In this document: positions 1-64,000 of the stretch, piece after piece | Numbering within the stretch: the stretch's first letter is position 1 | Layout of the letters: the number at the start of each line of letters is the position of its first letter | DNA from: Ferruginibacter sp. | GTDB lineage: Bacteria; Bacteroidota; Bacteroidia; Chitinophagales; Chitinophagaceae | Length of the DNA stretch: 64,000 nt | Direction of reading: 5' to 3' | NCBI GenBank assembly: GCA_013141115.1 | Contig: JABFRP010000002.1 | Span: 834,389 to 898,388 of the forward strand | Notes under the pieces: generated by a model | The model's input: only the letters and a program-made list of their open reading frames with translations | What the model was told of the DNA's origin: nothing | The model's database searches: none | Translations under genes and position numbers: made by a program

Positions 1-1030
1 TATTAATGGTGCAGCCGCCAAAGCCGCCGCCCATTTGCCTTGCACCAATTACATTGCCGCTGGCTTTTGCAAAGGCTACCAAAAAATCCGATTGGGGGCA
101 GCTTACATCATACAGTTTGCTTAAGCCTTCGTGGCCGGCATACATTATTTCGCCAAAGGCAGCCAGGTTATTTTGCTGTAAAAATGCAGCTCCCTTTTGC
201 GTACGTGCAATTTCTTCCACCACAAATTTGCAGCAGTTGTACACTTCGGGTTTCATTTTATCTTTATGCAGCTCTACATCGGCAGCACTTTTAATTTCTC
301 TAAAAGATTGCACGTTCAATTCTTTTTTCAATACTTCCATACCTTCTTCGCAACGCTTTCTCCTTACATTATATTCGCCGCTGGCTAATGTGTGAGATAC
401 CCTGGTGTTCAGTAATACAATTTTATAGCCGTCTAATTTTAATGGGAAATACTCGTGCGTAATATTTTTACAGTCCAGCAAAATAACATGGTCTTTTTTG
501 CCATTAATGCTGGCATACATATCCATGATGCCGCAGTTTACGCCGGGGTAATTATGTTCGGCACGCTGGCAAAGCAAGGCCAGTTCCACACGGTTCATTC
601 CAAAATTAAAAATATCATTAAGCGCAAATGCCAAACCACCTTCTACCGCTGCAGAACTACTCATGCCACTGCCACGGGGAATATCGCCACCAAAAACACA
701 ATCAAATCCACCAATGGGCTTACCCGCCAAAACAAATTCATTTACCACACTCAGTACATAATTTTTCCAGTTGTCCAGTTTTTTAACATCGGTTATGGCA
801 ATAGATAAACTTTCATCAAAGTCTGCCGCATAAAAATTCAACGTATCGGTATTATTTGCAGCCACGGCATAATAAATACCCTTGCTTATAGCCGCAGGCA
901 TTACATAACCATCATTATAATCGATATGCTCGCCAATTAAATTAATACGCCCCGGCGAAAAATATACATTGGGTTGTGTAGTAAATTTTTTTTTGAAAGT
1001 GTTGAGGATACTGGTGGCTAAATTGTTCAT
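1..1030 (-). CDS. galK: galactokinase (C-terminus runs off the window start)
   Basis: Own translation of the minus strand from the ATG at 1030 gives MNNLATSILNTFKKKF...GRINLIGEHIDYNDG (galactokinase signature) and GGDIPRGSGMSSSAA (GHMP kinase motif). It is absent from the ORF track because it has no in-window stop. Confidence 0.9.
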   Translation of the reverse strand, partial: MNNLATSILNTFKKKFTTQPNVYFSPGRINLIGEHIDYNDGYVMPAAISKGIYYAVAANNTDTLNFYAADFDESLSIAITDVKKLDNWKNYVLSVVNEFVLAGKPIGGFDCVFGGDIPRGSGMSSSAAVEGGLAFALNDIFNFGMNRVELALLCQRAEHNYPGVNCGIMDMYASINGKKDHVILLDCKNITHEYFPLKLDGYKIVLLNTRVSHTLASGEYNVRRKRCEEGMEVLKKELNVQSFREIKSAADVELHKDKMKPEVYNCCKFVVEEIARTQKGAAFLQQNNLAAFGEIMYAGHEGLSKLYDVSCPQSDFLVAFAKASGNVIGARQMGGGFGGCTIN

Positions 1031-1035
1031 GTTGA

Positions 1036-1992
1036 TTATGATAACAAAGTGATTTTATAAGTTGTTGTAAAATTAGCGTTTTCGCCGGGTGCCAGTACTT
1101 TGGCCCCTATGCCATTGTTAAATACATCTGGTGCGGCACTCAGGTTTTCTATGGCAATACTGTTCCGGTGCGGCGGCGTGTAAATTTGTAAATAAGGATA
1201 GCTTTTATCGGGATAAATTTCTACCTGTATTTTTTGTGCCGGATCTCTTAACACACAAAGTGGTTGACACTCATAAAAGTTTACGGTAAAGCAGGTATCA
1301 AATTCGACGTTGCCAATTTTTTTAAGCGCCCCAAATTCTTCGTAAGGAATTAATTTGCGGGTGGGTATTAATTCAGCATCAAACTCTACCAGTTCTTTAC
1401 TTTGAAATTCCAGTTGCAGCTCATCAATACTGCCACCAAAACCAAAGTACGGGTGCCAGCCATCCTGTATGGGTATTAAGCCTTCGTCTGTATTGGTAAT
1501 GCTGGTTACAATACTCAACGCATTATCTTTTTTTAATTCGTAGCTGATGCTGCAGGTATAGTTGAATGGATAACCTTTATCGCTACCGCTATATTCATGT
1601 TGCAGTAAAACGCCTGCCGCATTTTCATCGGCCCAGGTTTTAGCAACTGTAAAAATAGCATCGTATAATAAACCGTGCAGGGCATTGCCCTTTAGTGAAA
1701 ATTTTTCGGTAGTATATTGCTGCGCTCCAAATTTATAGGTAGCATCTTTTATACGGCAGGCAAAAGGCGAAAGTTTGCAACTTTTAAACCCTTTGGCGGT
1801 TACATTATTTTTAAAATCTTCAGTATTGCTATACCCATCAATTACATTTAAAGGGCTGCCATTATTTAAAACGGTAAACGCATGTAAAATAGCTCCGCAG
1901 GAAGGAATAATTTCTACCGATGTACCCGTGGCTGTGTCTTTTAAAATAACCTTATCAAAATCAGCATCACTTACAAATCTTGCATCAAACAT
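1036..1992 (-). CDS. galM: aldose 1-epimerase (galactose mutarotase family)
   Basis: 318 aa ORF with an aldose-epimerase-like GWHPYFGF motif. It lies directly upstream of galK in the same orientation. Confidence 0.8.
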   Translation of the reverse strand: MFDARFVSDADFDKVILKDTATGTSVEIIPSCGAILHAFTVLNNGSPLNVIDGYSNTEDFKNNVTAKGFKSCKLSPFACRIKDATYKFGAQQYTTEKFSLKGNALHGLLYDAIFTVAKTWADENAAGVLLQHEYSGSDKGYPFNYTCSISYELKKDNALSIVTSITNTDEGLIPIQDGWHPYFGFGGSIDELQLEFQSKELVEFDAELIPTRKLIPYEEFGALKKIGNVEFDTCFTVNFYECQPLCVLRDPAQKIQVEIYPDKSYPYLQIYTPPHRNSIAIENLSAAPDVFNNGIGAKVLAPGENANFTTTYKITLLS

Positions 1993-2452
1993 GTAGCTGT
2001 TTTAAATAAAAAATTTCAAACGAAATTAGGAAGGATATTAAAGCCATCCAAGAAATAAAATATGATTGAATTCAGGTATTGGCAGCCTGCCCCGGCCAGG
2101 TGCAGAAGAAAAGTTGGGGTTGGTTGAAAAAGCAGCGATATTTTTTCCAGCTTCGCTGAAAAGAGTTTAGCTACAAAGAGCCAAAGGCACTAAGCAGAAA
2201 AATGCTATGCATTTTCCCTTTGTGCCTTCGAGTCTTAGTGGCTAACCTAAATTTTTTGTAAAAAAATCCCTACCCTATTTGTGTTTCAAAAAACGTATTC
2301 ATTCTGTTCGATGGAATACCGACGAGGGAGTTCTGCTTGATGAGACACCAACTGGGGAATTATTTTTTCAATTGTGATTGCAATCATAAACCAAAACAAG
2401 TTGCCAGAGTAGATTTACCAATAATTTAATCAGTAAATCAAAACTTGTTGAT

Positions 2453-3025
2453 ATGAAAAGAACAATAAAAACCTCCCTGGCATTAGGCTCATTAGTTTTT
2501 GCATTAAGTTGCAATTCTGCAGAAGAAAAAACCAGCACTGCAAGCACCTCATCTGCCGCTGCAACTCCCGGCGCCGGACAATCGGCTGTGCAAGATGACC
2601 AGTCGGCAAAAAATGTAGTACAGGTTGCCATTGGCAGTAAAGATCATACCACTTTAGTAGCGGCAGTAAAAGCTGCTGAGTTAGTAGATGCATTAAGTAA
2701 TGCAGGCCCGTTTACCGTGTTTGCCCCTACCAATGCAGCTTTTGATAAATTACCTTCAGGCACTGTAGATGGTTTATTAAAACCCGAAAAGAAAGATGCA
2801 CTAACTGATATTTTGCAATATCATGTTTCGGTGGGTGTGTTTAAAGAAGATATGTTGCAGGACGGGCAAAGCATCGGCCAGGTAAATGGCGGCAATATTA
2901 CTATCAGTAAAAAAGATGGCAAACTGATGGTAAATGGAGTGGCCAATATTATTGCCACAGTGCCTGCATCTAACGGCATTGTATATGTAATTGATGCGGT
3001 GTTATTACCTCCGGCTACAAAATAA
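2453..3025 (+). CDS. fasciclin (FAS1) domain lipoprotein
   Basis: Signal peptide plus Cys (LVFALSC). FAS1 motifs HTTLVAAV...FTVFAPTNAAF...ILQYHV are present. Confidence 0.85.
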   Translation: MKRTIKTSLALGSLVFALSCNSAEEKTSTASTSSAAATPGAGQSAVQDDQSAKNVVQVAIGSKDHTTLVAAVKAAELVDALSNAGPFTVFAPTNAAFDKLPSGTVDGLLKPEKKDALTDILQYHVSVGVFKEDMLQDGQSIGQVNGGNITISKKDGKLMVNGVANIIATVPASNGIVYVIDAVLLPPATK

Positions 3026-3050
3026 AACAGTTTACGATCCAATAACTTAT

Positions 3051-3088
3051 AAAAAAGCAGTCCCCAACCAATTGGGGACTGCTTTTTT
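3051..3088. terminator. bidirectional rho-independent terminator hairpin
   Basis: An A-run, then gcagtcccc-N8-ggggactgc, then a T-run. It lies between convergent genes. Confidence 0.6.
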
Positions 3089-3103
3089 ATATACCAGTAT
3101 CAT

Positions 3104-3502
3104 TTAAAATATTTTATCGGTGCCGGGATGCTCAGCCAGAATTTTTATTTGCATTACAGTAGCAATACTAATGGCCCTTTGCTTTGCAAGGCCCGCATTT
3201 TTTCCTTCAAACAACTCATCAACAGTTTGGGTAAACAAGTTGGTCCATTGTGTAAAATGTTCGGCGGTTAAAGGCATTACCCGGTGTAAATGTTTGTGCA
3301 GTTCCATAGGATTACCTTCGTAAGAGCCGGTGTAGAATAAAGTATTTTCCCAAAAATTATACATTACAGGCAAATGTTTTTCCCAATGCACTTTTACAAC
3401 ATCTGTAAAAATGTATCCTATTACTGCATCCATTTTTATTTTTTCATAAAAGGCATCCACTAATAATTGTATATCCGCTTTTGCTTCAATATCTTTTTTC
3501 AT
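3104..3502 (-). CDS. group III truncated hemoglobin-like globin
   Basis: 132 aa. It is similar in length and pattern to Ctb-type truncated globins (FYEKI...NFW...G.Y.GNPM..H). It sits at the end of the nos/NO-stress cluster. Confidence 0.7.
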   Translation of the reverse strand: MKKDIEAKADIQLLVDAFYEKIKMDAVIGYIFTDVVKVHWEKHLPVMYNFWENTLFYTGSYEGNPMELHKHLHRVMPLTAEHFTQWTNLFTQTVDELFEGKNAGLAKQRAISIATVMQIKILAEHPGTDKIF

Positions 3503-3522
3503 ATTGTATAAGTTTTGGGTAA

Positions 3523-3948
3523 TTACAATTCTATACTGTTTAATATTTCTGCGGGGCAGTGCTCTTGTATCAATGGAAATAAAATTCTTTCTTCCTTTCT
3601 TACATGGGCTTCCAAAGCTTTTCCTAAAGTATCCATTGTGGTTTGCAGGTCGGCAGTTTTATCAAGGCTGATAAAAAGCTGCGTTAATTGTTCATGCTCA
3701 TATATTATTTCCGGGGTAATTTCTTCTATTTTACTATTGTATTGCTTTACCTTATGCAGCATTTGCTCTTCCTGCTTAAAATGTTTTTGCAAATTGCTGT
3801 GGTAAAAATTTGTTGCATATACTGCTTTGTCTTTGGGCAATTGCGGCAGACCTTTATATACCGGTGCATTTTTCTTTAAAAGTTGTGCCAGTATCAATGC
3901 ATCGTGATGCTCTCTTGATAAAGGTGCCAATGCTTCATGTCGTTTCAT
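3523..3948 (-). CDS. hemerythrin-like (HHE cation-binding) domain protein
   Basis: 141 aa helical protein with SREHHDALILAQ and H/E-rich helices. This gene is a common neighbour in nos clusters. Confidence 0.65.
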   Translation of the reverse strand: MKRHEALAPLSREHHDALILAQLLKKNAPVYKGLPQLPKDKAVYATNFYHSNLQKHFKQEEQMLHKVKQYNSKIEEITPEIIYEHEQLTQLFISLDKTADLQTTMDTLGKALEAHVRKEERILFPLIQEHCPAEILNSIEL

Positions 3949-3950
3949 AA

Positions 3951-4718
3951 TTACAGGTCTTTACGGTTAAATTTTCTCAGCGATAACCAGGTGGGAATTA
4001 CGATCCACAGGGTTAATACTAAAAAAGATAGCAGCACACCGGTTTGTGTGCCAAAAAAGTTTTTAAATATGGCGCCGGTATAACCCATTAGTGCCGATAC
4101 ATCCATTTTTAGTAATATTAAAATACGGCTAAGATCTATGGGGTTTAACGTACTTACCCCCACCATTATTTTTTCCATGGGATAATCGGCAAATTGAAAT
4201 AATACAAATAATACCAGCCCATCAAATAATAACGAAAAATATAACCATAGTAAAATGGCTACACCAATACCTTTGGCTTTGTCTCTTGTTATAACAGCGG
4301 CCAGCATGGCTATGGCTACAAAAATTACAGATAATAGTAACCCCGTGCCCAGCATCATAAAACCTGTTGCTGTGGCTTCATATAATAAAATAGGAATACC
4401 TGCACCCACAAAAAAGGCAATGGCCAGCGAAGATGCTAAACCGGAGAAAACACTTAGCCAGATCGTTTTTCTTTTTAGTGGCTGGCTTACCAGTAACTCT
4501 AAAAACTCGGCACTGTTATACACATAAATGGCCGAAAACATAATACTTACCAATGGCACAATTATTAAAATGATGTTGAGCAAACTCAGTAAGCCTTTGG
4601 CCGAATTATCTTCCAGGTTAAAAACACTTAATGAAATTAACAGCAAAAACAAGGTGTAGGCCAGCATAATTTTATTACGCAGGATATCTATAATAACGTA
4701 TTTGATAATTTTTTTCAT
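3951..4718 (-). CDS. nosY: ABC-2 type permease NosY
   Basis: 255 aa, about 6 TM segments, immediately downstream of nosF and nosD. Confidence 0.8.
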   Translation of the reverse strand: MKKIIKYVIIDILRNKIMLAYTLFLLLISLSVFNLEDNSAKGLLSLLNIILIIVPLVSIMFSAIYVYNSAEFLELLVSQPLKRKTIWLSVFSGLASSLAIAFFVGAGIPILLYEATATGFMMLGTGLLLSVIFVAIAMLAAVITRDKAKGIGVAILLWLYFSLLFDGLVLFVLFQFADYPMEKIMVGVSTLNPIDLSRILILLKMDVSALMGYTGAIFKNFFGTQTGVLLSFLVLTLWIVIPTWLSLRKFNRKDL

Positions 4719-4734
4719 TGGTAGTTTTTACTGG

Positions 4735-5448
4735 TTACCCATTTATTTTTACCATTACACTGGCGATAGCTTTAGACAATTTTTCCTGGCCGGTATCTTT
4801 TCTTAAATCCTCAATGGTTTTATGAAATTGCAGTACACCATCCTGCATATAGATCACCTGCGTTACCAGGTCGTCCAGCTCACTTAAAATATGCGAAGTG
4901 ATCAACACCAGTTTTCCTTTTTGCTTTTCGGCAATGATCTTATCTTTTAAAATTTCGGTGGCTACGGGGTCTAATCCGGCAGTAGGTTCATCTAATATCA
5001 ACACATCGGGGTTAAATAAAAAAGCCAGTGCTGCACTAACTTTTTGCCGTGTGCCGCCCGATAATGTTCTCATGCGTTTATGCAGCAACTCATTCAATTT
5101 AAATTGCTGCACCAGGTCTTCATCCAATACTGCATTTTTTTGATGGCGGATATCTTTCATCATTTCCAGCATTTGCCCAATGGTCATATTATCGGGGTAG
5201 CGGCCAATTTGCGGCATGTAGCCAATATGAGCACGGTATTGCCAGTCGTGCAAAATATTTTTTTCGTTGAAAGTTATAAAGCCGCTATTGCATACCACCA
5301 TGCCTAAAATACTTTTTATCAAAGTAGTTTTGCCGCTGCCGTTAGGACCGATCAATGCAATGCATTCGCCCTTGTTGCAGGTTACCGACACATTATCCAG
5401 TGCGGTTAGCTTACCAAATTTTTTTGATACGTTGCTTGCAATGATCAT
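4735..5448 (-). CDS. nosF: ABC transporter ATP-binding protein NosF
   Basis: Walker A GPNGSGKTT, signature LSGGTRQK, Walker B LILDEP. Its start overlaps the nosD stop. Confidence 0.9.
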   Translation of the reverse strand: MIIASNVSKKFGKLTALDNVSVTCNKGECIALIGPNGSGKTTLIKSILGMVVCNSGFITFNEKNILHDWQYRAHIGYMPQIGRYPDNMTIGQMLEMMKDIRHQKNAVLDEDLVQQFKLNELLHKRMRTLSGGTRQKVSAALAFLFNPDVLILDEPTAGLDPVATEILKDKIIAEKQKGKLVLITSHILSELDDLVTQVIYMQDGVLQFHKTIEDLRKDTGQEKLSKAIASVMVKING

Positions 5449-6680
5449 AGTGGTAAAGGTTTCATTAATGGATGATCGTCTTTTAAATTTTCCGGCGTAA
5501 GCGTGGGGATAATTTTTTCGGTTTTATCCAGCAGGCTGGTCATAAAACTTCTGAACAACATCATGGCCGGCGGATTTTGTTCAATGATCATGGAATACAT
5601 ACTTACGGGGCGGTAAGGCACATCACCAATTTTATCCTTGTTCAAATCATAGCCATCATATTTATCCCAGTAATTATTATTGAAAGTATTCAACACCAAA
5701 CTTCCGTTAGTACCCACATCAAAAGTATTACTGATAAAATTATTTTTAGTGAGTACAATATCCATGCAGCTTGCCTGTATCTTTAAAGCCCAGCCATTAT
5801 TATCAAAAACATTTTTTTCCATAGCAATGCGGCTGGCACCTTCCATGTGAATACCTGTAGTGTTTTTTGTAAAATGATTATTGTTGATATAGCCATCAGA
5901 TATTTCTTTCAGTAACAAACCATAAGAGGCATCGCCCCAGTTCTCTTCAAAATAATTATTAAACATTTTTACATGATTGCTAAACATTACTGCTACACCG
6001 GCACCATTGTTTTTAAAAATGTTGGTAATATAGGCATCGTTGTTGCTGAACATAAAATGCAGCCCGTAGCGCAGGTTATTAAAAGAAGTATTGCGCCAGA
6101 TAACAGAGTTAGTTACAAACTCAAAATATATACCGTCCCTGTGCCCGGATATAGTATTGGCAATAATGCGCATGCTATCACTCTTCCAGCAATGAATACC
6201 ATTACCGGCTTGCTGTTCTTCTTTACTGTTTGCTGTAAGGGTATTTTTTTCGATGGTACAATTGGTACCGTATTGAGAATAAATACCAAAAAAAGTATCG
6301 TCTAAAATATTATTTTTGATGATCACATCCCTGCGGTTATAAATTTTAATGCCTGCAAAATCTTCTATACTTGATACGCCGGAATGCACCACCTTAAATC
6401 CATCCACTACAACGCCATCTGCCTTAATTGAAATGTTTTCATACTGGTTTTCGCCATCCAAAACAGGATGGTTGATGCCAATTAAAAAAATAGTTTTATT
6501 AATGATAAGATTTTTTTCGTGATAAAGGCCTGCATCTACTAAAACCGTATCGCCCTTTGCTGCTATTTGTATAGCTTGCTGAATAGTTTTTATAGCCTGC
6601 AGTTTACCAACACGAATTGTTTTTGCATTACCGGTAACAGCGAACAGTACAAATACTATTATGGTGATAAAGGCTTTCAT
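5445..6680 (-). CDS. nosD: nitrous-oxide reductase maturation protein NosD (parallel beta-helix)
   Basis: 411 aa with a signal peptide and repeated N-rich PbH1-type beta-helix repeats. It lies between nosL and nosF. Confidence 0.9.
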   Translation of the reverse strand: MKAFITIIVFVLFAVTGNAKTIRVGKLQAIKTIQQAIQIAAKGDTVLVDAGLYHEKNLIINKTIFLIGINHPVLDGENQYENISIKADGVVVDGFKVVHSGVSSIEDFAGIKIYNRRDVIIKNNILDDTFFGIYSQYGTNCTIEKNTLTANSKEEQQAGNGIHCWKSDSMRIIANTISGHRDGIYFEFVTNSVIWRNTSFNNLRYGLHFMFSNNDAYITNIFKNNGAGVAVMFSNHVKMFNNYFEENWGDASYGLLLKEISDGYINNNHFTKNTTGIHMEGASRIAMEKNVFDNNGWALKIQASCMDIVLTKNNFISNTFDVGTNGSLVLNTFNNNYWDKYDGYDLNKDKIGDVPYRPVSMYSMIIEQNPPAMMLFRSFMTSLLDKTEKIIPTLTPENLKDDHPLMKPLPL

Positions 6681-7696
6681 TATTTTATTAAATCGCTCCA
6701 GTTAACCATTGCACCGGGATAACGTTGCTGCATTTTCAGCAAACTGTCTTTATTATCGAATGCAGCAATATTACCTGCCATCGGGCTTCTGAGTATTTCG
6801 CTTTTTAATAAAGAAGATTGATTAACATTAACTAACTGGTGGCTGCCGCAAAAATCAGTAAGGTAAATATCTTTTATGTTTTCAGAAGCCACATCTTTTG
6901 TTTTCAGGTAATTTAAAATACAATGCACATCATCAAACTTATATATCTTCCCTTTTTTGGTAAGCAGCTCGGCACCAAATTTTTCATCGCTGATGGTCAT
7001 TTTACAGAAGTAACAATTATCCACCCCTGTTTTAATGGGCTCTGGTTGTACACTGCAGGAAGAAAAACTAATGGTTAAAAATATTAAAGCAGTTGCAACA
7101 GCATAATTTTTTTTCATTTTTTTTGCAAACTTCCATTCGGCAAACACAGCTAAAAGTAATAAAGCGCCCACACCAATAAATATCCATCCTCCAATATCGG
7201 GCATAGAGTAAGCGCCAAAGTTCAGCAATTGTTTAAAGCCAATTAATGGTGGCTGATAAGCCATGCCCGGCACAATGATAGCTGCATCGGGATTTAAGTT
7301 GTGCCCATAATTATACTCCCATCTCCAAAAATCGTACATGGCCAATACGCCAAAGGCAACAAATAAAATGCATAAGCCGTTGAGTAATTTTCTTTTTGCA
7401 ACTACAGCTACTATAATAAACAGTGCGGCAAAAACAGCAATTATATAAGGCAATACGGTAAACTCTATAAAATCTTCGGTATGTAAAGTTTTCATACCAA
7501 TGTAATGGTTTAATCCATTGATGATATCTACATTACCCGCCAGTTTATGCGGATGAATCAATAACATCAATCCTTCAGGATATTGTGGCGCCACTAAATC
7601 TATTCTCCACATGGGTACAAATAAAACTGCAATTAATCCAAGGCCGCAAAGTATTAGCACCCCTCTTACCCAGCCTTGTATCCGTGACGTTTTCAT
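6680..7696 (-). CDS. nosL: membrane-anchored NosL copper chaperone (N-terminal polytopic domain fused to a NosL domain)
   Basis: The C-terminal part has the NosL-type CYFCKM...KFDDVHC motif after a lipobox-like SFSSC. The N-terminal ~200 aa has about 5 TM helices. Confidence 0.75.
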   Translation of the reverse strand: MKTSRIQGWVRGVLILCGLGLIAVLFVPMWRIDLVAPQYPEGLMLLIHPHKLAGNVDIINGLNHYIGMKTLHTEDFIEFTVLPYIIAVFAALFIIVAVVAKRKLLNGLCILFVAFGVLAMYDFWRWEYNYGHNLNPDAAIIVPGMAYQPPLIGFKQLLNFGAYSMPDIGGWIFIGVGALLLLAVFAEWKFAKKMKKNYAVATALIFLTISFSSCSVQPEPIKTGVDNCYFCKMTISDEKFGAELLTKKGKIYKFDDVHCILNYLKTKDVASENIKDIYLTDFCGSHQLVNVNQSSLLKSEILRSPMAGNIAAFDNKDSLLKMQQRYPGAMVNWSDLIK

Positions 7697-7721
7697 TTTG
7701 TTATTTTAAAATGATTGTAGT

Positions 7722-7752
7722 AAAAAAGGGCAGGCATAAAACCTGCCCTTTT
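7722..7752 (-). terminator. hairpin plus T-run just after the nosZ stop (terminator or attenuator inside the nos operon)
   Basis: gggcagg-N7-cctgccc, with a T-run on the minus strand. Confidence 0.5.
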
Positions 7753-7770
7753 GCTTTTTGCTCAATTCTT

Positions 7771-9765
7771 TTATTTTTTTGCTGCGCTATCTGCCACCGG
7801 ATAATTTTTACCCGTACTAAATAACAATGGCACATTACTTCCTGCCGGTGATACTCTTATGTAGCCCTGCATTTCCTGATGCAATGCACTACAGAAATCA
7901 GTACAATAGAATGGGAACATGCCCACTTTTTCAGCCACCCATTTTAAGGTTTGTGTTTCTCCGGGCATAATTAAAAGTTCGCCGGTGTTGGCTCCTTTTA
8001 TTGCAAATCCATGAGGTACATCCCAATCCTGTTCCAGGTTGGTTACATGAAAATATACTTCATCGCCTGCTTTTATGCCTTCAATATTATCAGGTGAAAA
8101 ATGCGAACGGATACAGGTCATATACACATCTACTTTATTTCCTGTTCTTACTACTTTGGTGGTACCTTCCCCTTTAGAAGCATAAGGATGCTGGTTTTCA
8201 TCAATCTTGAAAAACTTAACTGATTTTCCTTTTATCAGATCTGCAGGTACTGCCTGTGCATAGTGCGGTTCGCCAATGGTGGGAAAGTTGAGTATCAGTT
8301 GCATTTTATCGCCGCTAATATCATACAGTTGTGCACTTTGTGCTAACTCGGGGCCGGTAGGTAAATACCGGTCTTTAGTAATTTTATTATATGCTATTAA
8401 ATATTTAGCACTTGGTTTTTTGCTATCGCCACCGGGGATACATAAGTGACCAACAGAATAATAAGTGGGCACCCTGTCTACTACAGTAAGATCTTTAATA
8501 TTCCATTTAACCACTTCGCTTGATACAAAGAAAGTGGTGTAGGCAAAACCTTTACCATCAAACTCGGTATGTAAAGGGCCAAGGCCCGGTTTTTTTACTT
8601 CGCCATATAATGCGGCTTCGTATTTTATTACTGGTATACCATCGTAATCGCCTGCATAAGCTTTATCAGCAATGGCTTTTATCATTTTATCAAAACTAAA
8701 TACCGGAATTAAAGCGGCCAGTTTTCCACTGCCTACAATGTATTCGCCGGTTGGGTCAACATCGCAGCCATGTGGCGATTTAGGGCAAGGAATAAAATAG
8801 CAAATGTCTTTTAGTTCTTTTGCATCCAGTACGGTAACTTCTGTTTTAATTTCGGATGTGGCAGAATGTGTTTTATCACTGTACGTATTGTGTGCATATT
8901 TTACTGCCTGCTTTCTTCCTTTACCGGCTTTTAAATATTCTTCTGCTTTTTTCCAGTTTACTGCCATAATAAAATCCTTATCTTTTTGCGATGCATTTAC
9001 CTCTAACAAAGTATTGGCCTGTTCAGTATTGTAACAACTAAAGAAAAACCATCCATGAGATTTACCTTTACCGGCATGGCTTAAATCGAAGTTTACACCT
9101 GGGCATTGTATTTGAAAAGCAACATCCATTTTACCATCTTCTTTACCTACACTTATAAAACTAATAGTGCCTTTAAAATTTTGTTTGTAAGTATTAATAG
9201 GTACATCGCCATTTTTATCATCGGGTGGTACGCTAAACCTTGTACCTGCAACAACATACTCTGTATTTTCTGTAATAAAAGGAGAGCTGTGGTTACCGGC
9301 ACTGTTGGGTAATTCAATAATTTCCTGAGTGCGGAATGTAGTTAAATCTATTCGTGCCACACGTGGTGTATTATTGGCATTACCAAAAACCCAGCGGCCA
9401 TCAATTTCGCCATTGGTTTGCGATAATTCGGTATGGTGCAAATCATCCCATGGCACAAAACCATGAGAGGTATTTAACATTGGTTTTGTTTCTTCGCTAT
9501 AGCCCCAGCCTTTTTCCGGATCAACAGAAAAAACAGGAATTACACGAAGCAAACGGCCCGATGGTAAGCCATAAGCAGCCAATTGACCGCTAAAGCCGCC
9601 TGATACAAAATTGTAAAACTCATCGTATTTACCTGGTGCCACATAAGCTTTTGCAGCGGCATCAGAACTTACAGCATTACCGGCGTTTTTGGGTTTACAG
9701 GCATTAAAGCCCATCAGCAAACTGATACCGAAAACAGCTGCTGTTATTAATTTAATACATCTCAT
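7771..9765 (-). CDS. nosZ: Sec-dependent (clade II) nitrous-oxide reductase NosZ
   Basis: 664 aa. The Sec/lipoprotein-like leader has no twin-arginine. The C-terminal CuA motif is CTDFCSALHQEM, and the body is His-rich as expected for a beta-propeller. Confidence 0.95.
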   Translation of the reverse strand: MRCIKLITAAVFGISLLMGFNACKPKNAGNAVSSDAAAKAYVAPGKYDEFYNFVSGGFSGQLAAYGLPSGRLLRVIPVFSVDPEKGWGYSEETKPMLNTSHGFVPWDDLHHTELSQTNGEIDGRWVFGNANNTPRVARIDLTTFRTQEIIELPNSAGNHSSPFITENTEYVVAGTRFSVPPDDKNGDVPINTYKQNFKGTISFISVGKEDGKMDVAFQIQCPGVNFDLSHAGKGKSHGWFFFSCYNTEQANTLLEVNASQKDKDFIMAVNWKKAEEYLKAGKGRKQAVKYAHNTYSDKTHSATSEIKTEVTVLDAKELKDICYFIPCPKSPHGCDVDPTGEYIVGSGKLAALIPVFSFDKMIKAIADKAYAGDYDGIPVIKYEAALYGEVKKPGLGPLHTEFDGKGFAYTTFFVSSEVVKWNIKDLTVVDRVPTYYSVGHLCIPGGDSKKPSAKYLIAYNKITKDRYLPTGPELAQSAQLYDISGDKMQLILNFPTIGEPHYAQAVPADLIKGKSVKFFKIDENQHPYASKGEGTTKVVRTGNKVDVYMTCIRSHFSPDNIEGIKAGDEVYFHVTNLEQDWDVPHGFAIKGANTGELLIMPGETQTLKWVAEKVGMFPFYCTDFCSALHQEMQGYIRVSPAGSNVPLLFSTGKNYPVADSAAKK

Positions 9766-9798
9766 ATAGATTGTTTTAAGTAATTACTTTTTAGATAT

Positions 9799-10278
9799 TT
9801 ATTTTACACCATCGTTCTTACGCATAAATTCATATAACGCTCTGGCATCCTCATCGCTCAGGTTTTGATTAGGCATACGTACCAAACATATTTCCAGTTG
9901 CGCCTGTGCTTTAGGGTCTTTATTCAACATCTCATCGGTATTGGTTACAAAATTCATTATCCACTCCGCTGTATGGCGGCTTGTTACAGCTTTCCAACCG
10001 GGGCCAACTAATTTTTCGTCGGTTAGTTTGTGGCAACTGCTGCATTTTACACCAAATACTTTTTCGCCATTAGTTGCCATTGTGGCATCTAATGCAGCAG
10101 CAACTTCTACTTTAGTAAATTTTCCCTCTCCCCTGTTGGGATCGTAAGAAGGATTACCGTTTGATGCGTTTGCTTTGCTGTCGTAAGGATCAGTTGTAGC
10201 TTTGGTATCGCTTCCGGCCCCGCCACCGCAAGCCGAAATAAAAGCAGCTATACTTAAAATGATGATCAATTTTTTCAT
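9799..10278 (-). CDS. lipoprotein c-type cytochrome (electron donor of clade II nos clusters)
   Basis: Lipobox ISAC, heme motif CSSCH, distal Met region. It lies immediately upstream of nosZ. Confidence 0.85.
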   Translation of the reverse strand: MKKLIIILSIAAFISACGGGAGSDTKATTDPYDSKANASNGNPSYDPNRGEGKFTKVEVAAALDATMATNGEKVFGVKCSSCHKLTDEKLVGPGWKAVTSRHTAEWIMNFVTNTDEMLNKDPKAQAQLEICLVRMPNQNLSDEDARALYEFMRKNDGVK

Positions 10279-10459
10279 GATAATTCTTTTTTGATTTTAA
10301 ATGATGACACAAGATTACAGCAGGTTTAAATGTTTATTTATGCGTTGAATCATAAGTAAAAAAAAGGGGCTTTAAAATTTCAATCTTTTGCTGTAAATTT
10401 AAAAGGAGAGAAAAATTGCCAAAATCTTATATAGAACCGGGCTTAAACCCAGCCTGGTA

Positions 10460-10471
10460 TGATTACAGTCA
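10460..10471. promoter_or_regulatory. candidate Crp/Fnr-type box (degenerate copy)
   Basis: TGATTACAGTCA matches 10 of 12 positions of the exact TGATTTCAATCA boxes at 11157 and 12429. It lies in the divergent region between the cytochrome c/nosZ genes and the Crp/Fnr gene. Confidence 0.35.
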
Positions 10472-10559
10472 TAACTGTTTATAACCGCCATCATACCCTG
10501 TAAAATGGTATTCAAATACTTTTATCTATCATCTGTAGTTTTGCAACTGAAATTTTTTT

Positions 10560-11159
10560 ATGATAGACATTGACACACTATTGGCCTGGGGGGCAGCTTT
10601 TAAAAAATTAAAAGCCAACGAGATTATTTTTAATGAGGGTACACAAGCCCAGTTTTACTACCAGTTGGTAAGTGGCAGCGTACGTTGGGTAAACATTAAC
10701 GAAGAAGGTAAAGAGTTTTTACAGGTAATGATTGAACCTGGAGAATGTTTTGGAGAACTGCCATTGTTTGATGACGGTCCATTTGCAGCTACTTCCATTG
10801 CCAATGAAGATGCGGTGATCATCCGCCTGCACCGCTCTACCTTTTTACAATTGATCAAAGAAAATCCGGAAATACATTTTGCTTTTAGTAAACTTTTAAG
10901 TGAGCGGTTGCGCTTTAAATTTTTTATTTTAAAAGAGATGGCCAATCACAATCCCGAACACAGCATATCTACTTTGCTGAGTTATTTTAAGCAAACCAAA
11001 AAGAATATTTGTCCCAAGTGCAACAAGATAAAACTTACCCGCCAGCAAATTGCAGATATGACCGGCCTTAGAGTGGAAACAGTTATCCGTACCATAAAAA
11101 ACCTGCAAACAAAGGGCGAAGTAATCATTGAAAAAGGAAAAGTATATTGCTCAGTATGA
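10560..11159 (+). CDS. Crp/Fnr family transcriptional regulator
   Basis: 199 aa with a cNMP-binding-like beta-roll (GECFGELPLF) and a C-terminal HTH (RQQIADMTGLRVETVIRTIKNL). Confidence 0.85.
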   Translation: MIDIDTLLAWGAAFKKLKANEIIFNEGTQAQFYYQLVSGSVRWVNINEEGKEFLQVMIEPGECFGELPLFDDGPFAATSIANEDAVIIRLHRSTFLQLIKENPEIHFAFSKLLSERLRFKFFILKEMANHNPEHSISTLLSYFKQTKKNICPKCNKIKLTRQQIADMTGLRVETVIRTIKNLQTKGEVIIEKGKVYCSV

Positions 11160-11168
11160 TTTCAATCA
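11157..11168. promoter_or_regulatory. candidate Crp/Fnr box TGATTTCAATCA
   Basis: Perfect TGAT-N4-ATCA palindrome 46 nt upstream of the ATG at 11214. An identical 12-mer recurs at 12429. Confidence 0.5.
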
Positions 11169-11213
11169 TACCAGATATTTTTAAGCCGTAGTTTCTTTGT
11201 GTAAATATTTAAT

Positions 11214-12431
11214 ATGCCATTGTATTTGCAACGCTGGTTAAAAATTTGCCTGTTTAATTTATTTATTGTGGCATCTATTGGTGTAATACTAAGATACAAG
11301 ATCGCCTTCTCTTTGCCCTTTATCGATCAAAAACATTTATTGCATGGCCACTCCCATTTTGCTTTTGCAGGATGGATAACACAGGTCATTATGGTTTTTC
11401 TTATCGCCTATTTAGTACAACAAAAAGGCGAAGTTGTGTATAAAAAATATCGTTGGTTATTGTATGCCAATCTTTTTACTGCCATAGGCATGTTAATTTC
11501 TTTTCCTATTGAGGGGTATGGATTATTCTCTATAATTTTTTCTACGCTTTCAATTTTTGTTTCTTATGCCTTTGCCATTTATTACTGGAAAGATCTTAAT
11601 AGTTTTACAACAAAAAACACTGCTCACTCCTGGTTTAAGGCTGCAGTTTTATTTAATGCGCTTTCTTCTATCGGTGCCTTTGCTTTAGCCATTATGATGG
11701 TTGCCCGTATTGTTCATCAAAACTGGTACCTGGCTGCCGAATATTTTTATTTACATTTTCAATATAATGGCTGGTTCTTTTTTACCTGCATGGGTTTGCT
11801 TACATTAAAACTATCTGCCCATGCACCTGCCGTAATTTTAAAAAGAATTTTTATTTTATTTACTGCTGCTATAATACCTGCTTATTTTTTATCTGCGCTA
11901 TGGATGAATATTCCGTTATGGGTTTATGTGTTGGTTATACTGGCTGCATTTGCACAGGTATTGGGCTGGGTATTTGCTGTGGGTATAATAAAAAAGCAAG
12001 CTGTACAATTACAGCAGTCCATGCCGCCTGTTGCTAAATGGTTATTGTTGTTTTCTGCTGTTGCTTTATCTATAAAATTATTGCTGCAATTAGGTTCTAC
12101 CATCCCTTCGTTAAGCGATCTGGCTTTTGGTTTCAGGCCTATTGTAATTGGGTATTTACATTTGGTATTGCTGGGTGTAATTACTTTATTTCTTTTAGGA
12201 TATATTCTTTCATCCTCCGCATTTGTAATTAATAAAAAACTGGCAGGGGGTGCAGGCATCTTTGCCTGCGGTATAATTATTAACGAAATATTTTTAATGA
12301 CGCAAGGCGTGGCTGCTTTAGATTATACCAATATCCCTTTTATCAATGAATTATTATTAGCTGCTGCGGTTATTATGTTCTCTGGCCTGCTGTTAATCCT
12401 TATTAGTTTAAAAGAAAAAAATCAAAGCTGA
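11214..12431 (+). CDS. polytopic membrane protein of unknown function (about 12 TM, conserved HGHSHF)
   Basis: 405 aa hydrophobic ORF between the Crp/Fnr regulator and RIC. I recognise no family. Confidence 0.6.
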   Translation: MPLYLQRWLKICLFNLFIVASIGVILRYKIAFSLPFIDQKHLLHGHSHFAFAGWITQVIMVFLIAYLVQQKGEVVYKKYRWLLYANLFTAIGMLISFPIEGYGLFSIIFSTLSIFVSYAFAIYYWKDLNSFTTKNTAHSWFKAAVLFNALSSIGAFALAIMMVARIVHQNWYLAAEYFYLHFQYNGWFFFTCMGLLTLKLSAHAPAVILKRIFILFTAAIIPAYFLSALWMNIPLWVYVLVILAAFAQVLGWVFAVGIIKKQAVQLQQSMPPVAKWLLLFSAVALSIKLLLQLGSTIPSLSDLAFGFRPIVIGYLHLVLLGVITLFLLGYILSSSAFVINKKLAGGAGIFACGIIINEIFLMTQGVAALDYTNIPFINELLLAAAVIMFSGLLLILISLKEKNQS

Positions 12432-12440
12432 TTTCAATCA
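12429..12440. promoter_or_regulatory. candidate Crp/Fnr box TGATTTCAATCA
   Basis: Exact repeat of the 12-mer at 11157, about 47 nt upstream of the ATG at 12487. Confidence 0.5.
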
Positions 12441-12486
12441 CAAATGATCGGTAAAAAGGAATTCATCTTTGCAAAAACAATTTATT

Positions 12487-13206
12487 ATGACAAATTTATC
12501 AACACAAACATTGGCTACAATTGTAACACAAAATCATCAAACCGTTCCTGTACTGGAAAAATATAATCTCGATTTTTGCTGCAAAGGAAAAAGAACATTA
12601 CAACAAGCCTGCGAAGAAAAAGGTATTTCAGTTGAAAAACTTTTATTAGAATTAGAAGGCTCAAAAGATACTACAACCAAAGTACTTCCATTTACTGAAA
12701 TGAGTTACGAGCAACTGATCAGTTACATTCTTATCCATCATCATTTTTATGTAAAGCAAAGTATGCCCACTATTTTATTTCGTATAGAAAAAGTAGCAAC
12801 TAAACATGGAGACAGGTATCCTTACATGGTAAAAGTATTAGAAATATTTAATGCTATTAACGAAGACATGACGCAGCATATGCAAAAAGAAGAAATGATC
12901 TTATTTCCACGCATTAAAGAAGTAGGACAGTTATTAAGCAACGACCAAAAAACAGGCCTTGGTGAAACTTACATAACCGGCCCGGTAAATGTAATGGAAA
13001 CAGAGCATGACCATGCAGGTGAAATGCTGTATGAAATAAGGCAGTTAACTAATAATTATACGCCACCGGTAGATGCCTGCACCACATTTAAAGTTTGCCT
13101 GGCAGAGTTAAAAGAATTTGAAGAAGACCTGCACAAGCATGTACATTTAGAAAATAATTTGCTATTTCCGCTGGCAGAAAAAATGCTTAGTGAAGCGACT
13201 GCGTAA
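12487..13206 (+). CDS. ric: iron-sulfur cluster repair di-iron protein (RIC/YtfE/ScdA family)
   Basis: ScdA_N-like N-terminus (LDFCCKGKRTLQQAC) plus hemerythrin-like H/E motifs. The ATG at 12487 is preferred over the TTG at 12469. Confidence 0.85.
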   Translation: MTNLSTQTLATIVTQNHQTVPVLEKYNLDFCCKGKRTLQQACEEKGISVEKLLLELEGSKDTTTKVLPFTEMSYEQLISYILIHHHFYVKQSMPTILFRIEKVATKHGDRYPYMVKVLEIFNAINEDMTQHMQKEEMILFPRIKEVGQLLSNDQKTGLGETYITGPVNVMETEHDHAGEMLYEIRQLTNNYTPPVDACTTFKVCLAELKEFEEDLHKHVHLENNLLFPLAEKMLSEATA

Positions 13207-13207
13207 C

Positions 13208-13246
13208 AAAAAAAGATCCTGCTGAAATTTCAGCAGGATCTTTTTT
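13208..13246. terminator. bidirectional terminator
   Basis: An A-run, then gatcctgctgaaatttcagcaggatc, then a T-run. Confidence 0.7.
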
Positions 13247-13275
13247 ATAAGTATGCACTTATAAATTTAAGGTTG

Positions 13276-13347
13276 TGGCCTCGCCAGGAATCGAACCTGG
13301 ATCTGGAGCTTCGGAAACTCTTATACTATCCATTGTACTACGAGGCC
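13276..13347 (-). tRNA. tRNA-Arg(CCG), chromosomal type
   Basis: Manual cloverleaf: acceptor GGCCTCG/CGAGGCC, T arm CCAGG-TTCGATT-CCTGG, anticodon loop TTCCGAA. Confidence 0.85.
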
Positions 13348-13363
13348 TTTGTGTTAACTAAAA

Positions 13364-13957
13364 CTATCTTCCAAACTTTACAATATTACTACCAAATATT
13401 TTAACAGCGATAGCCAATAAAATAACACCAAAAAATTTACGCACCACTGCCATTCCATTTGGCCCTAAAAATTTTTCTATCCACTTCAGCGATTTTAATA
13501 CCGTATAAATAATAACACAGTTAATTAAAATGCCCAGCAAAATATTTATATCTGCATAATTTGCCTTTAAACTCATTATGGTAGTAAGTGTTCCGCTACC
13601 GGCAATTAGTGGAAATGCGATAGGCACCACGCTACCGCTTTTTGCATTGTTACTATCGGGCTTAAAAAACTCAATGCCCAATACCATTTCCAGTCCTAAT
13701 ATAAAAATTACAATACTACCTGCTACTGCAAAACTTTTTACATCCAGCCCCAGTATATTTAAAAATTCGTTTCCCACAAATAAAAACAAGAGCATCAATG
13801 CACCACTTACCAACGTGGCCTGTGTGGATTTTATATGTCCATCCATTTTTGCCCTCAAAGAGGCCAATACAGGTATGGAACCGATCATATCTATTACCGC
13901 AAATAAAGTGAACGTAACAGAAAGTAATTCCTTAAAGTTATATTCACCCCATTGCAT
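13364..13957 (-). CDS. MarC family (UPF0056) integral membrane protein
   Basis: 197 aa, 6 TM, typical MarC length and pattern. Confidence 0.8.
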   Translation of the reverse strand: MQWGEYNFKELLSVTFTLFAVIDMIGSIPVLASLRAKMDGHIKSTQATLVSGALMLLFLFVGNEFLNILGLDVKSFAVAGSIVIFILGLEMVLGIEFFKPDSNNAKSGSVVPIAFPLIAGSGTLTTIMSLKANYADINILLGILINCVIIYTVLKSLKWIEKFLGPNGMAVVRKFFGVILLAIAVKIFGSNIVKFGR

Positions 13958-14022
13958 AAAATATATTTTTGCAAATATAAACTTCTGTACCCAGTGTTAA
14001 AAAAGATTTACAAAAGCGGACT

Positions 14023-14253
14023 TTAATGGTGCTTTTTGGCGTGGAGAATAAACGGGTGTTTACAATTAATAAAATCATTTTTCATTTGCTGTAAACATGC
14101 AGCACAAACACAATCGTTGAAGAGGCTGTTTATATAAGCCCTTTCTTGTGCCGATAATATGATGCCATAGCATTGGCATTGGGCAATATTGCCCACTTTG
14201 CACTCAAAAGATTGGTTGCAGCGTGGGCAATATTTAGCTTCGTGCATACACAT
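14023..14253 (-). CDS. cysteine-rich small protein (CWC-type)
   Basis: 76 aa with CPRC...C.C..C.C...C.C..C spacing. Confidence 0.55.
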   Translation of the reverse strand: MCMHEAKYCPRCNQSFECKVGNIAQCQCYGIILSAQERAYINSLFNDCVCAACLQQMKNDFINCKHPFILHAKKHH

Positions 14254-14266
14254 AAACAGTACTTTA

Positions 14267-16666
14267 TTACGAGCCGCAACTTACACAGCCATCTTCCATG
14301 CTACAGGTTGGTCCATCAATTTGTGTGGGCTCTACATCGCTAACAATTTCTGCGGTGTTATTTACAATTTCGGCATTGGGCATTACGGGTACAATTTCTT
14401 CACTGCCTTGTTTTTCTACTGTAAACTGCACGGCTTGTGTTGCAGCCTGGCTACGTAAATAATACATACCGGTTTTCAATCCCTTCTTCCAGGCGTAAAA
14501 ATGCATGGAGGTTAATTTAGAGGCTGTTGGGCTATCTACAAATAAATTTAATGATTGCGATTGACAGATATAAGCACCTCTATCGGCAGCCATATCAATT
14601 AAACTACGTTGTTTAATTTCCCAAACTGTTTTGTACAATTCTTTTATTGCTGCAGGTATTTCTTCAATTTTTTGTATTGAGCCATTGGCTGCAATAATTT
14701 TATTTTTCATTGAATTATTCCACAAGCCAAGATTTACCAGATCTTTCAGCAAATGTTTATTTACAATAATAAATTCTCCACTTAAAACTCTTCTTGTATA
14801 AATGTTGCTGGTATATGGTTCAAAGCATTCGTTGTTACCAAAAATTTGTGAAGTAGATGCGGTAGGCATCGGTGCCACCAATAAAGAGTTTCTTACACCA
14901 TATTCTTTCACTTCAGCTTTTAATGCAGTCCAATCCCAACGGTCAGTCGGTGTTACGCCCCACATATCAAATTGAAAAATTCCTTTTGATACTGGTGAGC
15001 CTTGATAGGTTTCATAAGTACCCTGCACTTTTGCCAGATCTTTGCTTGCAGTCATAGCTGCAAAGTATATAGTTTCAAAAATATTTTTATTCAGCATTTT
15101 TGCCAACTCACTTTCAAATGGTAAACGTAACATAATGAAAACATCTGCCAGTCCCTGCACACCCAATCCAACGGGGCGATGCTTCATGTTGGAATATTTT
15201 GCCTCGGGCACCGGATAGTAATTATTATCAATTACATCATTTAAGTTTTTGGTTACCTGATACGTTACTTCAAATAATTTTTGATGATCAAATTTGCCAT
15301 CAATTACAAAACGAGGTAAGGCCAATGATGCCAGGTTACAAACTGCCACTTCTTCGGGGCTGGTGTATTCCATAATTTCGGTACAAAGATTACTGCTTTT
15401 GATAGTACCTAAATTTTGCTGATTGCTTTTACCGTTAGCCGCATCTTTATATAATAAATACGGTGTACCGGTTTCTATTTGTGATTCTAAAATTTTAAAC
15501 CAAAGCTCCTGTGCTTTTATAGTTTTTCTTGCTTTGCCTGCAGCTTCGTAACTGGTATATAGTTTTTCAAATTCAGCACCCCAACATTCGCTTAAGCCCG
15601 GCGCTTCATTAGGGCAAAATAAACTCCACTCTTCATTTGCCTCTACTCTTTTCATAAATAGATCACTCATCCATAAAGCAAAGAATAAATCCCTTGCTCT
15701 CATTTCTTCTTTACCATGATTTTTACGTAGGTCTAAAAATTCAAACACATCAGCATGCCATGGTTCTAAATAAATTGCAAAAGCACCTTTGCGTTTGCCG
15801 CCACCCTGATCTACATATCTTGCTGTATCATTAAATACTCTAAGCATTGGTATAATACCATTGCTGGTACCGTTAGTGCCACCAATATAACTGCCTGTTG
15901 CCCTTACATTATGTATTGCCAAACCAATACCTCCTGCACTTTGAGAGATTTTTGCTGTTTGTTTAAGCGTATCATAAATACCATCAATGCTGTCGTCTTT
16001 CATGGTCAACAAAAAACATGAACTCATTTGTGGTTTTGGTGTACCAGCATTAAATAAAGTTGGTGTGGCATGTGTCATCCAGCGTTCGCTCATTAAGTGG
16101 TAAGTTTTTACCACGCTCTCCATATCATTTTTATGAATACCCACGGCCACCCTCATGTACATATGTTGCGGACGTTCTACAATTTTATTATCGATCTTTA
16201 AAAGATAAGATTTTTCCAAAGTTTTAAAACCAAAATAGTCAAACGCAAAATCACGATCATAAATAATAGTACTGTCTAAAAGGTCGGCATTGGCTTCAAT
16301 AATTTCCATTACATCATCTGCAATCAATGGCAAAGCTTTACCCGATCTTATATCAACGTAATCATACAATTTCCTCATCGTAACCGAAAAACTCTTCACT
16401 GTATTTTTATGCAAATTACTTACTGCTATACGTGATGCTAATATTGCATAATCGGGATGTGTAATGGTTAATGATGCTGCCGTTTCTGCAGCCAGGTTAT
16501 CCAGTTCGGTAGTTGGTACACCTTCATAAATACCGCCGATAGTTTTTTTAGCTACATCAATTGCATTTACCATGGGACTAAGGCCGTATGATAATTTCTC
16601 TATTCTTGCGGTTACTTTATCAAATTTTACGGATTCTGTTTTACCGTTTCTCTTAATTACATGCAT
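14267..16666 (-). CDS. nrdA: ribonucleoside-diphosphate reductase alpha subunit (class Ia)
   Basis: 799 aa with an N-terminal ATP-cone ([16 protein letters not shown]), the active-site region NLCTEI, and a C-terminal Cys pair. Confidence 0.95.
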
Positions 16667-16793
16667 TTTTAATGACTCTATTTTAATTAGTTAGTACTTA
16701 CTGTTTTCGTGAGTTGTGAGTAGTGAATCGTGAGTTTAGCAATTGCAATTTGTGTACTCGCTATGTCAGTATGAACTACTCAACGCTCACGCT

Positions 16794-17765
16794 TTAAAAA
16801 TCTTCTTCCAATGAAAATGATTGTGTTTCCTTAGTTCCCATCACGCCAGCCTTTTGATAATCGCCTACTCTTTTTTCAAAGAAATTGGTTTTGCCCTGTA
16901 AAGAGATCATCTCCATAAAATCAAATGGATTGGTGGTATTATATACCGTTGCGTAACCTAATTCACTCAACCATCTGTCGGCAACAAACTCAATATACTG
17001 CTGCATCAGTTCGGCATTCATACCAATTAAACCTACTGGCAATGCTTCTGTTACAAATTCTTTTTCTATAGTTACGGCGTCGGTAATTATTTTTTGTACC
17101 TGCGCTTCAGTTAATTGATTTTTCAGCATTTTGTATAACAGGCAGGCAAACTCACAATGCAAGCCTTCATCACGGCTGATGAGTTCATTACTAAAAGTTA
17201 ATCCCGGCATTAAACCTCTTTTTTTCAACCAAAAAATAGAGCAAAAGCTACCGCTGAAAAATATACCTTCCACTGCAGCAAATGCTACCAGCCTTTCTGC
17301 AAAAGTTCCGTTATCTATCCAGCGCAATGCCCATTCTGCTTTTTTCTTTACTGCAGGTATGGTATCAATGGCATGAAAAAGTTTGTGCTTTTCTTCAGCA
17401 TTTTTAATGTAAGTGTCAATCAGCAAAGCATAGGTTTCGCTGTGTATATTTTCCATCATTATCTGAAAACCATAAAAGCATCTTGCTTCTGGCAATTGCA
17501 CTTCACTCATAAAGTTTACGGCCAGGTTTTCATTTACTATACCATCGCTGGCAGCAAAAAATGCTAGCACATGGCTAATAAAATGGCGTTCGCCATCGTT
17601 CAGGCTTTCCCAATCCTTCATGTCGCCACTTAAATCAATTTCTTCTGCTGTCCAAAAGCTGGCTTCATGCCTTTTGTACTGTTCCCAAATTTTGGGATAA
17701 TTGATAGGCAGGATAACAAAGCGGTCTTTATTTTCTTTTAAAAGAATTTCATCACTATTTTGCAT
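16794..17765 (-). CDS. nrdB: ribonucleoside-diphosphate reductase beta subunit
   Basis: 323 aa with di-iron ligand helices ([16 protein letters not shown]) and an acidic C-terminal tail. Confidence 0.95.
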
Positions 17766-17879
17766 AATAAACTATAAAAATATTTGCCTGTAAGAAAAAG
17801 TATAGTGCTGAAAAGGTGAGCCGGCAATTTTGCGGCGAAACCATCAGTACCATTACTTTTCTCCCGAAAGCGTTGTTAC

Positions 17880-18030
17880 TAAAATTGATTGTTGGCAGGT
17901 CTTCTGACTTACTCCGTTGTTTAATGCCTTCCCGTCAAATACAACAGTGGCTTGAAGTTTAAACAATTTAAAGGAGCTTACAGCTACGGGGATAGTTTCC
18001 GTTTTTCACGGGATTCCCTTTTAATTCCAT
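17880..18030 (-). promoter_or_regulatory. cobalamin riboswitch in the nrdBA leader
   Basis: The minus strand reads AAAAGGGAATCCCGTGAAAAACGGAAACTATCCCCGTAGCTGTAAGC...GCCACTG...GGGAAGGC...AGTAAGTCAGAAGACCTGCCAAC (B12 box). Confidence 0.85.
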
Positions 18031-18325
18031 TTCAATTGTTGCTAAAACGAAAACCAAAATCTGGTTGCAAAATAAAGGAGAAAATTATGTTTGTATTAAT
18101 TTGTTATGCACCAAATGTGAGAAACCTTTTACAGAAATTAAGAAAGATTTTTTAAGGGCTGAAAATGTGAGTGAATCACCCCAAAAGGGTGGCTCACTTA
18201 ACTCACAAAGGATTTAAAAATAAGGTAAGCCGTTCTTTTGGGTGCCCTTTTATCAAAAAGGAGTGAGCCTCCCTTTTAAGGTGACCCACTCCAGCTAAAA
18301 CATATTCTTTAATAAAATTATTTAA

Positions 18326-20263
18326 TTACCAATTAAAAGTAACACCTCCGTTAATTAAAAGAGGCATGGCATTATAACCCCTCAGGTCGAAGAATTTTTT
18401 ATTAGTAATATTTTGTCCGTTGGCGAAGAATTTCACATTACTGTTATATTTATATTCTGCATAAACACTTAATATAAAATAGCTATCCAGTAATACATCT
18501 TCTTTTCTGTATCCTCCTACATCATAACGGCTGCTTACCGATTTACCGGTAATGCTGGCATAGATGCCTTTGTTAAACTGGTACCCGATATTACAATTGA
18601 AATTGTTTTTAGGGCGCCGCAGCAGATAACTGTACGTGGTATCGTTTGTATTTTTTCTGCTTTGTGTTTGTTCATCACCGGTAATTAAAGTGTAGTTGGC
18701 TGTTACCGTCATATTTTTAACTGGCGCTGCGGTCAATTCCACTTCCACACCATCCACAATTTGTTTTACATAGTTGAAGTATTTAAAATTGATATTATCA
18801 TAATCAATTCCGTTTTTTATATCCCGGTGAAAATATACTACCCGGCTGCTGATCTTTTTACCAGATTGCTGAATGCCTAACTCGTAGTTGGTAGATTTTT
18901 CTGGAGCCAGCTCCAGATTACCACTATACTGATCAAATAACTGAAAAATAGAGGGTGCCTTAAATCCTGAAGCTATACTACCAAACACCCTCCAATTTTT
19001 ATTAATAGCATAAGAAGGATTGAAAGTGTAGGTACTATTGGTACCATAGCGGGAATGTTTGTTGGTTCTTCCGCCCAATTCAACATTTAATTTTTTATCA
19101 AATGCATTAAAAAGTAGTGAAGAATAAAAAGAGGTTTGGTGTAATGAACTATCAAATGGATTTGGATTATAAGGCCCAAAAAGGCTATGAACCGAAAAAT
19201 ATTTTTGATGCATGTATGCCCATCTGTAGTCAGTTCCAATAACAACTGTTAACCATTTAGCAGCGGCAATACTACTAAACAGTTCTACATATTGAGTACG
19301 ACCTTCGTATTTGTTACTTTCAAACTTTGTTCCATTTTTAATAACAAAAAAACTATCATTGGTGTATGCTCTTTTTAATTCGCCATATTGATAATTGCCC
19401 GTAATATTTACAATACCTTTTTTAAAATTTACACCAAAGCCTGAGCTTAAGTTGCTGTTTTTTATGCTGTAGTCTTTTTCATCTGCAAAAATGCCGGCAT
19501 CAATATCTGCTTTATACTGGCTGTGCATCACAAACGTTTTCAGTAATAATGATGGTATTACCTGGTATTGCACAGCAGCGCTAATTACATTGCCATCATA
19601 ACCATCTTTATCAAAATCTTTTGCACCGGTGCTATCATACGCAGAAGAAAAGCCATTGGTTTTTAGTTTTGCAAAACGGGTAGTGTAAGTAAGTTTGCCT
19701 GTTTTACCATACAGTTGTATGTTATTACGTGTGGTATTTTTATTACCAAAGCCTGTGGTGGCTTTTACATTAAAAGGTTTATCAATATCCTTTTTTACGG
19801 TAATGATATTTACCACACCGGCAACAGCATCGCTGCCGTACAAAGTAGATTGTGCGCCTTTGCACACTTCAATTCTTTCTACATCATTTATAGAAAAAAG
19901 ATTCAGGTCAAATTCATTGTTGATCATTGATGGATCGCTTACCGGAATACCATCTAATAATATTAACGTTCTGCCAGATGAAGCTCCTCTTAAAAAAATG
20001 GTTTGCACACTGCCCGGCGCATTGTAAGCTCCGTTAATTGTAATACCGGCTTGTTCATTTAAAATTTGCGCCACCGTTTTACCGCTGCTTTTTTCAATTT
20101 GTTCTTTGCTAATTACGGTTACTACTTTACCTGTTTGCGATTGTTTTACAGGTGTTTTGGTAGCTGTTTCCACTACCACTTCATTTAAAAGCCGGGTACT
20201 GTCCTGACCATACGATTGACTGCTGATAATAACAGCAGCCGCAATAAAAATTTTCTTTTTCAT
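18326..20263 (-). CDS. TonB-dependent receptor, BtuB-like (cobalamin or corrinoid uptake)
   Basis: 645 aa with a signal peptide, a plug domain, and a terminal aromatic residue (ends NW). It lies directly behind a cobalamin riboswitch. Confidence 0.85.
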   Translation of the reverse strand: MKKKIFIAAAVIISSQSYGQDSTRLLNEVVVETATKTPVKQSQTGKVVTVISKEQIEKSSGKTVAQILNEQAGITINGAYNAPGSVQTIFLRGASSGRTLILLDGIPVSDPSMINNEFDLNLFSINDVERIEVCKGAQSTLYGSDAVAGVVNIITVKKDIDKPFNVKATTGFGNKNTTRNNIQLYGKTGKLTYTTRFAKLKTNGFSSAYDSTGAKDFDKDGYDGNVISAAVQYQVIPSLLLKTFVMHSQYKADIDAGIFADEKDYSIKNSNLSSGFGVNFKKGIVNITGNYQYGELKRAYTNDSFFVIKNGTKFESNKYEGRTQYVELFSSIAAAKWLTVVIGTDYRWAYMHQKYFSVHSLFGPYNPNPFDSSLHQTSFYSSLLFNAFDKKLNVELGGRTNKHSRYGTNSTYTFNPSYAINKNWRVFGSIASGFKAPSIFQLFDQYSGNLELAPEKSTNYELGIQQSGKKISSRVVYFHRDIKNGIDYDNINFKYFNYVKQIVDGVEVELTAAPVKNMTVTANYTLITGDEQTQSRKNTNDTTYSYLLRRPKNNFNCNIGYQFNKGIYASITGKSVSSRYDVGGYRKEDVLLDSYFILSVYAEYKYNSNVKFFANGQNITNKKFFDLRGYNAMPLLINGGVTFNW

Positions 20264-20394
20264 TTTTTTGAAAAATTTTTTTTGTTGTGACTGCTTCCGT
20301 GGAAAATTTGTGGTTGGTGCTTACACCAAACACGGCGAAATATAAATGCCTTACAGCTTTTACACTCCATGCCTTTCACCCGAAAGCTTTGAAT

Positions 20395-20550
20395 GATTGT
20401 TAATTGATGTGGCAGGTCTTCTGGCTTACTCCCTGTTTGTTGCCTTCCCGTCAATTTAAAAACAGTGGCTTGAAGAACAAACAGTTTACAGAGTTTACAG
20501 CTACGGGGATAGCTCCCGATTTTAACGGGATTCCCTTTTAATACCGATTT
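20395..20550 (-). promoter_or_regulatory. cobalamin riboswitch in the TonB-receptor leader
   Basis: The minus strand reads AAAAGGGAATCCCGTTAAAATCGGGAGCTATCCCCGTAGCTGTAAAC...GCCACTG...GGGAAGGC...AGTAAGCCAGAAGACCTGCCAC (B12 box). It is a near paralog of the element at 17880. Confidence 0.85.
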
Positions 20551-20681
20551 GACATCGGCAACCAAATCTGCTGCAAATATAGGGGGTTTGATTTTTATTG
20601 TTTCAATAATTATCTACGTAATGTAGAGAAATAAAAAAGCCAATCAAAAATGATTGGCTTTAAAATAAATTACCTGTTTTG

Positions 20682-20752
20682 TTACCCGACCTGGATTCGA
20701 ACCAAGACAGGCAGAATCAGAATCTGCAGTACTACCATTATACTATCGGGCA
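20682..20752 (-). tRNA. tRNA-Gln(CTG), chromosomal type
   Basis: Manual cloverleaf: acceptor TGCCCGA/TCGGGTA, T arm CTTGG-TTCGAAT-CCAGG, anticodon arm GCAGA-TTCTGAT-TCTGC. Confidence 0.85.
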
Positions 20753-20803
20753 ATAATTAAAGAACAAACTATTTAAATACTGCCGTAATTTACAAACTTA
20801 AAT

Positions 20804-21094
20804 CTATTTAGCCGCAAGATGCCCTTCAGGATCTTTTAAAAAATCTTCCTTACATTCTTTAGCGCAAAAGCCATACAGCTTTCCTTTATACGTTACTGTA
20901 TCACTAACACCTGCCGAAGTGGGCATACCGCAGGTCAGATCTTTCTTTACTGCAAACGCTAACTTAGTTAAATCCTTTTCAATAGAATCTTTTGCTACTG
21001 CAACGGTTTCCATTTTCTTTTCGGGCATTACCGATTTGGGTTGATTGCAACTGAAAGCTGCTGCAACTATTATTATGCTAATAATATTTTTCAT
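20804..21094 (-). CDS. YHS-domain lipoprotein (metal binding)
   Basis: 96 aa with a signal peptide plus Cys and a C-terminal YHS-like KGKLYGFCAKECKEDF. Confidence 0.65.
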   Translation of the reverse strand: MKNIISIIIVAAAFSCNQPKSVMPEKKMETVAVAKDSIEKDLTKLAFAVKKDLTCGMPTSAGVSDTVTYKGKLYGFCAKECKEDFLKDPEGHLAAK

Positions 21095-21222
21095 ACTTTT
21101 TCATTTAGGTTGTAAAAATACATATTAATACCTTCTCTAAAAAAGGCCCGAACGGCATGGAAGGTTGTTAATTATTTTTAATGTCGTTCGGGTAATAAAT
21201 TCAGAGCGCATTTTTTTAACTC

Positions 21223-21624
21223 TTAATGCGCTTCTTCTTCTTTTTTACACTCTTTAACAATGGTATGAAATACATCATGTGCTGCTGCAATTTTTTTCTT
21301 CAGTTCATCATCAGCCGCATTTGCTGCAACTGCATTTTTAATACCCTTACATTCTTTAACCAGTTGTTTTAAAGCCTTCTTTGTTTCTTTAGGCTTATAA
21401 GTATCTGGTATGGGTGAAGCTTGCCATTGTTTTGCGGCAATAAACATACTATCTGCTTGTTGTTTCAGTGGTGTCAGGTTACCCTCTTCGGATGGATGGA
21501 AAGAGGTTGACATCAGGGAATGGAACGCTTTCATTTCGGCCCATGCTGCAGGTTTGTTTTGTGCAATTGTTGCTGTTATAAATATAAATAAAGCCAATGC
21601 TAATAATTGAATTTTCTTTTTCAT
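21223..21624 (-). CDS. secreted helical protein, unknown function
   Basis: 133 aa with a signal peptide. No family recognised. Confidence 0.5.
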   Translation of the reverse strand: MKKKIQLLALALFIFITATIAQNKPAAWAEMKAFHSLMSTSFHPSEEGNLTPLKQQADSMFIAAKQWQASPIPDTYKPKETKKALKQLVKECKGIKNAVAANAADDELKKKIAAAHDVFHTIVKECKKEEEAH

Positions 21625-21691
21625 TGTTTTAGTTTTTAGTAAATAAATATTGCTTAAATATAAATAGTTATTATTTCTTGCTTCATTTTTT

Positions 21692-22897
21692 TTAGTTAAT
21701 ACTTAATTGTTGTTTACCGTTTAGTTGATTTGTATTTACAGCCAAAACAGTTTTTTTAGCCTGCGCTTTCTTTTTATATTTTCTTCCCCACCAAATATAA
21801 AAGCCAGTTACTGGCAATGAGGCTGCAATCAGGCTAATTAAAAAGGCCAGCACCCTGCCCCAAAAACCTGCAATGCTTCCATCGTGAAGATCTATAGTCA
21901 TGGCACGGAATTTTTGCCCCGGGTTTTTATTATCGTAACCCATCTGCATGAGTGGTACACCCGAAGATTGATCATAATTAATAGTAGCTCTTTTATATCT
22001 TCTGCCATCAACGCTTTGTACCGTTATATTCAGTGTTGCCTTTTTTGTTTTAGGCATTGTAAGATTAAATGTATTGGCTTCCGGAAATTTTGCTGTGGCA
22101 TCGGTTATTACTTTATCCAATGAAGTTTTTTGGGAGGTTGTTTTAGTAGTATCGGAACTTGCCATCACATGCTTATGTTTGGTGCCGCCATTAAATGCCA
22201 ACTGTACATTATCATCAAACCATTTAAAAGCAAATACTAATCCGGTTAAGCCAATAAGCAGCAATAATGGCATTGCATAAAAACCAATTACATTATGCAG
22301 GTCGTAATTTTTACGTTTCCACCGGGAGGTATCTTTCCAGGCAAATTTTATCCTCCGTTTTAATGCTGCTTTATTTTTAGGCCACCACAATATTAAGCCG
22401 GTAATTAAGGAGAGTACAAATATTACCGTAGCCCACCCTACAATTTGTTTACCAATATTACCCATCATTAAATTAAGATGCAGGCTGATAACTATCTGAA
22501 AAAAACTCCACTTAGTATTTTCTATGTTAATGATCTTTGCATTGTAAGGATTAATGTAAACCGTTTTATTGTATCTGTACATTTGATTAAAAGTGTTGCC
22601 TTCTTTATTATACAGCGAGGCCTTAAAAAGCCAGGATTTGTTTTCGGCTGTTGAATATTCAATACCGGAAATGGGGTATTGGGCACCCAATGCATTTTGC
22701 GCCACAATTTTTAAGCTGTCTAAGGCCAGGCGTGGCTGATTGCTGTTTTCAACATAAATTTTATCTGAATTGAAATAGTTTTTTAACTCGTTATCGAAAC
22801 AGTATAAACAACCTGTTATGCCAATAATAAAAACTACAATACCCGATGCCAGTCCCATCCATAAATGAACAAATCCGAATAATTTTTTGAGTTTCAT
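21692..22897 (-). CDS. PepSY-associated TM helix protein (PiuB-like)
   Basis: 401 aa with the typical N-terminus LFGFVHLWMGLASGIVVF and terminal TM helices. Confidence 0.8.
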   Translation of the reverse strand: MKLKKLFGFVHLWMGLASGIVVFIIGITGCLYCFDNELKNYFNSDKIYVENSNQPRLALDSLKIVAQNALGAQYPISGIEYSTAENKSWLFKASLYNKEGNTFNQMYRYNKTVYINPYNAKIINIENTKWSFFQIVISLHLNLMMGNIGKQIVGWATVIFVLSLITGLILWWPKNKAALKRRIKFAWKDTSRWKRKNYDLHNVIGFYAMPLLLLIGLTGLVFAFKWFDDNVQLAFNGGTKHKHVMASSDTTKTTSQKTSLDKVITDATAKFPEANTFNLTMPKTKKATLNITVQSVDGRRYKRATINYDQSSGVPLMQMGYDNKNPGQKFRAMTIDLHDGSIAGFWGRVLAFLISLIAASLPVTGFYIWWGRKYKKKAQAKKTVLAVNTNQLNGKQQLSIN

Positions 22898-22952
22898 AAA
22901 TGAAAATTTATAAGCTGTACCACAAAAAATATGGTACAGCTTAGATGATTAA

Positions 22953-25352
22953 TTATAAATTAACACTGTATTTAACAGTATAATTTCTGCCAGGCATATT
23001 CCAGCCCCTCTTTTCATAATAATTTTCGTCTGTGATATTATTTACCTGTATGATAATTCTGTCATTTTTTCTTACCGGAATAGTAGTAGAAAAATCCAAC
23101 AGCATAAATTTAGCATACTCTATTTCAGGTTTTTTTATCAAATCACTGAAATCAGTATCAAATCTTTTACCTACATACCTCCCCGACAACCTAGTAACAA
23201 AACCTTTTACCCCATACTCTATTCCATAAATAAGTGTGAGGTTGGCAACATTGGTAATGTTCTTAGTTCTAAAAACATCCGAAGTAGTAATGGTAAGGTC
23301 TCTAACAACTTCAGTAAGTTTAAAGAATTTAGTGCCGTTGATAAAAAATCGCAAAGAATAATCGTAATTATGAAAAGCACCTGCATCAAAAGAAGCTCCA
23401 AACTCAAATCCATTCATATTAGAATGGTCGGCATTGATATAAGTTGTTTTTGAAACAATGGTATCTCCTTCATCAGTTTTTTGCGCAGGTGATATGGGTA
23501 CTGCCGCAGTAGGCCCAGTTGTAATTCTGTCTGCAACTTTAGTATTAAATAATGTAAGATCTACATCCAGTCCGATTTCTTTTTTAAAATAATTGATACC
23601 AAAATCAAAAGTGCTTGCCTTTTCAGGTTTTAAATCTACATTGCCTGACGTTTGGGTTACCCTTCCAATGACACTGCTTAGTGCGCCTGGACCGCTTATC
23701 GAGTATCCGGCTACATTAAATGCATCCGGGGTTACAAACGCTCTGCCGAGGCTGGAATGAATATCAAAATTTTTAGGTGCTTTAAATTTTATACCAAATC
23801 CGGGACTAAATACACCATACGATTTTCTGGCAGTTTTATAAGTTTCCAATAAAGGGGTTGTCAATACATCAAAATCAATATTATCATAACGTACACCCAG
23901 CGTTACAATCAATTTTTCGTTTAAAAAAGAAGATGCGGTATTGGCAAATATTGCGGTAGAATAAATACTGTAATTTGGCCTGTTGGGCGCTTTGGCAATA
24001 GCTGTTGTTACATTCCAGCTTTCGGTGGTGGTGCCCGATTTATTTCTGTCTATACCAAATGTAACACTATGATTTTTTATTTTTATATTATCCTGTAGTT
24101 GAAATCCGCTGAATGTGGATGTGGATTTTGATGTTACAAAACCCGATGTTCTGGGAACCTGATCTGATGTTTCTTTAGAGGCATAAATTTTAAAACTTAC
24201 ATAGTGTTTATTAATTACAGCGCTGGTATTTAAATAAGTTGAATAGCGGCTTTGGCTTTTTGTCAGCTGATTCGTAATACCCTCATAAATATCTCCGCTT
24301 GATTTTACATCATATGCGGAGTACATTTCAGCACCAGCATCAACCCTCCAGTTTTTCCCAATATTTTGGCCGAGGCGAAATGAACCAGTTGTAAACTGGT
24401 AAGAAGTGTATGAACGAACTGCACCATCAAGTCTTTTATCATCAAAACTCCTGACTGAATCTGTTAGAAATGCTGCATTGCGATAGGTATTTGTTATTTC
24501 TGTCCAGCCAAATTTATTTCTGAAAATGTTATCCTTGCCATAAATAATATCATCTTTCTGTTTGAAATGCTTTAGAGAAATATCAAAATCTGTTTTTGCA
24601 GAGATGCTGCCACCGGCATTAATACCAGCTTGTATAGTATTGTAACTACCATAGCCAGCATATACTGATTTTTTTATTTCGCCTCTTGATTTTTTTGTGA
24701 TCACATTTACCACTCCACCCATTGCCTGAGAGCCATACAATGCGGATGCTGCACCCTTAATGATTTCGATACGGTCTACATTACTCATATCTATCATGGC
24801 TAAATTGGTTGCTCCGGCGGGCCGGCCATCCAATAATAATAATGTACGCTGGTTTAACCCTGAGAACTGTGGCCTGAAACCACGAATACCCACGCCGGAA
24901 AGCATGATGGGGTATTGTATAATATCAACTCCTGAAGTTTTCTTTAACACATCTGCAAGATCATTTGCACCGGTGCCGGCAATATTTTTAGCGGTTACAA
25001 CTGATACTTGTTGGGGAATATTTCTTTTAACGAGGCCATTCCTGGTTGCTGTTACCACTACATCCTGTAACGCTGATTTGTCCAGTACTAATTCTACGGT
25101 AAAAGCGGTGGACGCAACTTGCACAGTTTGCGAAACATAATTTACCATACTTATTTCAACTGTAGCATTTGCTGGCACTTCTGCCTGGCCAAAGTTGTTG
25201 GTAAGTAATATTTTTTTGCTATCTGTAATTTTTAAAGTGGCATTAATCAATACCTCTTTTGTATCAATATCTTTTAATGTAATTTTTATGTTTTTTTGTG
25301 CTGCTGCTGATAATGAAATAAGCAGTAGTAATATGGATAGTATTTTTTTCAT
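22953..25352 (-). CDS. TonB-dependent receptor with an N-terminal carboxypeptidase-regulatory-like domain
   Basis: 799 aa with a signal peptide, a plug (DGRPAG, IEIIKGAASALYGSQAMGGVVNV) and a beta-barrel. Confidence 0.85.
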   Translation of the reverse strand: MKKILSILLLLISLSAAAQKNIKITLKDIDTKEVLINATLKITDSKKILLTNNFGQAEVPANATVEISMVNYVSQTVQVASTAFTVELVLDKSALQDVVVTATRNGLVKRNIPQQVSVVTAKNIAGTGANDLADVLKKTSGVDIIQYPIMLSGVGIRGFRPQFSGLNQRTLLLLDGRPAGATNLAMIDMSNVDRIEIIKGAASALYGSQAMGGVVNVITKKSRGEIKKSVYAGYGSYNTIQAGINAGGSISAKTDFDISLKHFKQKDDIIYGKDNIFRNKFGWTEITNTYRNAAFLTDSVRSFDDKRLDGAVRSYTSYQFTTGSFRLGQNIGKNWRVDAGAEMYSAYDVKSSGDIYEGITNQLTKSQSRYSTYLNTSAVINKHYVSFKIYASKETSDQVPRTSGFVTSKSTSTFSGFQLQDNIKIKNHSVTFGIDRNKSGTTTESWNVTTAIAKAPNRPNYSIYSTAIFANTASSFLNEKLIVTLGVRYDNIDFDVLTTPLLETYKTARKSYGVFSPGFGIKFKAPKNFDIHSSLGRAFVTPDAFNVAGYSISGPGALSSVIGRVTQTSGNVDLKPEKASTFDFGINYFKKEIGLDVDLTLFNTKVADRITTGPTAAVPISPAQKTDEGDTIVSKTTYINADHSNMNGFEFGASFDAGAFHNYDYSLRFFINGTKFFKLTEVVRDLTITTSDVFRTKNITNVANLTLIYGIEYGVKGFVTRLSGRYVGKRFDTDFSDLIKKPEIEYAKFMLLDFSTTIPVRKNDRIIIQVNNITDENYYEKRGWNMPGRNYTVKYSVNL

Positions 25353-25393
25353 AATAATTTTTGATGTTTTAAGAATTTGATATTGGCTTACTA

Positions 25394-25621
25394 CTATTTT
25401 TTAATCAGCGAAACCCAGTGGTACATTTGCAGCACCATAGCAATAACGATTGCTGCAATAAAAAACAAACTGTATAACCATAGCGTATTTGCTGGCGGCA
25501 ATAGCGATGCTGATGAGAAATAATTATTTAATACTGCCGCAATAGGCATTAGCAGTAAACCCAATGAAAGTCCTTTTATTTCCTGATGATAATATGATAT
25601 TAATGGAATGCTGTTTTGCAT
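25394..25621 (-). CDS. small 2-TM membrane protein
   Basis: 75 aa hydrophobic ORF between the two receptors. Confidence 0.35.
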   Translation of the reverse strand: MQNSIPLISYYHQEIKGLSLGLLLMPIAAVLNNYFSSASLLPPANTLWLYSLFFIAAIVIAMVLQMYHWVSLIKK

Positions 25622-25635
25622 GATAGAGATCTTTA

Positions 25636-27663
25636 CTAATTATTGAATGTAAATTGTAACTGCACATAAAAATTTCTGCCCGGCCTGGCAACATTACCCC
25701 AGTCTAAATGATCGTGGTATTTTTTATCAAAAATATTTTCTACTCCCGCTTGTAATTCTATATTGTTTTTAAAAATAGTTGCACCATAGCCGAGGCGGCC
25801 GTGCAGCAAAAAATAACCGGCCGTTTTATCTTCGCCGTATTGCTTACTTATTTTGTTTTGATCAAGTGCAGTTTCTGTTTCTACTTGCACAGAAAACCTT
25901 TTTGGCTGATAGCGGACTGAGTTGATATTTTTAAATGGAGCCACGTAAGGTAGCGGTTGCTTGTTATTATCTTTTGCTGATGTATATCTAACGGTGGTAA
26001 CAATATCAATCGCAGCAGATGGTTTAAAAAAACCACTTAGTTCTGCACCGGCTACCGAGCCGGAAGGGAGATTAATGTACGTTTTTACTCCATTGGCGCC
26101 AATCGTCATTGTACTAAATGTGGTATTAATTGTACCTGCAATAAAGTTGGTTACTTTAGAATAATAAGCGTTGACTTGCACCCTGCTTCTTTTCCAATTG
26201 TACAATACTGACAAATCAGCTTGTAAAGATTGCTCTGATTTCAATTGGGGGTTACCAATATAATCATATCCATCGCTGGCATTAAAAAGATAAAAGCCAA
26301 ATAATTCACTGGCTGCAGGCAACCTTTCGGCATAACCAATTGCTGTGGTTAATTTTATTTTGCGGCCCATTTTTTTTGAAAGCTGTGCCGAGATATTTTT
26401 TAAAACATCTGTTCTTCCTGTAAATGCATTATCAAAAATGGCTACATGGTCTTTTGCTTCTGCTGTTACTAATTTTGAAGAAATAACATCAGTTCTGCCG
26501 GTTAACTGCAATTGCAGCAAACTATCCGGCTGCCATAACCACGAAGCGGAGATACCATACTGATCTTTACGATTATCGGGCCATGTTAGCATATACATAG
26601 CAGATTGCCCGGTTTGGTACATCGTCATGGAGGCTTTTAAAAAAGTGGAGGAGCCATCTACCCTGAATAATAATTTTTGTTTTTTATTCAGTCGCATTTC
26701 ACCTTCGGTAAAAGCACCCATGGTTTTACTTTCTCCCGGCATATCCATATGCATGGGTACTAATGGCCGTTTACTATCATCCATAAAATGCTTTACCCGG
26801 TTGGCATAAATTTTTGTTTGCCATTTGTACAATCGCTTTGCAAAATTTTCTTTATGCCAACTAAAAGAAGCTATTCTTGCAGCAGCATAACCCACATCCA
26901 TAGGCAATGCAGTGTAACCAATATTCCATCCATCATCCGCAAGCACATCTGCTTTAAAATAATTGTATTGGTTTTGCATAAATTTTACAGATAAAGAATA
27001 GTTCACTTTTTCGTATTGCGAAAATGGAATGATTGCTCCGCCGCCACTTCTGTAATTTTTATTATTACGGTAAGTACCACTTGCGGCAACTGCCCATTTA
27101 CCTGATGAATAATTTAATCTTAAAGATTCGAATAAAGCTTTAGCTGCTGTTTGATAGCCGCTACTGAACACGCCGGTAAGTTTATCGTTGTACAAATAGT
27201 TGGGCTCCGCCATTTTCATGTTTACGGTTCCTCCAATGGAAGAGCCATTCATAAATCCGGTGTTAGCGGTTTGAACCTGTAGATTTTCTAAATTTACAGG
27301 TTCAATATAAATGGTTGCCGGATCCATTTTATCGGTACAGGCACCATGTATGTTCATCCCATCCAGTTGCACATTAATTTGCCCGCCATTAAAATATCTT
27401 ATGGAAGGTTCCATACCATAAGCACCTCTTCGTATTAGCGACAGCTCAGTTAAACGGCTCATAATATCTTCCAGCGTGGATGCATTGTTGCTTTTAAAAA
27501 AATTAACCAGTTGCTGTTGTGCTGTTTTCTGCACACTGTTTATGGCTACTTCCTGTAATTGAATAATGCGTATGGTATCGGTAGTTGCAAGGGTATTATT
27601 ATTTTGTGCAGCTGTTGTAATAGTACATGCGGCAGCAAGTAAAAAAGCAAATAACTTTTTCAT
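25636..27663 (-). CDS. TonB-dependent receptor, possibly a copper receptor (OprC/NosA-like)
   Basis: 675 aa with a plug and barrel. It has a CxxxM motif (HGACTDKMDP) and a Met/His cluster (PMHMDMPGE). The copper assignment is inference. Confidence 0.7.
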   Translation of the reverse strand: MKKLFAFLLAAACTITTAAQNNNTLATTDTIRIIQLQEVAINSVQKTAQQQLVNFFKSNNASTLEDIMSRLTELSLIRRGAYGMEPSIRYFNGGQINVQLDGMNIHGACTDKMDPATIYIEPVNLENLQVQTANTGFMNGSSIGGTVNMKMAEPNYLYNDKLTGVFSSGYQTAAKALFESLRLNYSSGKWAVAASGTYRNNKNYRSGGGAIIPFSQYEKVNYSLSVKFMQNQYNYFKADVLADDGWNIGYTALPMDVGYAAARIASFSWHKENFAKRLYKWQTKIYANRVKHFMDDSKRPLVPMHMDMPGESKTMGAFTEGEMRLNKKQKLLFRVDGSSTFLKASMTMYQTGQSAMYMLTWPDNRKDQYGISASWLWQPDSLLQLQLTGRTDVISSKLVTAEAKDHVAIFDNAFTGRTDVLKNISAQLSKKMGRKIKLTTAIGYAERLPAASELFGFYLFNASDGYDYIGNPQLKSEQSLQADLSVLYNWKRSRVQVNAYYSKVTNFIAGTINTTFSTMTIGANGVKTYINLPSGSVAGAELSGFFKPSAAIDIVTTVRYTSAKDNNKQPLPYVAPFKNINSVRYQPKRFSVQVETETALDQNKISKQYGEDKTAGYFLLHGRLGYGATIFKNNIELQAGVENIFDKKYHDHLDWGNVARPGRNFYVQLQFTFNN

Positions 27664-27713
27664 AGTAAAAAAATTTAAGCAGGCAATCGTAAAACGCTGC
27701 CTGCTTTTAAAAA

Positions 27714-28547
27714 CTAAAATTGTACTTCAAAAAATTGTGTGGTAGTATCTGCAACAGCAGTACCTGCCATGTAATCCATGTTCAGTTGCCACAAACCCGT
27801 CATGGTAAAATTTACTTTTCCCTTATAGTGCCCTTTGCCAGTATGTACCGGGTTTACATTGTTAGGCGAGCCGTGGCCCATAGTGGGCATTTCGGGTGTA
27901 AGCGTTACAGAAAGGCTGCTGTCTGCAGGAAAGCTCATCATGGACACTTTTTTATAAATAGCAATTTCCATATCGTTGATGCCCACTTTTGGAGATGTGG
28001 GTTCAATTAGTGCTACAAAATATTTACCGGCATCGTGTGCCGCAGTAAAAGATTTTATTTTAGATTTAGTGGGTTCGGCAACAGTAAAAGGCATTGTAAT
28101 AAAACCTTCTTTACCCGAAACGTGATTATGCACATTTACTTTCACCGTCCACGAGCCGCCCATTGACGACATAATAAAAACCACGCTGCAGGGGTACAAA
28201 TGATTTACTGCTTCTTCCGAAACCGGGTTTTCATAAGGAGCGCTATGCTGCATCATTCCCATATCCATCATGGGCGTAAGTTTAACATGTGCGTCTTCAA
28301 CCCGGTTGCCCGAAACAGAATCGTACAATGCAATATAAAATTTGGTGTAGCCTGCATACACCGTAGTTTCTTTGGTATATACCACCACTTTTACTGCAGC
28401 ACCTGCTGCATAGCCTTCGGCTTGTTTGGTTAAGCCAAGTGTGGGGTCAGTTTCTTCAATAGTTTTTTCTTTAGTACAAGAGGATAATATTGGGGCAATA
28501 CTTATGAGGGCCGGCAATAGCATTGCCAGAAATGATTTTTTCATCAC
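27714..28547 (-). CDS. Met/His-rich lipoprotein (putative metal binding)
   Basis: 277 aa with lipobox LSSC and the motifs TPMMDMGMMQH and EMPTMGHGSP. Confidence 0.55.
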   Translation of the reverse strand: MMKKSFLAMLLPALISIAPILSSCTKEKTIEETDPTLGLTKQAEGYAAGAAVKVVVYTKETTVYAGYTKFYIALYDSVSGNRVEDAHVKLTPMMDMGMMQHSAPYENPVSEEAVNHLYPCSVVFIMSSMGGSWTVKVNVHNHVSGKEGFITMPFTVAEPTKSKIKSFTAAHDAGKYFVALIEPTSPKVGINDMEIAIYKKVSMMSFPADSSLSVTLTPEMPTMGHGSPNNVNPVHTGKGHYKGKVNFTMTGLWQLNMDYMAGTAVADTTTQFFEVQF

Positions 28548-28594
28548 TAAATAGTTTTAATTTTTTAATAAATAATAAAGAGAGGGAAATAAAA

Positions 28595-28966
28595 CTATGC
28601 CTGTGGCGGATGAAAAAAGGCGTAAGCCATTTCTGTAAGCGGATGATCTTTTTCAACTGCTGTTGCCTTAGATGCAAGCATTGAAAAAGTTGTTGCTTTG
28701 GTACAGAAAAAAGATGCAGAAGAAAGTACTTCTATTTTATTTTCAAATTTTCTTTCGGGTATTTGCTGATCTTTCTTTTCCTCTTCCTGCATTTTCTTCA
28801 TCATCTGGCACTTACCATTACAATGCAGCTTAGGCTTTGCTTTATTAATACAGTTTTTAGCAAAGGCAGCGGTATTAGCATAATAATCAAAAATAACAAA
28901 GCCGCCTTTAAACGTTTGTATGGCAAACGCAAAAATTAATAATATGGCTGCTGTATACCTGATCAT
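28595..28966 (-). CDS. small membrane protein with an HCNGKCQMMKKM motif
   Basis: The internal ATG at 28966 is preferred. The track start at 29074 would leave no room before the divergent gene at 29078. Confidence 0.45.
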   Translation of the reverse strand: MIRYTAAILLIFAFAIQTFKGGFVIFDYYANTAAFAKNCINKAKPKLHCNGKCQMMKKMQEEEKKDQQIPERKFENKIEVLSSASFFCTKATTFSMLASKATAVEKDHPLTEMAYAFFHPPQA

Positions 28967-29077
28967 TGGTGCAAAGGTAAAAGGTTTTGTCAATGTAATT
29001 ATGCGTTCGCTCATAAATGCATTGAGTTTTTTTATCAGAGGCATTAATTTCTTACATGCTTTCAGTATCTTCAAAGC

Positions 29078-30469
29078 ATGACAGCAAAAATTAACAAGCT
29101 TAATCTTTTTGATTTTACCATGATAGTGGTGAGCCTGGTTATCGGCATGGGTATTTTTCGTACGCCAGCCAATGTGGCCAAAGCATCGCCGGATACTTTT
29201 TTATTTTTTGCTGCCTGGATTGCCGGCGGCCTGGTGGCTCTTTGCGGCGCATTAACCTATGCCGAAATTGGCAGCCGCTTACCGGTTACCGGCGGCTATT
29301 ACAAAGTTTTTTCTTATGCCTACCATCCCTCCATTGCATTTGCCATTAACTGTGTAATACTGGTAAGCAATGCCGCTTCGCTTGCTGCGGTGGCGTTGGT
29401 GGGTGGAGAATATATTACCGGCATTTTTATCCCACTGTCAAAAGATATGAATTGGATGGATATACCGGCCAATGTAAATTATATTCAAACCATACATATC
29501 ATTATTGCCATTACCGCCATTGTAATTTTTTACGGTGTTAATTTGGCTGGCTTAAAAATGAGCGCAAAAACACAAAATGTGTTAACTGTAATAAAGATCA
29601 TTCTAATACTGTTACTGATAGCACCATTATTTTTTGCAGATAACAGTGCAGTAGCGCAACAAGTGAGTAATGCAACAATTAGCCCTACTATTAAAGAATA
29701 CATAAAAGCATTCGGTATTGGTTTGGTAGCCGTAAGTTTTACTTATGGTGGTTATCAGCAAACCATAAATTTTGGTGCCGAAGTTGATCAACCTGCAAAA
29801 AATATTCCCCGTGGTATTTTCTTTGGCATTGCCACCATTGTAATATTATACCTTACCATAAACTACGCTTACATTAAAGTAATTGGTTTTGATACCTTGC
29901 ACCAGCCCGAAACAAAAAATATTGCAGCCATCATGGCATCAAAAATATTTGGCATTAATGCAGAAAGAATATTATCAGGGTTTTTATTTTTAAGTGTGTT
30001 GGCTTATGTAAATGTATTGCTGATGAGCAACCCGAGGGTTATGTATGCCATGAGCGAAGATAATATTCTGCCACCGGTATTTAAAAAGCGTAACCCCAAA
30101 ACCGATGTGCTTACTGTTTCGCTTTCGGTATTTGCAGCCATTTGCATTATCATTATTTTTTGGGCCAAGGAGTTTGATAAAATATTAAGCTTCACTATTT
30201 TTTTAGATTGCTTTGGCATGATACTTTCTGCCGCCACCATTTTTATTTTAAGAAAAAAAACAAAACATCTGGATGACACCGGCATTTACAAAATGAAACT
30301 GTTTCCCCTTATGCCGGTTATCTTTATTATTGCTTATGTATTTGTTGCCATCAGTATTACAATGGATTATGCAAAGAATGATTATGCAGCAGCAACAGGG
30401 CTTGCAGTAATGGCTGTTTTTACGGGCTTGTATTTTTTATTGACCGCTTTAAAAAAGAATAAAAGTTAA
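29078..30469 (+). CDS. APC superfamily amino-acid permease
   Basis: 463 aa, 12 TM, with the N-terminus GMGIFRTPANVA. Confidence 0.85.
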   Translation: MTAKINKLNLFDFTMIVVSLVIGMGIFRTPANVAKASPDTFLFFAAWIAGGLVALCGALTYAEIGSRLPVTGGYYKVFSYAYHPSIAFAINCVILVSNAASLAAVALVGGEYITGIFIPLSKDMNWMDIPANVNYIQTIHIIIAITAIVIFYGVNLAGLKMSAKTQNVLTVIKIILILLLIAPLFFADNSAVAQQVSNATISPTIKEYIKAFGIGLVAVSFTYGGYQQTINFGAEVDQPAKNIPRGIFFGIATIVILYLTINYAYIKVIGFDTLHQPETKNIAAIMASKIFGINAERILSGFLFLSVLAYVNVLLMSNPRVMYAMSEDNILPPVFKKRNPKTDVLTVSLSVFAAICIIIIFWAKEFDKILSFTIFLDCFGMILSAATIFILRKKTKHLDDTGIYKMKLFPLMPVIFIIAYVFVAISITMDYAKNDYAAATGLAVMAVFTGLYFLLTALKKNKS

Positions 30470-30489
30470 ACCGACTTAAACCTTTACCA

Positions 30490-31650
30490 ATGGATATCTC
30501 CTACATTATTAACGAACTGGCCGAAGACAGAGAAAATTATTTTAACGCTGTTGCGCCACCGATAATGCAAACCAGTAATTTTGTTTTTAAAACAGTAGGG
30601 GAAATGCGTAAAGCATTTGCAGATGAATACAGCACCTATTTATACAGCAGGGGCAAAAACCCCACCGTAGATATTTTAAGAAAAAAATTAGCAGCATTGG
30701 ATGGTGCCGAAGATTGTTTGGTTTTTAACAATGGTGCTGCCGCCACTTTTGCTGCTGTGCTGGCCAATGTAAAAGCCGGCGATCACATTGTATGTGTTGA
30801 CAAGCCTTATAGCTGGACACAAAAACTATGCAACGATATTTTGCCCCGCTTTAATGTAACTACAACTTATATTGATGGAACGGCTATTGAAAATTTTGAA
30901 AGAGCCATTTTACCTAACACTACACTAATTTATTTGGAAAGCCCTAATAGCTGGGATTATAAACTACAGGATTTAAAAGCAGTAGCCGAACTGGCCAAAG
31001 CCGAAGGCATTATTACCATTATTGATAACAGTTATTGTACACCATTATACCAAAAACCAATTGAGCTGGGTATTGACCTTGCCATGCAAACCGCCACCAA
31101 ATACATTGGCGGCCACAGTGATACGTTAGGTGGTGTGCTGAGTGGTAAAAAAGAAATGATCCAACGCATTTTTAACAGTGAGTATATGAATATTGGCAGC
31201 GGCATACAGCCCTTTAATGCCTGGTTGCTGATAAGAGGATTAAGAACATTGCCTGCAAGGCTGGATCGTATTACAGCATCTACAAATAAAGTAGTGGCTT
31301 ATTTAAAAACCCATCCTAAAGTAGAAACGGTTATTTTTCCCTTTGATGAAAGCTTTGCGCAATACCAATTAGCCAAACAACAAATGAGTGGCGCCTGCGG
31401 CCTGTTTACTTTTATTATTAAAGCCGATACTATCGACCAGATAGAAAAATTTTGCGAAGATCTGCAGCATTTTTTTATGGCAGTAAGCTGGGGCGGTCAC
31501 GAAAGCCTGATTATTCCCAAATGCTCGGGCATACAACCTGCTGCTTTTGATGCCACTAACAGGGAGCACCGGATGCTGCGCTTGTATGTGGGGCTGGAAG
31601 ATGCTGACTACCTTATTAAAGACCTGGAGCAGGCTTTTGAAAAGCTGTAA
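30490..31650 (+). CDS. Cys/Met-metabolism PLP-dependent enzyme (cystathionine gamma-synthase, beta-lyase or gamma-lyase family)
   Basis: 386 aa with the PLP-lysine motif QTATKYIGGHSD. Confidence 0.85.
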   Translation: MDISYIINELAEDRENYFNAVAPPIMQTSNFVFKTVGEMRKAFADEYSTYLYSRGKNPTVDILRKKLAALDGAEDCLVFNNGAAATFAAVLANVKAGDHIVCVDKPYSWTQKLCNDILPRFNVTTTYIDGTAIENFERAILPNTTLIYLESPNSWDYKLQDLKAVAELAKAEGIITIIDNSYCTPLYQKPIELGIDLAMQTATKYIGGHSDTLGGVLSGKKEMIQRIFNSEYMNIGSGIQPFNAWLLIRGLRTLPARLDRITASTNKVVAYLKTHPKVETVIFPFDESFAQYQLAKQQMSGACGLFTFIIKADTIDQIEKFCEDLQHFFMAVSWGGHESLIIPKCSGIQPAAFDATNREHRMLRLYVGLEDADYLIKDLEQAFEKL

Positions 31651-31715
31651 ACCAAATCTTACCGCCTGTCATATACTTTTTAGTTGGTTCGCCTTAGATG
31701 ATTTATTTTTGTAGT

Positions 31716-33167
31716 ATGCGCTATAAACTTTATACCCTTATTGCACTGGTTGCAATTGGCGTGCAGGCAGGTGCCCAGCAAAAATGGGACTTACGTAAAT
31801 GTGTTGACTATGCTATGGCTAACAACCTTACTGTAAAACAAACGGCATTACAGGAGCAATTTAGTAGCCTTACGCTTAAGCAAAGTAAGTTATCTCAATA
31901 CCCTAATGCCAGTTTTAATAATAATTTAAGTTATAACTATGGTATTGTACAAGATGCTGCTTATAATAGAGTAAATGGCGGGTCGTTTTCCTATTCTGGC
32001 AGCCTTCAAAGCAGCGTAGAAATATTTAACTGGTTTAGTAAAAAAAATACTATTGCGGCTAATGAGTGGGAAGTACAGGCTTCAAGGGCAAACACCGACA
32101 AGTTAAAAAATGATATTGCTTTAACAGTGGCAAATTTTTATCTGCAAGTATTGCTGTCTAAAGAACAAGTGTATATTGCAGAAATACAATTAAAACAAAG
32201 TCAGGCGCAATACAGCAATACCCGCAAGTTGGTTGATGCAGGCTCACTGCCTGAATTAAATGCCGCAGAACTGGAAGCACAAATTGCAAAAGATAGTGCC
32301 AACGTAATTACGGCTAAAGGCAATGTAACTTCTAATATTCTTTCTTTAAAAGCTTATATGAGTATTGATGCTGCTGAACCTTTTGAAATAGATACACCAC
32401 CAGTTGACAGGATACCAGTAGAAAATATTGCAGACTTGCAACCAGAAGCTGTGTATGCATCTGCCCTTGCCAACTTACCTCAACAACGTTACAACCAACT
32501 AAAACTTAAAGCCGCACAAAAAAGCAGGGATGCAGCCAAGGGAAGTTTATACCCAACCTTATCTGGATTTGGCAGTTTAAACTCTGGCTTTAATGATAAA
32601 ACATATGAAGTGCGTGGAGCCGATACACTTACTATACCCGTAATAAATCCGCCAAAAATTGGCTCTGTTATTGTTGGTGGCACACCCTATGATGTGCTTT
32701 CGCTGAACACTTATACCAGAGTCAATCCAATAGTTGGCAAAAGAAGTTTTTTTCCGCAGTTATCTGATAATTTCAGAAAATCAATTGGCATTAGTTTAAG
32801 TGTACCCATTTTTAATGGTGGTAGTACTCGTACTGCATGGGAAAGAAGCAAGCTTACAATAATGAATCTGGAATTGCAGCAACAGGTAGATAATCAAAAA
32901 ACAAAACAGGATATTTATACAGCTTATAATAATGCTGTAGTAGCGTTGGAAAAATTTAATGCTGGTAAAAAATCGGTGGAAACTGCAGAAAGAAGTTATG
33001 CCTTTGCAAGAAAGAGAGCGGATGTTGGCATGCTATCAACCTTTGAATTGATCACCAATCAAAATAATTTATTTACACAGCGCCTGCAAAATTCACTTAA
33101 CCAGTTTGATTATGTGTTTAAAATGAAAGTGCTGGAGTTTTACAAAGGACAGGGTTTGAAATTATAA
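31716..33167 (+). CDS. TolC family outer-membrane efflux protein
   Basis: Signal peptide and two repeated OEP coiled-coil halves. The ATG at 31716 is preferred. Confidence 0.85.
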   Translation: MRYKLYTLIALVAIGVQAGAQQKWDLRKCVDYAMANNLTVKQTALQEQFSSLTLKQSKLSQYPNASFNNNLSYNYGIVQDAAYNRVNGGSFSYSGSLQSSVEIFNWFSKKNTIAANEWEVQASRANTDKLKNDIALTVANFYLQVLLSKEQVYIAEIQLKQSQAQYSNTRKLVDAGSLPELNAAELEAQIAKDSANVITAKGNVTSNILSLKAYMSIDAAEPFEIDTPPVDRIPVENIADLQPEAVYASALANLPQQRYNQLKLKAAQKSRDAAKGSLYPTLSGFGSLNSGFNDKTYEVRGADTLTIPVINPPKIGSVIVGGTPYDVLSLNTYTRVNPIVGKRSFFPQLSDNFRKSIGISLSVPIFNGGSTRTAWERSKLTIMNLELQQQVDNQKTKQDIYTAYNNAVVALEKFNAGKKSVETAERSYAFARKRADVGMLSTFELITNQNNLFTQRLQNSLNQFDYVFKMKVLEFYKGQGLKL

Positions 33168-33325
33168 AACCCCCTCCGCCCCCTGAAGGGGGAACTTTGG
33201 AGTACATGAATTTGAAAAGATTGTTTTTAGGGTAATAAAAAATTGAATAAAGAAATAATGTACAAGAGTGCGACGCCAATGAAGTTCATAAAAGGATTTT
33301 GGCCCGGCTCACAAAAAAACAAACA

Positions 33326-34687
33326 ATGAGTAAGACGCTTAAATGGGTTTTGATTTCCGTTGGTATTTTATTAGTGGCCATGGTGGGGCTATCTAAAGCC
33401 GGTGTGTTTGGCAAAAACGAAGGCACAAAAGTTACTTCGGAAAAAGTACAGCAAAGAACCATTACAGAAATTGTAAATGCACCCGGAAAAATATATCCGG
33501 AAATTGAAGTGAAAGTAAGCCCGGATATTAGCGGCGAGATAACTGAACTGAATGTGCAGGAAGGTGATACCGTAAAAAAAGGTCAGGTGCTGGCACGCAT
33601 TTATGCAGATATATATGATATACAACGTAACCAGGCCGCAAGTGGTGTTGCACAAAGCCAGGCACAGGTAAATAATTCGCAGGCGGCATTGGATGCATTA
33701 AAAGCACAGCAGGAGCAGGCCGAAAGAACTTACAATATGCAAAAGCAATTGTTTGATGATAAAGTGATCAGCCGCAATGAATTTAATGTGGCAGAAGCCA
33801 ATTACAAAACGGCCAGGGCCAATTACAATGCTGCAGTACAGGGTATACGTGGCGGACAGGCCAGTGTACAAAGTGCACAAGCTAATTTACAAAAGGCCAA
33901 TAAAGATTTGGGCAGAACAGTAATTGTGGCCCCAACCGATGGTGTGATATCTTTATTAAATGTAAAAAAAGGAGAAAAAGTAGCGGGTAACAGTTTTAAT
34001 GTGGGTACCGAAATGATGCGTATTGCTGATATGGAAAAAATTGAGATCAGGGTTGATGTGGGTGAAAACGATATTCCTAAAGTAAAATTAGGCGATAGTG
34101 CCATTATAGAAGTGGATGCTTATACCGACAGAAAATTTAAAGGTATTGTAACACAAATTGCCAGTAGTAATAATGGTGCTGCCACACAAAGTGCATTAAG
34201 TAATACCAGCACCGATGTTACACAATACAAAGTGTACATCAGGCTATTGCCCGAAAGTTATATGGACCTGCTGGGTAAAGGCAGTTTTCCTTTCAGGCCG
34301 GGCATGAGTGCCAGTGCAGATATACAAACTAAAACACACCACAATGTTTTAAGTGTACCTATTAATGCTGTAACTACCCGTGATAAAAACGACAGTACCA
34401 AAACGGATAAAAAAACAGATCCTAATACTACTGCAAACACCAGCAGTGCTGCTGCAACTGCTTATGACGATTTGGAAGTGGTGGTTTTTGTGTTAGATAA
34501 AGAGCAAAAAATAAAAAAAGTAAAAGTAAAAACGGATATACAGGACATTAATTATATTGAAATTACCAGTGGCCTTAAAGCAGGCGATGAAGTAATTACC
34601 GGGCCTTATGATGTGGTGAGTAAAACTTTAAAAGAGGATGATAAAGTAAAAGTGGTGGATAAAAAGGAATTGTTTGATAAAAAATAA
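33326..34687 (+). CDS. efflux periplasmic adaptor (HlyD/MacA-type)
   Basis: TM anchor, biotinyl-lipoyl-like motif (VQEGDTVKKGQVLARI) and a long coiled coil. The ATG at 33326 is preferred over the TTG at 33299. Confidence 0.85.
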   Translation: MSKTLKWVLISVGILLVAMVGLSKAGVFGKNEGTKVTSEKVQQRTITEIVNAPGKIYPEIEVKVSPDISGEITELNVQEGDTVKKGQVLARIYADIYDIQRNQAASGVAQSQAQVNNSQAALDALKAQQEQAERTYNMQKQLFDDKVISRNEFNVAEANYKTARANYNAAVQGIRGGQASVQSAQANLQKANKDLGRTVIVAPTDGVISLLNVKKGEKVAGNSFNVGTEMMRIADMEKIEIRVDVGENDIPKVKLGDSAIIEVDAYTDRKFKGIVTQIASSNNGAATQSALSNTSTDVTQYKVYIRLLPESYMDLLGKGSFPFRPGMSASADIQTKTHHNVLSVPINAVTTRDKNDSTKTDKKTDPNTTANTSSAAATAYDDLEVVVFVLDKEQKIKKVKVKTDIQDINYIEITSGLKAGDEVITGPYDVVSKTLKEDDKVKVVDKKELFDKK

Positions 34688-34711
34688 TACTGCTGCCAGG
34701 TTGCAGAAAAA

Positions 34712-35434
34712 CTATTTAAATAGCTTTTCTGCAACGGCTACACTTTCGGGTTTGCCTACATCAACTAAGTTATCGCCGCTATGATCGTAGCCCATAATAA
34801 CATGTTCGGCTGCCAGATCGAGATAACTATCCATAATAGAAAATTTTCCCTGTTGCCTTATTAAAGAAAATATTTGCGGATCATAAATTACCACACAACT
34901 GTATGCTTTAGCAATAAGGTTGGGCTTGTTGATGGAAATTTTTTCCTGCCCTGTTTGCAAATTCTTCCAGCCACACAAACGGTTATCTTCATCAAACAAT
35001 AACACCCTCGACGATTTTCTATCGGTAACACCAAATGTAACCAATGGTTTATGCTGCTGATGAAAAGCCATCAGTTTATTCAGATCTAAATTGGTAAGAA
35101 TATCTACGTTTAAAGAAATAAATGGCTTGTCGCTTTCCAATAAATGCCTTGCCTTCATTAATCCGCCGCCGGTTTCCAGTACTTCATCGCTTTCATCACT
35201 GATGACAATATTGCTGCCCCAGCCTTTATTTGTTTTTATTGCATCAATTATTTGTTGAGGAAAATGATGGATGTTTACCACCACATCGGTAATGCCATAT
35301 TGCTGCAGGTACTCAATATTGCGTTGCAATAAAGATTTGCCGTTTACTATAGCTAAGGCTTTGGGATGCTTATCTGTCCATGGTTTGAAACGAGTTCCTA
35401 AACCTGCTGAAAATATTATTGCTTTACTATTCAT
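34712..35434 (-). CDS. sugar-1-phosphate nucleotidyltransferase (MurU-like)
   Basis: GLGTRFKPWTDKHPKALAIV motif. The start at M29 (35434) is preferred. Confidence 0.75.
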   Translation of the reverse strand: MNSKAIIFSAGLGTRFKPWTDKHPKALAIVNGKSLLQRNIEYLQQYGITDVVVNIHHFPQQIIDAIKTNKGWGSNIVISDESDEVLETGGGLMKARHLLESDKPFISLNVDILTNLDLNKLMAFHQQHKPLVTFGVTDRKSSRVLLFDEDNRLCGWKNLQTGQEKISINKPNLIAKAYSCVVIYDPQIFSLIRQQGKFSIMDSYLDLAAEHVIMGYDHSGDNLVDVGKPESVAVAEKLFK

Positions 35435-35634
35435 GCTTTTTATTGTTACGATTTGTTGTTTTTCGCAACTCTCATTAAATTCATTATTTACTTTTTTGCT
35501 TCTCCAAAAAAGTAACAAAAAAGGAGCTCCGAAATCGATTACAGCCCGATTTCTGGTCAGTTCCCTGATATAGCTTTTGTACTACTGTAAACTGAACATT
35601 TATAATTCAAACAACATTCTTTTTAAAATCAATA

Positions 35635-37098
35635 CTACCTAGCCGGTTTCACCTCCTCCGTTTTCCAATTTTCTTTGTTATTATGATTGAGTTCGATCTT
35701 TACCTTAAACTTATTTCTCAAATGCCTTGCAATAGCTTCGGCTGCATACACACTGCGGTGCTGGCCACCAGTGCATCCAAAGTTGATGGTTAAATGTTCA
35801 AAGCCTCTTTTAATATAGTCTTCTACCGAAATATCAACAATGCTATAAACACTGTTTAAAAAATCGGGCATCTTGGTTTGCTGTTCTAAAAAATCTTTTA
35901 CCGGTTTATCCAGTCCCGATAAATGTTTATAATCATCAAACCTGCCGGGATTTAAAATACCTCTCATATCAAAAACAAATCCGCCGCCATTTTGGGTTTC
36001 ATCTTTTGGATAACCTGTTTTTATAAAAGAAAAACTGTTTATCGTTACCACCAACGGTGTATCTGCTGTTGCCTGCACGGGAGTAAATTCCTGCACCACT
36101 TCATCGCTGATACAAATTTCCAATACCCTTTTAAATTCCGGTACGGCAATGCCCATACTTTGATTATTGATAAACCATTTTAAATTTTGCAATGCTAATG
36201 GAATGCTGGTTAAAAAGTGCGCCTTACGCTCAAACAAACCTCTAAAACCATAAGCCCCCAACACCTGCAACAAACGAATTAATACATAACCATTATACTG
36301 GCTGCGAAAAACATCCCTGTCCACTGTTTCTTCTACAATAGCTTCAAAAGAACTGATGTAATCTTCCAGCAGATCCCGTTTCCACTCATCGGGCAAATTA
36401 GCTTTTGCCTGCCATAGTAATGAAGCCACATCATATTGCGGCGCTCCCTTCATGCCGCCCTGATAATCTATAAAATGAACGCTGTTATCCTGCACCATTA
36501 TATTCCGGCTTTGAAAATCACGAAACATAAAAAACTTATACTCGGTATGCGCTAAATAATTACTCAGTGCTTCAAAGTCATCTATCAGTTTTTGTTTGTC
36601 GTACGGACGGCGCAAAGCATCTAAAAAGTAATATTTAAAATACAGCAGATCGGCCATGATAGCCTGCTTACCAAAAGCACTGTTGGTAAGGCATTTTTTA
36701 TAATTCAACTCTTCGTGCCCCTTTACCTGCAATACTGCCAACTGTTGTAAACTTTCTTTATACAGATCGTATACAGGTTGTACATAACCTAATTCTTCTA
36801 ATTTATTCAGCAGCGATACATCTCCAAAATCTTCCTGTATATAAATATCTTTTTCTTTGTTGATGGCTAATATTTGCGCTGTAGATAATCCTTTCTTTTT
36901 AAAATGTTCCGAAAAGTAAATGAAGGAATCGTTTTCTTTTATATTAGCCCCGTAAGTGGCTATAAAATTTTTATCCGCTGTATGAATACGAAAGTAATGC
37001 CGCTCGCTGCCCGCCTGTGGCAGTTTATCTATGGATACAATAGCATCTTTTGAAAATCCGGTAAAAAGTTCTTTTATTCTGTCTGTTATACTGTTCAT
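35635..37098 (-). CDS. APH-type sugar kinase (AmgK-like) fused to a RapZ C-terminal-like domain
   Basis: Kinase motifs FRDFQSRNIMV and FIDYQG. The C-terminal 130 aa carries the RapZ-type motif GCTGGQHRSV. Confidence 0.7.
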   Translation of the reverse strand: MNSITDRIKELFTGFSKDAIVSIDKLPQAGSERHYFRIHTADKNFIATYGANIKENDSFIYFSEHFKKKGLSTAQILAINKEKDIYIQEDFGDVSLLNKLEELGYVQPVYDLYKESLQQLAVLQVKGHEELNYKKCLTNSAFGKQAIMADLLYFKYYFLDALRRPYDKQKLIDDFEALSNYLAHTEYKFFMFRDFQSRNIMVQDNSVHFIDYQGGMKGAPQYDVASLLWQAKANLPDEWKRDLLEDYISSFEAIVEETVDRDVFRSQYNGYVLIRLLQVLGAYGFRGLFERKAHFLTSIPLALQNLKWFINNQSMGIAVPEFKRVLEICISDEVVQEFTPVQATADTPLVVTINSFSFIKTGYPKDETQNGGGFVFDMRGILNPGRFDDYKHLSGLDKPVKDFLEQQTKMPDFLNSVYSIVDISVEDYIKRGFEHLTINFGCTGGQHRSVYAAEAIARHLRNKFKVKIELNHNNKENWKTEEVKPAR

Positions 37099-37208
37099 TA
37101 AAATGTTTTACGATGGTAAAAATAGAATATTTATACAATACGCTACTACGCATAATAAAAACTCCGGCATGATGCCGGAGTAAATTATCATTTTCAGGGG
37201 GAATTACC

Positions 37209-40200
37209 TTACCAGTTTACTTCATCAATTTCTACCACGCCGTACTGATTATCCAACGCAATGTTTTTAATTTCCAAAGTGGCATTTTCTTTTTGAAAAT
37301 TTTTAAATACCACCACTCTTAAATAAATGGGTATTCTTTCGGCAGAATAACCATAATAATCATTGGCATTTACTTTTATGCTGTACTTTCCTTTTACAGC
37401 ATTTTTTATAGCGTATTCGCCTGCAATACCATTGTTCCAATAATTATACGCTAACTGCAGGCGGCCGCCATTGGCAGTATTAGGGTGAGTGTAATTGCAT
37501 ACCTGATTTTTAGGTTCGGTTATTTGCAAATTGTTGACGTAAGTATAATTTCCGCCGACTACAATTCGCAAATCCACAGGCAATGCTTTAATAAGATTAG
37601 GGTTGATGAATGAAATATCCAATCCTTTTATATTAAGGCTGATTATAGTATTCATTTCCGACAAGGCGTTTTCTTTGATGCTTAAAAAATTATTTTCAGC
37701 ATCTGCCACAGTAATAATTTCGTAGTATGTTTTTATTGCAGCCTGGTAATTTTTATTTTGAAAATAGGCCAATGCCATATCTCTTTTTACCGCCAGGTCT
37801 TTAGCATCATCCTGTAATATGCCTTCATAAATTTCTATGGCTGCATCAAATTTTTTCCATTTTTCTAAAGTGTAGGCAGCTATTTTTAATCCCTGGCTGC
37901 TGCCTTTGCACAATTCAATTGCGGAATACAATATCTCGGTTGCTTCTTCATTTTTTCTCTTTTCAAAAAAATAATCAGCCATATCAAAATAGAAAGCAAT
38001 GTTGGTACTGTACTCTTTTTCTAGTTTTTTAAATGCATCCCAAAGGTCGGGGTAAGCCGCTTTTCTTATATCCTCCAGGTAATCCACATCTTCCTGGTGG
38101 CTTAATTTATACTCCGTCCATTGCGGGTATTGGTAAGTGCGTTTGGCTCTTTTGGTATTCATTACAATGGCGCCATTAGCACCATCGGGGCCAAATAATG
38201 CAGCAGCAGCCGGGCCTTGTAAAACGGTTACATCTTCTATATCATCAACATTAATATCATTGGCGCCCGACATAATTGTTCCATCCACCACATACAATGG
38301 GGCACTGCCAGTACCTAAGCTATTTGCACCTCGTAGCCTGATCATTGTTTCGGCACCTAGCTTTGCGTAAGACTGACTTCTTACCTGTAAGCCCGCCACT
38401 TTACCTGCCAATGCGTTGTTGATATCAGTTTGCCTTATGGTATTTAATTGCGCTGCAGTTACATACTGTACGCTACCTGATGCTGATCTTGCAGATCTTT
38501 TAATGCCATAGGCAGCAGTTACTACCACTTCATTCAACTGGCCACCGCCGGTTACAACAGTATTACTTTGCACAAGTGCAGATGAAGCGCCTTTATCTGA
38601 TTTTGTAATTGCTGCTGCTTCATCAGTTTTTTGTACCGGAGCAGTTTTAGTTATATCGATCAATGCTTCGCCGGCGTTCCACCATCTTACTTTTTTATTG
38701 TACTCATTTGCCACGGCCTGTAAAGCATCCTGCTCTGTATATTGCTTAAGCGCTTGTATTTTATAATCGCTCCGGTACACATAATTCAACTCGGCACATT
38801 TTTCTTCCAGCTCTTTAGGTGGCGCAATTTTGTAATTGATATAATCTTCTATTCTTTCCAGCACCAAATAAGAAGTTTGCGGTGTTACCACTTTTTCTGT
38901 AAGGCCAAATACCACCATATTTTGCCAATGGTAATATTGGTAGTTATTGTACATTAAGGAGTCATATGCTTTTAGCATCAGTAATTTTTTATACGCTTCT
39001 TCGCTACAGTTATCAGTGGCAGATAAAAAATAATCCTCCGTTTTGGTAATGGCGCTATTGTTACCATACAGCAATTGCAAATTGCCCTGCTGCTGTATAG
39101 TACCACTTAGTAAAATGCTTTTACCCAATTTAATCGGAAACTGTTCTTTTATATTGATGGAATTACCATTATATTTTACAAGAAAATTTTCGGCCTTTTC
39201 TATTTTTTTAACCGCATCAGCAACTGAAGTATTATTTAGATTGATAACTGCACCGCCGCTGGTACCAGTAATAGCAAGCAGGTTTTTTAAATTATTGCTG
39301 GCAGCAGATACAATACAGTTTACTTGTATGGCGCCTGCTTTAGGCAAAGCATTGCCAATAGCATTAATACCATCAGAAAAAAGTAACACAGCATCTGCCT
39401 GCACTGTGCTAAAATTCAGGTTGCCCAATGCTGTTGCACCTTTATAGTCGTAATCCAATAAATAATTACGGATGCTGTTGAAATTATTTTTTTGGGTAGT
39501 ATACTGCAAGGTTTGCTGCAGCTTATGATTAAAGAGTGTAATGGTAGTTTTATTGATTTCATTTACAGCAATATACTTTTCTAAAAAATTAAGTTCCTTA
39601 ACCAGGTCTCTTCCTTTAGCCGATTTAGATACATCCCAGTAAACATGAATGGCTTTGGGTTGCACATTATAGTGTGTGGTGATGTTGGGAAGCACCCTCA
39701 TTAAAAAGTAAGTGGTATTATCTTTTTTAGAAAAACATACCTGCGGCAGCCTGTTTAGTTGGTTAACAGAAAAAGAGATAGGCTTATTTACACTGATATT
39801 TTTTGCCTGCCAGTTAAAAGTTGAAATATTATCTTTTGCTGTAAACAATTGATCCTGTAAAAATCCTTTATTGCCATAAGGAACAGCAATTGTATTATTA
39901 AATTTTATATCCAGCTTAAATGTTTCTGTTACATCGGTAAAATTTAAAGGCAGGTTATAAGTAAGCAAAGAACTATCCTCTTGCATAGCTTGTGTAATGG
40001 TAAAATTTATTTTGCGGCTGCTCTTTGCTGCTATAGGATAAATACGCAGGCTGTAATGATTTTGCCAGTCCATTTGTAAAATAGCGGGATCAATTCTTTT
40101 ACCTACTATTGAACTGTACGCCCTGTTAGCTTTCCATCTTTCTTCAATACTACCCTCCCGGTATTTACCATTTAAATCCAGCTGAAATGCAGTGATCACC

Positions 40201-40424
40201 TGGCCCCTGTTCAATTCAAAGGTTTGGTAGCCTTCTACTTCTTCATCCTTAGGATTATAAAATTCCAACTCTACCATTGTGGTGGCAATAAAAGCATTGG
40301 CATCAATGGAAATATTGCAGGTTTTTAATTGTACTTTCTGATCAAATAATTTTTGCTGTGCGTTACCAGTTGTAATAAATATGATTACAAAGAGGAAGGG
40401 TAAGAATATCTTGTTCATAAACAA
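37209..40424 (-). CDS. 1071 aa secreted multidomain protein: VIT, vWA, TonB-plug-like and TPR
   Basis: N-terminal VIT-like region, MIDAS motif WDVSKS, a plug-like segment (LAGKVAGLQV...LYVVDG...VTVLQGPAAAALFG) and C-terminal TPR-like helices. Confidence 0.7.
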   Translation of the reverse strand: MFMNKIFLPFLFVIIFITTGNAQQKLFDQKVQLKTCNISIDANAFIATTMVELEFYNPKDEEVEGYQTFELNRGQVITAFQLDLNGKYREGSIEERWKANRAYSSIVGKRIDPAILQMDWQNHYSLRIYPIAAKSSRKINFTITQAMQEDSSLLTYNLPLNFTDVTETFKLDIKFNNTIAVPYGNKGFLQDQLFTAKDNISTFNWQAKNISVNKPISFSVNQLNRLPQVCFSKKDNTTYFLMRVLPNITTHYNVQPKAIHVYWDVSKSAKGRDLVKELNFLEKYIAVNEINKTTITLFNHKLQQTLQYTTQKNNFNSIRNYLLDYDYKGATALGNLNFSTVQADAVLLFSDGINAIGNALPKAGAIQVNCIVSAASNNLKNLLAITGTSGGAVINLNNTSVADAVKKIEKAENFLVKYNGNSINIKEQFPIKLGKSILLSGTIQQQGNLQLLYGNNSAITKTEDYFLSATDNCSEEAYKKLLMLKAYDSLMYNNYQYYHWQNMVVFGLTEKVVTPQTSYLVLERIEDYINYKIAPPKELEEKCAELNYVYRSDYKIQALKQYTEQDALQAVANEYNKKVRWWNAGEALIDITKTAPVQKTDEAAAITKSDKGASSALVQSNTVVTGGGQLNEVVVTAAYGIKRSARSASGSVQYVTAAQLNTIRQTDINNALAGKVAGLQVRSQSYAKLGAETMIRLRGANSLGTGSAPLYVVDGTIMSGANDINVDDIEDVTVLQGPAAAALFGPDGANGAIVMNTKRAKRTYQYPQWTEYKLSHQEDVDYLEDIRKAAYPDLWDAFKKLEKEYSTNIAFYFDMADYFFEKRKNEEATEILYSAIELCKGSSQGLKIAAYTLEKWKKFDAAIEIYEGILQDDAKDLAVKRDMALAYFQNKNYQAAIKTYYEIITVADAENNFLSIKENALSEMNTIISLNIKGLDISFINPNLIKALPVDLRIVVGGNYTYVNNLQITEPKNQVCNYTHPNTANGGRLQLAYNYWNNGIAGEYAIKNAVKGKYSIKVNANDYYGYSAERIPIYLRVVVFKNFQKENATLEIKNIALDNQYGVVEIDEVNW

Positions 40425-40811
40425 TTTTTATACCTGATGCCAAAAGAAAAATTATTACATAAAATTTTTTGAGGAAATTAATATTGCTTAGTGAGATTGG
40501 TTTACTGTGGCAATTTGCTTTCAAAAAAAGTTTATGGTTGAACTAAGTAATTGCATAGCCAAAAACTGGCACATGGCTGGTTAGCTAATTTGTATTGTAT
40601 CACAATCAGGTTGTGCAATTTTGTGTATGATGACTCCTGAAGTAACATTGCGCAACAATCTATATAGCAGTAATATTAACTACTTTTTACTTCTTCCGCC
40701 AAATTGAATTACTTCAAAAAAGCGTTTCGCCTTTCATTAACACAGCATCGTAATACTTTAACACAATGTTTAAAGTGTGCCGCTTACTTTCGGTAATTAA
40801 AACTAACCTGT

Positions 40812-42179
40812 ATGAAAAAAATAATACTCCTCCCTGTTATGTCCATGTATGCACTAACTGCTTTTTGCCAACAAGATTCCTTATTAAAAAACTTTAAATT
40901 CCGTAACAGTAATTACAAGGCTATTAATTTAAATATTGGGGGCAACGGTCAATTTAATAAAACAGATTTTATTGCCGGAACCACCAAAAATTCCGGCGGT
41001 GGCGGAAGTGTTGGTGTAAACTATTACACGGCCCAAAGCACCGATAAAATACTTTTAACAGCATCCGCAGGTATTGGATCTTACTTCAATTTTGCCAAAT
41101 CAAACAATACCGGTGGGGTTAGCAGAACAAATGCCTTTTCAGTTAATCCAAACTTTAATGTATTGAATAAATGGTTTTCCAACAGTAAATTTATTGAGCT
41201 CGGTGCAGATGGCACTGCCTCTGTTTTCACAGGTAAAGACAAGAGCAATATACCCGGCACTACTTCAAAACAAAGCCAGCTTAATTATGATTTTGCCGTT
41301 AATGCAGGCATTGGAACAGGCAGACTGGAAAATATCACCGACATGCAGAATGCACTCTGGTTATCTAAAGCATTGCAAGCATCTAACAGTTTGTTACACC
41401 CATTATCCGCATCAGAATTGAATGAATTGGGCCGCACTATTACGGCAGCTAATAATACCCGTGTGCTGGATGGCAGAAAAAGAACACAATTTGTTTTGAC
41501 AACCATTGATAATTTTTTTCAGCAAAAAGGATTGATACCAAAAACCGACATTAATTATTTCAGCAACCTGAATGATATTGTATTCTTTGCTTTTAATACT
41601 CCCCGGTTATCCGGAACAGAAAAATTCATTCGATTTACACCGGCAATAACTGATTACAAAAACGATAATATGCAAAACAACAACGCCAGTAAATATGAGG
41701 GAAAAGCAAATACCAAATCTCTTGTACTGTCAACAGGTTTTAATAAATACACAGCCAGCAGTCTTATTCATCAAAATAATTATGGTGTTTCGTTAAACTT
41801 CTCTTATAATGATGTTGATTTTTCGGACAGGTATTTTATATCCGGCACAGTAACAAGTGAAGTAAAAGGAATGCTTAAAGTAAAACAAGCCAGTGTGAAT
41901 TTATTTTTTGAACATGCCATTTACCCAAATACGAGAACGATCATAAATTTTAACCTGCAACCACAATTGGGATACCAGGATGTGAATAAGCAAACCAGCC
42001 TTTTTGGCCAGGTGGATCTTACTGGTTCACTTAACTATTTTATCAGTTACCGAACAAGGTTTGTATGTAATCTTTATGGAATTTACCGTAATAATGTACA
42101 GCAAATTCAACGCCCCGTTGAATTGCTTCCCAATGCCATTCAATTAAATGCGGGTGCAGGATTAATTGTGAGTATATAA
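40812..42179 (+). CDS. secreted, probably outer-membrane beta-rich protein, unknown function
   Basis: 455 aa with a signal peptide, N/S/T-rich with alternating beta-strand-like composition. Confidence 0.55.
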   Translation: MKKIILLPVMSMYALTAFCQQDSLLKNFKFRNSNYKAINLNIGGNGQFNKTDFIAGTTKNSGGGGSVGVNYYTAQSTDKILLTASAGIGSYFNFAKSNNTGGVSRTNAFSVNPNFNVLNKWFSNSKFIELGADGTASVFTGKDKSNIPGTTSKQSQLNYDFAVNAGIGTGRLENITDMQNALWLSKALQASNSLLHPLSASELNELGRTITAANNTRVLDGRKRTQFVLTTIDNFFQQKGLIPKTDINYFSNLNDIVFFAFNTPRLSGTEKFIRFTPAITDYKNDNMQNNNASKYEGKANTKSLVLSTGFNKYTASSLIHQNNYGVSLNFSYNDVDFSDRYFISGTVTSEVKGMLKVKQASVNLFFEHAIYPNTRTIINFNLQPQLGYQDVNKQTSLFGQVDLTGSLNYFISYRTRFVCNLYGIYRNNVQQIQRPVELLPNAIQLNAGAGLIVSI

Positions 42180-42194
42180 GCGTTCTGTTAAAAT

Positions 42195-42236
42195 AATAAA
42201 TGGCCGGATTAATTATCCGGCCATTTATTATTTTAA
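42195..42236. terminator. bidirectional terminator between convergent genes
   Basis: aaatggccggat-N5-atccggccattt, flanked by A and T runs. Confidence 0.7.
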
Positions 42237-42247
42237 CCTTTTCAATC

Positions 42248-43696
42248 TCACTCTCCCACCACTTCCTCTTTCCGCTTCCTGAATTTTTTTGGATCGCTTC
42301 CATCCATCTGTACAATGGCCGGATAAAATTTACCCAACACATCCACCAACGTTGTCTGACTTTGCATCACTTCATTAATATCCTTGTAGGCAAATGGTGC
42401 TTCATCCAAGCCACCGCCAATTAATTTTACACCATGAGATGCCAATTCTTTTTTTAATGCTTCTTGTGTGATGTTAGCCAACGCTTTGGTACGACTCATT
42501 TTTCTTCCTGCACCGTGAGAAGCAGAATTTAAAGAAGCCATTTCGCCTTTACCTTTTACAATAAAGCCCGGTGCCGTCATAGAGCCAGGAATGATTCCTA
42601 ATACATCTTTACCTGCAGGTGTGGCACCTTTACGATGCACAATTACTTCGTTACCATTATACATTTCTTTCCATGCAAAGTTGTGGTGATTCTCTACCAC
42701 TGCCAATGGTTTTTCTCCAATAGCTTTTGCAATTTTTGCATGTATGGTGTGGTGACAGGCACTTGCATAATCACCTGCTAAATTCATGGCCAACCAATAT
42801 TCCATTCCTTCTTCCGTATCTAAATCCAGCCATGCCAAATGTTTGGCTTCTTTTGGCAACACCGTTTTTTGCATCGCAATTTGTGTGTAGTGGTTAGCAA
42901 TGTTGGCGCCTAATCCACGGCTTCCGCTATGGCTTAACAGTCCAACATAATTACCCACTGCCAAACCCATTGAATTTGTTGCATCCGTAATTTCAACTTT
43001 ACCAAATTCTACAAAATGGTTACCGCTACCGGAAGTACCTAATTGCTTTAATGCTTTATGTTGCAATGGTTGTAAAAAAGCAATGTCGTTGAATTCAGTT
43101 CTGTCCAATACTTCATGCTCTGTTCTTTCTGTAAACTCTCTTCCTGCACCAAACAAAGTATTGGCCACTAATTCTCTTTGAAAGTTAGCTTGTCTTTTTT
43201 TCAACTCATCAGGGTTGATGGCGAAAATGCTTAAACACATTCTGCAACCAATATCAACACCAACCGCATAAGGAATAATGGCATTGTTTGTTGCCAGCAC
43301 ACCACCGATTGGTAAACCATAACCCTGGTGTGCATCGGGCATTAATGCACCAGCAACAGCCACAGGTAATTTTGCGGCAATTTTCATTTGTGCCAATGCG
43401 CCTTCTTCAATATGCTTTGCACCAAAGACATTATAATCCACTCCCTTTTCATTCAACGGAATTTCTATTGCTTCAGCTTCTTCCACTACAATTAATTTTT
43501 CTGCTATCTTCCCCAACACTTCATCTGCCAAATAATTTTCTGGTGCAGCTAATACATCTTTCAATATCTGTAATGCTTCTTCTTCAGTTGAATGTTTAAA
43601 GTGCGTACACATGGTATGCATCGCCACACTTACCACCGGCCCTTCTTCGTAGCCAATAGCACGGATCTGTTTTCCTGTTAATTTTAATTTGCTCAT
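42248..43696 (-). CDS. rtcB: RtcB family RNA 3'-phosphate/5'-OH ligase
   Basis: 482 aa with RtcB motifs GSGNHFVEFG, HRKGAT and SASHGAGR, plus a ~60 aa N-terminal extension. Confidence 0.95.
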   Translation of the reverse strand: MSKLKLTGKQIRAIGYEEGPVVSVAMHTMCTHFKHSTEEEALQILKDVLAAPENYLADEVLGKIAEKLIVVEEAEAIEIPLNEKGVDYNVFGAKHIEEGALAQMKIAAKLPVAVAGALMPDAHQGYGLPIGGVLATNNAIIPYAVGVDIGCRMCLSIFAINPDELKKRQANFQRELVANTLFGAGREFTERTEHEVLDRTEFNDIAFLQPLQHKALKQLGTSGSGNHFVEFGKVEITDATNSMGLAVGNYVGLLSHSGSRGLGANIANHYTQIAMQKTVLPKEAKHLAWLDLDTEEGMEYWLAMNLAGDYASACHHTIHAKIAKAIGEKPLAVVENHHNFAWKEMYNGNEVIVHRKGATPAGKDVLGIIPGSMTAPGFIVKGKGEMASLNSASHGAGRKMSRTKALANITQEALKKELASHGVKLIGGGLDEAPFAYKDINEVMQSQTTLVDVLGKFYPAIVQMDGSDPKKFRKRKEEVVGE

Positions 43697-43778
43697 TTTG
43701 TTTTAATTATAAATCCTTTACTAAATATACTATAATGTTCTATTTTAATTTTGTAACTTGCTAATACAACAGTCAATC

Positions 43779-43973
43779 ATGCAACAGTCAACCACAGCAG
43801 AGAAATTCCAAAAGAGAACTGCTGAATACTTTATCGAAAAAGCAAAGCAGGCTAAGGGCAAAGAAAAATTTTTGGTTGCTCTTCAAAAGAGCAGGTATAT
43901 TTCTGATGCACTTCAAAATGGTTTATCTTTTTCCGATTTAAAAGAACAGGGCTTTAAGTTTGCAACCGTATAA
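43779..43973 (+). CDS. small hypothetical protein
   Basis: 64 aa from the ATG at 43779. Its stop overlaps the start of the next ORF. Confidence 0.4.
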   Translation: MQQSTTAEKFQKRTAEYFIEKAKQAKGKEKFLVALQKSRYISDALQNGLSFSDLKEQGFKFATV

Positions 43974-44481
43974 ATACATATTACTTAAGCCTGACTATTA
44001 CACTTTCACAACGATTGGCGGAACTGAATACCATTGTTATTTTTATACCTCCGAAGAAATTTTTTCCGATTATCCTTCACTATCTAAAAAAGTATTTGGT
44101 TTTAATATCGGTCTAAAAGATAACGTATCTCTTCAAAAAGGCCTTGATAAACGCATTGCTGCTACTGTTGTTACCATACTAAAAAACTTTATTGACGAAA
44201 AGAAAAATGCAGTAATATACATTTGTGATAATAGCGATGGCCGTGAAAAAGCCCGATATCATAAATTCTCACACTGGTTTCGTCAATATAATGACGGCAG
44301 TATTATACAGCTTAAAGGCGTTGTTCGTGCCGGTGGAACCAACATATTGAATGCATTACTGATTCATAAAGAAAATAAATACCTAAACGACTTTATTGAA
44401 GCCTACGAAATACTAACAGGTGCTTATACCAAACCAGATGATGATGAACTACAAAATATTTTGAATGACCCGGAATGGTAA
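43960..44481 (+). CDS. hypothetical protein
   Basis: 173 aa ORF with a TTG start coupled to the preceding small ORF. No family recognised. Confidence 0.45.
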   Translation: MQPYKYILLKPDYYTFTTIGGTEYHCYFYTSEEIFSDYPSLSKKVFGFNIGLKDNVSLQKGLDKRIAATVVTILKNFIDEKKNAVIYICDNSDGREKARYHKFSHWFRQYNDGSIIQLKGVVRAGGTNILNALLIHKENKYLNDFIEAYEILTGAYTKPDDDELQNILNDPEW

Positions 44482-44503
44482 TTTGTAACAACCCATCTTT
44501 CAT

Positions 44504-45031
44504 TTACTGCGCCGGTATCTTCAACCCCATTGCTTTCATGGCCAGCAAGGCTTCTGCATTGCCTAAAGCATCGTTTACCGGGTTATGATCGTGGGTGGTT
44601 TTACGAAACAGTTTTTTCCATTCTGCGTTTAAGCCGGTATCCATCTTCATGCCGCAATACAGATCGCCAATGCGTCTTGCCGAAAACCCAAAAGGATTTT
44701 TACCCAGGTAAGTATGAAAATACCAGTTGATCCATTGCCAGTCGAATGCCGGGTTATCGCTAATAAATATTGGACGATTCTTTGAATTTTCCGATAACCA
44801 TTTGGCAAAATCCTCCATCACTTTTTTAGGATCTTCAAATTGTTCGTGCTCCTGCCTGCTTATACCGCTTACCGCCAATGCTTCGGGAATCCATTGTTCC
44901 GAAATAGGTTTTGTTTTACCGTAAAAGGTTTTGCTTAATGTTGGCTCCAGCACTACGGCACCAAAGCATACCATCGAATAGGCATGTGGTATGGGACCAT
45001 CTGATTCAACATCTACTATAATGTAACTCAT
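44504..45031 (-). CDS. DEDD-type 3'-5' exonuclease (DnaQ/RNase T-like)
   Basis: 175 aa with IIVDVESDG (ExoI), FISDNPAFDW (ExoII) and HDHNPVNDA (ExoIII, DEDDh). Confidence 0.8.
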   Translation of the reverse strand: MSYIIVDVESDGPIPHAYSMVCFGAVVLEPTLSKTFYGKTKPISEQWIPEALAVSGISRQEHEQFEDPKKVMEDFAKWLSENSKNRPIFISDNPAFDWQWINWYFHTYLGKNPFGFSARRIGDLYCGMKMDTGLNAEWKKLFRKTTHDHNPVNDALGNAEALLAMKAMGLKIPAQ

Positions 45032-45060
45032 TGTTTTTGTTTTAAAATTTTAAATAATTT

Positions 45061-45113
45061 TGATACCAGCTTTAGTTTTTTATGGCATCATCGTTGCGTC
45101 GCACTCTTGTACG
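45061..45113 (+). repeat. short interspersed repeat, copy a
   Basis: tgataccagctttagttttttatggcatcatcgttgcgtcgcactcttgtacg is about 90 percent identical over ~45 nt to 47470..47516. Confidence 0.7.
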
Positions 45114-45147
45114 ACATAATTCTATTGAACTTTTATCAAAGCCTAGA

Positions 45148-45504
45148 TTAATGCCAATCATGATGGCAAAACCTGCATTGTTTTGCTAAAGGAGTTCTTG
45201 CTATTTTATTACATTTAGGACATAGGTTTAATTCCAGCTCCTCTTTATGCGCATTAAAAATCCTTTTTGCAATTCTCAATTTATAAGCCTCATAACCATC
45301 ATTTGTTAGCTCACTTATATTTTTATCACAAAGAATATCTCCCCCTTCTGTTAACACTTTATACATTAAGAGATTAGCTGCTTCGCTTTCAATTGCAGAG
45401 GCCGGCACTTTTACTGAAGCAAAGTTTACTTTTCGCCAGAAATATTTGCCACAATAATTAAAAATATATTCTACCAACTCTGGATAGAGTTTATCACTCG
45501 CCAT
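45148..45504 (-). CDS. hypothetical protein with a C-terminal zinc ribbon
   Basis: 118 aa with CPKC-x13-CRFC. Its start overlaps the stop of the upstream nucleotidyltransferase gene. Confidence 0.55.
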   Translation of the reverse strand: MASDKLYPELVEYIFNYCGKYFWRKVNFASVKVPASAIESEAANLLMYKVLTEGGDILCDKNISELTNDGYEAYKLRIAKRIFNAHKEELELNLCPKCNKIARTPLAKQCRFCHHDWH

Positions 45505-46558
45505 AATGCACCTCCCTTATTTTAATTAATAACTCATTTATACTTTCTACATTGGGTTCATCCTGCAAATTGGATTGCTGATACAACAAAGGCAACTCAT
45601 CCTTCATTGCTTCCGCCTGTTGCACTAAGTCATCATACTCAAATTTGCCTTCTTTTATAGCCAGTAGAAAATCTCTGTCTTTTCTGAAAACATTTATTCT
45701 TCCTTCTACAGCAATTTCTTTTGCCATCAGTAAAAGCCGGAACACATGCATCATATTTTTTGAGTCGTACTTTTTACCATGCTGCATGGTGGTATCATAG
45801 CGTTGCTCATTGCGTTTTGCCACCCAATCCCAATACTCTTTATGTTGTTTGCAATAGATAGAATAGGCATCTTTATTAAAATACAACATCGCTATCGGCT
45901 TTTCTCCTTTGGGAATGCTGCTTAAACTTACTTCGTTGGCATTGTCTTTTTTTGCTACGCCGGAATAATTCAATTCGTTGGAGTAATACAAATTGTAACA
46001 ATCCCTTAGATGCGCTATGGCTGCTAAACCTATTTTGCTTTGCTCCAACCCTTTTTCTTGCAGGTATTTTTTTAAAGGCAGGGCCTCTGCATCTTCATGT
46101 ACAAAACAAAAATCCAGTACCGACTTTCTTTCTTCTTCAACAGGGTTTACTATTTTCTTTTCCAATCCATAGGCTTTTTTTATTTGTGTAAAAGCATAAT
46201 TGGCAAAACTCTGTTCACATTGTTTAGATATAAACATTCCCGGTTGCAGCATATCCATGATGGGATGTTTTTGCAAAATACATTTCTCCGGTACATTCAG
46301 CATCTCCAATATATTAGGGTTGCTTTTCGATAACAATTCCATGAACCTTTTCAATTCGTAATACACAATATCATTGCTATCGTTGTTTACCTGCGCTGTA
46401 TATTCCAAACCATAAAACATATCCTTTGGCAGCACAAACACACCTTTGATATCGGTATCCGATGTTGGGGTATCCAGTCCATAAGACCTGCTGCCGGTTA
46501 TTACTTCAAAAACCAGCAGCCCGTTATTTTTTATCCATTCAATGGTTAGCTTTTGCAT
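45494..46558 (-). CDS. pol-beta superfamily nucleotidyltransferase, RlaP-like (long paralog)
   Basis: 354 aa with the motif ITGSRSYGLDTPTSDTDIKGVF (GS...DxD). Confidence 0.75.
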   Translation of the reverse strand: MQKLTIEWIKNNGLLVFEVITGSRSYGLDTPTSDTDIKGVFVLPKDMFYGLEYTAQVNNDSNDIVYYELKRFMELLSKSNPNILEMLNVPEKCILQKHPIMDMLQPGMFISKQCEQSFANYAFTQIKKAYGLEKKIVNPVEEERKSVLDFCFVHEDAEALPLKKYLQEKGLEQSKIGLAAIAHLRDCYNLYYSNELNYSGVAKKDNANEVSLSSIPKGEKPIAMLYFNKDAYSIYCKQHKEYWDWVAKRNEQRYDTTMQHGKKYDSKNMMHVFRLLLMAKEIAVEGRINVFRKDRDFLLAIKEGKFEYDDLVQQAEAMKDELPLLYQQSNLQDEPNVESINELLIKIREVHYGE

Positions 46559-47297
46559 ACAACATTTTTAAAAAGAATTCATTTAGTAACCCCATGTCGG
46601 CATTATTTACCGCCAGGTTTTCTTTTCCGGCTTCTATGTACTCAAACAAATTCAATATCCATTCATTTAATTTTTCATCCTTTTTGTGCAAATACTTTTC
46701 GCCAACAGTTGCCTTCAATGCTATTAATGTTCTCAATCTTTCCCTGTACTCTTCTTCCACATATTTCATCAGGCCTTCTATATGCATGGGCAAAACAGTA
46801 TTGTCTTTTATTATCCAGTTGCAGGAAAGTAAAGACCGTATCAAATAGAAATAACTTTTCAACTTCAACTCTTCCTTATCTTTCAGCTCTTCCCAAAACT
46901 TTATTGCCAGGGAATAGTGATGAAAGAAAACTGCGATGGGGGAATAATAACTGCCGACCAGCATTTTAAACTCCTCCTTAAAACCCGGCACCAAAAAATA
47001 TTCTATCGGCGAATTAAACCTTTCTATCAACGGTGCATTGGATTTTTTAAGCAGGGTTAGGGATTTTCTAAGATCCCAGCCTGTTATATCCAGGTCGCCA
47101 TCCATTATCTCTACCGTATCTTTTTTTACACTCAACGATAAATACCAATCCCGTTCATGCATGTATATAAAGCGGATATCAAAATCGCTATCCGGCGAAG
47201 GAAAGCCCCAGGCCCTGCTACCCGTCTCGCAGGCATAGAGGATTTTGATGTTTTTACTTTGTTCTATTTCGGTTAGTATGTGTTTTATGTTTTGCAT
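46539..47297 (-). CDS. pol-beta superfamily nucleotidyltransferase, RlaP-like (short paralog)
   Basis: 252 aa with the motif ETGSRAWGFPSPDSDFDIRFIY. It overlaps the next gene by 20 nt. Confidence 0.75.
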   Translation of the reverse strand: MQNIKHILTEIEQSKNIKILYACETGSRAWGFPSPDSDFDIRFIYMHERDWYLSLSVKKDTVEIMDGDLDITGWDLRKSLTLLKKSNAPLIERFNSPIEYFLVPGFKEEFKMLVGSYYSPIAVFFHHYSLAIKFWEELKDKEELKLKSYFYLIRSLLSCNWIIKDNTVLPMHIEGLMKYVEEEYRERLRTLIALKATVGEKYLHKKDEKLNEWILNLFEYIEAGKENLAVNNADMGLLNEFFLKMLYAKANH

Positions 47298-47316
47298 TGT
47301 TTATTTTTTTGCTTCC

Positions 47317-47464
47317 TGCCCCATCGGGGGATACGTTGGTAGAAAAATCAATCCGCATTAAGGAAGTCCCGTAGGGACGACAGGTATCTTGCGTCCCTAC
47401 GGGACTTGTGCATTCCGGACGAACTTCTTTTCTACCCACCTTATGTCCCGATGGGACAAGGGCA
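47317..47464. repeat. 148-bp imperfect palindromic (MITE/REP-like) element
   Basis: The central perfect 16-bp stem is aagtcccgtagggacg (47364-47379) paired with cgtccctacgggactt (47392-47407). The outer arms also pair (ggtagaaaa/ttttctacc, catcgggg/cccgatgg). Confidence 0.7.
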
Positions 47465-47469
47465 GTTTT

Positions 47470-47516
47470 TGATACCGGCTTTTGTTTTTTATGGCATCAT
47501 CGTTGCATCGCAATCC
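47470..47516 (+). repeat. short interspersed repeat, copy b
   Basis: tgataccggcttttgttttttatggcatcatcgttgcatcgcaatcc matches copy a. Confidence 0.7.
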
Positions 47517-47535
47517 TTTCATTGTTGTAATGCTA

Positions 47536-48162
47536 TTAAGCATAAATACCATCAGCATATGATTCACTTGCGGTGAATTTATAATTATTGATTTTTTCAG
47601 AAATAGCATCTAGAAAACGTTTTAGCTTAAGCATTAATAAGGCAAAATTTCTAACATTTAATAAAGTTGGTTTTTTTGAAAGATTTCCTTTCTTATCCAA
47701 AGGGTATCTATAAGCCATTGAAAAGCTATCGCCATCTGAGAGCTGCTTAATTATGATTGCTGCATCAGTAAAACTCTTTTTTAAAATATTTTTTGAGTCC
47801 TTTTTTGAATATAGTTTTATGAATTCAACCCAAAGATTTTTTAAGTCGTGATTTGTAGGGAAATTTGTATTCTGATTTAAACAATAATTTAAACTCCATA
47901 TAAACTCCTTCAATTTTAGTTCAATGCTATGCCTATATAAATATATAATAGGATAGACCAATAAATCTTTAGCCCTTTCTTCTTTAATATATGACATAAC
48001 TAATAATTCCGCAGCATCGAAATAACCCAAGTTGTAAACTGCAAATCTATGAGATTCTTCATAATCCAAGATTGCATTATTCCTCATATCACTACAGTCA
48101 CTCCTAAATAATTTATCGCCTTTTTCTAATAAAGGTGATTTCCAAATAAATTTCCTTGCCAT
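47536..48162 (-). CDS. hypothetical protein in the AT-rich cassette
   Basis: 208 aa ORF. Local composition is clearly more AT-rich than the neighbouring genes. No family assigned. Confidence 0.5.
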   Translation of the reverse strand: MARKFIWKSPLLEKGDKLFRSDCSDMRNNAILDYEESHRFAVYNLGYFDAAELLVMSYIKEERAKDLLVYPIIYLYRHSIELKLKEFIWSLNYCLNQNTNFPTNHDLKNLWVEFIKLYSKKDSKNILKKSFTDAAIIIKQLSDGDSFSMAYRYPLDKKGNLSKKPTLLNVRNFALLMLKLKRFLDAISEKINNYKFTASESYADGIYA

Positions 48163-48192
48163 ATTTATAATTAAGTATTTTTAACCTCTTTT

Positions 48193-49042
48193 CTATAAAT
48201 CGCTGAACATATCTTTCAAATATTCAAAGGGTTTCATTTTACTTTTTTTAATTGAATCTAATCCTTTAGTTATTGCTTCGTAAAAATTATTTGTTTGAAA
48301 ATCAATTTTAAGTTGCTCAATCTGCTTCTGCGATTCTTCTTCTTTTTTAGATAACTCTCGTAAAAAAAATATGCCTGCATTTCTAACTTTTTCAAGTCTG
48401 ATAACAACTTCCCGAAATTCTTTCTCTGAAATTTGAATTGGGTTTTTTAATTCATCATTATAATCGCAATAAAAGCCTCTTTGTCTGAATAAATCTACCT
48501 TAGAAAACCAATTTAATTCTCTTCTAAGAATTATTATCTTTCTTAAAAAAGTAAAATTTATACTTGTCCAAAATAAAATTTTTATCATCTCTCATTCCCT
48601 TAATTAGGTTATTCACATGTTCGGGATTATCATTCATTTTTTTAATTATTTTCTTTAATTCATCGCCTGCCAAAGAAATTATAAATATGAAATACGCAAT
48701 TACATACCTTATCTCATGATTCCTGAAGAAAGAGTCAATCCCTTTCGATTTTCTAAAATCAAATCCATTGCCATCTAAAAAAACTATAATTGCTTTTATA
48801 AGTTCTTCAATACTTATGATTGAAGCTGAAATACCCAAGCCAAAATCTCCGTTTTTGGCAAGAACCATTCCTGACTCCCAGCGTCTATCGGAGTTTTCTA
48901 AAATATCATTGTAAACAATTAAGCATTCTTTTCTTGAAATGTTTAAAAATGTTTTACCCTCCATACTTGTTGCTTTAAATTTGTCTAATAAAATTAATTT
49001 AATCACCTGATTCCCCTTTATTAAATATCTATCTATATGCAA
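48193..49042 (-). pseudogene. AbiV/HEPN-like gene apparently split by a frameshift (ORFs 48524..49042 and 48193..48588)
   Basis: The two ORFs overlap by 65 nt. The junction contains the homopolymers TTTTTT and AAAAA. The upstream part has a GLGISASIISIEELIKA helix and the downstream part has SKVDLFRQRGFYCDY, resembling AbiV-type proteins as I recall them. Confidence 0.4.
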
Positions 49043-49088
49043 TTGCCATCACAGCCAATCTTCTCCGCTTCAATAAAAGCTCAATAAA

Positions 49089-49136
49089 GGTATGCCGTAT
49101 CCCGATACATCGGGAAGTGACACAACGATGATGAGC
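49089..49136 (-). repeat. short interspersed repeat, copy c (inverted relative to copy d)
   Basis: The reverse complement gctcatcatcgttgtgtcacttcccgatgtatcgggatacggcatacc matches 61709..61754. Confidence 0.7.
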
Positions 49137-49245
49137 AGAATTACAAAAGCCCGTCCCAAAAAAGAACCACGATTGAACTGATTAAAAGGATTTGACTGAT
49201 TTAGTCCTTTTCAGGTAAATCAGCCAAATCATAAAAATCATGGTT

Positions 49246-50349
49246 CTATTTCTGCACCACAAATATCTGTTTCAACTGTTCTATCAATGAACCATTACCA
49301 CTTACGCTGATCTCACCAATTTTGTCGGCAATTTTTTCAACGTATTCCATCTCTTTCAATTTCCACAACATGGTATTGTCTTCCATTAATTTGGCAGTGT
49401 TTAACAAACTACGGGTGCTGGCGGTTTCTTCACGCCGCATGATGCTGTTGGCCTGTGCATTTTTTTCTGCCACCAACACTTTGTTCATGATGTCTTTTAC
49501 ATCGCCTGGCAAAATGATATCCCGGATACCGAAACCATTTACTGCAACACCTAAATCTTCGGCAGTATTTTTTATTGCTTCCAAAATAAATGGCACAATG
49601 GTATCTTTTTTCTCCAGCAATTCGTCAAAGCCCAAACCACCAATGTACTCCCGCAATGCCAACTGAAAAGCCACATACAACTGCCGTTCGTAATCTTTGT
49701 TTTGCAACAACGCTTTTTCAATATCGGCCACTTTGTACTGGGCATAACCGTTGATACGCAATGCAGCTTTGTCTTTGGTCAAAATTTCCTGACCGTTGAT
49801 TTCTATTTGCTGCATACGGGTATCGGCTTTACCCACTACAATGGTGATGCTGTTTTTCCACCAGTAGTAAATACCGGCTGGCAATATTTGTGCATACTTT
49901 CCATCAATGAACAAGATGGCTTGCTCATAGTTTTCTACAGTGTAGCTACGCACATAAGGCGCTACCAATTTGTTTTGCAATACGGCACGGCTGATGTTTT
50001 CAGTAATGTCTATTTTGCTGATATCTGCTTTAATAAATTCGTAGTTGTTGACTACGTTTTTCCAAAAAGCATAACGGCCTGCAGTTAATACCTGCTTTAA
50101 CAAACCATCCTGGTACTGCAACACTATTTCATTATCACTTACTTCAATTACCTGCAAGGCGTTGGCTAATGCAGTATCCTGCAATAAAATGTTTAATTCT
50201 GTAGCGGCATAAAATGGTTTGGTTACATCATGTATCATCACGGTTTCATTAAACCACAACCAATAGTTCCCTTCAGTCAACATTTTTTTGTACTCGCCAT
50301 TTTTAAATACCAATGCTATTTGGTAGGCGTTGATTTTTACTTGTTTCAT
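49246..50349 (-). CDS. SPFH/Band-7 (slipin family) protein without a TM anchor
   Basis: 367 aa with a C-terminal SPFH core (GIRDIILPGDVKDIMNKVLVAEKNAQAN). The N-terminus has three repeats of G.Y...L..G.Y..W.N. Confidence 0.85.
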   Translation of the reverse strand: MKQVKINAYQIALVFKNGEYKKMLTEGNYWLWFNETVMIHDVTKPFYAATELNILLQDTALANALQVIEVSDNEIVLQYQDGLLKQVLTAGRYAFWKNVVNNYEFIKADISKIDITENISRAVLQNKLVAPYVRSYTVENYEQAILFIDGKYAQILPAGIYYWWKNSITIVVGKADTRMQQIEINGQEILTKDKAALRINGYAQYKVADIEKALLQNKDYERQLYVAFQLALREYIGGLGFDELLEKKDTIVPFILEAIKNTAEDLGVAVNGFGIRDIILPGDVKDIMNKVLVAEKNAQANSIMRREETASTRSLLNTAKLMEDNTMLWKLKEMEYVEKIADKIGEISVSGNGSLIEQLKQIFVVQK

Positions 50350-50648
50350 TTTGTTTGTTATTATGCCCGCTGATTTCGCAGATGGCGCTGATTAAATTTT
50401 GTTTTAAATAAAGTTGAAATTGGTTGCCATTCTGTAATCACGGAAATGCTTGGTTAACAGATTCTGGCTGACAGTTGTTTTACTATTATTTACCAAAATA
50501 ATTTTAGTAACGTTTAAATAAACCAAGTGTCATTTGTTACCTGCTAATTTTGTCATTTGCAAAGCGTTTACTGAATTTGCTTTGCTGTAAAAGTTGCAAC
50601 AACTTTACAAACAGCGGGCAACGCAATTTCAACTTTAATGGATCACCA

Positions 50649-50720
50649 TTTTTTAAGAAGCGGTGTACTTCTTTACGCTACATTAACGGTGTAGTGCTCT
50701 ACCAATTGAGCTATCCGAGC
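50649..50720 (-). ncRNA. tRNA-like element A (Asn-GTT-like 5' two-thirds, aberrant 3' part)
   Basis: The minus strand reads GCTCGGA-TA-GCTCAATTGGTAGAGC-A-CTACA-CCGTTAA-TGTAG, then AGAAG-TACACCG-CTTCT. No 3' strand complementary to GCTCGGA is present. Confidence 0.5.
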
Positions 50721-50786
50721 TGGATTTCGGAAAGGGATTCGAACCCTAACAATTGTTGTTGCTCTAACCAACTGAGCTATCCTGTT
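50721..50786 (-). ncRNA. tRNA-like element B (D arm, T arm and encoded T-CCA tail, mini anticodon arm)
   Basis: The minus strand reads AACAGGA-TA-GCTCAGTTGGTTAGAGC-(AACAA-CAA-TTGTT)-AGGG-TTCGAAT-CCCT-TCCGAAA-T-CCA. The 5' and 3' acceptor strands pair at only 3 of 7 positions. Confidence 0.5.
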
Positions 50787-50787
50787 T

Positions 50788-50812
50788 TACCAGGAGAAGG
50801 ACTTGAACCTTC
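50788..50812 (-). ncRNA. tRNA-like element C (isolated T arm plus 3' acceptor strand)
   Basis: GAAGG-TTCAAGT-CCTTC-TCCTGGT-A on the minus strand. I could not fold a D or anticodon arm upstream of it. Confidence 0.35.
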
Positions 50813-51005
50813 GACACACAACGTGATGGCTGGCGTACCTTACAGCAACAATAGCATACAGATAGTTACTACGTCTGCACTGTTGTGTTTTAAAACACTA
50901 ACCTGGTTTGCTTTCTGAAGGTGTATACCAGTCTTGCTGTTAAGCAAGCTTTTGAATTGAATTTTTACTTCAACAATATTTTAAAGAACTTCTTGTTTTA
51001 CTTTG

Positions 51006-51061
51006 ATAACACAAATCTCCAACCTATGTGTGCAATTTATTTGCACAGTAAAAATTATTTT
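51006..51061. promoter_or_regulatory. 56-bp duplicated promoter/operator-like element, copy 1
   Basis: 50 of 56 nt are identical to 52012..52067. It contains the palindrome tgtgcaa-N5-ttgcaca (51029-51047). Confidence 0.55.
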
Positions 51062-51072
51062 TTATTTTTTTG

Positions 51073-51266
51073 CCACTCTTGTGCGATTCGAACGCACACT
51101 TTGCTTTCGCAACAGGCCGGCTGTAAATACGCTTCCCTACTAATTGGTAAACTTTCGGTGCACTGTAAACTGTATTCATTCAAACGAGCAGTCTGAACGC
51201 CATCTTCCGGTCACTCCACGGATACGCTTAATTTTTCCGCAGCACTTCCTTTTATGCTAAAGAGTG
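51073..51266 (-). ncRNA. 194-nt tRNA-like RNA (acceptor, D arm and T arm with a ~143-nt central region)
   Basis: The 5' end reads CACTCTT-TA-GCAT-AAAAGGAA-GTGC (51241-51266). The 3' end reads GTGCG-TTCGAAT-CGCAC-AAGAGTG-G (51073-51097). The 7-nt acceptor strands are perfectly complementary. Confidence 0.4.
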
Positions 51267-51272
51267 AAATAA

Positions 51273-52013
51273 TTATTTCCCCGGGCAATTCAATGTTTCA
51301 TAAACCTCATTTATTTCTGTTACAAATGCCCCGGTATAACTTTGTATTACCAATAAATCCTCTATGCTTGATTTAAATTTTAAAATGGTCGTTTTATCAT
51401 TTAGCCACTCATTTAAAAATTCTATACCACCATCAGCAAAAGGATTATCAATACTCAAATTCCCTTTCCTTGTCACCTTAACTCCAGACGCTATCGTTTG
51501 AACAAAATGCATTAAAGCACTGAATTCTTTTACTTCTTCCCACATTTCAGTTGTCCAGCTAATATCAAAGCCTGTTTTTGAAAGCATAATAATTACAGCT
51601 TCAAGGTCTTCAAAATCAGCAGCAGGATATTTTGTCAAGCATTTTTTAAAGAATGATTTCATATACTGCTCCAGAAAATCCGTTTCGTCTGTTGACCATT
51701 CTCCCGATCTTAAATATGCCATTCTGCTTAAAGCTATTTCTACAGAATGTGCTGGAAAATTGAATTCACTGATAAGTTCCAATAAACGTGGCAGAAAATA
51801 TTTGTACTCCACCGCTTCAATTTCTTCCGACATAGCTGAAGTATTATAGACACTCAGCAAGTCTAAAGGAATTTTTTCAACCGGTATACTCAATAGCAAT
51901 TCCTGTTCTTCTTCACTCACACAACATGGGCATACATCAAGTTTACCATTAAGTTTGTAGCGGGCAAACAGGTTGTAACCTTTTTGTATGATCTCCTTCA
52001 TTTCCTTTTCCAT
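51273..52013 (-). CDS. hypothetical protein (246 aa from M33)
   Basis: ORF 51273..52109. The ATG at 52013 is preferred because upstream of it lies the shared divergent promoter element. No family recognised. Confidence 0.55.
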   Translation of the reverse strand: MEKEMKEIIQKGYNLFARYKLNGKLDVCPCCVSEEEQELLLSIPVEKIPLDLLSVYNTSAMSEEIEAVEYKYFLPRLLELISEFNFPAHSVEIALSRMAYLRSGEWSTDETDFLEQYMKSFFKKCLTKYPAADFEDLEAVIIMLSKTGFDISWTTEMWEEVKEFSALMHFVQTIASGVKVTRKGNLSIDNPFADGGIEFLNEWLNDKTTILKFKSSIEDLLVIQSYTGAFVTEINEVYETLNCPGK

Positions 52014-52067
52014 AACACAAATCCCAATCCCTTGTGTGCAATCTATTTGCACAGTAAAAATTATTTT
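52012..52067. promoter_or_regulatory. 56-bp duplicated promoter/operator-like element, copy 2 (divergent region of the WYL gene)
   Basis: Palindrome tgtgcaa-N5-ttgcaca at 52035-52053. On the plus strand, TTTG inside the palindrome followed after 21 nt by TATTTTTA resembles a Bacteroidota -33/-7 promoter ahead of the ATG at 52093. Confidence 0.55.
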
Positions 52068-52092
52068 CACTATTTTTAAAAAAAAATTCAAA

Positions 52093-53106
52093 ATGCCTGT
52101 AAACCGCAATGCCCTAATCCGCTACCGCACTATCGACAAATGCCTGCAAAACCGCCGCCGCAAATGGACCATCGAAGACCTGATAGATGCCTGCAATGAT
52201 GCTTTGTACGAGTACGAAGGCGTGCATACCAATATCAGCATGCGTACCATCCGGCTGGATCTGAATGCCATGCGTAGTGATTCTCTCGGCTACAATGCCC
52301 CCATCATAGTAAACAACAAAAAATTTTATACTTATGAAGATGCGGAGTATTCCATTGCTAACAGTCCGCTTACTACACAAGATCTGGGCATATTGCAGGA
52401 AGTATCGCACCTACTGCGCCAGTTTAAAGGTTTCAGCCACTTTAACGAAGTGAGCGAAATGGTAAATAAACTGGAAGACAAAATTTACAGCGAACAACAC
52501 CAGCAGGCATCCGTAATTGATTTTGAAAAAAACGACTTGCTCACCGGCATTGAATGGCTGGATATTTTATACAAGGCCATTGTAAATAAAACCACCTTGC
52601 TCATCACTTACCAATCTTTTAAAGCACGCCAGGCGGCCGATATTATTTTTTATCCCTACCTGCTTAAAGAATACCGCAACCGCTGGTTTATCCTGGGTAT
52701 GAAAAAGCAGGGCAAAGAAATCATCACTTTTGCATTAGACCGTATTCAAAATATTACAGCACAGGACAAAGAACTTTTTGTGCAGCACAAAAAATTTGAG
52801 CCGCATACTTACTTCGATAATATTATTGGCGTTACCCGTAACTATGCCGAAGAGCCGACCACCATTTTATTTTGGGCCAGTGCACATCATGCACCTTATA
52901 TAAAAACTAAACCCATACATGCATCACAAAAAATAGTAGAAGAAGTAAAAGGCGGTACGCATTTCAGCATTGCCGTTATCCCCAATTTTGAAATGGAAAG
53001 AGAACTGATCGGCTTTGGTGAAGGCATTAAAATTTTATCGCCTAATAATATTGTGCGGCAGATAAAACGGAAAGTGCGTTTGATAAGCGAGCTGTACCAG
53101 GAATAA
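52093..53106 (+). CDS. WYL-domain transcriptional regulator (HTH-WYL-WCX type)
   Basis: The N-terminus MPVNRNALIRYRTIDKCLQN is typical of this family. A central WYL-like segment is YPYLLKEYRNRWFILG. Confidence 0.8.
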   Translation: MPVNRNALIRYRTIDKCLQNRRRKWTIEDLIDACNDALYEYEGVHTNISMRTIRLDLNAMRSDSLGYNAPIIVNNKKFYTYEDAEYSIANSPLTTQDLGILQEVSHLLRQFKGFSHFNEVSEMVNKLEDKIYSEQHQQASVIDFEKNDLLTGIEWLDILYKAIVNKTTLLITYQSFKARQAADIIFYPYLLKEYRNRWFILGMKKQGKEIITFALDRIQNITAQDKELFVQHKKFEPHTYFDNIIGVTRNYAEEPTTILFWASAHHAPYIKTKPIHASQKIVEEVKGGTHFSIAVIPNFEMERELIGFGEGIKILSPNNIVRQIKRKVRLISELYQE

Positions 53107-53148
53107 GGAAATTAAATTTTTCAAAACTTAACTTACCTTTCCGGTTGC

Positions 53149-54231
53149 TTAATTCATCGTCACTTCCTGCCGTCTAAACCCAAACACTTCCGTTCTTTCA
53201 ATTACATTATCTTTTTCATCGGGGTTGGCAATTTCTGCTATGGTCATAGGCTTTGTAATGCTATTGCTAAAACCTAAGTGATCCGATAAGCGTTGCGATT
53301 TTGTTGTACTCAACTTTCCAAATTCATATTTTGCAATTAACCTGCCTTTACGCATCAGTGCACTATCTACCAGTGTAAGCGAATTATTAAAAGTGCAGAT
53401 CAGTTGTACATTTAAAAAATCGGCCAGCAACCCATCGGAAATGTTCAATAAATTAGATACCGATGCATTGCCATTTAATTTTCTATCCATAATTATATTT
53501 TCTGCATCTTCAATGATCAGCACACTGTTGGGATTGCTCACCAGCAACTCAATAAAATCGGGGCTGGTAATATCCGCTGCTACATTGGGAGACACAAACA
53601 ACACCCGCTTTTTAATTTTACCAATAAGGTAACGCAGGTAAGTGGTTTTGCCTGTGCCGGGTAAACCGTGCAGTAATACAATGCCTTTGTCTTTATCTTT
53701 TGTAAGCCGCTTGCAAATGGTATCACTCACTGCTTTAAAATCATCTTCATAAAAAAGATCCAGGCTAAGCTTAGTACGTTTTACTTCCAGTTGCTTTAAC
53801 TCCAGCCCGTTTCGGCCACGGCTGATGAGGTTTATCTCTAACGGCTTTCTGCGCTGCTTCTCTTTAAACTGTTTCATCAGGTTAGTACAGTCGTTTATAA
53901 AATCTTCCTGCATCCCGCTGTGATATATTTCGCAGTAATTGGTATCAAACTCTATTACACATCCGTTTTTCATGATCATAAATGTTTCATCAAAAACGTA
54001 GCGTTTTTTCTTACTGTCGTAATAGCGGTAACCATGCTGCGACTCTATCAAATGCCCAAACTTGTCTTTGATAGCAGCAAATGCTTTTTCCCCATCAATA
54101 TTGTTGATATAGTTAGCACTGGGTATTTGCCCAAAGCAATACAGGTATAATGATTTGCCACTTAAAAATCCATTATCAAAAATGCTGTTGGCATTGATCA
54201 TTTTTTGATTGGTAGTATTTTCCATTTTCAT
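53149..54231 (-). CDS. AAA+ ATPase (classic AAA clade) with an N-terminal domain of unknown function
   Basis: 360 aa with Walker A GLPGTGKT and Walker B LIIEDAEN. Confidence 0.8.
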   Translation of the reverse strand: MKMENTTNQKMINANSIFDNGFLSGKSLYLYCFGQIPSANYINNIDGEKAFAAIKDKFGHLIESQHGYRYYDSKKKRYVFDETFMIMKNGCVIEFDTNYCEIYHSGMQEDFINDCTNLMKQFKEKQRRKPLEINLISRGRNGLELKQLEVKRTKLSLDLFYEDDFKAVSDTICKRLTKDKDKGIVLLHGLPGTGKTTYLRYLIGKIKKRVLFVSPNVAADITSPDFIELLVSNPNSVLIIEDAENIIMDRKLNGNASVSNLLNISDGLLADFLNVQLICTFNNSLTLVDSALMRKGRLIAKYEFGKLSTTKSQRLSDHLGFSNSITKPMTIAEIANPDEKDNVIERTEVFGFRRQEVTMN

Positions 54232-54358
54232 TATTTTTAAGCTGCTAAAATCTCTACTTCAAAAATTACTAGCGGCTTGTTTTTTAATTCTTGTTAATTT
54301 ACATACTGCTTAAAGTCCCCGGAATTTATCCCGATTTTTTCGGGAGGGGATTTAGGGG

Positions 54359-54844
54359 CTAATGCACAATTTTATTAGCGCAACTGCTGCTTGCAAAAGC
54401 ATCCGGCTTGGCTTTAAAAGCAAAGCCCATCCCCATGATATATCCCATGGCTTCTTTCAAAGCATCATTACTTTTAAAATTAGGATTGGTATTAATATCC
54501 ACATGCACTTCCATATCCACACTGTAGCGGCTAAAAATATTGCACAGCGTATACGCTACTTCAACACTCTTCGCTACTTCCACTAACATCCGTTGTTTGA
54601 TACTCATTTTTTGCAAAGTAGTTTCGTTGCAGATATACATAAACCCTCCTTTACCCTTACGTATAAAAACAATTACGGTAGCAAATTCAGTTTCCTTTCC
54701 TTTTACCTGGCTATCGGTACCAATACACACTTTCAGTTCATGGCCCATTGCTCTTTCTCTTTCAATAGTTACCTTTACTTCATCCTCAATAGGAATGCGT
54801 ATTTTTTCACCGTTTAATTTTCTCCATTGCTGTTGCTGTTCCAT
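54359..54844 (-). CDS. YkuK/DUF458 family RNase H-like protein
   Basis: 161 aa with the motif CIGTDSQVKGKETEFATVIVFIRKGKGGF, matching the IGTDSQ...TAIV..R.GKG pattern I recall for YkuK. Confidence 0.7.
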   Translation of the reverse strand: MEQQQQWRKLNGEKIRIPIEDEVKVTIERERAMGHELKVCIGTDSQVKGKETEFATVIVFIRKGKGGFMYICNETTLQKMSIKQRMLVEVAKSVEVAYTLCNIFSRYSVDMEVHVDINTNPNFKSNDALKEAMGYIMGMGFAFKAKPDAFASSSCANKIVH

Positions 54845-54973
54845 TTTTTTAAAGTTTTCTTAATGCCCTTCGGGACATTAATTTTTATTAGCGAACTTTT
54901 GTTCCCTGATGAAGCGACATTGGCAGAGTTTATCCTGACAAAGGAAGGACTCCATTCAACATTTTTTCTTTAA

Positions 54974-55720
54974 TCATCTTTTCCCAGCCTTTATTGAATC
55001 AAGTATTTGAATCAATGATTTGTTTTTAAATTCATTTGCTTCATTATACTTTTCAAACTCTTTATAATACCTGTGCTTGTAATGCCCATGCACCAACCGG
55101 GATTGCTTTTTCCGTAAATCTTTTCGCTCCAGGTAATTGTCCAATAATTTCATCTTCGATTCCAGCTCGGCATCTTTTATCCTTACCTTATCAATCATAT
55201 TGGGCTTTATTTTTAACACATATCTCCAAACTTCAATAAACTCATACCGCTTAATGGGTTGTTTTTTCCAATCCAATTCCCACACTTCTCTAAAAAATTG
55301 TTTTTCAGATTCGTTGAAATCCATTTTTAAAGATTGGTATTCGTAAGGCCTTAAAAGATGTTGTGGTTTTACAACATAAATTTTTCGCCCCCGTTTCCGC
55401 TTCTTTCTTTTAAAGTCTTTTTTCCAGTGGTACTCGTAAGTATTTATTTTTTTTAAAATCGTTTCAAAAAAAATCCCATGCCTGCTCCTTGCCACATCCT
55501 CCCTTACTACAAAAAACCTAACCCATCCTTTTTGTATCGGCGGATGCAATGGCTCCCACCCCAAATTTCTTTGTTGCAGATACAATGCATTTTCTTCTTT
55601 ATGCAATTGTATCAGTTGCTTATCAAAATCTTTATACCGCAGTCTTTTCTTTTGCCTTGCAGTACGTAAACGGTAACAGAGCATATCTTCTCCGTACTGT
55701 TGAATAAGTTTTGTGTCCAT
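54974..55720 (-). CDS. highly basic hypothetical protein
   Basis: 248 aa, K/R/W/Y-rich (KKDFKRKKRKRGRK). It is the first CDS downstream of the tRNA array on the same strand. Confidence 0.55.
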   Translation of the reverse strand: MDTKLIQQYGEDMLCYRLRTARQKKRLRYKDFDKQLIQLHKEENALYLQQRNLGWEPLHPPIQKGWVRFFVVREDVARSRHGIFFETILKKINTYEYHWKKDFKRKKRKRGRKIYVVKPQHLLRPYEYQSLKMDFNESEKQFFREVWELDWKKQPIKRYEFIEVWRYVLKIKPNMIDKVRIKDAELESKMKLLDNYLERKDLRKKQSRLVHGHYKHRYYKEFEKYNEANEFKNKSLIQILDSIKAGKR

Positions 55721-55843
55721 AATGTTTTATTTTGTTTCGATCGAAAACTCCTGTGCCATTGCAGCAGGTGTGTTATTTGTTTCATTATGAACCGTGTTAC
55801 TTTTTTCATTACTTCTTTTTTAAGTTGTATAAATTTATTTTTG

Positions 55844-55914
55844 CATCAATACAAGGATTCGAACCCTGACAGATAGTGTTGGAAGCTATCATGCTACCTT
55901 TACATCATACTGAT
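55844..55914 (-). tRNA. tRNA-Trp(CCA)
   Basis: Manual fold: acceptor ATCAGTA/TATTGAT, T arm CAGGG-TTCGAAT-CCTTG, anticodon arm ATAGC-TTCCAAC-ACTAT with one C-A mismatch. Confidence 0.7.
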
Positions 55915-55925
55915 AATTTTTATTG

Positions 55926-55996
55926 CGGACGAAGCAAGACTCGAACTTGCACTACCAGCTCTTCAAACAGGCACTCTACCGTTGAGTTATTCGTCC
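55926..55996 (-). tRNA. tRNA-Phe(GAA)
   Basis: Acceptor GGACGAA/TTCGTCC, T arm GCAAG-TTCGAGT-CTTGC, anticodon loop TTGAAGA. The anticodon stem has one U-U mismatch. Confidence 0.75.
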
Positions 55997-55999
55997 AGT

Positions 56000-56067
56000 T
56001 TGTTTGCAACAGGCTTGTTGATTGATCTATATTTCCTCATCGTCGAATTCACCTGTTATCAAACAAT
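56000..56067. repeat. hairpin spacer element 1 inside the tRNA array
   Basis: The arms tgtttgcaacagg (56001-56013) and cctgttatcaaaca (56052-56066) pair. It shares its terminal sequence with the element at 56569. Confidence 0.5.
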
Positions 56068-56077
56068 TTCTTTATTG

Positions 56078-56151
56078 AGTCCTGCAGAGGACTCGAACCT
56101 CCTTCTTTCGATTTGCAGTCGAATGCATACGACCATGTCTGCCAGCAGGAC
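56078..56151 (-). tRNA. tRNA-Cys(GCA)
   Basis: Acceptor GTCCTGC/GCAGGAC, T arm GGAGG-TTCGAGT-CCTCT, anticodon arm TTCGA-CTGCAAA-TCGAA. Confidence 0.8.
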
Positions 56152-56156
56152 ATTTG

Positions 56157-56240
56157 CGGAGAGTAAAGGATTCGAACCTTTGCACCGAATAAACGATGAT
56201 GGCTTAGCGGGCCACTACAATACCACTCTGTCAACTCTCC
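56157..56240 (-). tRNA. tRNA-Ser(GCT), type II, with C at position 33
   Basis: Acceptor GGAGAGT/ACTCTCC, T arm AAAGG-TTCGAAT-CCTTT, a long variable arm, and anticodon arm GTGGC-CCGCTAA-GCCAT. Confidence 0.7.
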
Positions 56241-56252
56241 TAAATATTTTTG

Positions 56253-56340
56253 CGGAGAGAAAGAGATTCGAACTCTTGATCCGCCAAATGGCGGACAGTA
56301 TGTTTTCAAGACAGCATCCATGACCATCCGGACTCTCTCC
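56253..56340 (-). tRNA. tRNA-Ser(TGA), type II, with a weak anticodon stem
   Basis: Acceptor GGAGAGA/TCTCTCC, T arm AAGAG-TTCGAAT-CTCTT, variable arm CCGCC-ATTT-GGCGG, and loop CTTGAAA closed by only 3 Watson-Crick pairs. Confidence 0.65.
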
Positions 56341-56345
56341 AATTG

Positions 56346-56485
56346 TGTGAGTGGATGGATTACTCACTTCACATTTATTTAATTTTTGTGTTCATGTATT
56401 CCGCTTCGCTCCATTTCGAACCATCTAAGTCTTTTGAACAGCAGATTTACAGTCTGCTACGAATCGCCGTCTTCGTCGCACTCAC
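56346..56485 (-). tRNA. tRNA-Tyr(GTA)-like gene with a 55-nt insertion in the T-loop (possibly a pseudogene)
   Basis: Acceptor GTGAGTG/CACTCAC, D arm ACGA-N10-TCGT, anticodon arm GCAGA-CTGTAAA-TCTGC. The T stem GATGG (56421-56425) pairs with CCATC (56354-56358) and encloses TTCGAA plus 55 nt (56360-56414) plus T. Confidence 0.5.
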
Positions 56486-56492
56486 ATTTTTG

Positions 56493-56564
56493 AGGATGAA
56501 AAAAGATTCGAACTTTTAACCCTCCCGCTAACAACGGGACGCTCTGCCATTGAGCTATTCATCG
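56493..56564 (-). tRNA. tRNA-Asn(GTT)
   Basis: Acceptor CGATGAA/TTCATCC (C1 x C72 mismatch), T arm AAAAG-TTCGAAT-CTTTT, anticodon arm TCCCG-TTGTTAG-CGGGA. Confidence 0.75.
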
Positions 56565-56568
56565 ATTA

Positions 56569-56671
56569 TTTGTTTGACCAGGGATTTTTAAAGATTGATG
56601 GGATTAAAAAAATTATAGCATCCATAATCTTTTTAATCATTTTCATCCACCCAAATCCCAGTTCAAACAAA
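56569..56671. repeat. 103-nt hairpin spacer element 2 inside the tRNA array
   Basis: The arms tttgtttgaccagggattt and aaatcccagttcaaacaaa pair at 17 of 19 positions. There is further inner pairing (gattaaaaa/tttttaatc). Confidence 0.55.
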
Positions 56672-56674
56672 CTG

Positions 56675-56748
56675 TAGTTCCGGTGAGACTCGAACTCACA
56701 ACCACCGAATTAAAAGTTCGGTGCATCTAACCATTGAGCTACGAAACT
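56675..56748 (-). tRNA. tRNA-Lys(TTT)
   Basis: Acceptor AGTTTCG/CGGAACT, T arm GTGAG-TTCGAGT-CTCAC, anticodon arm CCGAA-CTTTTAA-TTCGG. The D stem is weakened by an extra T. Confidence 0.75.
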
Positions 56749-56755
56749 ATTTTTG

Positions 56756-56828
56756 TGATGACTAAAGGACTCGAACCTTTAACCACTACCGTATCAGGAT
56801 AGCACTCTGCCAATTGAGTTAAGTCATC
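56756..56828 (-). tRNA. tRNA-Ile(GAT)
   Basis: Acceptor GATGACT/AGTCATC, T arm AAAGG-TTCGAGT-CCTTT, anticodon arm CTATC-CTGATAC-GGTAG. Confidence 0.8.
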
Positions 56829-56832
56829 TTTG

Positions 56833-56904
56833 TTGCGACCGCAAGATTCGAACTTGCATCTTCTGGCTTATGAGACCAGTATGTTACCATTACACCAAGT
56901 CACA
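56833..56904 (-). tRNA. tRNA-Met(CAT) (elongator Met or lysidine-dependent Ile2, undecided)
   Basis: Acceptor TGTGACT/GGTCGCA (2 G-U pairs), T arm GCAAG-TTCGAAT-CTTGC, anticodon arm CTGGT-CTCATAA-GCCAG. It lacks the initiator GGG/CCC stem. Confidence 0.75.
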
Positions 56905-56918
56905 ATTTTATTTTTTTG

Positions 56919-56991
56919 TTGACTTAATTGGATTCGAACCAATAACCTTTTGCGTATAAGGCAACTGCTCTCACCGTTAAGCTATAAGTCA
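56919..56991 (-). tRNA. tRNA-Ile(TAT)
   Basis: Acceptor TGACTTA/TAAGTCA, T arm ATTGG-TTCGAAT-CCAAT, anticodon loop CTTATAC. Confidence 0.7.
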
Positions 56992-56997
56992 ATTTAG

Positions 56998-57070
56998 TTG
57001 GTCTAACAAGATTCGAACTTGTATCCCCACGTTCGTAGCGTAGTATTCTCATCCGTTGAACTATAGACCA
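56998..57070 (-). tRNA. tRNA-Arg(ACG)
   Basis: Acceptor TGGTCTA/TAGACCA, T arm ACAAG-TTCGAAT-CTTGT, anticodon arm CTACG-CTACGAA-CGTGG. Confidence 0.8.
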
Positions 57071-57074
57071 ATTT

Positions 57075-57168
57075 GTGCGGCTTCCGGATTTGAACCGGAT
57101 ACGACCCTCTTATGTTTACCTCTTAGAAAAAGAGGAAGACGATCATGTTACCATTACACTCAACCGCA
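57075..57168 (-). tRNA. atypical 94-nt tRNA-like gene (anticodon assignment ambiguous; the best hairpin gives TTC)
   Basis: Acceptor TGCGGTT/AGCCGCA, D arm GTGT-AATGGTA-ACAT, T arm TCCGG-TTCAAAT-CCGGA. The 44-nt central region holds the hairpin CCTCT-TTTTCTA-AGAGG plus a second AAGAGG copy. Confidence 0.45.
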
Positions 57169-57170
57169 TT

Positions 57171-57243
57171 GGTTGACTTCGGGTCTCGAACCCTGTTCCC
57201 CACATTCACAGTGTGGTACTTTACCAGTTAAGCTAAAGCCAAC
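57171..57243 (-). tRNA. tRNA-His(GTG)
   Basis: Acceptor GTTGGCT/AGTCAAC, anticodon arm CCACA-CTGTGAA-TGTGG. The T arm CAGGG-TTCGAGA-CCCGA is imperfect. Confidence 0.7.
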
Positions 57244-57253
57244 ATTTAATAAG

Positions 57254-57325
57254 TGCAGCATGAGTGATTCGAACACTCTCCTCCGATTTGGAAGACCGGC
57301 ACGCCGCCATCAACGCATATACTGC
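57254..57325 (-). tRNA. tRNA-Gly(TCC)
   Basis: Acceptor GCAGTAT/ATGCTGC, T arm GAGTG-TTCGAAT-CACTC, anticodon arm CCGGT-CTTCCAA-ATCGG. Confidence 0.8.
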
Positions 57326-57335
57326 AATTTTTTTG

Positions 57336-57406
57336 TTATCGAGGATAGATTCGAACTATCAACTTCAGAGTCAAATTCTGAAATGTTGCCATTACACCAC
57401 TCGATA
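57336..57406 (-). tRNA. tRNA-Gln(TTG)
   Basis: Acceptor TATCGAG/CTCGATA, T arm GATAG-TTCGAAT-CTATC, anticodon arm TCAGA-ATTTGAC-TCTGA. Confidence 0.8.
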
Positions 57407-57416
57407 ATTTTTTTTG

Positions 57417-57488
57417 CGGTTCGTATGAGAATCGAACTCATAGCTTCTGATAGACAATCAGAAATGTTAGCCGTTACACTAACGAACC
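57417..57488 (-). tRNA. tRNA-Asp(GTC) with U at position 37
   Basis: Acceptor GGTTCGT/ACGAACC, T arm ATGAG-TTCGATT-CTCAT, anticodon arm TCTGA-TTGTCTA-TCAGA. Confidence 0.75.
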
Positions 57489-57543
57489 GTTATAGTGGAG
57501 TACTGACTGAAGCAATACTGCACACTATGTTTCAAAGGGCTTG

Positions 57544-57616
57544 CAGTCTGTACCGGATTCGAACCGGTATTGTCAAGTAGAAAGCTTGATATCCTGAACC
57601 ATTAGATCAACAGACC
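57544..57616 (-). tRNA. tRNA-Glu(TTC) with U at position 37
   Basis: Acceptor GGTCTGT/ACAGACT, T arm ACCGG-TTCGAAT-CCGGT, anticodon arm TCAAG-CTTTCTA-CTTGA. Confidence 0.75.
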
Positions 57617-57622
57617 ATTTTG

Positions 57623-57695
57623 TATAGTAGGCAAGATTCGAACTTGCAGCCTCTCCGGTCCAGGCGGAGTATCCAACCAATTGGAATGCTACTAT
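57623..57695 (-). tRNA. tRNA-Pro(TGG) with C at position 33
   Basis: Acceptor ATAGTAG/CTACTAT, T arm GCAAG-TTCGAAT-CTTGC, anticodon arm CTCCG-CCTGGAC-CGGAG. Confidence 0.7.
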
Positions 57696-57720
57696 GTTTA
57701 AAAAATAATCAAAGAACTTT

Positions 57721-57757
57721 TTAAAAAGCTTCCCCGTTGCATCTCACGGGGAAAGCT
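57721..57757 (-). terminator. rho-independent terminator just upstream of the tRNA array
   Basis: agcttccccg-N10-cggggaaagct, with a T-run on the minus strand. Confidence 0.6.
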
Positions 57758-57779
57758 TTATTCCTCCTTCTGCATCTGA

Positions 57780-57860
57780 TTATTTTATACGCCTTTTTAT
57801 CTTATTGAAAATGGCTTCTGCAAATGCCTGCATCAACCATACTACTATTAAAAATGTCAT
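57780..57860 (-). CDS. possible 26-aa hydrophobic/basic micro-protein
   Basis: Own translation: MTFLIVVWLMQAFAEAIFNKIKRRIK. It is followed by the terminator at 57721-57757. No homology evidence. Confidence 0.25.
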   Translation of the reverse strand: MTFLIVVWLMQAFAEAIFNKIKRRIK

Positions 57861-57880
57861 ACGCTGTTTTTTTTAAATAC

Positions 57881-57976
57881 TTAATACTTACGGTTTCTTT
57901 TTTCTACTTTACCTGCATACGCCACCAACAAGTGTATTATAATCAGCAAAAATTTTAGCATGTGCAATGTTTCCAT
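57881..57976 (-). CDS. possible 31-aa hydrophobic/basic micro-protein
   Basis: Own translation: METLHMLKFLLIIIHLLVAYAGKVEKRNRKY. It is preceded by AAAGGAGGGTAAA, a strong SD-like site that is rare elsewhere in this window. Confidence 0.3.
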   Translation of the reverse strand: METLHMLKFLLIIIHLLVAYAGKVEKRNRKY

Positions 57977-58013
57977 TTTACCCTCCTTTTATTTTTGGGC
58001 CATTGCTAAAAAC

Positions 58014-58051
58014 AAAAAGCCCGGTCGTTTTTTAGTACGACCGGGCTTTTT
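58014..58051. terminator. bidirectional terminator
   Basis: An A-run, then gcccggtcg-N10-cgaccgggc, then a T-run. Confidence 0.65.
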
Positions 58052-58068
58052 ACTCAACAAGTTTTTTA

Positions 58069-58218
58069 TTACTCATTTACCTTACACGGTCGTGTTATAT
58101 TTTTATCAATCGATGCATTACTAAACAGCACAGCATGGCCTATCGGCATAATAGTACTATACCAGTTGATCGACATACTTCGGTTTGCTATTTGTTGTTT
58201 ACAATTTTGTTGATGCAT
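58069..58218 (-). CDS. possible 49-aa small protein
   Basis: Own translation: MHQQNCKQQIANRSMSINWYSTIMPIGHAVLFSNASIDKNITRPCKVNE. It is followed by the terminator at 58014-58051. Confidence 0.2.
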   Translation of the reverse strand: MHQQNCKQQIANRSMSINWYSTIMPIGHAVLFSNASIDKNITRPCKVNE

Positions 58219-58296
58219 TTTTATTTTTTAGTTTACAATTTTATTTATGTCATTAACCTTCGCTACTTCCATTTATTACAGTTCAACACAGTGGCA

Positions 58297-58326
58297 ACAA
58301 AAAACCCCGCTGATTCAGGCGGGGCT
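58297..58326 (-). terminator. rho-independent terminator
   Basis: ccccgc-N8-gcgggg, with a T-run on the minus strand. Confidence 0.6.
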
Positions 58327-58353
58327 TAGGTTATAGCGAATTAGTTTTGATAC

Positions 58354-58446
58354 TTATTCATCAGCATAACATGCCCCGCAACTGGTGTAATCCCCTTTTG
58401 GACTAAACCAATTCATCGCTTCAATATGTAGTTGTATGCGTAACAT
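58354..58446 (-). CDS. possible 30-aa Cys-containing peptide
   Basis: Own translation: MLRIQLHIEAMNWFSPKGDYTSCGACYADE. It is followed by the terminator at 58297-58326 and lies downstream of the two-component system. Confidence 0.2.
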   Translation of the reverse strand: MLRIQLHIEAMNWFSPKGDYTSCGACYADE

Positions 58447-58614
58447 GTTTTGTTGTTGTTAAATTTTATTTGCACTGCAAAGATGAATTTATTTTTGATA
58501 CTGCCAAATATTTTTCAAAAAAAAAGTAAAAATATTTTTACAGCCGTCATCATTACAAATCATTTTCTCCAATGAAAACAAGTAAAAAAATAACAGGAAA
58601 TTATTTTTAAAAAA

Positions 58615-59280
58615 TTATTGCAAGGGCATATACAAATGTTCCCGTATGGCATAAACGATAATGCCGGCAGTATTTTTTACGTTCATTTTTTCAATAATTT
58701 TTAAACGCAGGCCTTCTACCGTTCTTACACTTAAAAATATTTTTTCGCCAATTTCTTTACTGGTTAATCCTTCGCAGATGTAGTGTATAATTTCTTTTTC
58801 CCGCTCATTAAAATCTGCTTTCTGCGTTTTCAGTTGCAGGTTAAACCTGCTTTTAGCTACCATACCCGCCAGTTTTTTTGAAGTAAGACGGCAGTAGTGC
58901 GACTCGTTATCAGCAACAGTATGCACTGCTTCAATTATTTCAGTTTTGTCGGCATTTTTTAACAGATAGCCTTTGGCTCCTGCCTCAAGCATATCAATAA
59001 TAAGATCTTCTTCATCAAACATAGTTAATGCAATAATACCAATAGAAGGATAATACATCGTAAGGTGTTTGGTAGCAGTAACACCATCAAGATTGGGCAT
59101 TTTTACATCCGTTATCACCACATCAGGTAAATGTTGCTTTACCAGCTCTATCAATTCTTTTCCATCGCCTGCCTCGCCTGCAACAATAATATCAGGCTGC
59201 TTTTGTAACATCAGTTTTAAACCATCTCTAAAAATTTCATGGTCGTCGGCAATAATAACCTTAATGGTCTTTATACTCAT
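58615..59280 (-). CDS. LuxR/NarL-family response regulator
   Basis: 221 aa with a receiver domain (IIADDH, DVVITDVKMP) and a C-terminal LuxR HTH (REKEIIHYICEGLTSKEIGEKIFLSVRTVE). Confidence 0.9.
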   Translation of the reverse strand: MSIKTIKVIIADDHEIFRDGLKLMLQKQPDIIVAGEAGDGKELIELVKQHLPDVVITDVKMPNLDGVTATKHLTMYYPSIGIIALTMFDEEDLIIDMLEAGAKGYLLKNADKTEIIEAVHTVADNESHYCRLTSKKLAGMVAKSRFNLQLKTQKADFNEREKEIIHYICEGLTSKEIGEKIFLSVRTVEGLRLKIIEKMNVKNTAGIIVYAIREHLYMPLQ

Positions 59281-59288
59281 GGTAGTTA

Positions 59289-60035
59289 TTAAACAGGAAT
59301 GTCAAAAATATAAGTTACTCCTTTACCGGGTTGAGAGTTGCAGATCAGTTCGCCACCCATCACTTCGGTGCGGCTCTGTAAGTTACGCAACCCAAGGCCT
59401 TTAAGTTCTTTTGATTTTGAAAAATAATCGAACCCTTTTCCGTTATCTGCAGTGGCCAGTAAAATACGATTATCGTCCTTACGCAAACTGATCAGTAATA
59501 AATTGGCGCCGGAATGTTTGATGGTATTATGCAACACTTCCTGCACAATACGGTACAAATTAATTTCTTTATTCTGATCAAGCCGTATCTCCTGATCGCA
59601 GTTAAACTTAATTTCCAGCCTGCTGGCTTTTTTATATGTTTCGGCCAATTCTTCAATACCGCTTTTTAAGCCTTTACGCAACAAAGTATTGGGCATAAGA
59701 TTGTTGGAGATTTCACGCAGCTTTTGAATAATACTATCGATATGCTGGCTCGATTTTACCACCAGTTGCTGGTCTTGCTCACCCACCGTTTCAATATTAT
59801 TAATTTGCAATTTTACAGCAGATAATAAAGGCCCCAATTCATCATGCAGGTCCGATGCAATTCTTCTTCTTTCATTTTCCAACGTATCAATTTCTGCCTG
59901 TATTTTATCCTTATGCATACGGATGCTTTTGCGGTGATAGCGTATAGCTGTTATAATAAAATATAACAGAATAGTGCCCACTACCGCAGCAACGATTAAA
60001 ATAGCCCTGTAAAATTCTTCTTCCTGGGTATGCAT
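59289..60035 (-). CDS. histidine kinase core (HisKA_3 plus HATPase_c)
   Basis: H-box RIASDLHDELGPLL and the ATPase G-boxes ADNGKGF and GLGLRNL. Confidence 0.85.
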   Translation of the reverse strand: MHTQEEEFYRAILIVAAVVGTILLYFIITAIRYHRKSIRMHKDKIQAEIDTLENERRRIASDLHDELGPLLSAVKLQINNIETVGEQDQQLVVKSSQHIDSIIQKLREISNNLMPNTLLRKGLKSGIEELAETYKKASRLEIKFNCDQEIRLDQNKEINLYRIVQEVLHNTIKHSGANLLLISLRKDDNRILLATADNGKGFDYFSKSKELKGLGLRNLQSRTEVMGGELICNSQPGKGVTYIFDIPV

Positions 60036-60661
60036 AAAGCGCCTATTGCAAACATCAAATTAACGATAAGATTTGAATAATTGATCACTTCCTGCAAGCC
60101 CCGCCTTAATTGCCTGCTTGTATCTATACCAAACAGTGAAAGGCTGGCGGTTCTGCTTAAAAGATAAAAAGAGAAGAAAATAATTATGCCCAGTATGATC
60201 CAGAATTTAGGATTTTTAAACAAGGGCGCCCTGTCCTGTATCACCACTTTATTAAAGGTTGTTACGGCAAAAAACAGCAATGCCGTGGCATATATAACCC
60301 TAAAATACATATTGGGTTTGGTAAACCCTTCCGGGTAAAAACTAAATACCAACCACATCAGAAAAGCAATCAGGTTAATAAAGATAAAAAGCCGCCGGTT
60401 AAAATTAAACAGCCCCCATAAGTGAAAAAGCCAGGTATAAAAAACAAACTCAATGAAACAGAAAACATTAATCATCACCGTCTTTTCATCATACATTTCT
60501 TTTTCTATAAGTACATAACTGATAATTTCAACTAGTAAAGAAATGCAGGCCAGGTAAAAAAAGGGGTAGTAAGACCGGTCGATCCTTTTAAACTTTACTA
60601 TCCCAATGATTACTGTAAAGCCAATGCAAAGGCTAAGTATAAACTGTACTTCGTTTGTCAT
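59996..60661 (-). CDS. polytopic membrane domain protein (probable sensor module of the kinase)
   Basis: 221 aa, about 7 TM. Its end overlaps the kinase ORF start by 40 nt. Confidence 0.6.
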   Translation of the reverse strand: MTNEVQFILSLCIGFTVIIGIVKFKRIDRSYYPFFYLACISLLVEIISYVLIEKEMYDEKTVMINVFCFIEFVFYTWLFHLWGLFNFNRRLFIFINLIAFLMWLVFSFYPEGFTKPNMYFRVIYATALLFFAVTTFNKVVIQDRAPLFKNPKFWIILGIIIFFSFYLLSRTASLSLFGIDTSRQLRRGLQEVINYSNLIVNLMFAIGALCIPRKKNFTGLF

Positions 60662-60685
60662 ATATCAGGTACGAAGTTGAATGGT

Positions 60686-61237
60686 TTAATAGTTGATGCA
60701 GGGAGGATCGCATTGCCCCTGCTCAATTCCTCCTGTGCTATCACCCGGCAGTTCGCTTGCCATTTTGGCTGCCTGCACCGGAGCTCCGGAATCTTTTTTT
60801 ACTGCCGCTTTGTTTTCTGTACCTGCAAAATGCTGATCATCTTTCAGGTATAAATTATTACCCCGGCTATCCACCCCTACCAATATTAAACGCACACTGT
60901 TACTATCGCCGCTTTGTTTTATACCATACAATATTTTAATACCCACACAATCCGGTATTTGTAAAATTTCAATAATGGCTTTTTTATTAAATGCTTCGCT
61001 AAAAGGAATTGAAGTGGTGGGCCGTAATTTTAATAACGAATCTCTTTCCCTGGCAAAAGCAGCCTGGTACTCTCTGATTTGCTCAAGCGGAATAAAGTGA
61101 TCAATTTTTCCCAATGCCGAAGTATCTTTTGGTACAGGAATAAATTCACCTTCCCTGTTTTGTTTACAGGACACTGTATAAAGTATGACGGGCAGCAGCA
61201 GCAATACCGCAGTCATTATTTTTTTAAACCGTTGCAT
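60686..61237 (-). CDS. lipoprotein, unknown function
   Basis: 183 aa with a signal peptide and lipobox YTVSC. Confidence 0.55.
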   Translation of the reverse strand: MQRFKKIMTAVLLLLPVILYTVSCKQNREGEFIPVPKDTSALGKIDHFIPLEQIREYQAAFARERDSLLKLRPTTSIPFSEAFNKKAIIEILQIPDCVGIKILYGIKQSGDSNSVRLILVGVDSRGNNLYLKDDQHFAGTENKAAVKKDSGAPVQAAKMASELPGDSTGGIEQGQCDPPCINY

Positions 61238-61448
61238 AATAAGGAATTTTTAAAATGAAGCTAAAAGTAATCACCCATTAATATAAAACAATACGTAGAA
61301 CTACTTTTTTTTACTGCACCAACTACGGTAAACTATCAGTAGCATTACACTTGTTTTTTTATACTTCCTTACCCAACTTTACAACATAATTACCCTACCC
61401 CTTTTGTTTTGCCGGCAGCATTTAACCATTTCACTAAAAGTAAAAGTT

Positions 61449-61676
61449 ATGAAACAAACTATGGGCACTAAAAAAAGAACTCCGCTGCTACAGCTTACCG
61501 TTAATGCCGACTTTAACTGGGACTCTCCGGAAACAATGACCACATTTTATAAGGCAGAAATAAAAAAGGCCAGTGATGCCCTTAATCAACTTTCTATACT
61601 CACCGATGCTAAACAGATCGTTACTTTATGCGGCAAAATAAAAGCCATGAAGAAAAAAATGGTGAGGGGATGGTGA
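61449..61676 (+). CDS. small hypothetical protein
   Basis: 75 aa from the ATG at 61449. Confidence 0.35.
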   Translation: MKQTMGTKKRTPLLQLTVNADFNWDSPETMTTFYKAEIKKASDALNQLSILTDAKQIVTLCGKIKAMKKKMVRGW

Positions 61677-61708
61677 GAAGGATTTTTTGTTACGGGCATT
61701 AGGGCTTT

Positions 61709-61754
61709 GAGCATCATCGTTGTGTCGTGCCGATACATCGGGATACGGCATACC
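61709..61754 (+). repeat. short interspersed repeat, copy d
   Basis: gagcatcatcgttgtgtcgtgccgatacatcgggatacggcatacc matches the reverse complement of 49089..49136. Confidence 0.7.
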
Positions 61755-62008
61755 ATTGAGGGGTTTTTATGGAAGCCGAAATAAAAGTATAGAATAAAAA
61801 ATCTCATCACAATTTGTGATGAGATAAACAATATCATTTTATTAAATCACATTTCAATTGATTCAAGCTGTTCCATTGAAGGAGGCATTTCATCGTAAAC
61901 TTTACCATTTAATTCCCTTCCAGCTTTCTTTTTATTTATGACAAGCCCTATTGCATAAATTTTGATTTGATAGATTTGATGTAATTTGATAATTCAATCT
62001 ATTTAAAG

Positions 62009-62938
62009 ATGAAAAAATTACCTAATACTGCTTTATGGCAGCCTAGAAAAGACTCAATAGAAACATTAAAAGATATTTTTTATAAAAGATGTTTACATGT
62101 CGAATCCTTAATTATAAGTAAAGCTAAGCAAGAAAAAGAATTCAATATCGACAATTTTGACTCGGGTATTCCAATTGAAGAAATAATCAGAGAAGAATTT
62201 AGTAAAATATTACCCAAAAGATATTCTGTAACGAAAGGTATAGTTAATGATAGGCAAGGCTTTACGGCTGGAGAACAAGATTTTATCATTTTCAATAACT
62301 TTTGGTTTCCAGATTTGAAATCTGGTGCTGCTAAAGAATCTAAACGGATTCATTTTCCAATTGAAGGTGTATATGCTATAGGCGAAATTAAGCAGACATT
62401 GACAATAGAAACTTTAGATAACGCTATGGAAAAATTGGTAATTGGTAAAAGGTTGAAACGCCCTATGACAGGAAGAACTAGAATTGCTGAAAATAGAGAA
62501 ATTAATGATTGTATTCACGAATCCTCAAATCCATTATATTCATTTATCATTGGCGTAAACTTAGACGTTAATTTAAGCATGGATGATATTTTTGTGAGAT
62601 TTTTTGAAATTAATAAGCAATTAAAAAGATCTGAAATAATTAATAGTTTATGTGTTTTAGCAAAAGGGACTATTATCTGGTGTTATTTCGATGATACAAA
62701 ACTTGATCTGCAACCTGAAAAATTTACAAAAAATACAGGTCAATTTCCCCCAATTATACCCGTTTTACTTGAAACTAATGAGAGCAGAAAATGCTCTTTA
62801 TACGATTTGGTTTTACACTTATCTGCACACCTTTATGATACAATATTAGGTGGTGAAGACATGGCTGCGGCTTATGGTAATAATTACAATCATATAAAAA
62901 TTCCTCCAAAAGAAAAATATCAAATTAATCCAGAATAA
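62009..62938 (+). CDS. PD-(D/E)xK nuclease-fold protein (resembles the family I recall as DUF6602)
   Basis: 309 aa with GEQDFIIFNN...PIEGVYAIGEIKQTL (D...E.K motif). It lies in an AT-rich islet. Confidence 0.55.
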   Translation: MKKLPNTALWQPRKDSIETLKDIFYKRCLHVESLIISKAKQEKEFNIDNFDSGIPIEEIIREEFSKILPKRYSVTKGIVNDRQGFTAGEQDFIIFNNFWFPDLKSGAAKESKRIHFPIEGVYAIGEIKQTLTIETLDNAMEKLVIGKRLKRPMTGRTRIAENREINDCIHESSNPLYSFIIGVNLDVNLSMDDIFVRFFEINKQLKRSEIINSLCVLAKGTIIWCYFDDTKLDLQPEKFTKNTGQFPPIIPVLLETNESRKCSLYDLVLHLSAHLYDTILGGEDMAAAYGNNYNHIKIPPKEKYQINPE

Positions 62939-63050
62939 AATTTTAAAACAACCTTCGTTGCCGCTGGCATTCTAACCTACTTGTAACTGAATGCCATTAT
63001 AGCACTTGCTGTATTTTTTTTAGTACCAACCCTTTGAAAATTATATCCCC

Positions 63051-63410
63051 TCAATACGGCATCGTCAATGCATCTCCAATCACCACATTCTTAAAATTGG
63101 TTGCCAAAAAAGACATATCCGTTTCTGTCCATTTTGGATCGGTGGCCCAGGCAATACTTTTCCTGGCAAAATCTTTTTCCCAGTCCTGGCTGATGATGAT
63201 AGTTTGTACGGTTAAATTGCCCACTAAAAAATCTTTTAGCTCAATAGAAAAATAGGGAATGGTGGCAATAAAATCTATAAGCTCTTCTTCAGTAGCATCA
63301 GTAATTGCTTTGGCAAAATAATTATCCGCCGTTTTTCTGCGGTAATGGATAGTGATCTTTATACAATCGTTGATCACGTATAATAAATAGGCTCTTGTAA
63401 TTCCTTTCAT
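63051..63410 (-). CDS. hypothetical protein
   Basis: 119 aa ORF. No family recognised. Confidence 0.45.
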   Translation of the reverse strand: MKGITRAYLLYVINDCIKITIHYRRKTADNYFAKAITDATEEELIDFIATIPYFSIELKDFLVGNLTVQTIIISQDWEKDFARKSIAWATDPKWTETDMSFLATNFKNVVIGDALTMPY

Positions 63411-63427
63411 AAACTATGCTTTAATAA

Positions 63428-64000
63428 TTAAAATAATTTTCCCTGCCCGCCCGGCACTCTAAATTGGGTAGTATCCAAACTCCATTCTTCGGCATTCATG
63501 TTGTACAACTTGCCGTATTTTTTATAGGTCTGCGCTACCATGTTGGCAATATTGCCTTCACCTCTCATACGCACACCCCAGCGGGTATCGTTTACCTGCC
63601 CATCGTGGCTTTGTTCTATCAAATGCCAAACCTTATCGGCATGATTAGGAAAATTTTTATACAACCAGTCGTGAAATAAAAATTTAATAGCGCCATTTAA
63701 ACGAATGAAAGTATAGGCAGTGAACGTGGCACCGTTATCTGCAGCGGCTTTCATAATGCGTTGCATTTCGTGGTCGTTAAGGCCGGGTATCATTGGGCCC
63801 ATCATAATGCCCATGCGTACACCGGCGCTGCTGAGTTCGTTGATCACTTTTAGTTTTTGCTTTGCCGTTGTAGTACGTGGCTCCATGGCCCGGCGCAGGT
63901 CTTCATTAAAAGAAGTGATGGAAACCATGGCCGATACGATATTCTTCTTGCCCATTTCCTGCAGCACATCCTTGTCTTTTAATATCCAGCTGTTTTTAGT
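63428..64000 (-). CDS. radical SAM protein, PA0069-like (N-terminus beyond the window end)
   Basis: The C-terminal region (VSITSFNEDLRRAMEPRT...PMIPGLNDHE...) resembles PA0069/SPL-like radical SAM proteins. The reading frame stays open to position 64000. Confidence 0.7.
   Translation of the reverse strand, partial: TKNSWILKDKDVLQEMGKKNIVSAMVSITSFNEDLRRAMEPRTTTAKQKLKVINELSSAGVRMGIMMGPMIPGLNDHEMQRIMKAAADNGATFTAYTFIRLNGAIKFLFHDWLYKNFPNHADKVWHLIEQSHDGQVNDTRWGVRMRGEGNIANMVAQTYKKYGKLYNMNAEEWSLDTTQFRVPGGQGKLF

Follow-up and report, generated by a model that had tools for sequence, protein, structure and literature searches.

A minus-strand array of tRNA genes

The window analyzed in this study is a 64-kb stretch of Ferruginibacter DNA. 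Positions 55843-57695 of its minus strand contain 17 tRNA genes, an interrupted tRNA-Tyr gene, and a gene for a tRNA-like RNA termed X, which were identified using ARAGORN, Rfam, and a comparison with relatives. With default settings, ARAGORN found 15 minus-strand tRNAs between 55843 and 57616, and the identical 15 tRNAs were scored 43.5-69.7 bits by the Rfam model RF00005 (gathering score 29 bits). From the first to the last gene, the array comprises:

57622-57695 (-) tRNA-Pro(TGG), first gene (Rfam 48.6 bits with laxer filters; relaxed ARAGORN)
57543-57616 (-) tRNA-Glu(TTC) (ARAGORN; Rfam 56.7 bits)
57416-57488 (-) tRNA-Asp(GTC) (ARAGORN; Rfam 57.5 bits)
57335-57406 (-) tRNA-Gln(TTG) (ARAGORN; Rfam 59.7 bits)
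57253-57325 (-) tRNA-Gly(TCC) (ARAGORN; Rfam 43.5 bits)
57171-57243 (-) tRNA-His(GTG), G-1 and C73 encoded (ARAGORN; Rfam 44.8 bits)
57075-57168 (-) X RNA, non-decoding, tRNA-like, 94 nt (covariation; covariance model)
56997-57070 (-) tRNA-Arg(ACG) (ARAGORN; Rfam 60.1 bits)
56918-56991 (-) tRNA-Ile(TAT) (ARAGORN; Rfam 69.7 bits)
56832-56904 (-) tRNA-Met(CAT), elongator or Ile2 type (ARAGORN; Rfam 60.4 bits)
56755-56828 (-) tRNA-Ile(GAT) (ARAGORN; Rfam 65.6 bits)
56674-56748 (-) tRNA-Lys(TTT) (ARAGORN; Rfam 61.6 bits)
56492-56564 (-) tRNA-Asn(GTT) (ARAGORN; Rfam 58.8 bits)
56346-56485 (-) tRNA-Tyr(GTA), class II, T loop interrupted, exons 56415-56485 and 56346-56359 (comparison with an uninterrupted orthologue)
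56252-56340 (-) tRNA-Ser(TGA), class II (relaxed ARAGORN only)
56156-56240 (-) tRNA-Ser(GCT) (ARAGORN; Rfam 53.7 bits)
56077-56151 (-) tRNA-Cys(GCA) (ARAGORN; Rfam 52.4 bits)
55925-55996 (-) tRNA-Phe(GAA) (ARAGORN; Rfam 62.2 bits)
55843-55914 (-) tRNA-Trp(CCA), last gene (ARAGORN; Rfam 49.4 bits)

ARAGORN and Rfam bear out each of the 17 tRNAs of the preliminary description, including anticodons and order, and the Tyr-GTA-like gene and the atypical 94-nt gene that it had proposed are both real, though not called by the software. All genes lie on one strand and are separated by short, A-rich spacers. The spacers had been described as mostly 4-12 nt long; 15 of the 18 measure 2-13 nt, and the remaining three 54, 109, and 80 nt. 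Sixteen amino acids are covered, with Ala, Val, Leu, and Thr missing, as had been stated.

Since its positions 1 and 72 form a pair, the tRNA-Met was classed as an elongator or Ile2 tRNA. The tRNA-Pro is 100% identical in the related locus L002. The tRNA-Ser(TGA) matches the tRNA-Sec model at 36.8 bits, under the cutoff of that model, and may be impaired, because two mismatches weaken its anticodon stem; the orthologues in L010, L018, L007, and L014 are clean.

The tRNA-Tyr gene is split between T-loop nucleotides 59 and 60 by the following element:

56360-56414 (-) 55-nt insertion element ATGGAGCGAAGCGGAA..CAyGAACAC...GTGAGTAA, immediately downstream of TTCGAA in the T loop

An uninterrupted orthologue is present in Ferruginibacter SUN106 (L001, 5270-5345). 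Further array tRNAs and genes for group II intron reverse transcriptases also carry the element, in every case in sense orientation and directly after GAA.

Only two other tRNA genes exist in the window, and their anticodons differ from those of the array. The contrast previously drawn with these "GC-rich" host tRNAs was overstated: the GC content of the array members is 38-55% (mean 46%) compared to 47% and 52% for the two host genes, and the Rfam scores of the latter (61.4 and 57.0 bits) fall within the range of the array. The divergence of the array Gln-TTG held up, as it is merely 65% identical to the host Gln-CTG. The GC content of the array equals that of its neighborhood, a CCA-less "N73-C-AAAA" 3' trailer is common to array genes and host tRNA genes, and several array members have near-identical T arms.

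The array shows signs of selection for tRNA structure. In 22 array orthologues of tRNA-Lys, the cloverleaf is kept, 12 of 17 pairs show compensatory changes, and the anticodon loop is essentially fixed.

X RNA, leader, and structured spacers

X RNA has acceptor, D, and T arms, but its anticodon stem is lengthened to 8 bp and a 31-nt module, consisting of an inner hairpin and the 7-nt strand UAAACAU, takes the place of the 7-nt anticodon loop. Of the alignment cells, 94% are paired, and compensatory changes occur at 15 of the 29 pairs; none of 500 shuffles reached the observed covariation score. A covariance model yielded 82-106 bits for X from the window and 14 loci, versus at most 53 bits for ordinary tRNAs. 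Where coordinates were compared, the neighbors of X are His and Arg, or His and Leu. Sequence comparison identifies X as a conserved, non-decoding tRNA-like RNA and not as a tRNA-Leu. The X pattern had two matches in viral contigs, but neither was confirmed by the covariance model.

Further conserved noncoding segments accompany the array:

57720-57790 (-) leader with the motif UUAGAUGCAGAAGGAGGAAUAAAGC followed by a terminator-like hairpin (stem 57729-57754; loop GAGAUGCA invariant) and a U-run (conservation)
57489-57542 (-) spacer sp, 54 nt, nested hairpin with an outer stem of 6 bp, an inner stem of 7 bp, and the 7-nt loop CUUCAGU (conserved in L002, L003, and L004)
56565-56673 (-) spacer hpA, 109 nt, folding as a long, imperfect hairpin between the termini TTGTTTGA...TCAAACAA (kept in L002, L004, and L008)
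55997-56076 (-) spacer hpB, 80 nt, core GAATTCGA.GATGAGGAAA...ATCAATCAA, termini TTGTTTG...CAAACAA (sequence conserved in 7 loci)
55721-55842 (-) spacer between the array and p248, 122 nt, up to the p248 start codon (70-97% identity in about 28 loci)

The leader is kept in 14 related loci, where the hairpin stem covaries and the loop is constant. The hairpin was flagged as terminator-like in a terminator scan, and an Rfam search with the leader gave no match. We regard it as a candidate attenuator or regulatory site for the array. For sp, 98% of the cells are paired across four sequences, with covariation that is not significant. A 26-codon ORF within hpA is not conserved among related loci, and the sequence of hpB gives a weak indication of a structure. 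A search of the minus strand between 55 and 58.6 kb for the Bacteroidota -7 box (TAnnTTTG) was negative, and no promoter was recognized.

The array heads an RNA-repair supercluster

The array is followed, in order, by genes for p248, an RNase H-like protein, and an AAA ATPase, and it heads a 16-kb supercluster. This RNA-repair supercluster, the main context of the array, was absent from the preliminary description. Its components are:

54974-55720 (-) p248, basic protein of 248 aa, conserved partner of the array and RtcB
54359-54844 (-) RNase H-like protein, PF04308 (YkuK/DUF458 family; E 7e-38)
53149-54231 (-) AAA ATPase (domain search)
52093-53106 (+) WYL/WCX-domain transcriptional regulator (domain search; longest ORF from 51988, true start likely 52093)
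50600-51060 (-) ncRNA region preceding the Band-7 gene, about 450 nt, with tRNA-like modules (conservation)
49246-50349 (-) Band-7/SPFH protein (profile searches)
48524-49042 (-) AbiV-type HEPN protein (profile searches)
46539-47297 and 45494-46558 (-) two RlaP nucleotidyltransferases (profile searches)
44504-45031 (-) 3'-5' exoribonuclease (profile searches)
42248-43696 (-) RtcB ligase (profile searches)

The 382 homologues of p248 stem mostly from Chitinophagaceae. No match to p248 was found in Pfam, NCBIfam, or PADLOC, and its AlphaFold2 model (pLDDT 79) matched nothing in PDB or BFVD. Across Bacteroidota, p248 adjoins RtcB, and in Chryseobacterium RtcB directly follows it. A distant homologue is encoded on a jumbo viral contig amid 14 tRNA genes and a Thg1 gene. 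The ncRNA region preceding Band-7 is conserved in at least 25 loci and contains a YrlA-like match (50756-50820; 37 bits, E 2.9e-6) under the gathering score. Many related loci lack the WYL gene within the 20 kb examined, and the L001 locus additionally carries an RNA ligase and a Ro60/TROVE protein.

The preliminary description had suggested co-transcription of the array with the downstream protein genes. This is plausible from the sequence: the distance from the array end to p248 is 99-204 nt in 22 of 36 related arrays, and the terminator scan flagged nothing terminator-like in the spacer.

Conserved position and variable content in Chitinophagaceae

In 31 of 36 related Chitinophagaceae loci, the distance from the array to the downstream p248 gene is at most 2.5 kb. 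Conservation across genera is 70-98% for gene order, spacers, leader, and trailer, and a histidine-kinase/response-regulator pair upstream of the array is shared by Ferruginibacter, Niastella, and another genus-level MAG. The sequences indicate that the arrangement is inherited across Chitinophagaceae. The p248 loci outside the family are without an array.

The content, from 2 to 18 called genes, varies widely even among close relatives. The numbers of arrays carrying a given anticodon, among the 36 related arrays, are:

Lys-TTT 27/36
Phe-GAA 25/36
His-GTG 23/36
Arg-ACG 22/36
Gln-TTG 21/36
Asn-GTT 21/36
Glu-TTC 18/36
Asp-GTC 16/36
Ala-TGC 3/36
Val-TAC 2/36
Thr (any) 0/36

Enrichment was thus seen for the single-isoacceptor tRNAs Lys, Phe, His, Gln, Asn, Glu, and Asp. 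Supplementation of rare codons was rejected as an explanation, as the array would read about 69% of the local codons, including the commonest.

A proposed spare tRNA set linked to RNA repair

We favor, with somewhat more confidence than doubt, the reading that this is an accessory ("spare") tRNA operon on the chromosome, located at the head of the Chitinophagaceae RtcB RNA-repair locus. Because its content varies between relatives, the array does not appear to be a housekeeping set, and its shrinkage to 2-4 genes in some genomes shows that it is dispensable. This upholds the earlier view of a back-up set, to which the degenerate and interrupted members and the four missing amino acids also point. 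Indirect evidence suggests that the array is supernumerary to the other tRNAs of the genome. Because the arrangement is conserved family-wide, it resembles a built-in emergency supply rather than a recent import.

In such a system, transcription would enter via the conserved leader, and the terminator-like hairpin would limit read-through in unstressed cells. The locus would be induced upon tRNA damage or translation stalling, possibly triggered by anticodon nucleases of competitors, phage-triggered RNases (e.g., the HEPN protein of the cluster itself), or ribosome-targeting antibiotics. The WYL protein is a candidate sensor and regulator; for both the hairpin and this protein, we infer a regulatory role. 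RNase P and RNase Z would process the polycistronic RNA, with subsequent addition of CCA, as for the CCA-less tRNA genes of the host. The fresh tRNAs would restore decoding, chiefly for the single-isoacceptor Lys, Phe, His, Gln, Asn, Glu, Asp, Ile, Met, Trp, Cys, and Tyr, which would make up most of the local codons readable by the whole array. Meanwhile, RtcB, RlaP, and the exonuclease, together with the p248/RNase H-like/AAA module, might heal and reseal cleaved tRNAs.

Several observations count against a spare set, i.e., the mismatched stem of Ser-TGA and the interruption of Tyr, the shrinkage of the array in some genomes, the lack of a -7 box in the region searched, and the absence of WYL from many related loci.

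Alternative explanations

The array RNAs might act mainly outside translation, as decoys or sponges for tRNA-cleaving toxins, or they might serve the RtcB/p248 machinery as substrates, scaffolds, or damage sensors, like Y RNAs with Ro60. We consider this unlikely as the main role, but it has several points in its favor: the non-decoding members (X and the hairpin spacers sp, hpA, and hpB) fit it at least as well as a spare set, and a second tRNA-like ncRNA lies beside Band-7 in the same cluster. A sponge role has been proposed for the operonic tRNAs of Anabaena (PMC8421152), and regulation of the Salmonella rtc operon by damaged tRNAs has been reported (PMC7790460). However, 17 members have complete canonical cloverleaves and anticodon loops, and tRNA-His has kept its identity elements G-1 and C73, which argues for a constraint beyond what a decoy would seem to need. 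The two readings are not mutually exclusive.

The preliminary description had interpreted the array as foreign and horizontally acquired. A recent arrival of a phage- or island-borne back-up set is improbable in our view, although L-arrays elsewhere are said to spread horizontally (PMC8421152). The divergence of Gln-TTG, the near-identical T arms, which suggest an origin apart from the housekeeping genes, the p248 homologue within a viral tRNA cluster, and nearby defense-type genes (AbiV) would also fit an import. However, the position is syntenic across the family with conserved flanks on both sides, domain annotation of the window revealed no integrase, transposase, or phage genes flanking the array, and INPHARED phages contained no similar array but only single generic tRNA matches. 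In addition, the GC content and the 3' trailer are those of the surroundings and of the host tRNA genes, respectively, and the viral matches to X were not confirmed. Because of the conserved position, the upstream synteny, and the lack of phage or mobile hallmarks, recent horizontal acquisition is not supported, whereas an ancient horizontal origin would still be conceivable.

A functionless relic, decaying into pseudogenes after an old acquisition, is still less probable. The interrupted Tyr gene and the stem mismatches of Ser-TGA, the shrunken arrays, the array-free p248 loci outside the family, and the missing promoter motif would agree with decay, but compensatory changes have maintained the stems of tRNA-Lys and X, the Rfam scores equal those of host tRNAs, and the conservation across genera extends to spacers, leader, and trailer. 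That the array is the housekeeping set for these amino acids, as the scarcity of other tRNA genes in the 64 kb might suggest, is very improbable, because essential members (e.g., Phe, Trp, or Met) are missing from the loci of relatives, some of which have 2-4 genes or none, and the tRNA-Tyr interrupted here is intact in a sister species.

Comparison with known systems

Elements of the favored reading, a spare tRNA operon at an RNA-repair locus, have precedents. Damaged tRNA regains function through RlaP (PMC12776372), and phage tRNAs are reported to counter tRNA-targeting nucleases (PMC10264068, PMC11555353). In Anabaena, the L-array is induced by translational stress and co-regulated with rtcB, and rtcB is located near L-arrays in other cyanobacteria (PMC8421152). 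The Ferruginibacter array heads an RtcB locus. It is best read as a stress-linked spare tRNA set that would be coupled in cis to tRNA repair, a probable variant of the cyanobacterial L-arrays.

Anatomy of the tRNA array

The dense tRNA array reported in the preliminary description is real. ARAGORN, with default or relaxed settings, and Rfam together recovered 17 genes, and the anticodons and gene order proposed from the sequence, with Pro first and Trp last in the direction of transcription, were all correct. The features considered here are the following.

Features of the array and its surroundings (window coordinates)
57720-57790, minus: leader upstream of the Pro gene
55843-57695, minus: array of 19 tRNA or tRNA-like genes
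57622-57695, minus: tRNA-Pro(TGG)
57075-57168, minus: 94-nt tRNA-like gene, denoted X
56918-56991, minus: tRNA-Ile(TAT)
56415-56485 and 56346-56359, minus: exons of tRNA-Tyr(GTA)
56360-56414, minus: 55-nt insert in tRNA-Tyr
56252-56340, minus: tRNA-Ser(TGA)
54974-55720, minus: gene for a 248-aa protein, denoted p248
50600-51060, minus: non-coding region (about 450 nt) in front of the Band-7/SPFH gene
50756-50820: YrlA-like match within this region
50655-50714: half-tRNA within this region
48524-49042, minus: AbiV-type HEPN gene
42248-43696, minus: rtcB
20681-20752: stand-alone host tRNA-Gln(CTG)
13275-13347: stand-alone host tRNA-Arg(CCG)

With default settings, ARAGORN called 15 tRNA genes on the minus strand at 55843-57616 as well as the two stand-alone host tRNAs. 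The same 15 array genes scored 43.5-69.7 bits against a threshold of 29 with Rfam RF00005 under standard filters, and the host Arg-CCG and Gln-CTG genes, at 61.4 and 57.0 bits, fell within this range. The Pro gene was recovered with laxer Rfam filters (48.6 bits) and by relaxed ARAGORN. The Ser-TGA gene was called by relaxed ARAGORN only; its Rfam match was to the tRNA-Sec model and below the cutoff. X and the interrupted Tyr gene received no call from either ARAGORN or RF00005. Apart from Ser-TGA, the called array genes form cloverleaves above the curated threshold, and they have 7-nt anticodon loops, as canonical tRNAs do. Of the 18 spacers, 15 measure 2-13 nt and the others 54, 109 and 80 nt (termed sp, hpA and hpB, respectively).

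The suggested contrast between an AT-rich array and GC-rich host tRNAs turned out to be weak, as the GC content of the array genes is 38-55% with a mean of 46%, compared to 47% and 52% for the two host genes. The divergence of the array Gln-TTG from the host Gln-CTG was upheld, with an identity of only 65%. CCA is not encoded in any of the tRNA genes seen, array or host; they share a 3' pattern of N73-C followed by an A-run (N73-C-AAAA), so that host and array genes appear to use one 3'-processing signal.

Among array orthologues of tRNA-Lys(UUU) the cloverleaf is kept, 12 of its 17 pairs having changed in a compensatory manner, and the anticodon loop is essentially fixed as CUUUUAA or CUUUUAC. 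The array tRNA-His has retained G-1 and C73. Taken together, this speaks for selection on their function as tRNAs. The arrays also often carry an Ile-TAT gene beside a CAU gene, as in the window and in 14 of 36 related arrays; the UAU anticodon is an unusual bacterial route to the reading of AUA.

An RNA-repair supercluster downstream of the array

The p248 gene lies directly downstream of the array. Its product shares 100% identity with a protein from Ferruginibacter sp. and has 382 homologues, mostly in Chitinophagaceae. It is followed on the same strand by genes for an RNase H-like protein (PF04308) and an AAA ATPase, and a WYL/WCX regulator is encoded on the opposite strand. Further along the minus strand are genes for a Band-7/SPFH protein, the AbiV-type HEPN protein, two RlaP nucleotidyltransferases, a 3'-5' exoribonuclease and, 12 kb downstream of the array, RtcB (PF01139, E 5e-84). 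The array thus heads an RNA-repair supercluster that extends over 42.2-57.8 kb. The corresponding locus of Ferruginibacter SUN106 (L001) additionally holds an RNA ligase and a Ro60/TROVE protein, whereas no TROVE gene was present among the window genes scanned.

A p248 gene is a near-constant neighbour of RtcB across Bacteroidota (loci including L051-L081); in Chryseobacterium, RtcB directly follows p248 and the array is absent. The protein matched no Pfam, NCBIfam or PADLOC family, and its predicted fold had no match in PDB or BFVD at E <= 0.001. Therefore, p248 is regarded as an uncharacterised RtcB partner protein.

The AbiV-type HEPN gene, located between the Band-7 and RlaP genes, belongs to an abortive-infection RNase family. 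Its position inside the cluster means that a potential tRNA- or RNA-cutting toxin is encoded beside repair genes.

In the non-coding region that precedes the Band-7/SPFH gene there are pieces of tRNA or tRNA modules, among them the half-tRNA; at least 25 related loci have this region in the corresponding position before Band-7. Its YrlA-like module scored 37 bits against the RF02553 gathering threshold of 69; it resembles this family and is not a member of it. The region is probably a Band-7-associated tRNA-like ncRNA. Burroughs and Aravind (2016) reportedly described systems of Band-7/SPFH proteins and tRNA-like RNA, and we take the RNA of those systems to match the region found here.

Conservation and origin of the array

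For comparison, 80 loci with p248 relatives were fetched, one genome per species. In Chitinophagaceae, a same-strand tRNA array precedes p248; 36 arrays with 2-18 called genes each were obtained. The array ends 99-204 nt before the p248 start in 22 of these and at most 2.5 kb away in 31. An upstream histidine-kinase/response-regulator pair and two neighbouring genes are kept in Ferruginibacter, Niastella and another MAG, and nucleotide identity between genera amounts to 70-98% for the leader, the spacers, the trailer and X. The GC content of the array is unremarkable compared to its neighbourhood. Neither integrase nor phage genes flank the array, the flanks consisting of the two-component system and the RNA-repair genes. 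Together, the synteny, the sequence identity, the missing phage hallmarks and the plain GC content form a pattern that points to an old locus with vertical inheritance, and not to a recent acquisition.

The array is not a phage tRNA cluster. It shares with such clusters the form of a compact multi-tRNA cassette and, in its content, the overlap with nuclease targets. However, it is chromosomal, cellular and apparently vertically inherited, with no phage genes around it, and it lacks sequence similarity to phage arrays: among 50,697 INPHARED phage records, the array gave single generic tRNA matches only. A phage origin was rejected, since in addition the phage p248 homologue had no INPHARED match and the matches to the X pattern in IMG/VR were not confirmed by the covariance model. 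A remote link to phages does exist: on a 198-kb viral contig (L104, IMGVR_UViG_3300031603_000001, 1-12468), a p248 homologue with 30% identity sits among 14 tRNA genes, with Thg1-like and HNH endonuclease genes adjoining. The gene context of a second viral p248-like locus (L103) was uninformative. According to two papers (eLife 2023, PMC10264068; Nat Commun 2024, PMC11555353), phage tRNAs counter tRNA-targeting nucleases, the clusters reportedly replacing host tRNAs that anticodon nucleases have cut. Loop mutations of the kind described in phage tRNAs are absent from the window tRNAs, whose anticodon loops look canonical, e.g. CUUUUAA in Lys.

The array content differs strongly among relatives, and essential isoacceptors are absent from some arrays. 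It is therefore improbable that essential tRNAs are supplied by the array alone. The window array could read about 69% of the local codons, including the commonest ones, and is thus not a rare-codon supplement. The best-retained members are mostly tRNAs for two-codon boxes, with one isoacceptor per amino acid.

Occurrence of tRNA genes in the 36 arrays (relaxed ARAGORN calls; some errors likely)
Lys-TTT: 27/36
Phe-GAA: 25/36
His-GTG: 23/36
Arg-ACG: 22/36
Gln-TTG: 21/36
Asn-GTT: 21/36
Glu-TTC: 18/36
Asp-GTC: 16/36
Ala-TGC: 3/36
Val-TAC: 2/36
Thr, any anticodon: 0/36

The retained members overlap the classic targets of anticodon nucleases: Lys-UUU is the target of PrrC, RloC and PARIS, the tRNAs for Tyr, His, Asn and Asp are targets of colicin E5, that for Arg is the target of colicin D, and those for Glu, Lys and Gln are targets of gamma-toxin. 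The bias toward single isoacceptors suggests which tRNAs are weak points under RNase attack.

These results divide the initial interpretation of the array as a foreign, co-transcribed back-up set. The variable content agrees with a back-up role and the close abutment to p248 with co-transcription, whereas a foreign origin is not supported, given the family-wide synteny.

A conserved tRNA-like RNA within the array

X has a normal acceptor stem, a normal D arm with GG and a normal T arm. Its anticodon stem is lengthened to 8 bp, and the 7-nt loop is replaced by an inner hairpin, CCUYUY...RRRAGG, followed by the 7-nt strand UAAACAU. Across 11 orthologues, 94% of the cells pair and compensatory changes occur in 15 of 29 pairs; the observed covariation was reached in 0 of 500 shuffles, and slid controls collapsed. 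A covariance model gave 82-106 bits for the window and 14 related loci, compared to at most 53 bits for ordinary tRNAs. In the loci whose coordinates were compared (the window, L002, L008, L010 and L024), X has His on one side and Arg or Leu on the other. Because of the covariation, the covariance-model scores and the fixed position, we conclude that X is a real, conserved, non-decoding tRNA-like RNA. Being strongly covarying and new, it could matter independently of the array.

Several decoding identities were considered for X. An intron-containing tRNA-Gly, suggested by a 5' side of CUUCC or CUCCC, was rejected, as U33 is lost in that register in L024 and L012 and the CCU belongs to the invariant inner helix. 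The additional 24 nt consist of a helix stacked directly on the anticodon stem and of the 7-nt strand, which does not correspond to an archaeal bulge-helix-bulge intron, and no excision was found that leaves a loop with U33 across all orthologues. The possibility that the atypical gene encodes tRNA-Leu was ruled out, since a separate Leu-TAA gene adjoins X in L002 and in SUN106. An ARAGORN call of a 93-nt Glu-TTC on the X copy of comparison locus L006 does not match the covarying structure.

A 55-nt element in the T loop of tRNA-Tyr

The Tyr-like gene encodes a class II tRNA-Tyr(GTA); the 55-nt insert interrupts its T loop immediately 3' of TTCGAA. SUN106 contains the same tRNA-Tyr gene without the insert (L001 5270-5345). 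Removal of the insert from the sequence gives a normal T loop, and the insert probably disables tRNA-Tyr in the window unless it is removed. In all, the element turned up at three genome loci and on 21 metagenome contigs.

Copies of the 55-nt element
56360-56414, minus: window
8533-8588: comparison locus L019
9326-9381: comparison locus L006
L082-L102: metagenome contigs

The copies have the form [A/T]TGGAGCGAAGCGGAAnnCAyGAACAC, then 16-24 A/T-rich nt, then GTGAG(C)TAA, and a GCGAAGC mini-hairpin is present near the left end. Five kinds of array tRNA (Tyr, Pro, Ser-TGA, Arg-TCT and Ile-TAT) carry the element in the T loop; it also occurs at three sites in group II intron reverse-transcriptase ORFs and, judging from the restored translation, in an apparent IS3-type transposase ORF. 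All 16 aligned copies sit directly 3' of GAA, and target duplications are absent. Every readable context is inside a gene, and every copy with an identifiable host gene is in sense orientation. Exact excision in silico restores the tRNA or the reading frame, e.g. a 251-aa ORF in the metagenome contig L084. Between two interrupted Ile-TAT orthologues, 2 of 74 exon positions differ, compared to 6 of the 23 positions aligned in the central part of the insert. Two further metagenome contigs, L086 and L093, hold the same group II reverse-transcriptase gene with apparently two element copies, an intact one at WKK|PERK and a degenerate one at GWLR|NRLRY, the site also used in L098.

An identity with a known ribozyme or intron was rejected: the element had no match in Rfam, its motif had none in the literature, and a bulge-helix-bulge (3-nt bulge, 4-bp helix, 3-nt bulge) was absent from the predicted folds at the junctions of the Tyr insert. 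Matches were also lacking among viral contigs and plasmids. As judged from these sequence features, the element may be either an IS200/IS605-like mini-transposon or a small RNA-level intron. IS200/IS605 elements are resembled in the insertion right 3' of a short fixed motif (GAA) with no target duplication, in the mini-hairpin near the left end, and in a right end (TAA) that resembles the target. However, 55 nt is far below the size of the derivatives generally known, and a gene-internal, sense-only placement is unusual for a MITE. Archaeal non-canonical tRNA introns, which include T-loop positions, are resembled in the location at position 59/60, in the sense orientation and in the adjoining RtcB-type ligase locus. 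They differ in that no bulge-helix-bulge could be drawn around the insert junctions, and a tRNA-splicing endonuclease is not known from bacteria. A 55-nt, GAA-targeting, sense-only insertion in T loops and mobile-element genes would represent a new type of mini-transposon or, alternatively, a novel kind of intron, and could, like X, be of importance in its own right.

Leader, spacers and candidate regulatory sequences

The leader contains a terminator-like hairpin with a covarying stem and the invariant loop GAGAUGCA. A leader peptide, MQKEE, that would sense Gln, Lys and Glu codons before the hairpin was rejected, as its frame is broken by indels in the comparison loci L010 and L013. A 26-aa ORF in the 109-nt spacer hpA is not conserved in L004 or L008. 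The 54-nt and 80-nt spacers were considered as structured RNAs and dismissed; pairing is present, and the covariation is not significant. Upstream of the array, the minus strand lacks a Bacteroidota -7 box, inspection of the leader by eye revealed no sigma-54 promoter, and a sigma-70 promoter scan remained at background level. AGATGCA was dropped as a cluster-wide operator, its enrichment not being significant.

A 66-nt direct repeat (51006-51071 and 52012-52077, 85% identical, with a weaker copy at 58465-58496) contains the palindrome TGTGCAAATAnATTGCACA. One copy precedes the Band-7 ncRNA region; the second falls within the promoter region shared by the divergent genes WYL and g51273. On this basis the repeat with its palindrome is a candidate WYL operator; the WYL gene is not present in all related loci.

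Further repeats and hairpins were noted nearby. A 49-nt repeat (45058-45106 and 47467-47515, 92% identical) occupies two intergenic gaps of the repair cluster, and part of it recurs in inverted orientation at 49123-49162; the plus strand of the repeat contains TGGCAT-N5-TTGC, a sigma-54-like sequence antisense to the repair genes. Between the response regulator gene and the array is a gap of about 900 nt with several short minus-strand ORFs, 26-49 codons in length (57777-57976 and 58150-58445), two of which encode hydrophobic peptides, and with two strong terminator-like hairpins, one near 58030 (by eye) and one at 58302-58327. Elsewhere in the window, two full-length cobalamin riboswitches were found on the minus strand (17877-18073 and 20394-20581, 100.7 and 114.7 bits, respectively), one of them just downstream of the host tRNA-Gln(CTG).

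Proposed mechanism

The anatomy of the array, its linkage to repair genes, its conservation and its structural constraint are direct observations. In the mechanism that we propose on top of them, the array and the p248, RNase H-like and AAA genes would be transcribed together, and read-through would be controlled at the terminator-like hairpin of the conserved leader. Damage to RNA or stress on translation would induce the locus, for which the WYL protein is a candidate regulator. The matured array tRNAs would then refill the pool, while RtcB, RlaP and the exonuclease would repair cut tRNAs. Related functions have been described: the L-array of Anabaena is silent until translation is impaired and is co-regulated with rtcB, rtcB neighbours L-arrays in other cyanobacteria (PMC8421152), and RlaP is needed for the functional restoration of heavily damaged tRNA (PMC12776372).

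A more far-reaching reading is that the locus constitutes a previously undescribed bacterial tRNA maintenance system of which the RNA parts, namely the operon, X and the 55-nt element as an intron, are integral; we consider this improbable. Under that reading, a vertically inherited spare-tRNA operon may be co-transcribed with the p248/RNase H-like/AAA module of RtcB partners, X may act as a cofactor, sensor or decoy, and the 55-nt element may belong to a new class of small bacterial introns that are removed by endonuclease cutting and RtcB-type ligation. If true, the intron reading of the element would mean protein-catalysed splicing of tRNA or mRNA in bacteria.

Irrespective of this reading, the system is tractable, as culturable Ferruginibacter, Niastella and Terrimonas exist and the leader hairpin, the WYL protein, p248 and X are testable parts.

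Comparison with known systems

Accessory tRNA arrays are widespread and poorly understood, and the functional link found in the literature is that of Anabaena, i.e. translational stress and co-regulation with rtcB. The window array fits the structural definition of L-arrays and their association with rtcB, and it has features beyond those of described L-arrays. Its 19 elements occupy 1.85 kb on one strand, with no repeated unit and 15 of 18 spacers of at most 13 nt; L-arrays likewise are made up of numerous tRNA genes in one orientation, separated by short spacers and without periodicity, and long arrays in Bacteroidetes were also recorded by the L-array survey (PMC8421152). Like L-arrays, the window array appears to be an accessory set with some odd or impaired members, and in both RNA-processing genes are enriched nearby, rtcB being co-regulated in Anabaena and neighbouring in other cyanobacteria. 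A part in the survival of translational stress has been proposed for L-arrays, and the window array may have such a part. In contrast to L-arrays, the window array and the RtcB-linked genes are fused in cis, with the array at their head, directly upstream of p248, which is itself an RtcB neighbour phylum-wide. The patchy, horizontally spread distribution of L-arrays was not found, as the flanks are conserved, 31 of 36 arrays lie upstream of p248, and the array is syntenic through the whole family and not sprinkled over the phylogeny. Furthermore, no HNH homing endonuclease is adjacent to the window array, the candidate regulator is a WYL protein, and a dedicated non-decoding RNA, X, is present together with a conserved leader and trailer.

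With RNA-repair operons that have cognate ncRNAs, i.e. rsr-yrlBA-rtcBA of Salmonella and the systems of Band-7/SPFH proteins and tRNA-like RNA, the window locus shares the combination of RtcB, RlaP, Band-7 and a tRNA-like ncRNA, the YrlA-like match; the sister locus L001 adds Ro60/TROVE. Among the 20 proteins scanned in 40.8-62.9 kb, neither the RtcA cyclase nor the sigma-54 regulator RtcR (CARF-AAA+-HTH) was found, and the array is therefore not a canonical RtcBA-RtcR operon. Instead of RtcR, a WYL/WCX regulator is present, the p248, RNase H-like and AAA genes are additional, and a full decoding tRNA array is part of the window locus. The link between array and repair is here physical and evolutionarily stable, the family having kept the array at the head of an RtcB/RlaP/Band-7 locus, and this family-wide linkage supports the view that bacteria pair the repair of a cut tRNA with the supply of a new one.

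What the first reader, a model, noticed from the sequence alone, without database searches (positions are those of the whole stretch)
56157..57695. Several array tRNAs break near-universal anticodon-loop rules (C33 or pyrimidine-37)
Seen, using the register forced by 5-bp anticodon stems:
- Ser-GCT has loop CCGCUAA and Pro-TGG has CCUGGAC, so position 33 is C.
- Asp-GTC has UUGUCUA, Glu-TTC has CUUUCUA and the atypical gene has UUUUCUA, so position 37 is U.
- The tRNA-like element A at 50.7 kb also has C33 (CCGUUAA).
- The two chromosomal-type tRNAs in the window have the normal U33 and A37.

Established: U33 and a purine at 37 are almost invariant in elongator tRNAs. Anticodon nucleases (PrrC, RloC, colicins E5 and D, VapC-type enzymes) cut inside this loop. 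As I recall, one study of phage T5 tRNAs reported that loop substitutions let phage tRNAs escape a PrrC-like nuclease.

Inference: the substitutions may make these tRNAs nuclease-resistant substitutes or decoys. That would fit the adjacent RtcB repair genes.
Basis: partly seen in the sequence, partly recalled or inferred. Interest (0 to 1): 0.75.

Follow-up and report, generated by a model that had tools for sequence, protein, structure and literature searches.

The report
Rule-breaking tRNAs heading an RNA-repair cluster
A Ferruginibacter chromosome carries an operon of about 19 spare tRNA genes at the head of an RtcB RNA-repair gene cluster; four intact tRNAs in it break the near-universal U33 or purine-37 rule in a way that recurs in related bacteria, so the deviations are real and maintained, but whether they protect against tRNA-cutting toxins is still untested.

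Summary
ARAGORN, Rfam and a purpose-built covariance model all give Ser-GCU CCGCUAA and Pro-UGG CCUGGAC (C33), and Asp-GUC UUGUCUA and Glu-UUC CUUUCUA (U37). No alternative register exists, because the anticodon stems covary. Two items are not tRNAs: the "atypical gene" is a conserved 94-nt tRNA-like RNA with an extended, bulged anticodon arm, and "element A" is one module of a YrlA-like (Y-RNA-like) ncRNA.

The same array sits upstream of a conserved cluster (unknown protein, RNaseH-like, ±AAA, YrlA-like RNA, SPFH, ±RlaP, RtcB) in about 27 Chitinophagaceae genomes plus metagenomic contigs. Deviations are isoacceptor-specific. Pro-UGG has C33 in 11/20 arrays (C33 reconstructed at the tree root). 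Asp-GUC has U37 (8) or G37 (13) and never the canonical A37 (0/21). Glu-UUC has any base at 37. Some His have C37, some Ser-GCU and Phe C33. All other isoacceptors obey both rules. Stems show 95-97% pairing with many compensatory changes, so this is not decay.

However, Asp and Glu position 37 changes at about the rate of unconstrained columns, no nuclease partner was found, and nothing shows resistance. Best reading: a stress-type "L-array" back-up tRNA set whose altered loops change recognition by loop-directed enzymes. Tolerated near-neutral variation is a close rival.

The parts
55843..57695 (-). tRNA array of about 19 tRNA-like genes. Transcription order: Pro-UGG, Glu-UUC, Asp-GUC, Gln-UUG, Gly-UCC, His-GUG, 94-nt tRNA-like, Arg-ACG, Ile-UAU, Met-CAU, Ile-GAU, Lys-UUU, Asn-GUU, Tyr-GUA (interrupted), Ser-UGA, Ser-GCU, Cys-GCA, Phe-GAA, Trp-CCA.
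57623..57695 (-). tRNA-Pro(UGG), loop CCUGGAC: C32, C33, and A37 instead of the usual G37.
   Evidence: Rfam 48.6 bits; R1 54.8 bits; C33 in 11/20 arrays; stems covary
57544..57616 (-). tRNA-Glu(UUC), loop CUUUCUA: U37.
   Evidence: all four bases occur at 37 among orthologues; 15 pairs with compensatory change
57417..57488 (-). tRNA-Asp(GUC), loop UUGUCUA: U37, A38.
   Evidence: orthologues U37 x8, G37 x13, A37 x0; 12 pairs with compensatory change
56157..56240 (-). tRNA-Ser(GCU), type II, loop CCGCUAA: C32, C33.
   Evidence: same loop in L001 and L012, UUGCUAA in 8 other arrays (CUGCUAA in L002, AUGCUAA in L023)
57075..57168 (-). Conserved 94-nt tRNA-like RNA: normal acceptor, D and T arms; extended anticodon arm (outer 6 bp, 8-nt 3' bulge, inner 6-bp hairpin with U-rich loop).
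   Evidence: R1 37 bits; alifold on 7 syntenic copies, 11 pairs with compensatory changes
56346..56487 (-). Tyr-GUA gene (loop CUGUAAA) with a ~55-nt insertion in the T loop; coordinates approximate.
   Evidence: alignment to L001 9273-9360 and MFE fold
56253..56340 (-). tRNA-Ser(UGA), type II, loop CUUGAAA, weak anticodon stem.
57720..57795 (-). Conserved leader upstream of the array: AGAUGCAGAAGGAGGAAUAAAGC, then a 12-bp terminator-like hairpin (57729-57754) and a U-run.
   Evidence: near-identical in L001, L012, L007, L021 and L002, whose upstream genes differ; terminator scan
54974..55720 (-). 248-aa protein of unknown fold directly downstream of the array; used as the anchor for related loci.
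54359..54844 (-). RNaseH-like protein (PF04308).
   Evidence: follows the anchor in 24 loci
53149..54231 (-). AAA ATPase.
   Evidence: found in 21 loci
51988..53106 (+). WYL-WCX transcription regulator, divergently oriented.
   Evidence: found in 10 loci
50640..50900 (-). Composite YrlA-like ncRNA made of tRNA-like modules.
   Evidence: Rfam YrlA 37 bits, E 2.6e-6, below gathering score 69; tRNA 29.6 bits; conserved at the same position in at least 14 loci
49246..50349 (-). SPFH/Band-7 (slipin-type) protein.
   Evidence: found in 20 loci
45494..47297 (-). Two RlaP nucleotidyltransferases (PF10127).
   Evidence: found in 10 loci; biochemistry in PMC12776372
42248..43696 (-). RtcB RNA ligase.
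   Evidence: found in 68 of 80 anchor loci

Best explanation
The region is a regulated operon of auxiliary tRNAs, of the 'L-array' kind. In Chitinophagaceae it is built into the head of an RtcB, YrlA-like RNA, SPFH and RlaP RNA-repair cluster.

Shown:
- The tRNAs are structurally intact and under purifying selection.
- A few isoacceptors carry maintained non-canonical loop bases: Pro-UGG C32-C33 with A37; Ser-GCU C32-C33; Asp-GUC U37 or G37 with A38; Glu-UUC any base at 37; some His C37.
- Every other array tRNA keeps U33 and a purine at 37.

Inferred:
- When housekeeping tRNAs are damaged, for example cut in the anticodon loop by ribotoxins that leave the ends RtcB joins, the cluster is switched on. 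RtcB and RlaP repair what they can and the array supplies a replacement pool.
- The altered bases at 32/33 and 37/38 make these replacement tRNAs differ from their housekeeping counterparts exactly where loop-directed enzymes read or cut. Those enzymes are nucleases, or the modification enzymes whose products nucleases need.
- The decoding cost is tolerable. C is the mildest U33 replacement. Asp, Glu and His have a strong G/C pair at position 36 and normally carry at most a minor methyl group on A37.
For: 1. Register and integrity: three detectors agree. Orthologous Asp, Pro and Glu show 97.1%, 95.2% and 97.3% of cells paired, 12, 9 and 15 pairs with double compensatory changes, and 0/500 shuffles reaching the observed covariation.
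2. Isoacceptor specificity: in 249 tRNAs from 27 arrays, all C33 are in Pro and all pyrimidine-37 are in Asp, Glu or His. Lys 22/22, Gln 20/20, Asn 17/17, Met 14/14 and Trp 13/13 are canonical. Independent metagenomic arrays replicate this.
3. The canonical state is avoided. Asp is U37 (8) or G37 (13) and never A37 in 21 arrays, and the Anabaena L-array Asp is also G37-A38. All changes are U/G transversions, although G-to-A would be the easy mutation. Pro has A37 in 19/20 arrays and Phe has G37 in 29/38. Both are opposite to the bacterial norm (established knowledge: m1G37 in tRNA-Pro, i6A-type A37 in tRNA-Phe).
4. Pro C33 is reconstructed at the tree root and is long-lived, with only 2 changes on the tree. 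Pro and Ser switch from CC to UU together in the L011 lineage.
5. Conserved physical linkage to RtcB, RlaP, SPFH and a Y-RNA-like RNA. In Anabaena the L-array, RtcB, a slipin/SPFH protein and a AAA ATPase form one stress regulon (PMC10272220; PMC8421152).
6. A conserved terminator-containing leader implies conditional expression.
7. Precedent: phage tRNAs that escape tRNA nucleases through anticodon stem-loop changes (PMC11464382; PMC10264068).
Against: - No cognate nuclease was identified. The AbiV-type HEPN gene is window-specific, and PADLOC finds nothing but the WYL regulator.
- Asp37 (5 changes) and Glu37 (6 changes) evolve at about the rate of the most variable unpaired columns (5-7 changes), not faster. 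Glu shows all four bases.
- Well-known nuclease targets in the array (Lys-UUU, Asn-GUU, Arg-ACG) keep U33 and a purine at 37.
- The housekeeping Asp, Glu, Pro and Ser-GCU genes of these genomes could not be retrieved, so 'different from the host copy' rests on the general bacterial norm.
- There are no expression, charging or cleavage data.
- Arrays show turnover typical of weakly selected DNA: variable gene content, insertions in D and T loops, an anticodon switch and truncated copies.
Confidence: 0.4

Rival explanations
1. Tolerated, near-neutral variation. The array tRNAs are auxiliary copies under weaker selection than housekeeping genes. The loop deviations sit where a tRNA tolerates change best: C for U33, and any base at 37 in tRNAs with G or C at 36 and no bulky position-37 modification. 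They persist or drift without conferring anything.
For: - Asp37 and Glu37 change about as often as variable-loop columns of the same tRNAs.
- Glu37 takes all four bases and His37 takes A, C and G.
- Pyrimidine-37 is restricted to Asp, Glu and His, which belong to the class that carries only m2A37 in E. coli (established knowledge).
- Arrays show other signs of loose constraint: gene gain and loss, palindromic insertions inside D and T loops, a D-arm deletion, an Asp-body tRNA with anticodon GUA, and a Tyr gene with a 55-nt insertion.
Against: - Asp never shows A37 in 21 arrays plus Anabaena, despite at least 4 U/G switches. Drift should produce the G-to-A transition readily.
- Gln and Gly, with equally strong position-36 pairs, are A37 in 20/20 and 8/8 genome arrays, although two metagenomic Gln genes have G37, and Arg-ACG shows only A or G.
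- Pro C33 is stable over deep divergence, and Pro and Ser change together in L011.
- About 200 other array tRNAs obey both rules strictly, so selection on the array is not generally lax.
Confidence: 0.35
2. Decoys or non-translational tRNAs. The variant tRNAs are not meant to decode. They act as sponges that soak up toxin RNases, as ligands for the damage sensor or regulator, or as substrates or partners of the YrlA-like RNA and repair machinery.
For: - The L-array authors suggested that operonic tRNAs may act as sponges for toxin RNases, and saw cleavage of operonic tRNAs (PMC8421152).
- The cluster contains other tRNA mimics that cannot decode: the YrlA-like RNA and the 94-nt extended-arm RNA.
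- Several array tRNAs have odd identity features: A1-U72 in Pro, and short-arm Leu in relatives.
Against: - Anticodons are strictly conserved within each orthologous family, and the set covers most amino acids once each, as a decoding set would.
- A decoy should mimic the target loop, not differ from it at the positions enzymes read.
- 23 of 26 Anabaena array tRNAs are aminoacylated in vivo (PMC8421152).
Confidence: 0.1
3. The genomic C33 is corrected after transcription (C-to-U editing or a compensating modification), so the mature tRNAs are canonical and the DNA-level deviation has no functional meaning.
For: Only circumstantial. C33 nearly always comes with C32 (CC in 10 of 11 genome cases), a context that a deaminase could read. 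tRNA C-to-U editing exists in other lineages (established knowledge).
Against: No tRNA-specific cytidine deaminase is encoded in the cluster. No editing at position 33 is known in bacteria. It would not explain U37, G37 or C37.
Confidence: 0.05
4. Decaying pseudogenes or mis-registered gene calls.
For: ARAGORN fails to call Pro, Ser-UGA, Tyr and the 94-nt element. Some array members score low.
Against: All anticodon-stem pairs covary around an unchanged 7-nt loop. 95-97% of cells are paired, and slid registers collapse to 21-49%. The deviant tRNAs score 54-68 bits with R1. The same states are kept in genomes with about 50% identical flanking protein.
Confidence: 0.03

Closest known systems
[quoted passage not shown] PCC 7120 trn operon (PMC8421152; regulator TrcR, PMC10272220)
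   Same: - A dense, single-strand, non-periodic array of supernumerary tRNA genes, about one per isoacceptor.
- Shared idiosyncrasies: Asp loop with G37-A38, Phe loop UUGAAGA, and short-variable-arm Leu tRNAs in related arrays.
- Functional partners RtcB, slipin/SPFH and AAA ATPase.
- L-arrays are reported in Bacteroidetes.
   Different: - Here the partners are physically fused into one cluster, not a dispersed regulon.
- The array is chromosomal and syntenic across a bacterial family, not plasmid-borne next to an HNH homing endonuclease.
- The likely regulator is a WYL protein plus a terminator-type leader, not the RHH repressor TrcR.
- C33 and U37 are absent from the Anabaena array.
- 19 genes against 26.
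Phage-encoded tRNAs that escape host tRNA nucleases: T5 tRNA-Lys versus PARIS AriB (PMC11464382), T5 tRNA-Tyr versus Retron-Eco7 (PMC11555353), predicted VapC-insensitive mycobacteriophage tRNAs (PMC10264068)
   Same: Extra tRNA copies that differ from the housekeeping norm in the anticodon stem-loop, in a biological-conflict context. In T4, tRNA damage is likewise paired with a repair ligase.
   Different: - These are bacterial chromosomal genes, with no match in phage or viral collections.
- The demonstrated T5 escape is an anticodon-stem base-pair swap, not position 33 or 37.
- No nuclease and no resistance are shown here.
rsr-yrlA-rtcBA RNA-repair operon of Salmonella and YrlA tRNA mimics (PMC4201824; PMC7790460)
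   Same: RtcB cluster containing a tRNA-like non-coding RNA. The window RNA matches the YrlA tRNA-like core (T arm, short stem, D arm) at 37 bits, E 2.6e-6.
   Different: - Below the Rfam gathering score of 69.
- No Ro60/Rsr, RtcA or RtcR gene was found in the window.
- The RNA is longer and carries extra modules, including an anticodon-like hairpin with a variable 'anticodon'.
- It is joined to a full tRNA array.
tRNA array units on mobile elements (Acidithiobacillus ICE, Mycobacterium, plasmids; PMC4758250)
   Same: High-density clusters of redundant tRNA genes outside the core tRNA set.
   Different: That definition asks for at least 20 genes, and the window has about 19. No integrase or mobile-element genes flank this array. 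It is syntenic with an RNA-repair cluster.

Membership tests
Canonical elongator tRNA | Cloverleaf with 7-bp acceptor stem, D arm, 5-bp anticodon stem, 7-nt loop and T arm with GTTCRANYC-type loop | tested here: met
   For Pro, Glu, Asp and Ser-GCU: ARAGORN, Rfam and R1; covariation. Not met by the 94-nt element or 'element A'.
Canonical elongator tRNA | U at position 33 | tested here: not met
   Pro-UGG and Ser-GCU have C33. The other array tRNAs with a standard 7-nt anticodon loop have U33.
Canonical elongator tRNA | Purine at position 37 | tested here: not met
   Asp-GUC and Glu-UUC have U37. PMC7812866 calls purine-37 strictly conserved.
Canonical elongator tRNA | Expressed, processed, aminoacylated and used by ribosomes | not testable with these tools
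   No RNA or charging data. Indirect support only: 23/26 Anabaena array tRNAs are charged in vivo.
L-array (PMC8421152) | Long, dense array of same-strand supernumerary tRNA genes in a phylum where tRNA genes are mostly dispersed | tested here: met
   About 19 genes in 1.85 kb with gaps of 2-152 nt. The two other tRNAs in the 64-kb window stand alone.
L-array (PMC8421152) | Common ancestry with other L-arrays | tested here: inconclusive
   Shares Asp G37-A38, the Phe UUGAAGA loop and short-arm Leu with the Anabaena array. There is no detectable DNA similarity and gene order was not compared formally.
L-array (PMC8421152) | Spread by horizontal transfer (plasmids, ICEs, phages; homing endonuclease nearby) | tested here: not met
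   Syntenic in about 27 Chitinophagaceae genomes beside the same genes. No HNH or integrase in the cluster. No phage, plasmid or viral match. Near-identity of L012 and window Asp and Ser genes, despite 54% anchor-protein identity, leaves room for exchange between arrays.
L-array (PMC8421152) | Silent normally, induced by translational stress together with rtcB | not testable with these tools
   Only the conserved terminator-type leader, the WYL regulator and the physical linkage to rtcB are seen.
Nuclease-insensitive (phage-type) tRNA | Differs from the host isoacceptor at the nuclease recognition or cleavage site | tested here: inconclusive
   The loops differ from the bacterial norm at 32/33 and 37/38. 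The host's own Asp, Glu, Pro and Ser-GCU genes could not be fetched, and no nuclease or cleavage site is known.
Nuclease-insensitive (phage-type) tRNA | Resists cleavage while the host tRNA is cut, and rescues translation | not testable with these tools
   Needs cleavage and complementation assays.
Nuclease-insensitive (phage-type) tRNA | Encoded by a phage or other invader | tested here: not met
   Chromosomal, family-wide and syntenic; no viral match.
YrlA (Rfam RF02553), for 'element A' | Score at or above the family gathering score | tested here: not met
   37 bits against 69; E 2.6e-6; only model positions 23-86 of 114 matched.
YrlA (Rfam RF02553), for 'element A' | Encoded next to rsr (Ro60) and/or rtcB | tested here: inconclusive
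   Lies inside an RtcB cluster in at least 14 loci. No Ro/TROVE protein detected in the window.

The most novel reading that the evidence does not exclude
Chitinophagaceae keep a chromosomal, damage-inducible 'ribotoxin-proof' translation kit: a back-up tRNA operon fused to RtcB, RlaP and a Y-RNA-like tRNA mimic. In it, specific tRNAs have abandoned the near-universal U33 or purine-37 (Pro and Ser C32-C33; Asp U37 or G37 but never A37) because those bases are what loop-directed nucleases, or the modifications those nucleases depend on, recognise. The states toggle between lineages as the local toxin repertoire changes. This would be the first natural, conserved bacterial elongator tRNAs shown to decode with C33 or U37, and the cellular counterpart of phage tRNA escape.
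Probability: 0.3. Interest if true: 0.8.

Novelty: new variant of a known kind. Interest (0 to 1): 0.6.

Why it matters
U33 and purine-37 are textbook near-invariants of decoding tRNAs. Here they are broken in structurally intact, selectively maintained bacterial tRNAs, in named isoacceptors, across a whole bacterial family. That gives a natural test set for two questions.

First, what do these positions really contribute to decoding? Second, is it the anticodon loop that nucleases and modification enzymes read?

The locus also turns a regulon known from one cyanobacterium (L-array, RtcB, slipin, AAA ATPase) into a physical gene cluster in another phylum. That strengthens the idea that long tRNA arrays belong to the RNA-damage response. 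It also adds new parts to that response: a Y-RNA-like tRNA mimic without Ro, a 94-nt extended-arm tRNA-like RNA, an orphan protein and a conserved leader.

If the loop variants do confer nuclease insensitivity, bacteria use for themselves the trick recently shown for phages.

Tried and rejected
- Alternative loop registers are rejected. Slid structures pair only 21-49% of cells, against 95-97% for the cloverleaf.
- Pseudogene decay is rejected by stem covariation.
- Phage or plasmid origin: blastn of the array against phages gave only generic single-tRNA hits, and against plasmids nothing. A degenerate Pro pattern found nothing in viral contigs.
- Function of the 248-aa anchor protein: no hit in Pfam, NCBIfam, PADLOC or PDB sequences. 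The AlphaFold model has pLDDT 77 and pTM 0.48, and the best Foldseek PDB match has E 0.8. This led nowhere.
- Looking for a cognate nuclease: the AbiV-type HEPN gene and its two small neighbours are absent from all related loci. PADLOC finds only the WYL regulator.
- Encoded CCA as a marker of foreign origin: neither array nor chromosomal tRNAs encode CCA, so this is uninformative.
- Diversifying selection at position 37: the column-wise change count is not above that of unconstrained columns.
- A short protein-spliced (bulge-helix-bulge) intron in the 94-nt element: I saw no such motif, and no deletion restores a normal loop (by inspection).
- model R1 mis-aligns long-variable-arm tRNAs, so Ser, Tyr and Leu loops were taken from ARAGORN instead.

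Full report
**What is there**

The window comes from a Ferruginibacter (Chitinophagaceae, Bacteroidota). The 248-aa protein encoded at 54974-55720 is 100% identical to a Ferruginibacter sp. protein on a 2.88-Mb contig. The rest of the window carries TonB-dependent receptors and has 35-40% G+C.

On the minus strand between 55843 and 57695 lies a dense tRNA array:
- ARAGORN genes.
- A permissive Rfam scan adds Pro-UGG at 57623-57695 with 48.6 bits.
- Relaxed ARAGORN adds Ser-UGA.
- A covariance model built here from 102 array tRNAs (R1) adds a 94-nt tRNA-like element at 57075-57168.
- Homology to a related array reveals a Tyr-GUA gene whose T loop carries a ~55-nt insertion.

**Checking the observation**

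ARAGORN's drawn structures give Ser-GCU a 5-bp stem with loop CCGCUAA, Asp-GUC the loop UUGUCUA and Glu-UUC the loop CUUUCUA. Rfam's tRNA-model alignments place Asp and Glu in the same register. R1 gives CCUGGAC for Pro.

The register does not depend on any of these programs. In alignments of 14-15 orthologues, all five anticodon-stem pairs of Asp and Glu, and four of five in Pro, show compensatory double changes. Overall 97.1%, 95.2% and 97.3% of cells are paired, with 12, 9 and 15 pairs showing changes on both sides. None of 500 shuffles reaches the observed covariation. Sliding the 3' partners by 1-3 columns drops pairing to 21-49%.

So C33 (Ser-GCU, Pro-UGG) and U37 (Asp, Glu) are real, and these genes are not decaying. 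The two stand-alone tRNAs in the window are canonical. Purine-37 is described as strictly conserved (PMC7812866). That U33 is near-invariant is established knowledge.

**Two cited examples are not tRNAs**

The "atypical gene" is conserved and syntenic, lying between His and Arg or Leu in at least seven arrays. It has normal acceptor, D and T arms. Its anticodon arm is extended: an outer 6-bp helix, an 8-nt 3' bulge, and an inner 6-bp hairpin with a U-rich 5-nt loop. Eleven pairs show compensatory changes.

"Element A" (50655-50714) is the last module of a ~250-nt composite RNA made of tRNA-like pieces. That RNA sits at the same place, between the RNaseH-like/AAA genes and SPFH, in at least 14 related loci. 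Its core matches Rfam YrlA at 37 bits (E 2.6e-6), below the gathering score of 69. The 7-nt loop of that module carries a different "anticodon" in almost every genome and U33 in nearly all. The closest relative has CUGUUAA, so the window's CCGUUAA is a private substitution.

**Related arrays**

I used the unknown 248-aa protein downstream of the array as an anchor that does not depend on the tRNA loops. A genome-collection scan fetched 80 loci and a metagenome scan fetched 50 more. Nearly all Chitinophagaceae loci have a tRNA array immediately upstream of the anchor.

Default ARAGORN misses C33 tRNAs: five Pro genes appeared only with relaxed thresholds. I therefore took the census with R1. 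In 249 type-I tRNAs from 27 arrays, N33 is U 240, C 8, A 1, and N37 is A 198, G 37, U 10, C 4. Every C33 is in Pro-UGG, and every pyrimidine-37 is in Asp (7 U), Glu (3 U, 1 C) or His (3 C). Lys, Gln, Asn, Met, Trp, Ile, Gly and Cys are invariably canonical, and Arg-ACG shows only A or G at 37. Ser-GCU (type II, read with ARAGORN) has C32-C33 in the window, L001 and L012, and U33 in ten others.

The metagenomic arrays replicate this: Asp G37 ×5 and U37 ×1; Pro C33 in 3 of 6; Glu with U, A and G; and C33 also in Phe-GAA genes from three loci.

Combined totals:

| tRNA | State counts |
|---|---|
| Asp-GUC | U37 8, G37 13, A37 0 |
| Pro-UGG | C33 11 of 20 |
| Glu-UUC | U 5, G 6, A 6, C 1 at position 37 |

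**Evolutionary pattern**

On a neighbour-joining tree of the anchor protein, Fitch parsimony gives at least 5 changes at Asp37, 6 at Glu37, 4 at His37, 3 at Ser33 and 2 at Pro33. C33 is the state reconstructed at the root for Pro. U37 in Asp persists in lineages whose anticodon stems have been completely rewritten by compensatory change.

Counting changes per alignment column on the same tree shows that Asp37 (5) and Glu37 (6) are among the most variable columns. They are no more variable than variable-loop columns (5-7) or position 26. Position 37 in these two tRNAs therefore behaves as roughly unconstrained, not as demonstrably fast-evolving.

Two things argue against pure drift. Asp toggles only between U and G and never shows the canonical A. 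In addition, L011 differs from its relatives by CC-to-UU at positions 32-33 in both Pro and Ser-GCU.

Pro-UGG has A37 in 19 of 20 arrays, where the norm is G37/m1G37. Phe-GAA has G37 in 29 of 38, where the norm is A37. The norms are established knowledge.

**Context**

Downstream of the array, on the same strand, come in order:
- the anchor protein
- an RNaseH-like protein (PF04308)
- a AAA ATPase
- a divergent WYL-WCX regulator
- the YrlA-like RNA
- an SPFH/slipin protein
- an AbiV-type HEPN protein with two small ORFs
- two RlaP nucleotidyltransferases
- a 3'-5' exoribonuclease
- RtcB

tblastn of these proteins against the 80 loci finds RtcB in 68, the RNaseH-like protein in 24, AAA in 21, SPFH in 20, and RlaP and WYL in 10 each. 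The HEPN gene is found in none. The array is therefore the head of a conserved RtcB RNA-repair cluster.

RlaP adds one or two nucleotides to the 3' end of damaged RNA, and was tested on tRNA-Asp cut in the anticodon loop (PMC12776372).

A strongly conserved leader lies just upstream of the first tRNA in loci with different upstream genes. It contains a 12-bp terminator-like hairpin plus a U-run, preceded by a possible competing pairing segment. This suggests conditional read-through.

**Comparison with what is known**

Long tRNA arrays ("L-arrays") have been described in several phyla, including Bacteroidetes. The Anabaena array is silent until translation is impaired and is co-regulated with rtcB, and its tRNAs were proposed as back-ups or nuclease sponges (PMC8421152). 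The regulon of its repressor TrcR includes RtcB, a slipin-family protein and a AAA ATPase (PMC10272220). Those are the functions physically clustered here.

I scanned the Anabaena array with R1. Its Asp loop is CUGUCGA (G37, A38), its Phe loop is UUGAAGA (identical to the window's), and its Leu tRNAs lack the long arm, as in several Chitinophagaceae arrays. It has no C33 and no U37. Non-A37 in Asp and Phe is thus an old feature of this class of arrays, and C33 and U37 are Chitinophagaceae-derived.

The idea that extra tRNAs escape nucleases through anticodon-loop changes is a published computational hypothesis for phages (PMC10264068). Experimental support comes from T5 tRNA-Lys versus PARIS AriB, through a stem base-pair swap (PMC11464382), and from T5 tRNA-Tyr versus Retron-Eco7 (PMC11555353). 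The array here has no counterpart in phage, plasmid or viral collections. I found no paper describing this Bacteroidota cluster or its loop variants.

**Interpretation**

Shown:
- The deviations exist, are isoacceptor-specific, and recur across a family.
- They sit in tRNAs under strong structural selection.
- They belong to an operon fused to an RNA-repair cluster.

Inferred: the array is a damage- or stress-induced back-up tRNA pool, and its altered loop bases change how loop-directed enzymes treat these tRNAs.

I give this 0.4. The avoidance of canonical states (Asp never A37; Pro A37; Phe G37), the stability of Pro C33 and the conserved repair context point that way. Against it, no nuclease was found, classic targets (Lys, Asn, Arg) keep U33 and a purine at 37, and Asp and Glu position 37 evolve at a near-neutral rate.

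The rivals are:

| Explanation | Confidence |
|---|---|
| Tolerated near-neutral variation in weakly selected auxiliary tRNAs | 0.35 |
| Decoy or other non-decoding roles | 0.1 |
| Post-transcriptional correction of C33 | 0.05 |
| Pseudogenes or artefact | 0.03 |

**Verdict**

This is a new variant of a known kind: an L-array-type auxiliary tRNA operon, here fused to an RtcB and Y-RNA-like repair cluster and carrying conserved violations of the U33 and purine-37 rules. Interest is 0.6. The natural C33 and U37 tRNAs and the compact cluster make the "nuclease-proof back-up tRNA" idea directly testable in bacteria, but no functional claim is established yet.

Noticed in passing
window 50640-50900 (minus strand); e.g. 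L018 10880-11100, L012 13770-13990, L006 11470-11700: A conserved ~250-nt composite ncRNA built from tRNA-like modules: a T-arm hairpin; a D arm with a mini-stem and T arm; then a D arm with an anticodon-like hairpin whose 'anticodon' differs in almost every genome. It lies between the RNaseH-like/AAA genes and SPFH in RtcB clusters. It gives a sub-threshold YrlA match (37 bits, E 2.6e-6), yet no Ro60 gene is present.
   Followed up: partly
window 57075-57168 (minus strand); L001 8462-8554, L003 8403-8496, L008 7772-7865, L011 6544-6637, L015 8768-8861, L017 9688-9781: A 94-nt tRNA-like RNA with normal acceptor, D and T arms but an extended, bulged anticodon arm (6 bp, 8-nt bulge, 6-bp hairpin). 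It is syntenic between His and Arg/Leu, and 11 pairs are supported by compensatory changes. Its function is unknown.
   Followed up: partly
window 57720-57795 (minus strand); L001, L012, L007, L021 and L002, just upstream of their Pro genes: A highly conserved leader upstream of the array: AGAUGCAGAAGGAGGAAUAAAGC, then a 12-bp terminator-like hairpin whose loop repeats AGAUGCA, then a U-run. GGAGGAA could pair with the 5' arm of the hairpin. This is a possible attenuator, and it matches no Rfam family.
   Followed up: partly
window 54974-55720 (minus strand): A 248-aa protein found beside RtcB in 68 of 80 Bacteroidota loci, and directly after the tRNA array in Chitinophagaceae. It has no Pfam, NCBIfam, PADLOC or PDB relative, and Foldseek finds no match for a pLDDT-77 model. 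It is an orphan member of the RtcB cluster.
   Followed up: yes
window 56346-56487 (minus strand): A Tyr-GUA gene orthologous to L001 9273-9360, carrying a ~55-nt insertion inside the T loop. Gene-finders miss it.
   Followed up: partly
L008 7871-7964 and L003 8503-8592 (Arg D loop); L014 8375-8466 (Asp T loop); L003 9652-9745 and L023 13966-14065 (Phe T loop); L002 3622-3706 (His D loop); L019 7849-7931 (Asn): Short G+C-rich palindromic insertions (for example GCCTGCCGGACAGGCAGG) sit inside the D or T loops of otherwise intact array tRNAs in several genomes. They could be miniature mobile elements or intron-like inserts.
   Followed up: no
L001 8560-8633, L002 3808-3880, L005 9250-9322, L006 8667-8739; Anabaena L082 1555-1628, 1851-1924, 2016-2090: tRNAs with Leu anticodons (UAA, UAG, CAG, CAA) but a short variable arm (73-75 nt), unlike normal bacterial tRNA-Leu. 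They are shared between Chitinophagaceae and cyanobacterial arrays.
   Followed up: no
L005 9173-9244: A tRNA with an Asp-type body whose anticodon is GUA (loop UUGUAGA). This is an apparent anticodon switch from Asp to Tyr.
   Followed up: no
window 57623-57695 and orthologues; window 55926-55996 and orthologues: Array tRNA-Pro(UGG) has A37 in 19/20 arrays, so it is not a TrmD-type G36-G37 substrate, and an A1-U72 first pair. Array tRNA-Phe has G37 in 29/38. Both are opposite to the bacterial norm.
   Followed up: partly
window 47536-49042 (minus strand): An AbiV-type HEPN protein and two small unknown ORFs are inserted between SPFH and RlaP in this genome only. None of the 80 related loci has them.
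   Followed up: partly
window 17877-18073 and 20394-20581 (minus strand): Two cobalamin riboswitches (100.7 and 114.7 bits) upstream of TonB-receptor-type genes. They are unrelated to the finding.
   Followed up: no
window 58615-61237 (minus strand); L001, L013, L016, L018, L019, L028: A LuxR-type response regulator, a HisKA_3 kinase and two unknown genes lie directly upstream of the array, in the same orientation, in Ferruginibacter and Niastella. They may be a second regulatory input.
   Followed up: no

Follow-up and report, generated by a model that had tools for sequence, protein, structure and literature searches.

A strain-specific 55-nt insertion in the T-loop of a tRNA-Tyr gene within a long tRNA array of Ferruginibacter

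A tRNA-Tyr(GUA) gene on the minus strand of a Ferruginibacter sp. contig, at positions 56346-56485 of the 64-kb stretch of DNA that we analysed (the window), carries exactly 55 nt (56360-56414) inside its T-loop. We consider it probable (roughly 0.8) that this is a young, strain-specific insertion that disabled a dispensable member of a long tRNA array, making the gene a pseudogene rather than the carrier of a bacterial tRNA intron. An earlier note, made from the letters alone, had described canonical tRNA-Tyr parts around a 55-nt T-loop insertion, a description that the sequence itself, ARAGORN after deletion of the insert and an alignment of orthologues all bear out; it had offered as explanations either a pseudogene made by partial tandem duplication and deletion or an intervening sequence that needs cleavage and RtcB-type ligation.

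The interrupted gene and its orthologues

The gene falls into three parts:

56415..56485, minus strand: 5' part, nucleotides 1-59, from the acceptor 5' strand to TTCGAA of the T-loop (sequence, ARAGORN on the spliced form, alignment with six orthologues)
56360..56414, minus strand: 55-nt insert in the T-loop, 33% G+C, edge ambiguous by 2 nt (55-column alignment gap, no second copy, no Rfam match, weak fold)
56346..56359, minus strand: 3' part, with T60, T-stem CCATC, acceptor CACTCAC and discriminator A (sequence, ARAGORN on the spliced form, orthologue alignment)

Read from 56485 to 56346, the gene opens with the acceptor 5' strand GTGAGTG and CG, and continues through the D arm (ACGA-AGACGGCGAT-TCGT, then A), the anticodon arm (GCAGA-CTGTAAA-TCTGC) and a 15-nt variable region to the T-stem 5' strand GATGG and TTCGAA; the 55 nt follow (56414 to 56360), and then T, CCATC, CACTCAC and A. 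AA stands on both sides of the junction, placing the insertion after nucleotide 57, 58 or 59. Neither ARAGORN nor Rfam recognised a tRNA in the intact stretch; deleting the 55 nt in silico led ARAGORN to call an 85-nt tRNA-Tyr(gta) with a short variable arm. The insert-free form has the makeup of a class II tRNA-Tyr(GUA), with a cloverleaf, a 7-bp acceptor stem, a D arm, a GUA anticodon arm and a long variable region; what the gene as it stands lacks is a contiguous 7-nt T-loop on a 5-bp T-stem, the loop being split by the 55 nt.

The insertion is precise: every tRNA nucleotide is kept, all four stems are fully Watson-Crick, and the exons have no private change at the 43 positions that are invariant in six orthologues, while 79 of 85 positions are identical to the orthologue of Ferruginibacter sp. 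SUN106 (locus L007). Exons this flawless mean either that the insertion is very recent or that they are still constrained. The same 140 nt, letter for letter, were present in the Logan assemblies L002 (SRR11748965) and L004 (SRR11487819), which with the window makes three independent assemblies; the insertion is therefore not an assembly artefact.

For comparison with relatives we used as an anchor a neighbouring gene for a 248-aa protein, which is suitable because a tRNA array directly precedes its homologues to as little as about 45-50% identity, and we sought Tyr orthologues over 90 related loci with an HMM of Tyr sequences. An uninterrupted Tyr orthologue of 85-87 nt was found in six lineages (L007, L008/L009, L011/L012, L027, L029 and L032), in the first three of which it occupies the same place in the gene order, between Asn and Ser genes. 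When the interrupted gene was aligned with all six (alignment A2), the result was one clean 55-column gap with flanks aligned end to end, which chance does not explain, and the six orthologues all share the sequence across the junction, TTCGAA followed by T. Covariation of the T-stem from lineage to lineage (GATGG/CCATC, GGTGG/CCACT, GCTGG/CCAGC and ATAAG/CTTAT) shows the Tyr family to be a real tRNA; judging from the orthologues, C at position 8 is a trait of this family and not a sign of decay.

Elsewhere the same gene has been cut short or lost. In L031 (1587-1634) it is truncated after about nucleotide 48 and fused to Phe, and eight arrays lack it, among them L005 and L006, the relatives nearest to this strain (84-86% identical in the anchor protein). 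From L005, and apparently from L006 too, Tyr and Ser(UGA) seem to have been lost together, between similar 3' ends of Asn and Ser(UGA). The 55-nt insertion was seen in this strain only, and an uninterrupted Tyr gene at the same position in relatives is the outcome that had been named beforehand as refuting the intron idea: rather than being retained in orthologues, the insert faces six uninterrupted genes and others truncated or deleted. One point counts against the pseudogene reading here, namely that among these loci we found no relative close enough to date the insertion or to test conservation of the insert; the contigs for P0003, P0006 and P0008 stop about 620 nt upstream of the anchor gene, just before the Tyr position.

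The insert and its origin

The insert is poorer in G+C than the exons (33% against 47%), folds alone to only -2.3 kcal/mol and is predicted to be unstructured; the whole 140-nt gene folds no better than its shuffles (z = -1.5). Partition-function calculations put the base-pair probability of the T-stem at 0.97-0.99 without the insert and at 0.004 or less with it, while the acceptor stem of the insert-bearing gene is still predicted to form (p = 0.99). The T-loop insertion is, in other words, a lineage-specific lesion that abolishes the predicted T-arm. We found no second copy of the insert in the window, allowing up to 3 mismatches, or in the 90 related loci, and no match to an intron, ribozyme or other family at E <= 1 in an Rfam scan of 54000-59000. 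Exact-pattern scans of viral contigs with the Tyr 5' half, the insert and the T-loop palindrome gave no match, and a scan of the insert for promoters and terminators showed none. Pairings of insert segments with flanking tRNA parts that the earlier note had pointed out (TGTTCA with TGAACA, GTGAGT with ACTCAC) are present.

The account that we favour is that a supernumerary tRNA-Tyr(GUA) of the array gained a 55-bp A+T-rich insertion after nucleotides 57-59 in this strain's lineage, presumably in a DNA-level event such as illegitimate recombination or a template-switch insertion with 2-nt (AA) microhomology, in which the 5' junction of the gene itself may have supplied the last ~20 nt. Predictions for the transcript retain the acceptor stem and lose the T-arm; it would therefore be without the tRNA elbow needed by RNase P, CCA addition, aminoacylation, EF-Tu and the ribosome. 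From these predictions we infer that the product is most likely non-functional. Its loss would be tolerated because the array tRNAs are redundant, and related arrays have many times deleted or truncated their Tyr gene. RtcB and the repair enzymes nearby would then act in mending tRNAs, a role that has been suggested for other long tRNA arrays, and not in removing the insert. Counted against this account are the pristine exons and the precision of the insertion, as well as an RNA-repair island beside the array whose HEPN-domain protein and RtcB might, in principle, cleave and religate RNA.

Another form of the pseudogene reading, distinct from ours in origin alone and in our view possible but unlikely, has the Tyr gene duplicated in tandem, after which copy 1 lost its 3' end and copy 2 its interior. 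It draws on the last ~20 nt of the insert, which resemble an A-rich spacer followed by GTGAGT, that is, the 5' junction of the Tyr gene; against the orthologous junctions of L007, L008 and L027 this likeness was matched by 4-16 of 500 shuffles, which is nominally significant, whereas against the gene's own 5' flank, where the earlier note had seen it, 42 of 500 shuffles scored equally well, which is not. For the first ~35 nt no counterpart was found in the array or the related loci, and a single insertion explains the perfect tRNA more parsimoniously than two independent deletions that happen to leave one. Of the earlier note's first explanation, then, a pseudogene by local rearrangement stands in outline, given the strain-specific insertion, the uninterrupted, truncated or deleted orthologues, a damaged Ser(UGA) neighbour and the indels described below; the duplication-plus-deletion route is weakly supported, by the last ~20 nt.

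The array, its indels and its other RNAs

The interrupted gene is part of an array of 19 tRNA genes and one tRNA-like gene (element X), all on one strand within 1.85 kb, in the order Pro, Glu, Asp, Gln, Gly, His, X, Arg, Ile(UAU), Met, Ile(GAU), Lys, a 109-nt hairpin, Asn, the interrupted Tyr, Ser(UGA), Ser(GCU), Cys, an 80-nt element, Phe and Trp. The features that bear on its interpretation are:

55843..57695, minus strand: long tRNA array containing the interrupted Tyr gene (ARAGORN, Rfam, syntenic arrays in relatives)
56253..56341, minus strand: tRNA-Ser(UGA) adjoining the interrupted gene, probably degenerate (alignment A4, ARAGORN, Rfam)
57074-57168, minus strand: element X, a tRNA-like gene of ~94 nt between His and Arg (comparison with the array tRNA-Met, covariation)
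56565-56673, minus strand: Lys-Asn spacer with a long hairpin of 109 nt, -39 kcal/mol, termini GTTTGTTTGAAC...GGTCAAACAAA
55997-56076, minus strand: pre-Phe spacer of 80 nt that holds an element of ~65 nt, conserved in at least 10 arrays
L005:4561-4578 and 4616-4633, L006:4883 and 5427, L015:799, L017:1288, L018:216 and 500, L022:99: sites of 18-nt palindromes in related arrays

An L-array has many closely spaced tRNA genes on one strand, about 20 or more, that cover most amino acids; this array fits that description, and genes for RNA processing and repair such as rtcB lie within 14 kb of it. L-arrays occur in several phyla, including Bacteroidetes, in neighbourhoods enriched in RNA-processing genes, with rtcB a documented neighbour; they change by frequent insertions, duplications and deletions and contain pseudogenes (3 of 26 genes in Anabaena; PMC8421152). 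The trn operon of Anabaena PCC 7120 (Santamaria-Gomez et al. 2021, PMC8421152) shares with the window a long, supernumerary, same-strand array with frequent indels and pseudogenes and, as for L-arrays in general, repair-gene neighbours that include rtcB; unlike that operon, the window array is a syntenic chromosomal locus across Chitinophagaceae and is not megaplasmid-borne. A disrupted gene in an L-array is, as such, an already known sort of thing. The repeated loss of Tyr and other genes from related arrays indirectly supports the view that the array tRNA genes are supernumerary to the housekeeping set. We know of no precise loop insertion in an L-array whose removal leaves a perfect tRNA. 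BLAST of the array against phage genomes returned generic tRNA matches only.

The neighbour of the interrupted gene is damaged as well. Compared with its orthologues in L007, L008 and L032, the window Ser(UGA) contains four extra nucleotides, TACT (56297-56300), in the 3' strand of its anticodon stem; ARAGORN does not call it, even with TACT removed, and its sole Rfam match is a tRNA-Sec below threshold. Probably this gene too is decaying; it lies in the segment deleted from L005 and L006.

The tRNA genes of related arrays bear at least 12 further insertions or replacements. Perfect palindromes of 18 nt (TCCCGATAGCTATCGGGA or TCCCGAAAGCTTTCGGGA) replace D-loops, T-loops or anticodon-stem strands in Gln, Asn, Arg, Ile, Lys-like and Phe genes, and the T-loop copies always lie directly after TTC (GTTC). 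All 10 copies found sit inside arrays, with none in the window, and identical palindromes occur in species whose neighbouring proteins are just ~58-86% identical; their appearance is that of a tiny palindromic insertion element or of a gene-conversion product. The Ser(UGA) gene of L007 (L007:3366-3474) has a 20-nt insertion with a CUCC-UUCG-GGAG hairpin just before the T-stem, and an Asn gene (L093:40-59, also in L092) has a GC-rich imperfect palindrome of 20 nt, CCTGTCTGCCGGCAGGCAGG, precisely between C56 and G57, the rest of the gene being intact. With the latter, the array family has two precise T-loop insertions, which differ in gene, lineage and sequence, and the centre of the TTCGAA palindrome appears to be a hot spot for indels. 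A generic search for T-loop-interrupted tRNAs, over loci that excluded L092/L093 with this second precise insertion, gave 63 matches against 25-42 in shuffles; three of these were the interrupted Tyr gene itself (window, L002 and L004) and the remainder A+T-rich noise.

To judge from the arrays compared, small DNA-level insertions in tRNA loops are common in this family, each lineage-specific and each different in sequence. The cyanobacterial SDR/STRR repeats, reportedly very small palindromic mobile repeats in structural RNA genes, offer a likeness in that the 18-nt palindromes and the 20-nt hairpin are likewise short DNA-level insertions in T-, D- and anticodon loops of related arrays; the 55-nt insert differs from them in being neither palindromic nor repeated.

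Element X, missed by both ARAGORN and Rfam, resembles the array tRNA-Met in its acceptor stem, D arm and T arm. Its anticodon region is an 8-bp stem around a 6-bp hairpin and a near-invariant UAAACAU; the anticodon-loop insertion amounts to 21-22 nt, consisting of the 6-bp hairpin and then UAAA, right before CAU, and removal of 21 nt would leave a loop UUCAUAA with the anticodon CAU. The element is kept in 10 arrays, in an alignment in which 95% of cells are paired and 13 pairs have changed on both sides, a value reached by 0 of 500 shuffles. Its conservation means that interrupted tRNA-like genes can persist in the array, which counts against the pseudogene reading of the interrupted Tyr gene. 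In-silico deletions in element X yielded tRNA calls with several different anticodons, and no splice register is therefore fixed; neither the conservation of element X nor the flawless exons of the Tyr gene is positive evidence that the latter is processed.

Two further array RNAs are not tRNAs. A hairpin of ~100 nt comparable to that of the Lys-Asn spacer is found at the same position in L007, L008, L011 and L018, and the pre-Phe element, with a terminal stem TTGTTTGATAACAGG/CCTGTTGCAAACAA and a core GAATTCGAnGATGAGGAAA...GATCAATCA, may be another small RNA from the array transcript. Because the array also encodes these conserved structured RNAs and element X, we weighed the idea that the insert is kept in the mature product, giving a tRNA-like RNA with an extra arm at the elbow and a role outside translation within an RNA-repair or defence island. 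Such an RNA might, for instance, be bound by a repair protein, or act as a decoy or sponge for RNases that attack tRNAs. A sponge role has been proposed for array tRNAs (PMC8421152), and placing the insert between nucleotides 59 and 60, which is one valid reading of the junction, leaves T54-A58 contiguous. We nevertheless think this improbable, since the insert shows neither conservation nor a predicted fold, formation of the T-arm is not predicted and relatives simply delete the gene.

The RNA-repair island and the case for splicing

Downstream of the array lies an RNA-repair island, of which two parts matter here:

53149-55720, minus strand: gene trio immediately downstream of the array, encoding the 248-aa protein, an RNaseH-like protein (PF04308) and an AAA ATPase
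42248..43696, minus strand: RtcB-family RNA ligase (Pfam PF01139, E = 5e-84), at the far end of the island, which reaches the array

The RtcB ligase that the earlier note had placed in the locus is thus indeed encoded there, 12.6 kb from the interrupted gene. Next to the array the island comprises the trio and a WYL regulator, and it continues with genes for Band_7/SPFH, HEPN_AbiV, two RlaP nucleotidyltransferases, an Rv2179c-like 3'-5' exoribonuclease, DUF6169 and RtcB. The trio was seen in every relative whose flanking genes were inspected (L007, L008/L009, L091 and L092, plus the P0008 gene table), followed by the WYL regulator in the window, L007 and L008; trio and array may form a functional module. 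The 248-aa protein is basic and has an AlphaFold model with a pLDDT of 79.5; it matched no Pfam or NCBIfam family and no PDB sequence, and Foldseek found no match in the PDB.

Upstream of the Band_7 gene (49246-50349), tRNA-like fragments occur at 50650-50900 on the minus strand (GGATAGCTCAGTTGGTTAGAGC...GGGTTCGAATCCC and a second, GGATAGCTCAATTGGTAGAGC), one of them a partial Rfam tRNA match of 29.6 bits; they recall an SPFH/Band-7-associated tRNA-like RNA that has reportedly been proposed. Two cobalamin riboswitches (17877-18073 and 20394-20581, both on the minus strand; Rfam 101 and 115 bits) adjoin TonB-dependent receptor genes elsewhere in the window and are ordinary.

Repair genes also stand beside arrays whose Tyr gene is intact, with an RNA ligase (PF09414) in L007 and Ro60/TROVE in L008. 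The association of repair genes with arrays is therefore independent of the insertion, and the presence of RtcB is no evidence for splicing. The association fits repair of RNase-damaged tRNAs, a HEPN-domain protein being encoded in the same island; HEPN domains are commonly RNases. In Anabaena, rtcB is not adjacent to the trn operon, yet it is induced by the same stimuli (PMC8421152).

That brings us to the earlier note's second explanation, under which a protein endonuclease would remove the insert from the transcript and the island RtcB would join the halves, amounting to protein-dependent tRNA splicing at a T-loop site in a bacterium. We found no positive support for it and rate it as very improbable. 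The known parallel is the non-canonical tRNA introns of archaea and of Cyanidioschyzon merolae, which are cut by a splicing endonuclease and joined by RtcB. Archaeal examples do occur in the T-loop, which counts for the idea, and the locus shares with those systems an intervening sequence in the T-loop, a canonical tRNA restored by its removal and an encoded RtcB-family ligase. Precise insertion and undamaged exons, the presence of RtcB, a HEPN-domain protein and an RNaseH-like protein in one island, and an RNA ligase in relatives can be cited in the same direction.

The hallmarks of such introns were absent, however. Inspection of the junctions revealed no bulge-helix-bulge, or relaxed HBh', across the splice sites: the only junction pairing is between ATGG of the insert and CCAT of the 3' exon, beside a 6-nt rather than a 3-nt bulge and with no intron-intron helix. 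Non-canonical introns of archaea usually are much smaller, most of them below about 50 nt, and have structured junctions; folding predicts no structure for this insert, and no intron or ribozyme family of Rfam matches it. A scan of about 40 ORFs of the 64-kb window turned up no splicing-endonuclease domain of the EndA family. The host is bacterial, the insert occurs in one strain alone with six orthologues uninterrupted, and repair genes accompany arrays without any interrupted Tyr. It is likewise highly doubtful that the insertion-bearing Tyr RNA and the Met-like element X are both cut and religated, by the HEPN or RNaseH-like nuclease of the island together with RtcB or an RNA ligase.

Nor does the insert resemble a self-splicing intron. 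Group I introns are the bacterial intervening sequences known from tRNA-type loops, lying in tRNA anticodon loops and in the T-loop of tmRNA genes, where they average 293-414 nt and have canonical group I stems (PMC11915505). Against a P1-P9 core and a length of roughly at least 200 nt, the insert offers 55 nt that fold weakly and have no Rfam Intron_gpI match. As for an assembly or sequencing artefact, nothing speaks for it except the oddity of the structure, and the three concordant assemblies already refute it.

A short protein-spliced intron in a bacterial tRNA, if true, would overturn the textbook confinement of such introns to archaea and eukaryotes. The comparative evidence indicates that the interrupted Tyr gene is not such an intron and is instead a recent strain-specific lesion in a dispensable array gene. 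What the locus does show is that long tRNA arrays, fused to an RNA-repair island, are conserved on the chromosomes of Chitinophagaceae, that these arrays change through rapid indels and through small hairpins inserted at tRNA loops, and that they carry at least one conserved tRNA-like RNA with a hairpin in its anticodon loop, element X, which is a more interesting by-product of this analysis than the Tyr gene itself.
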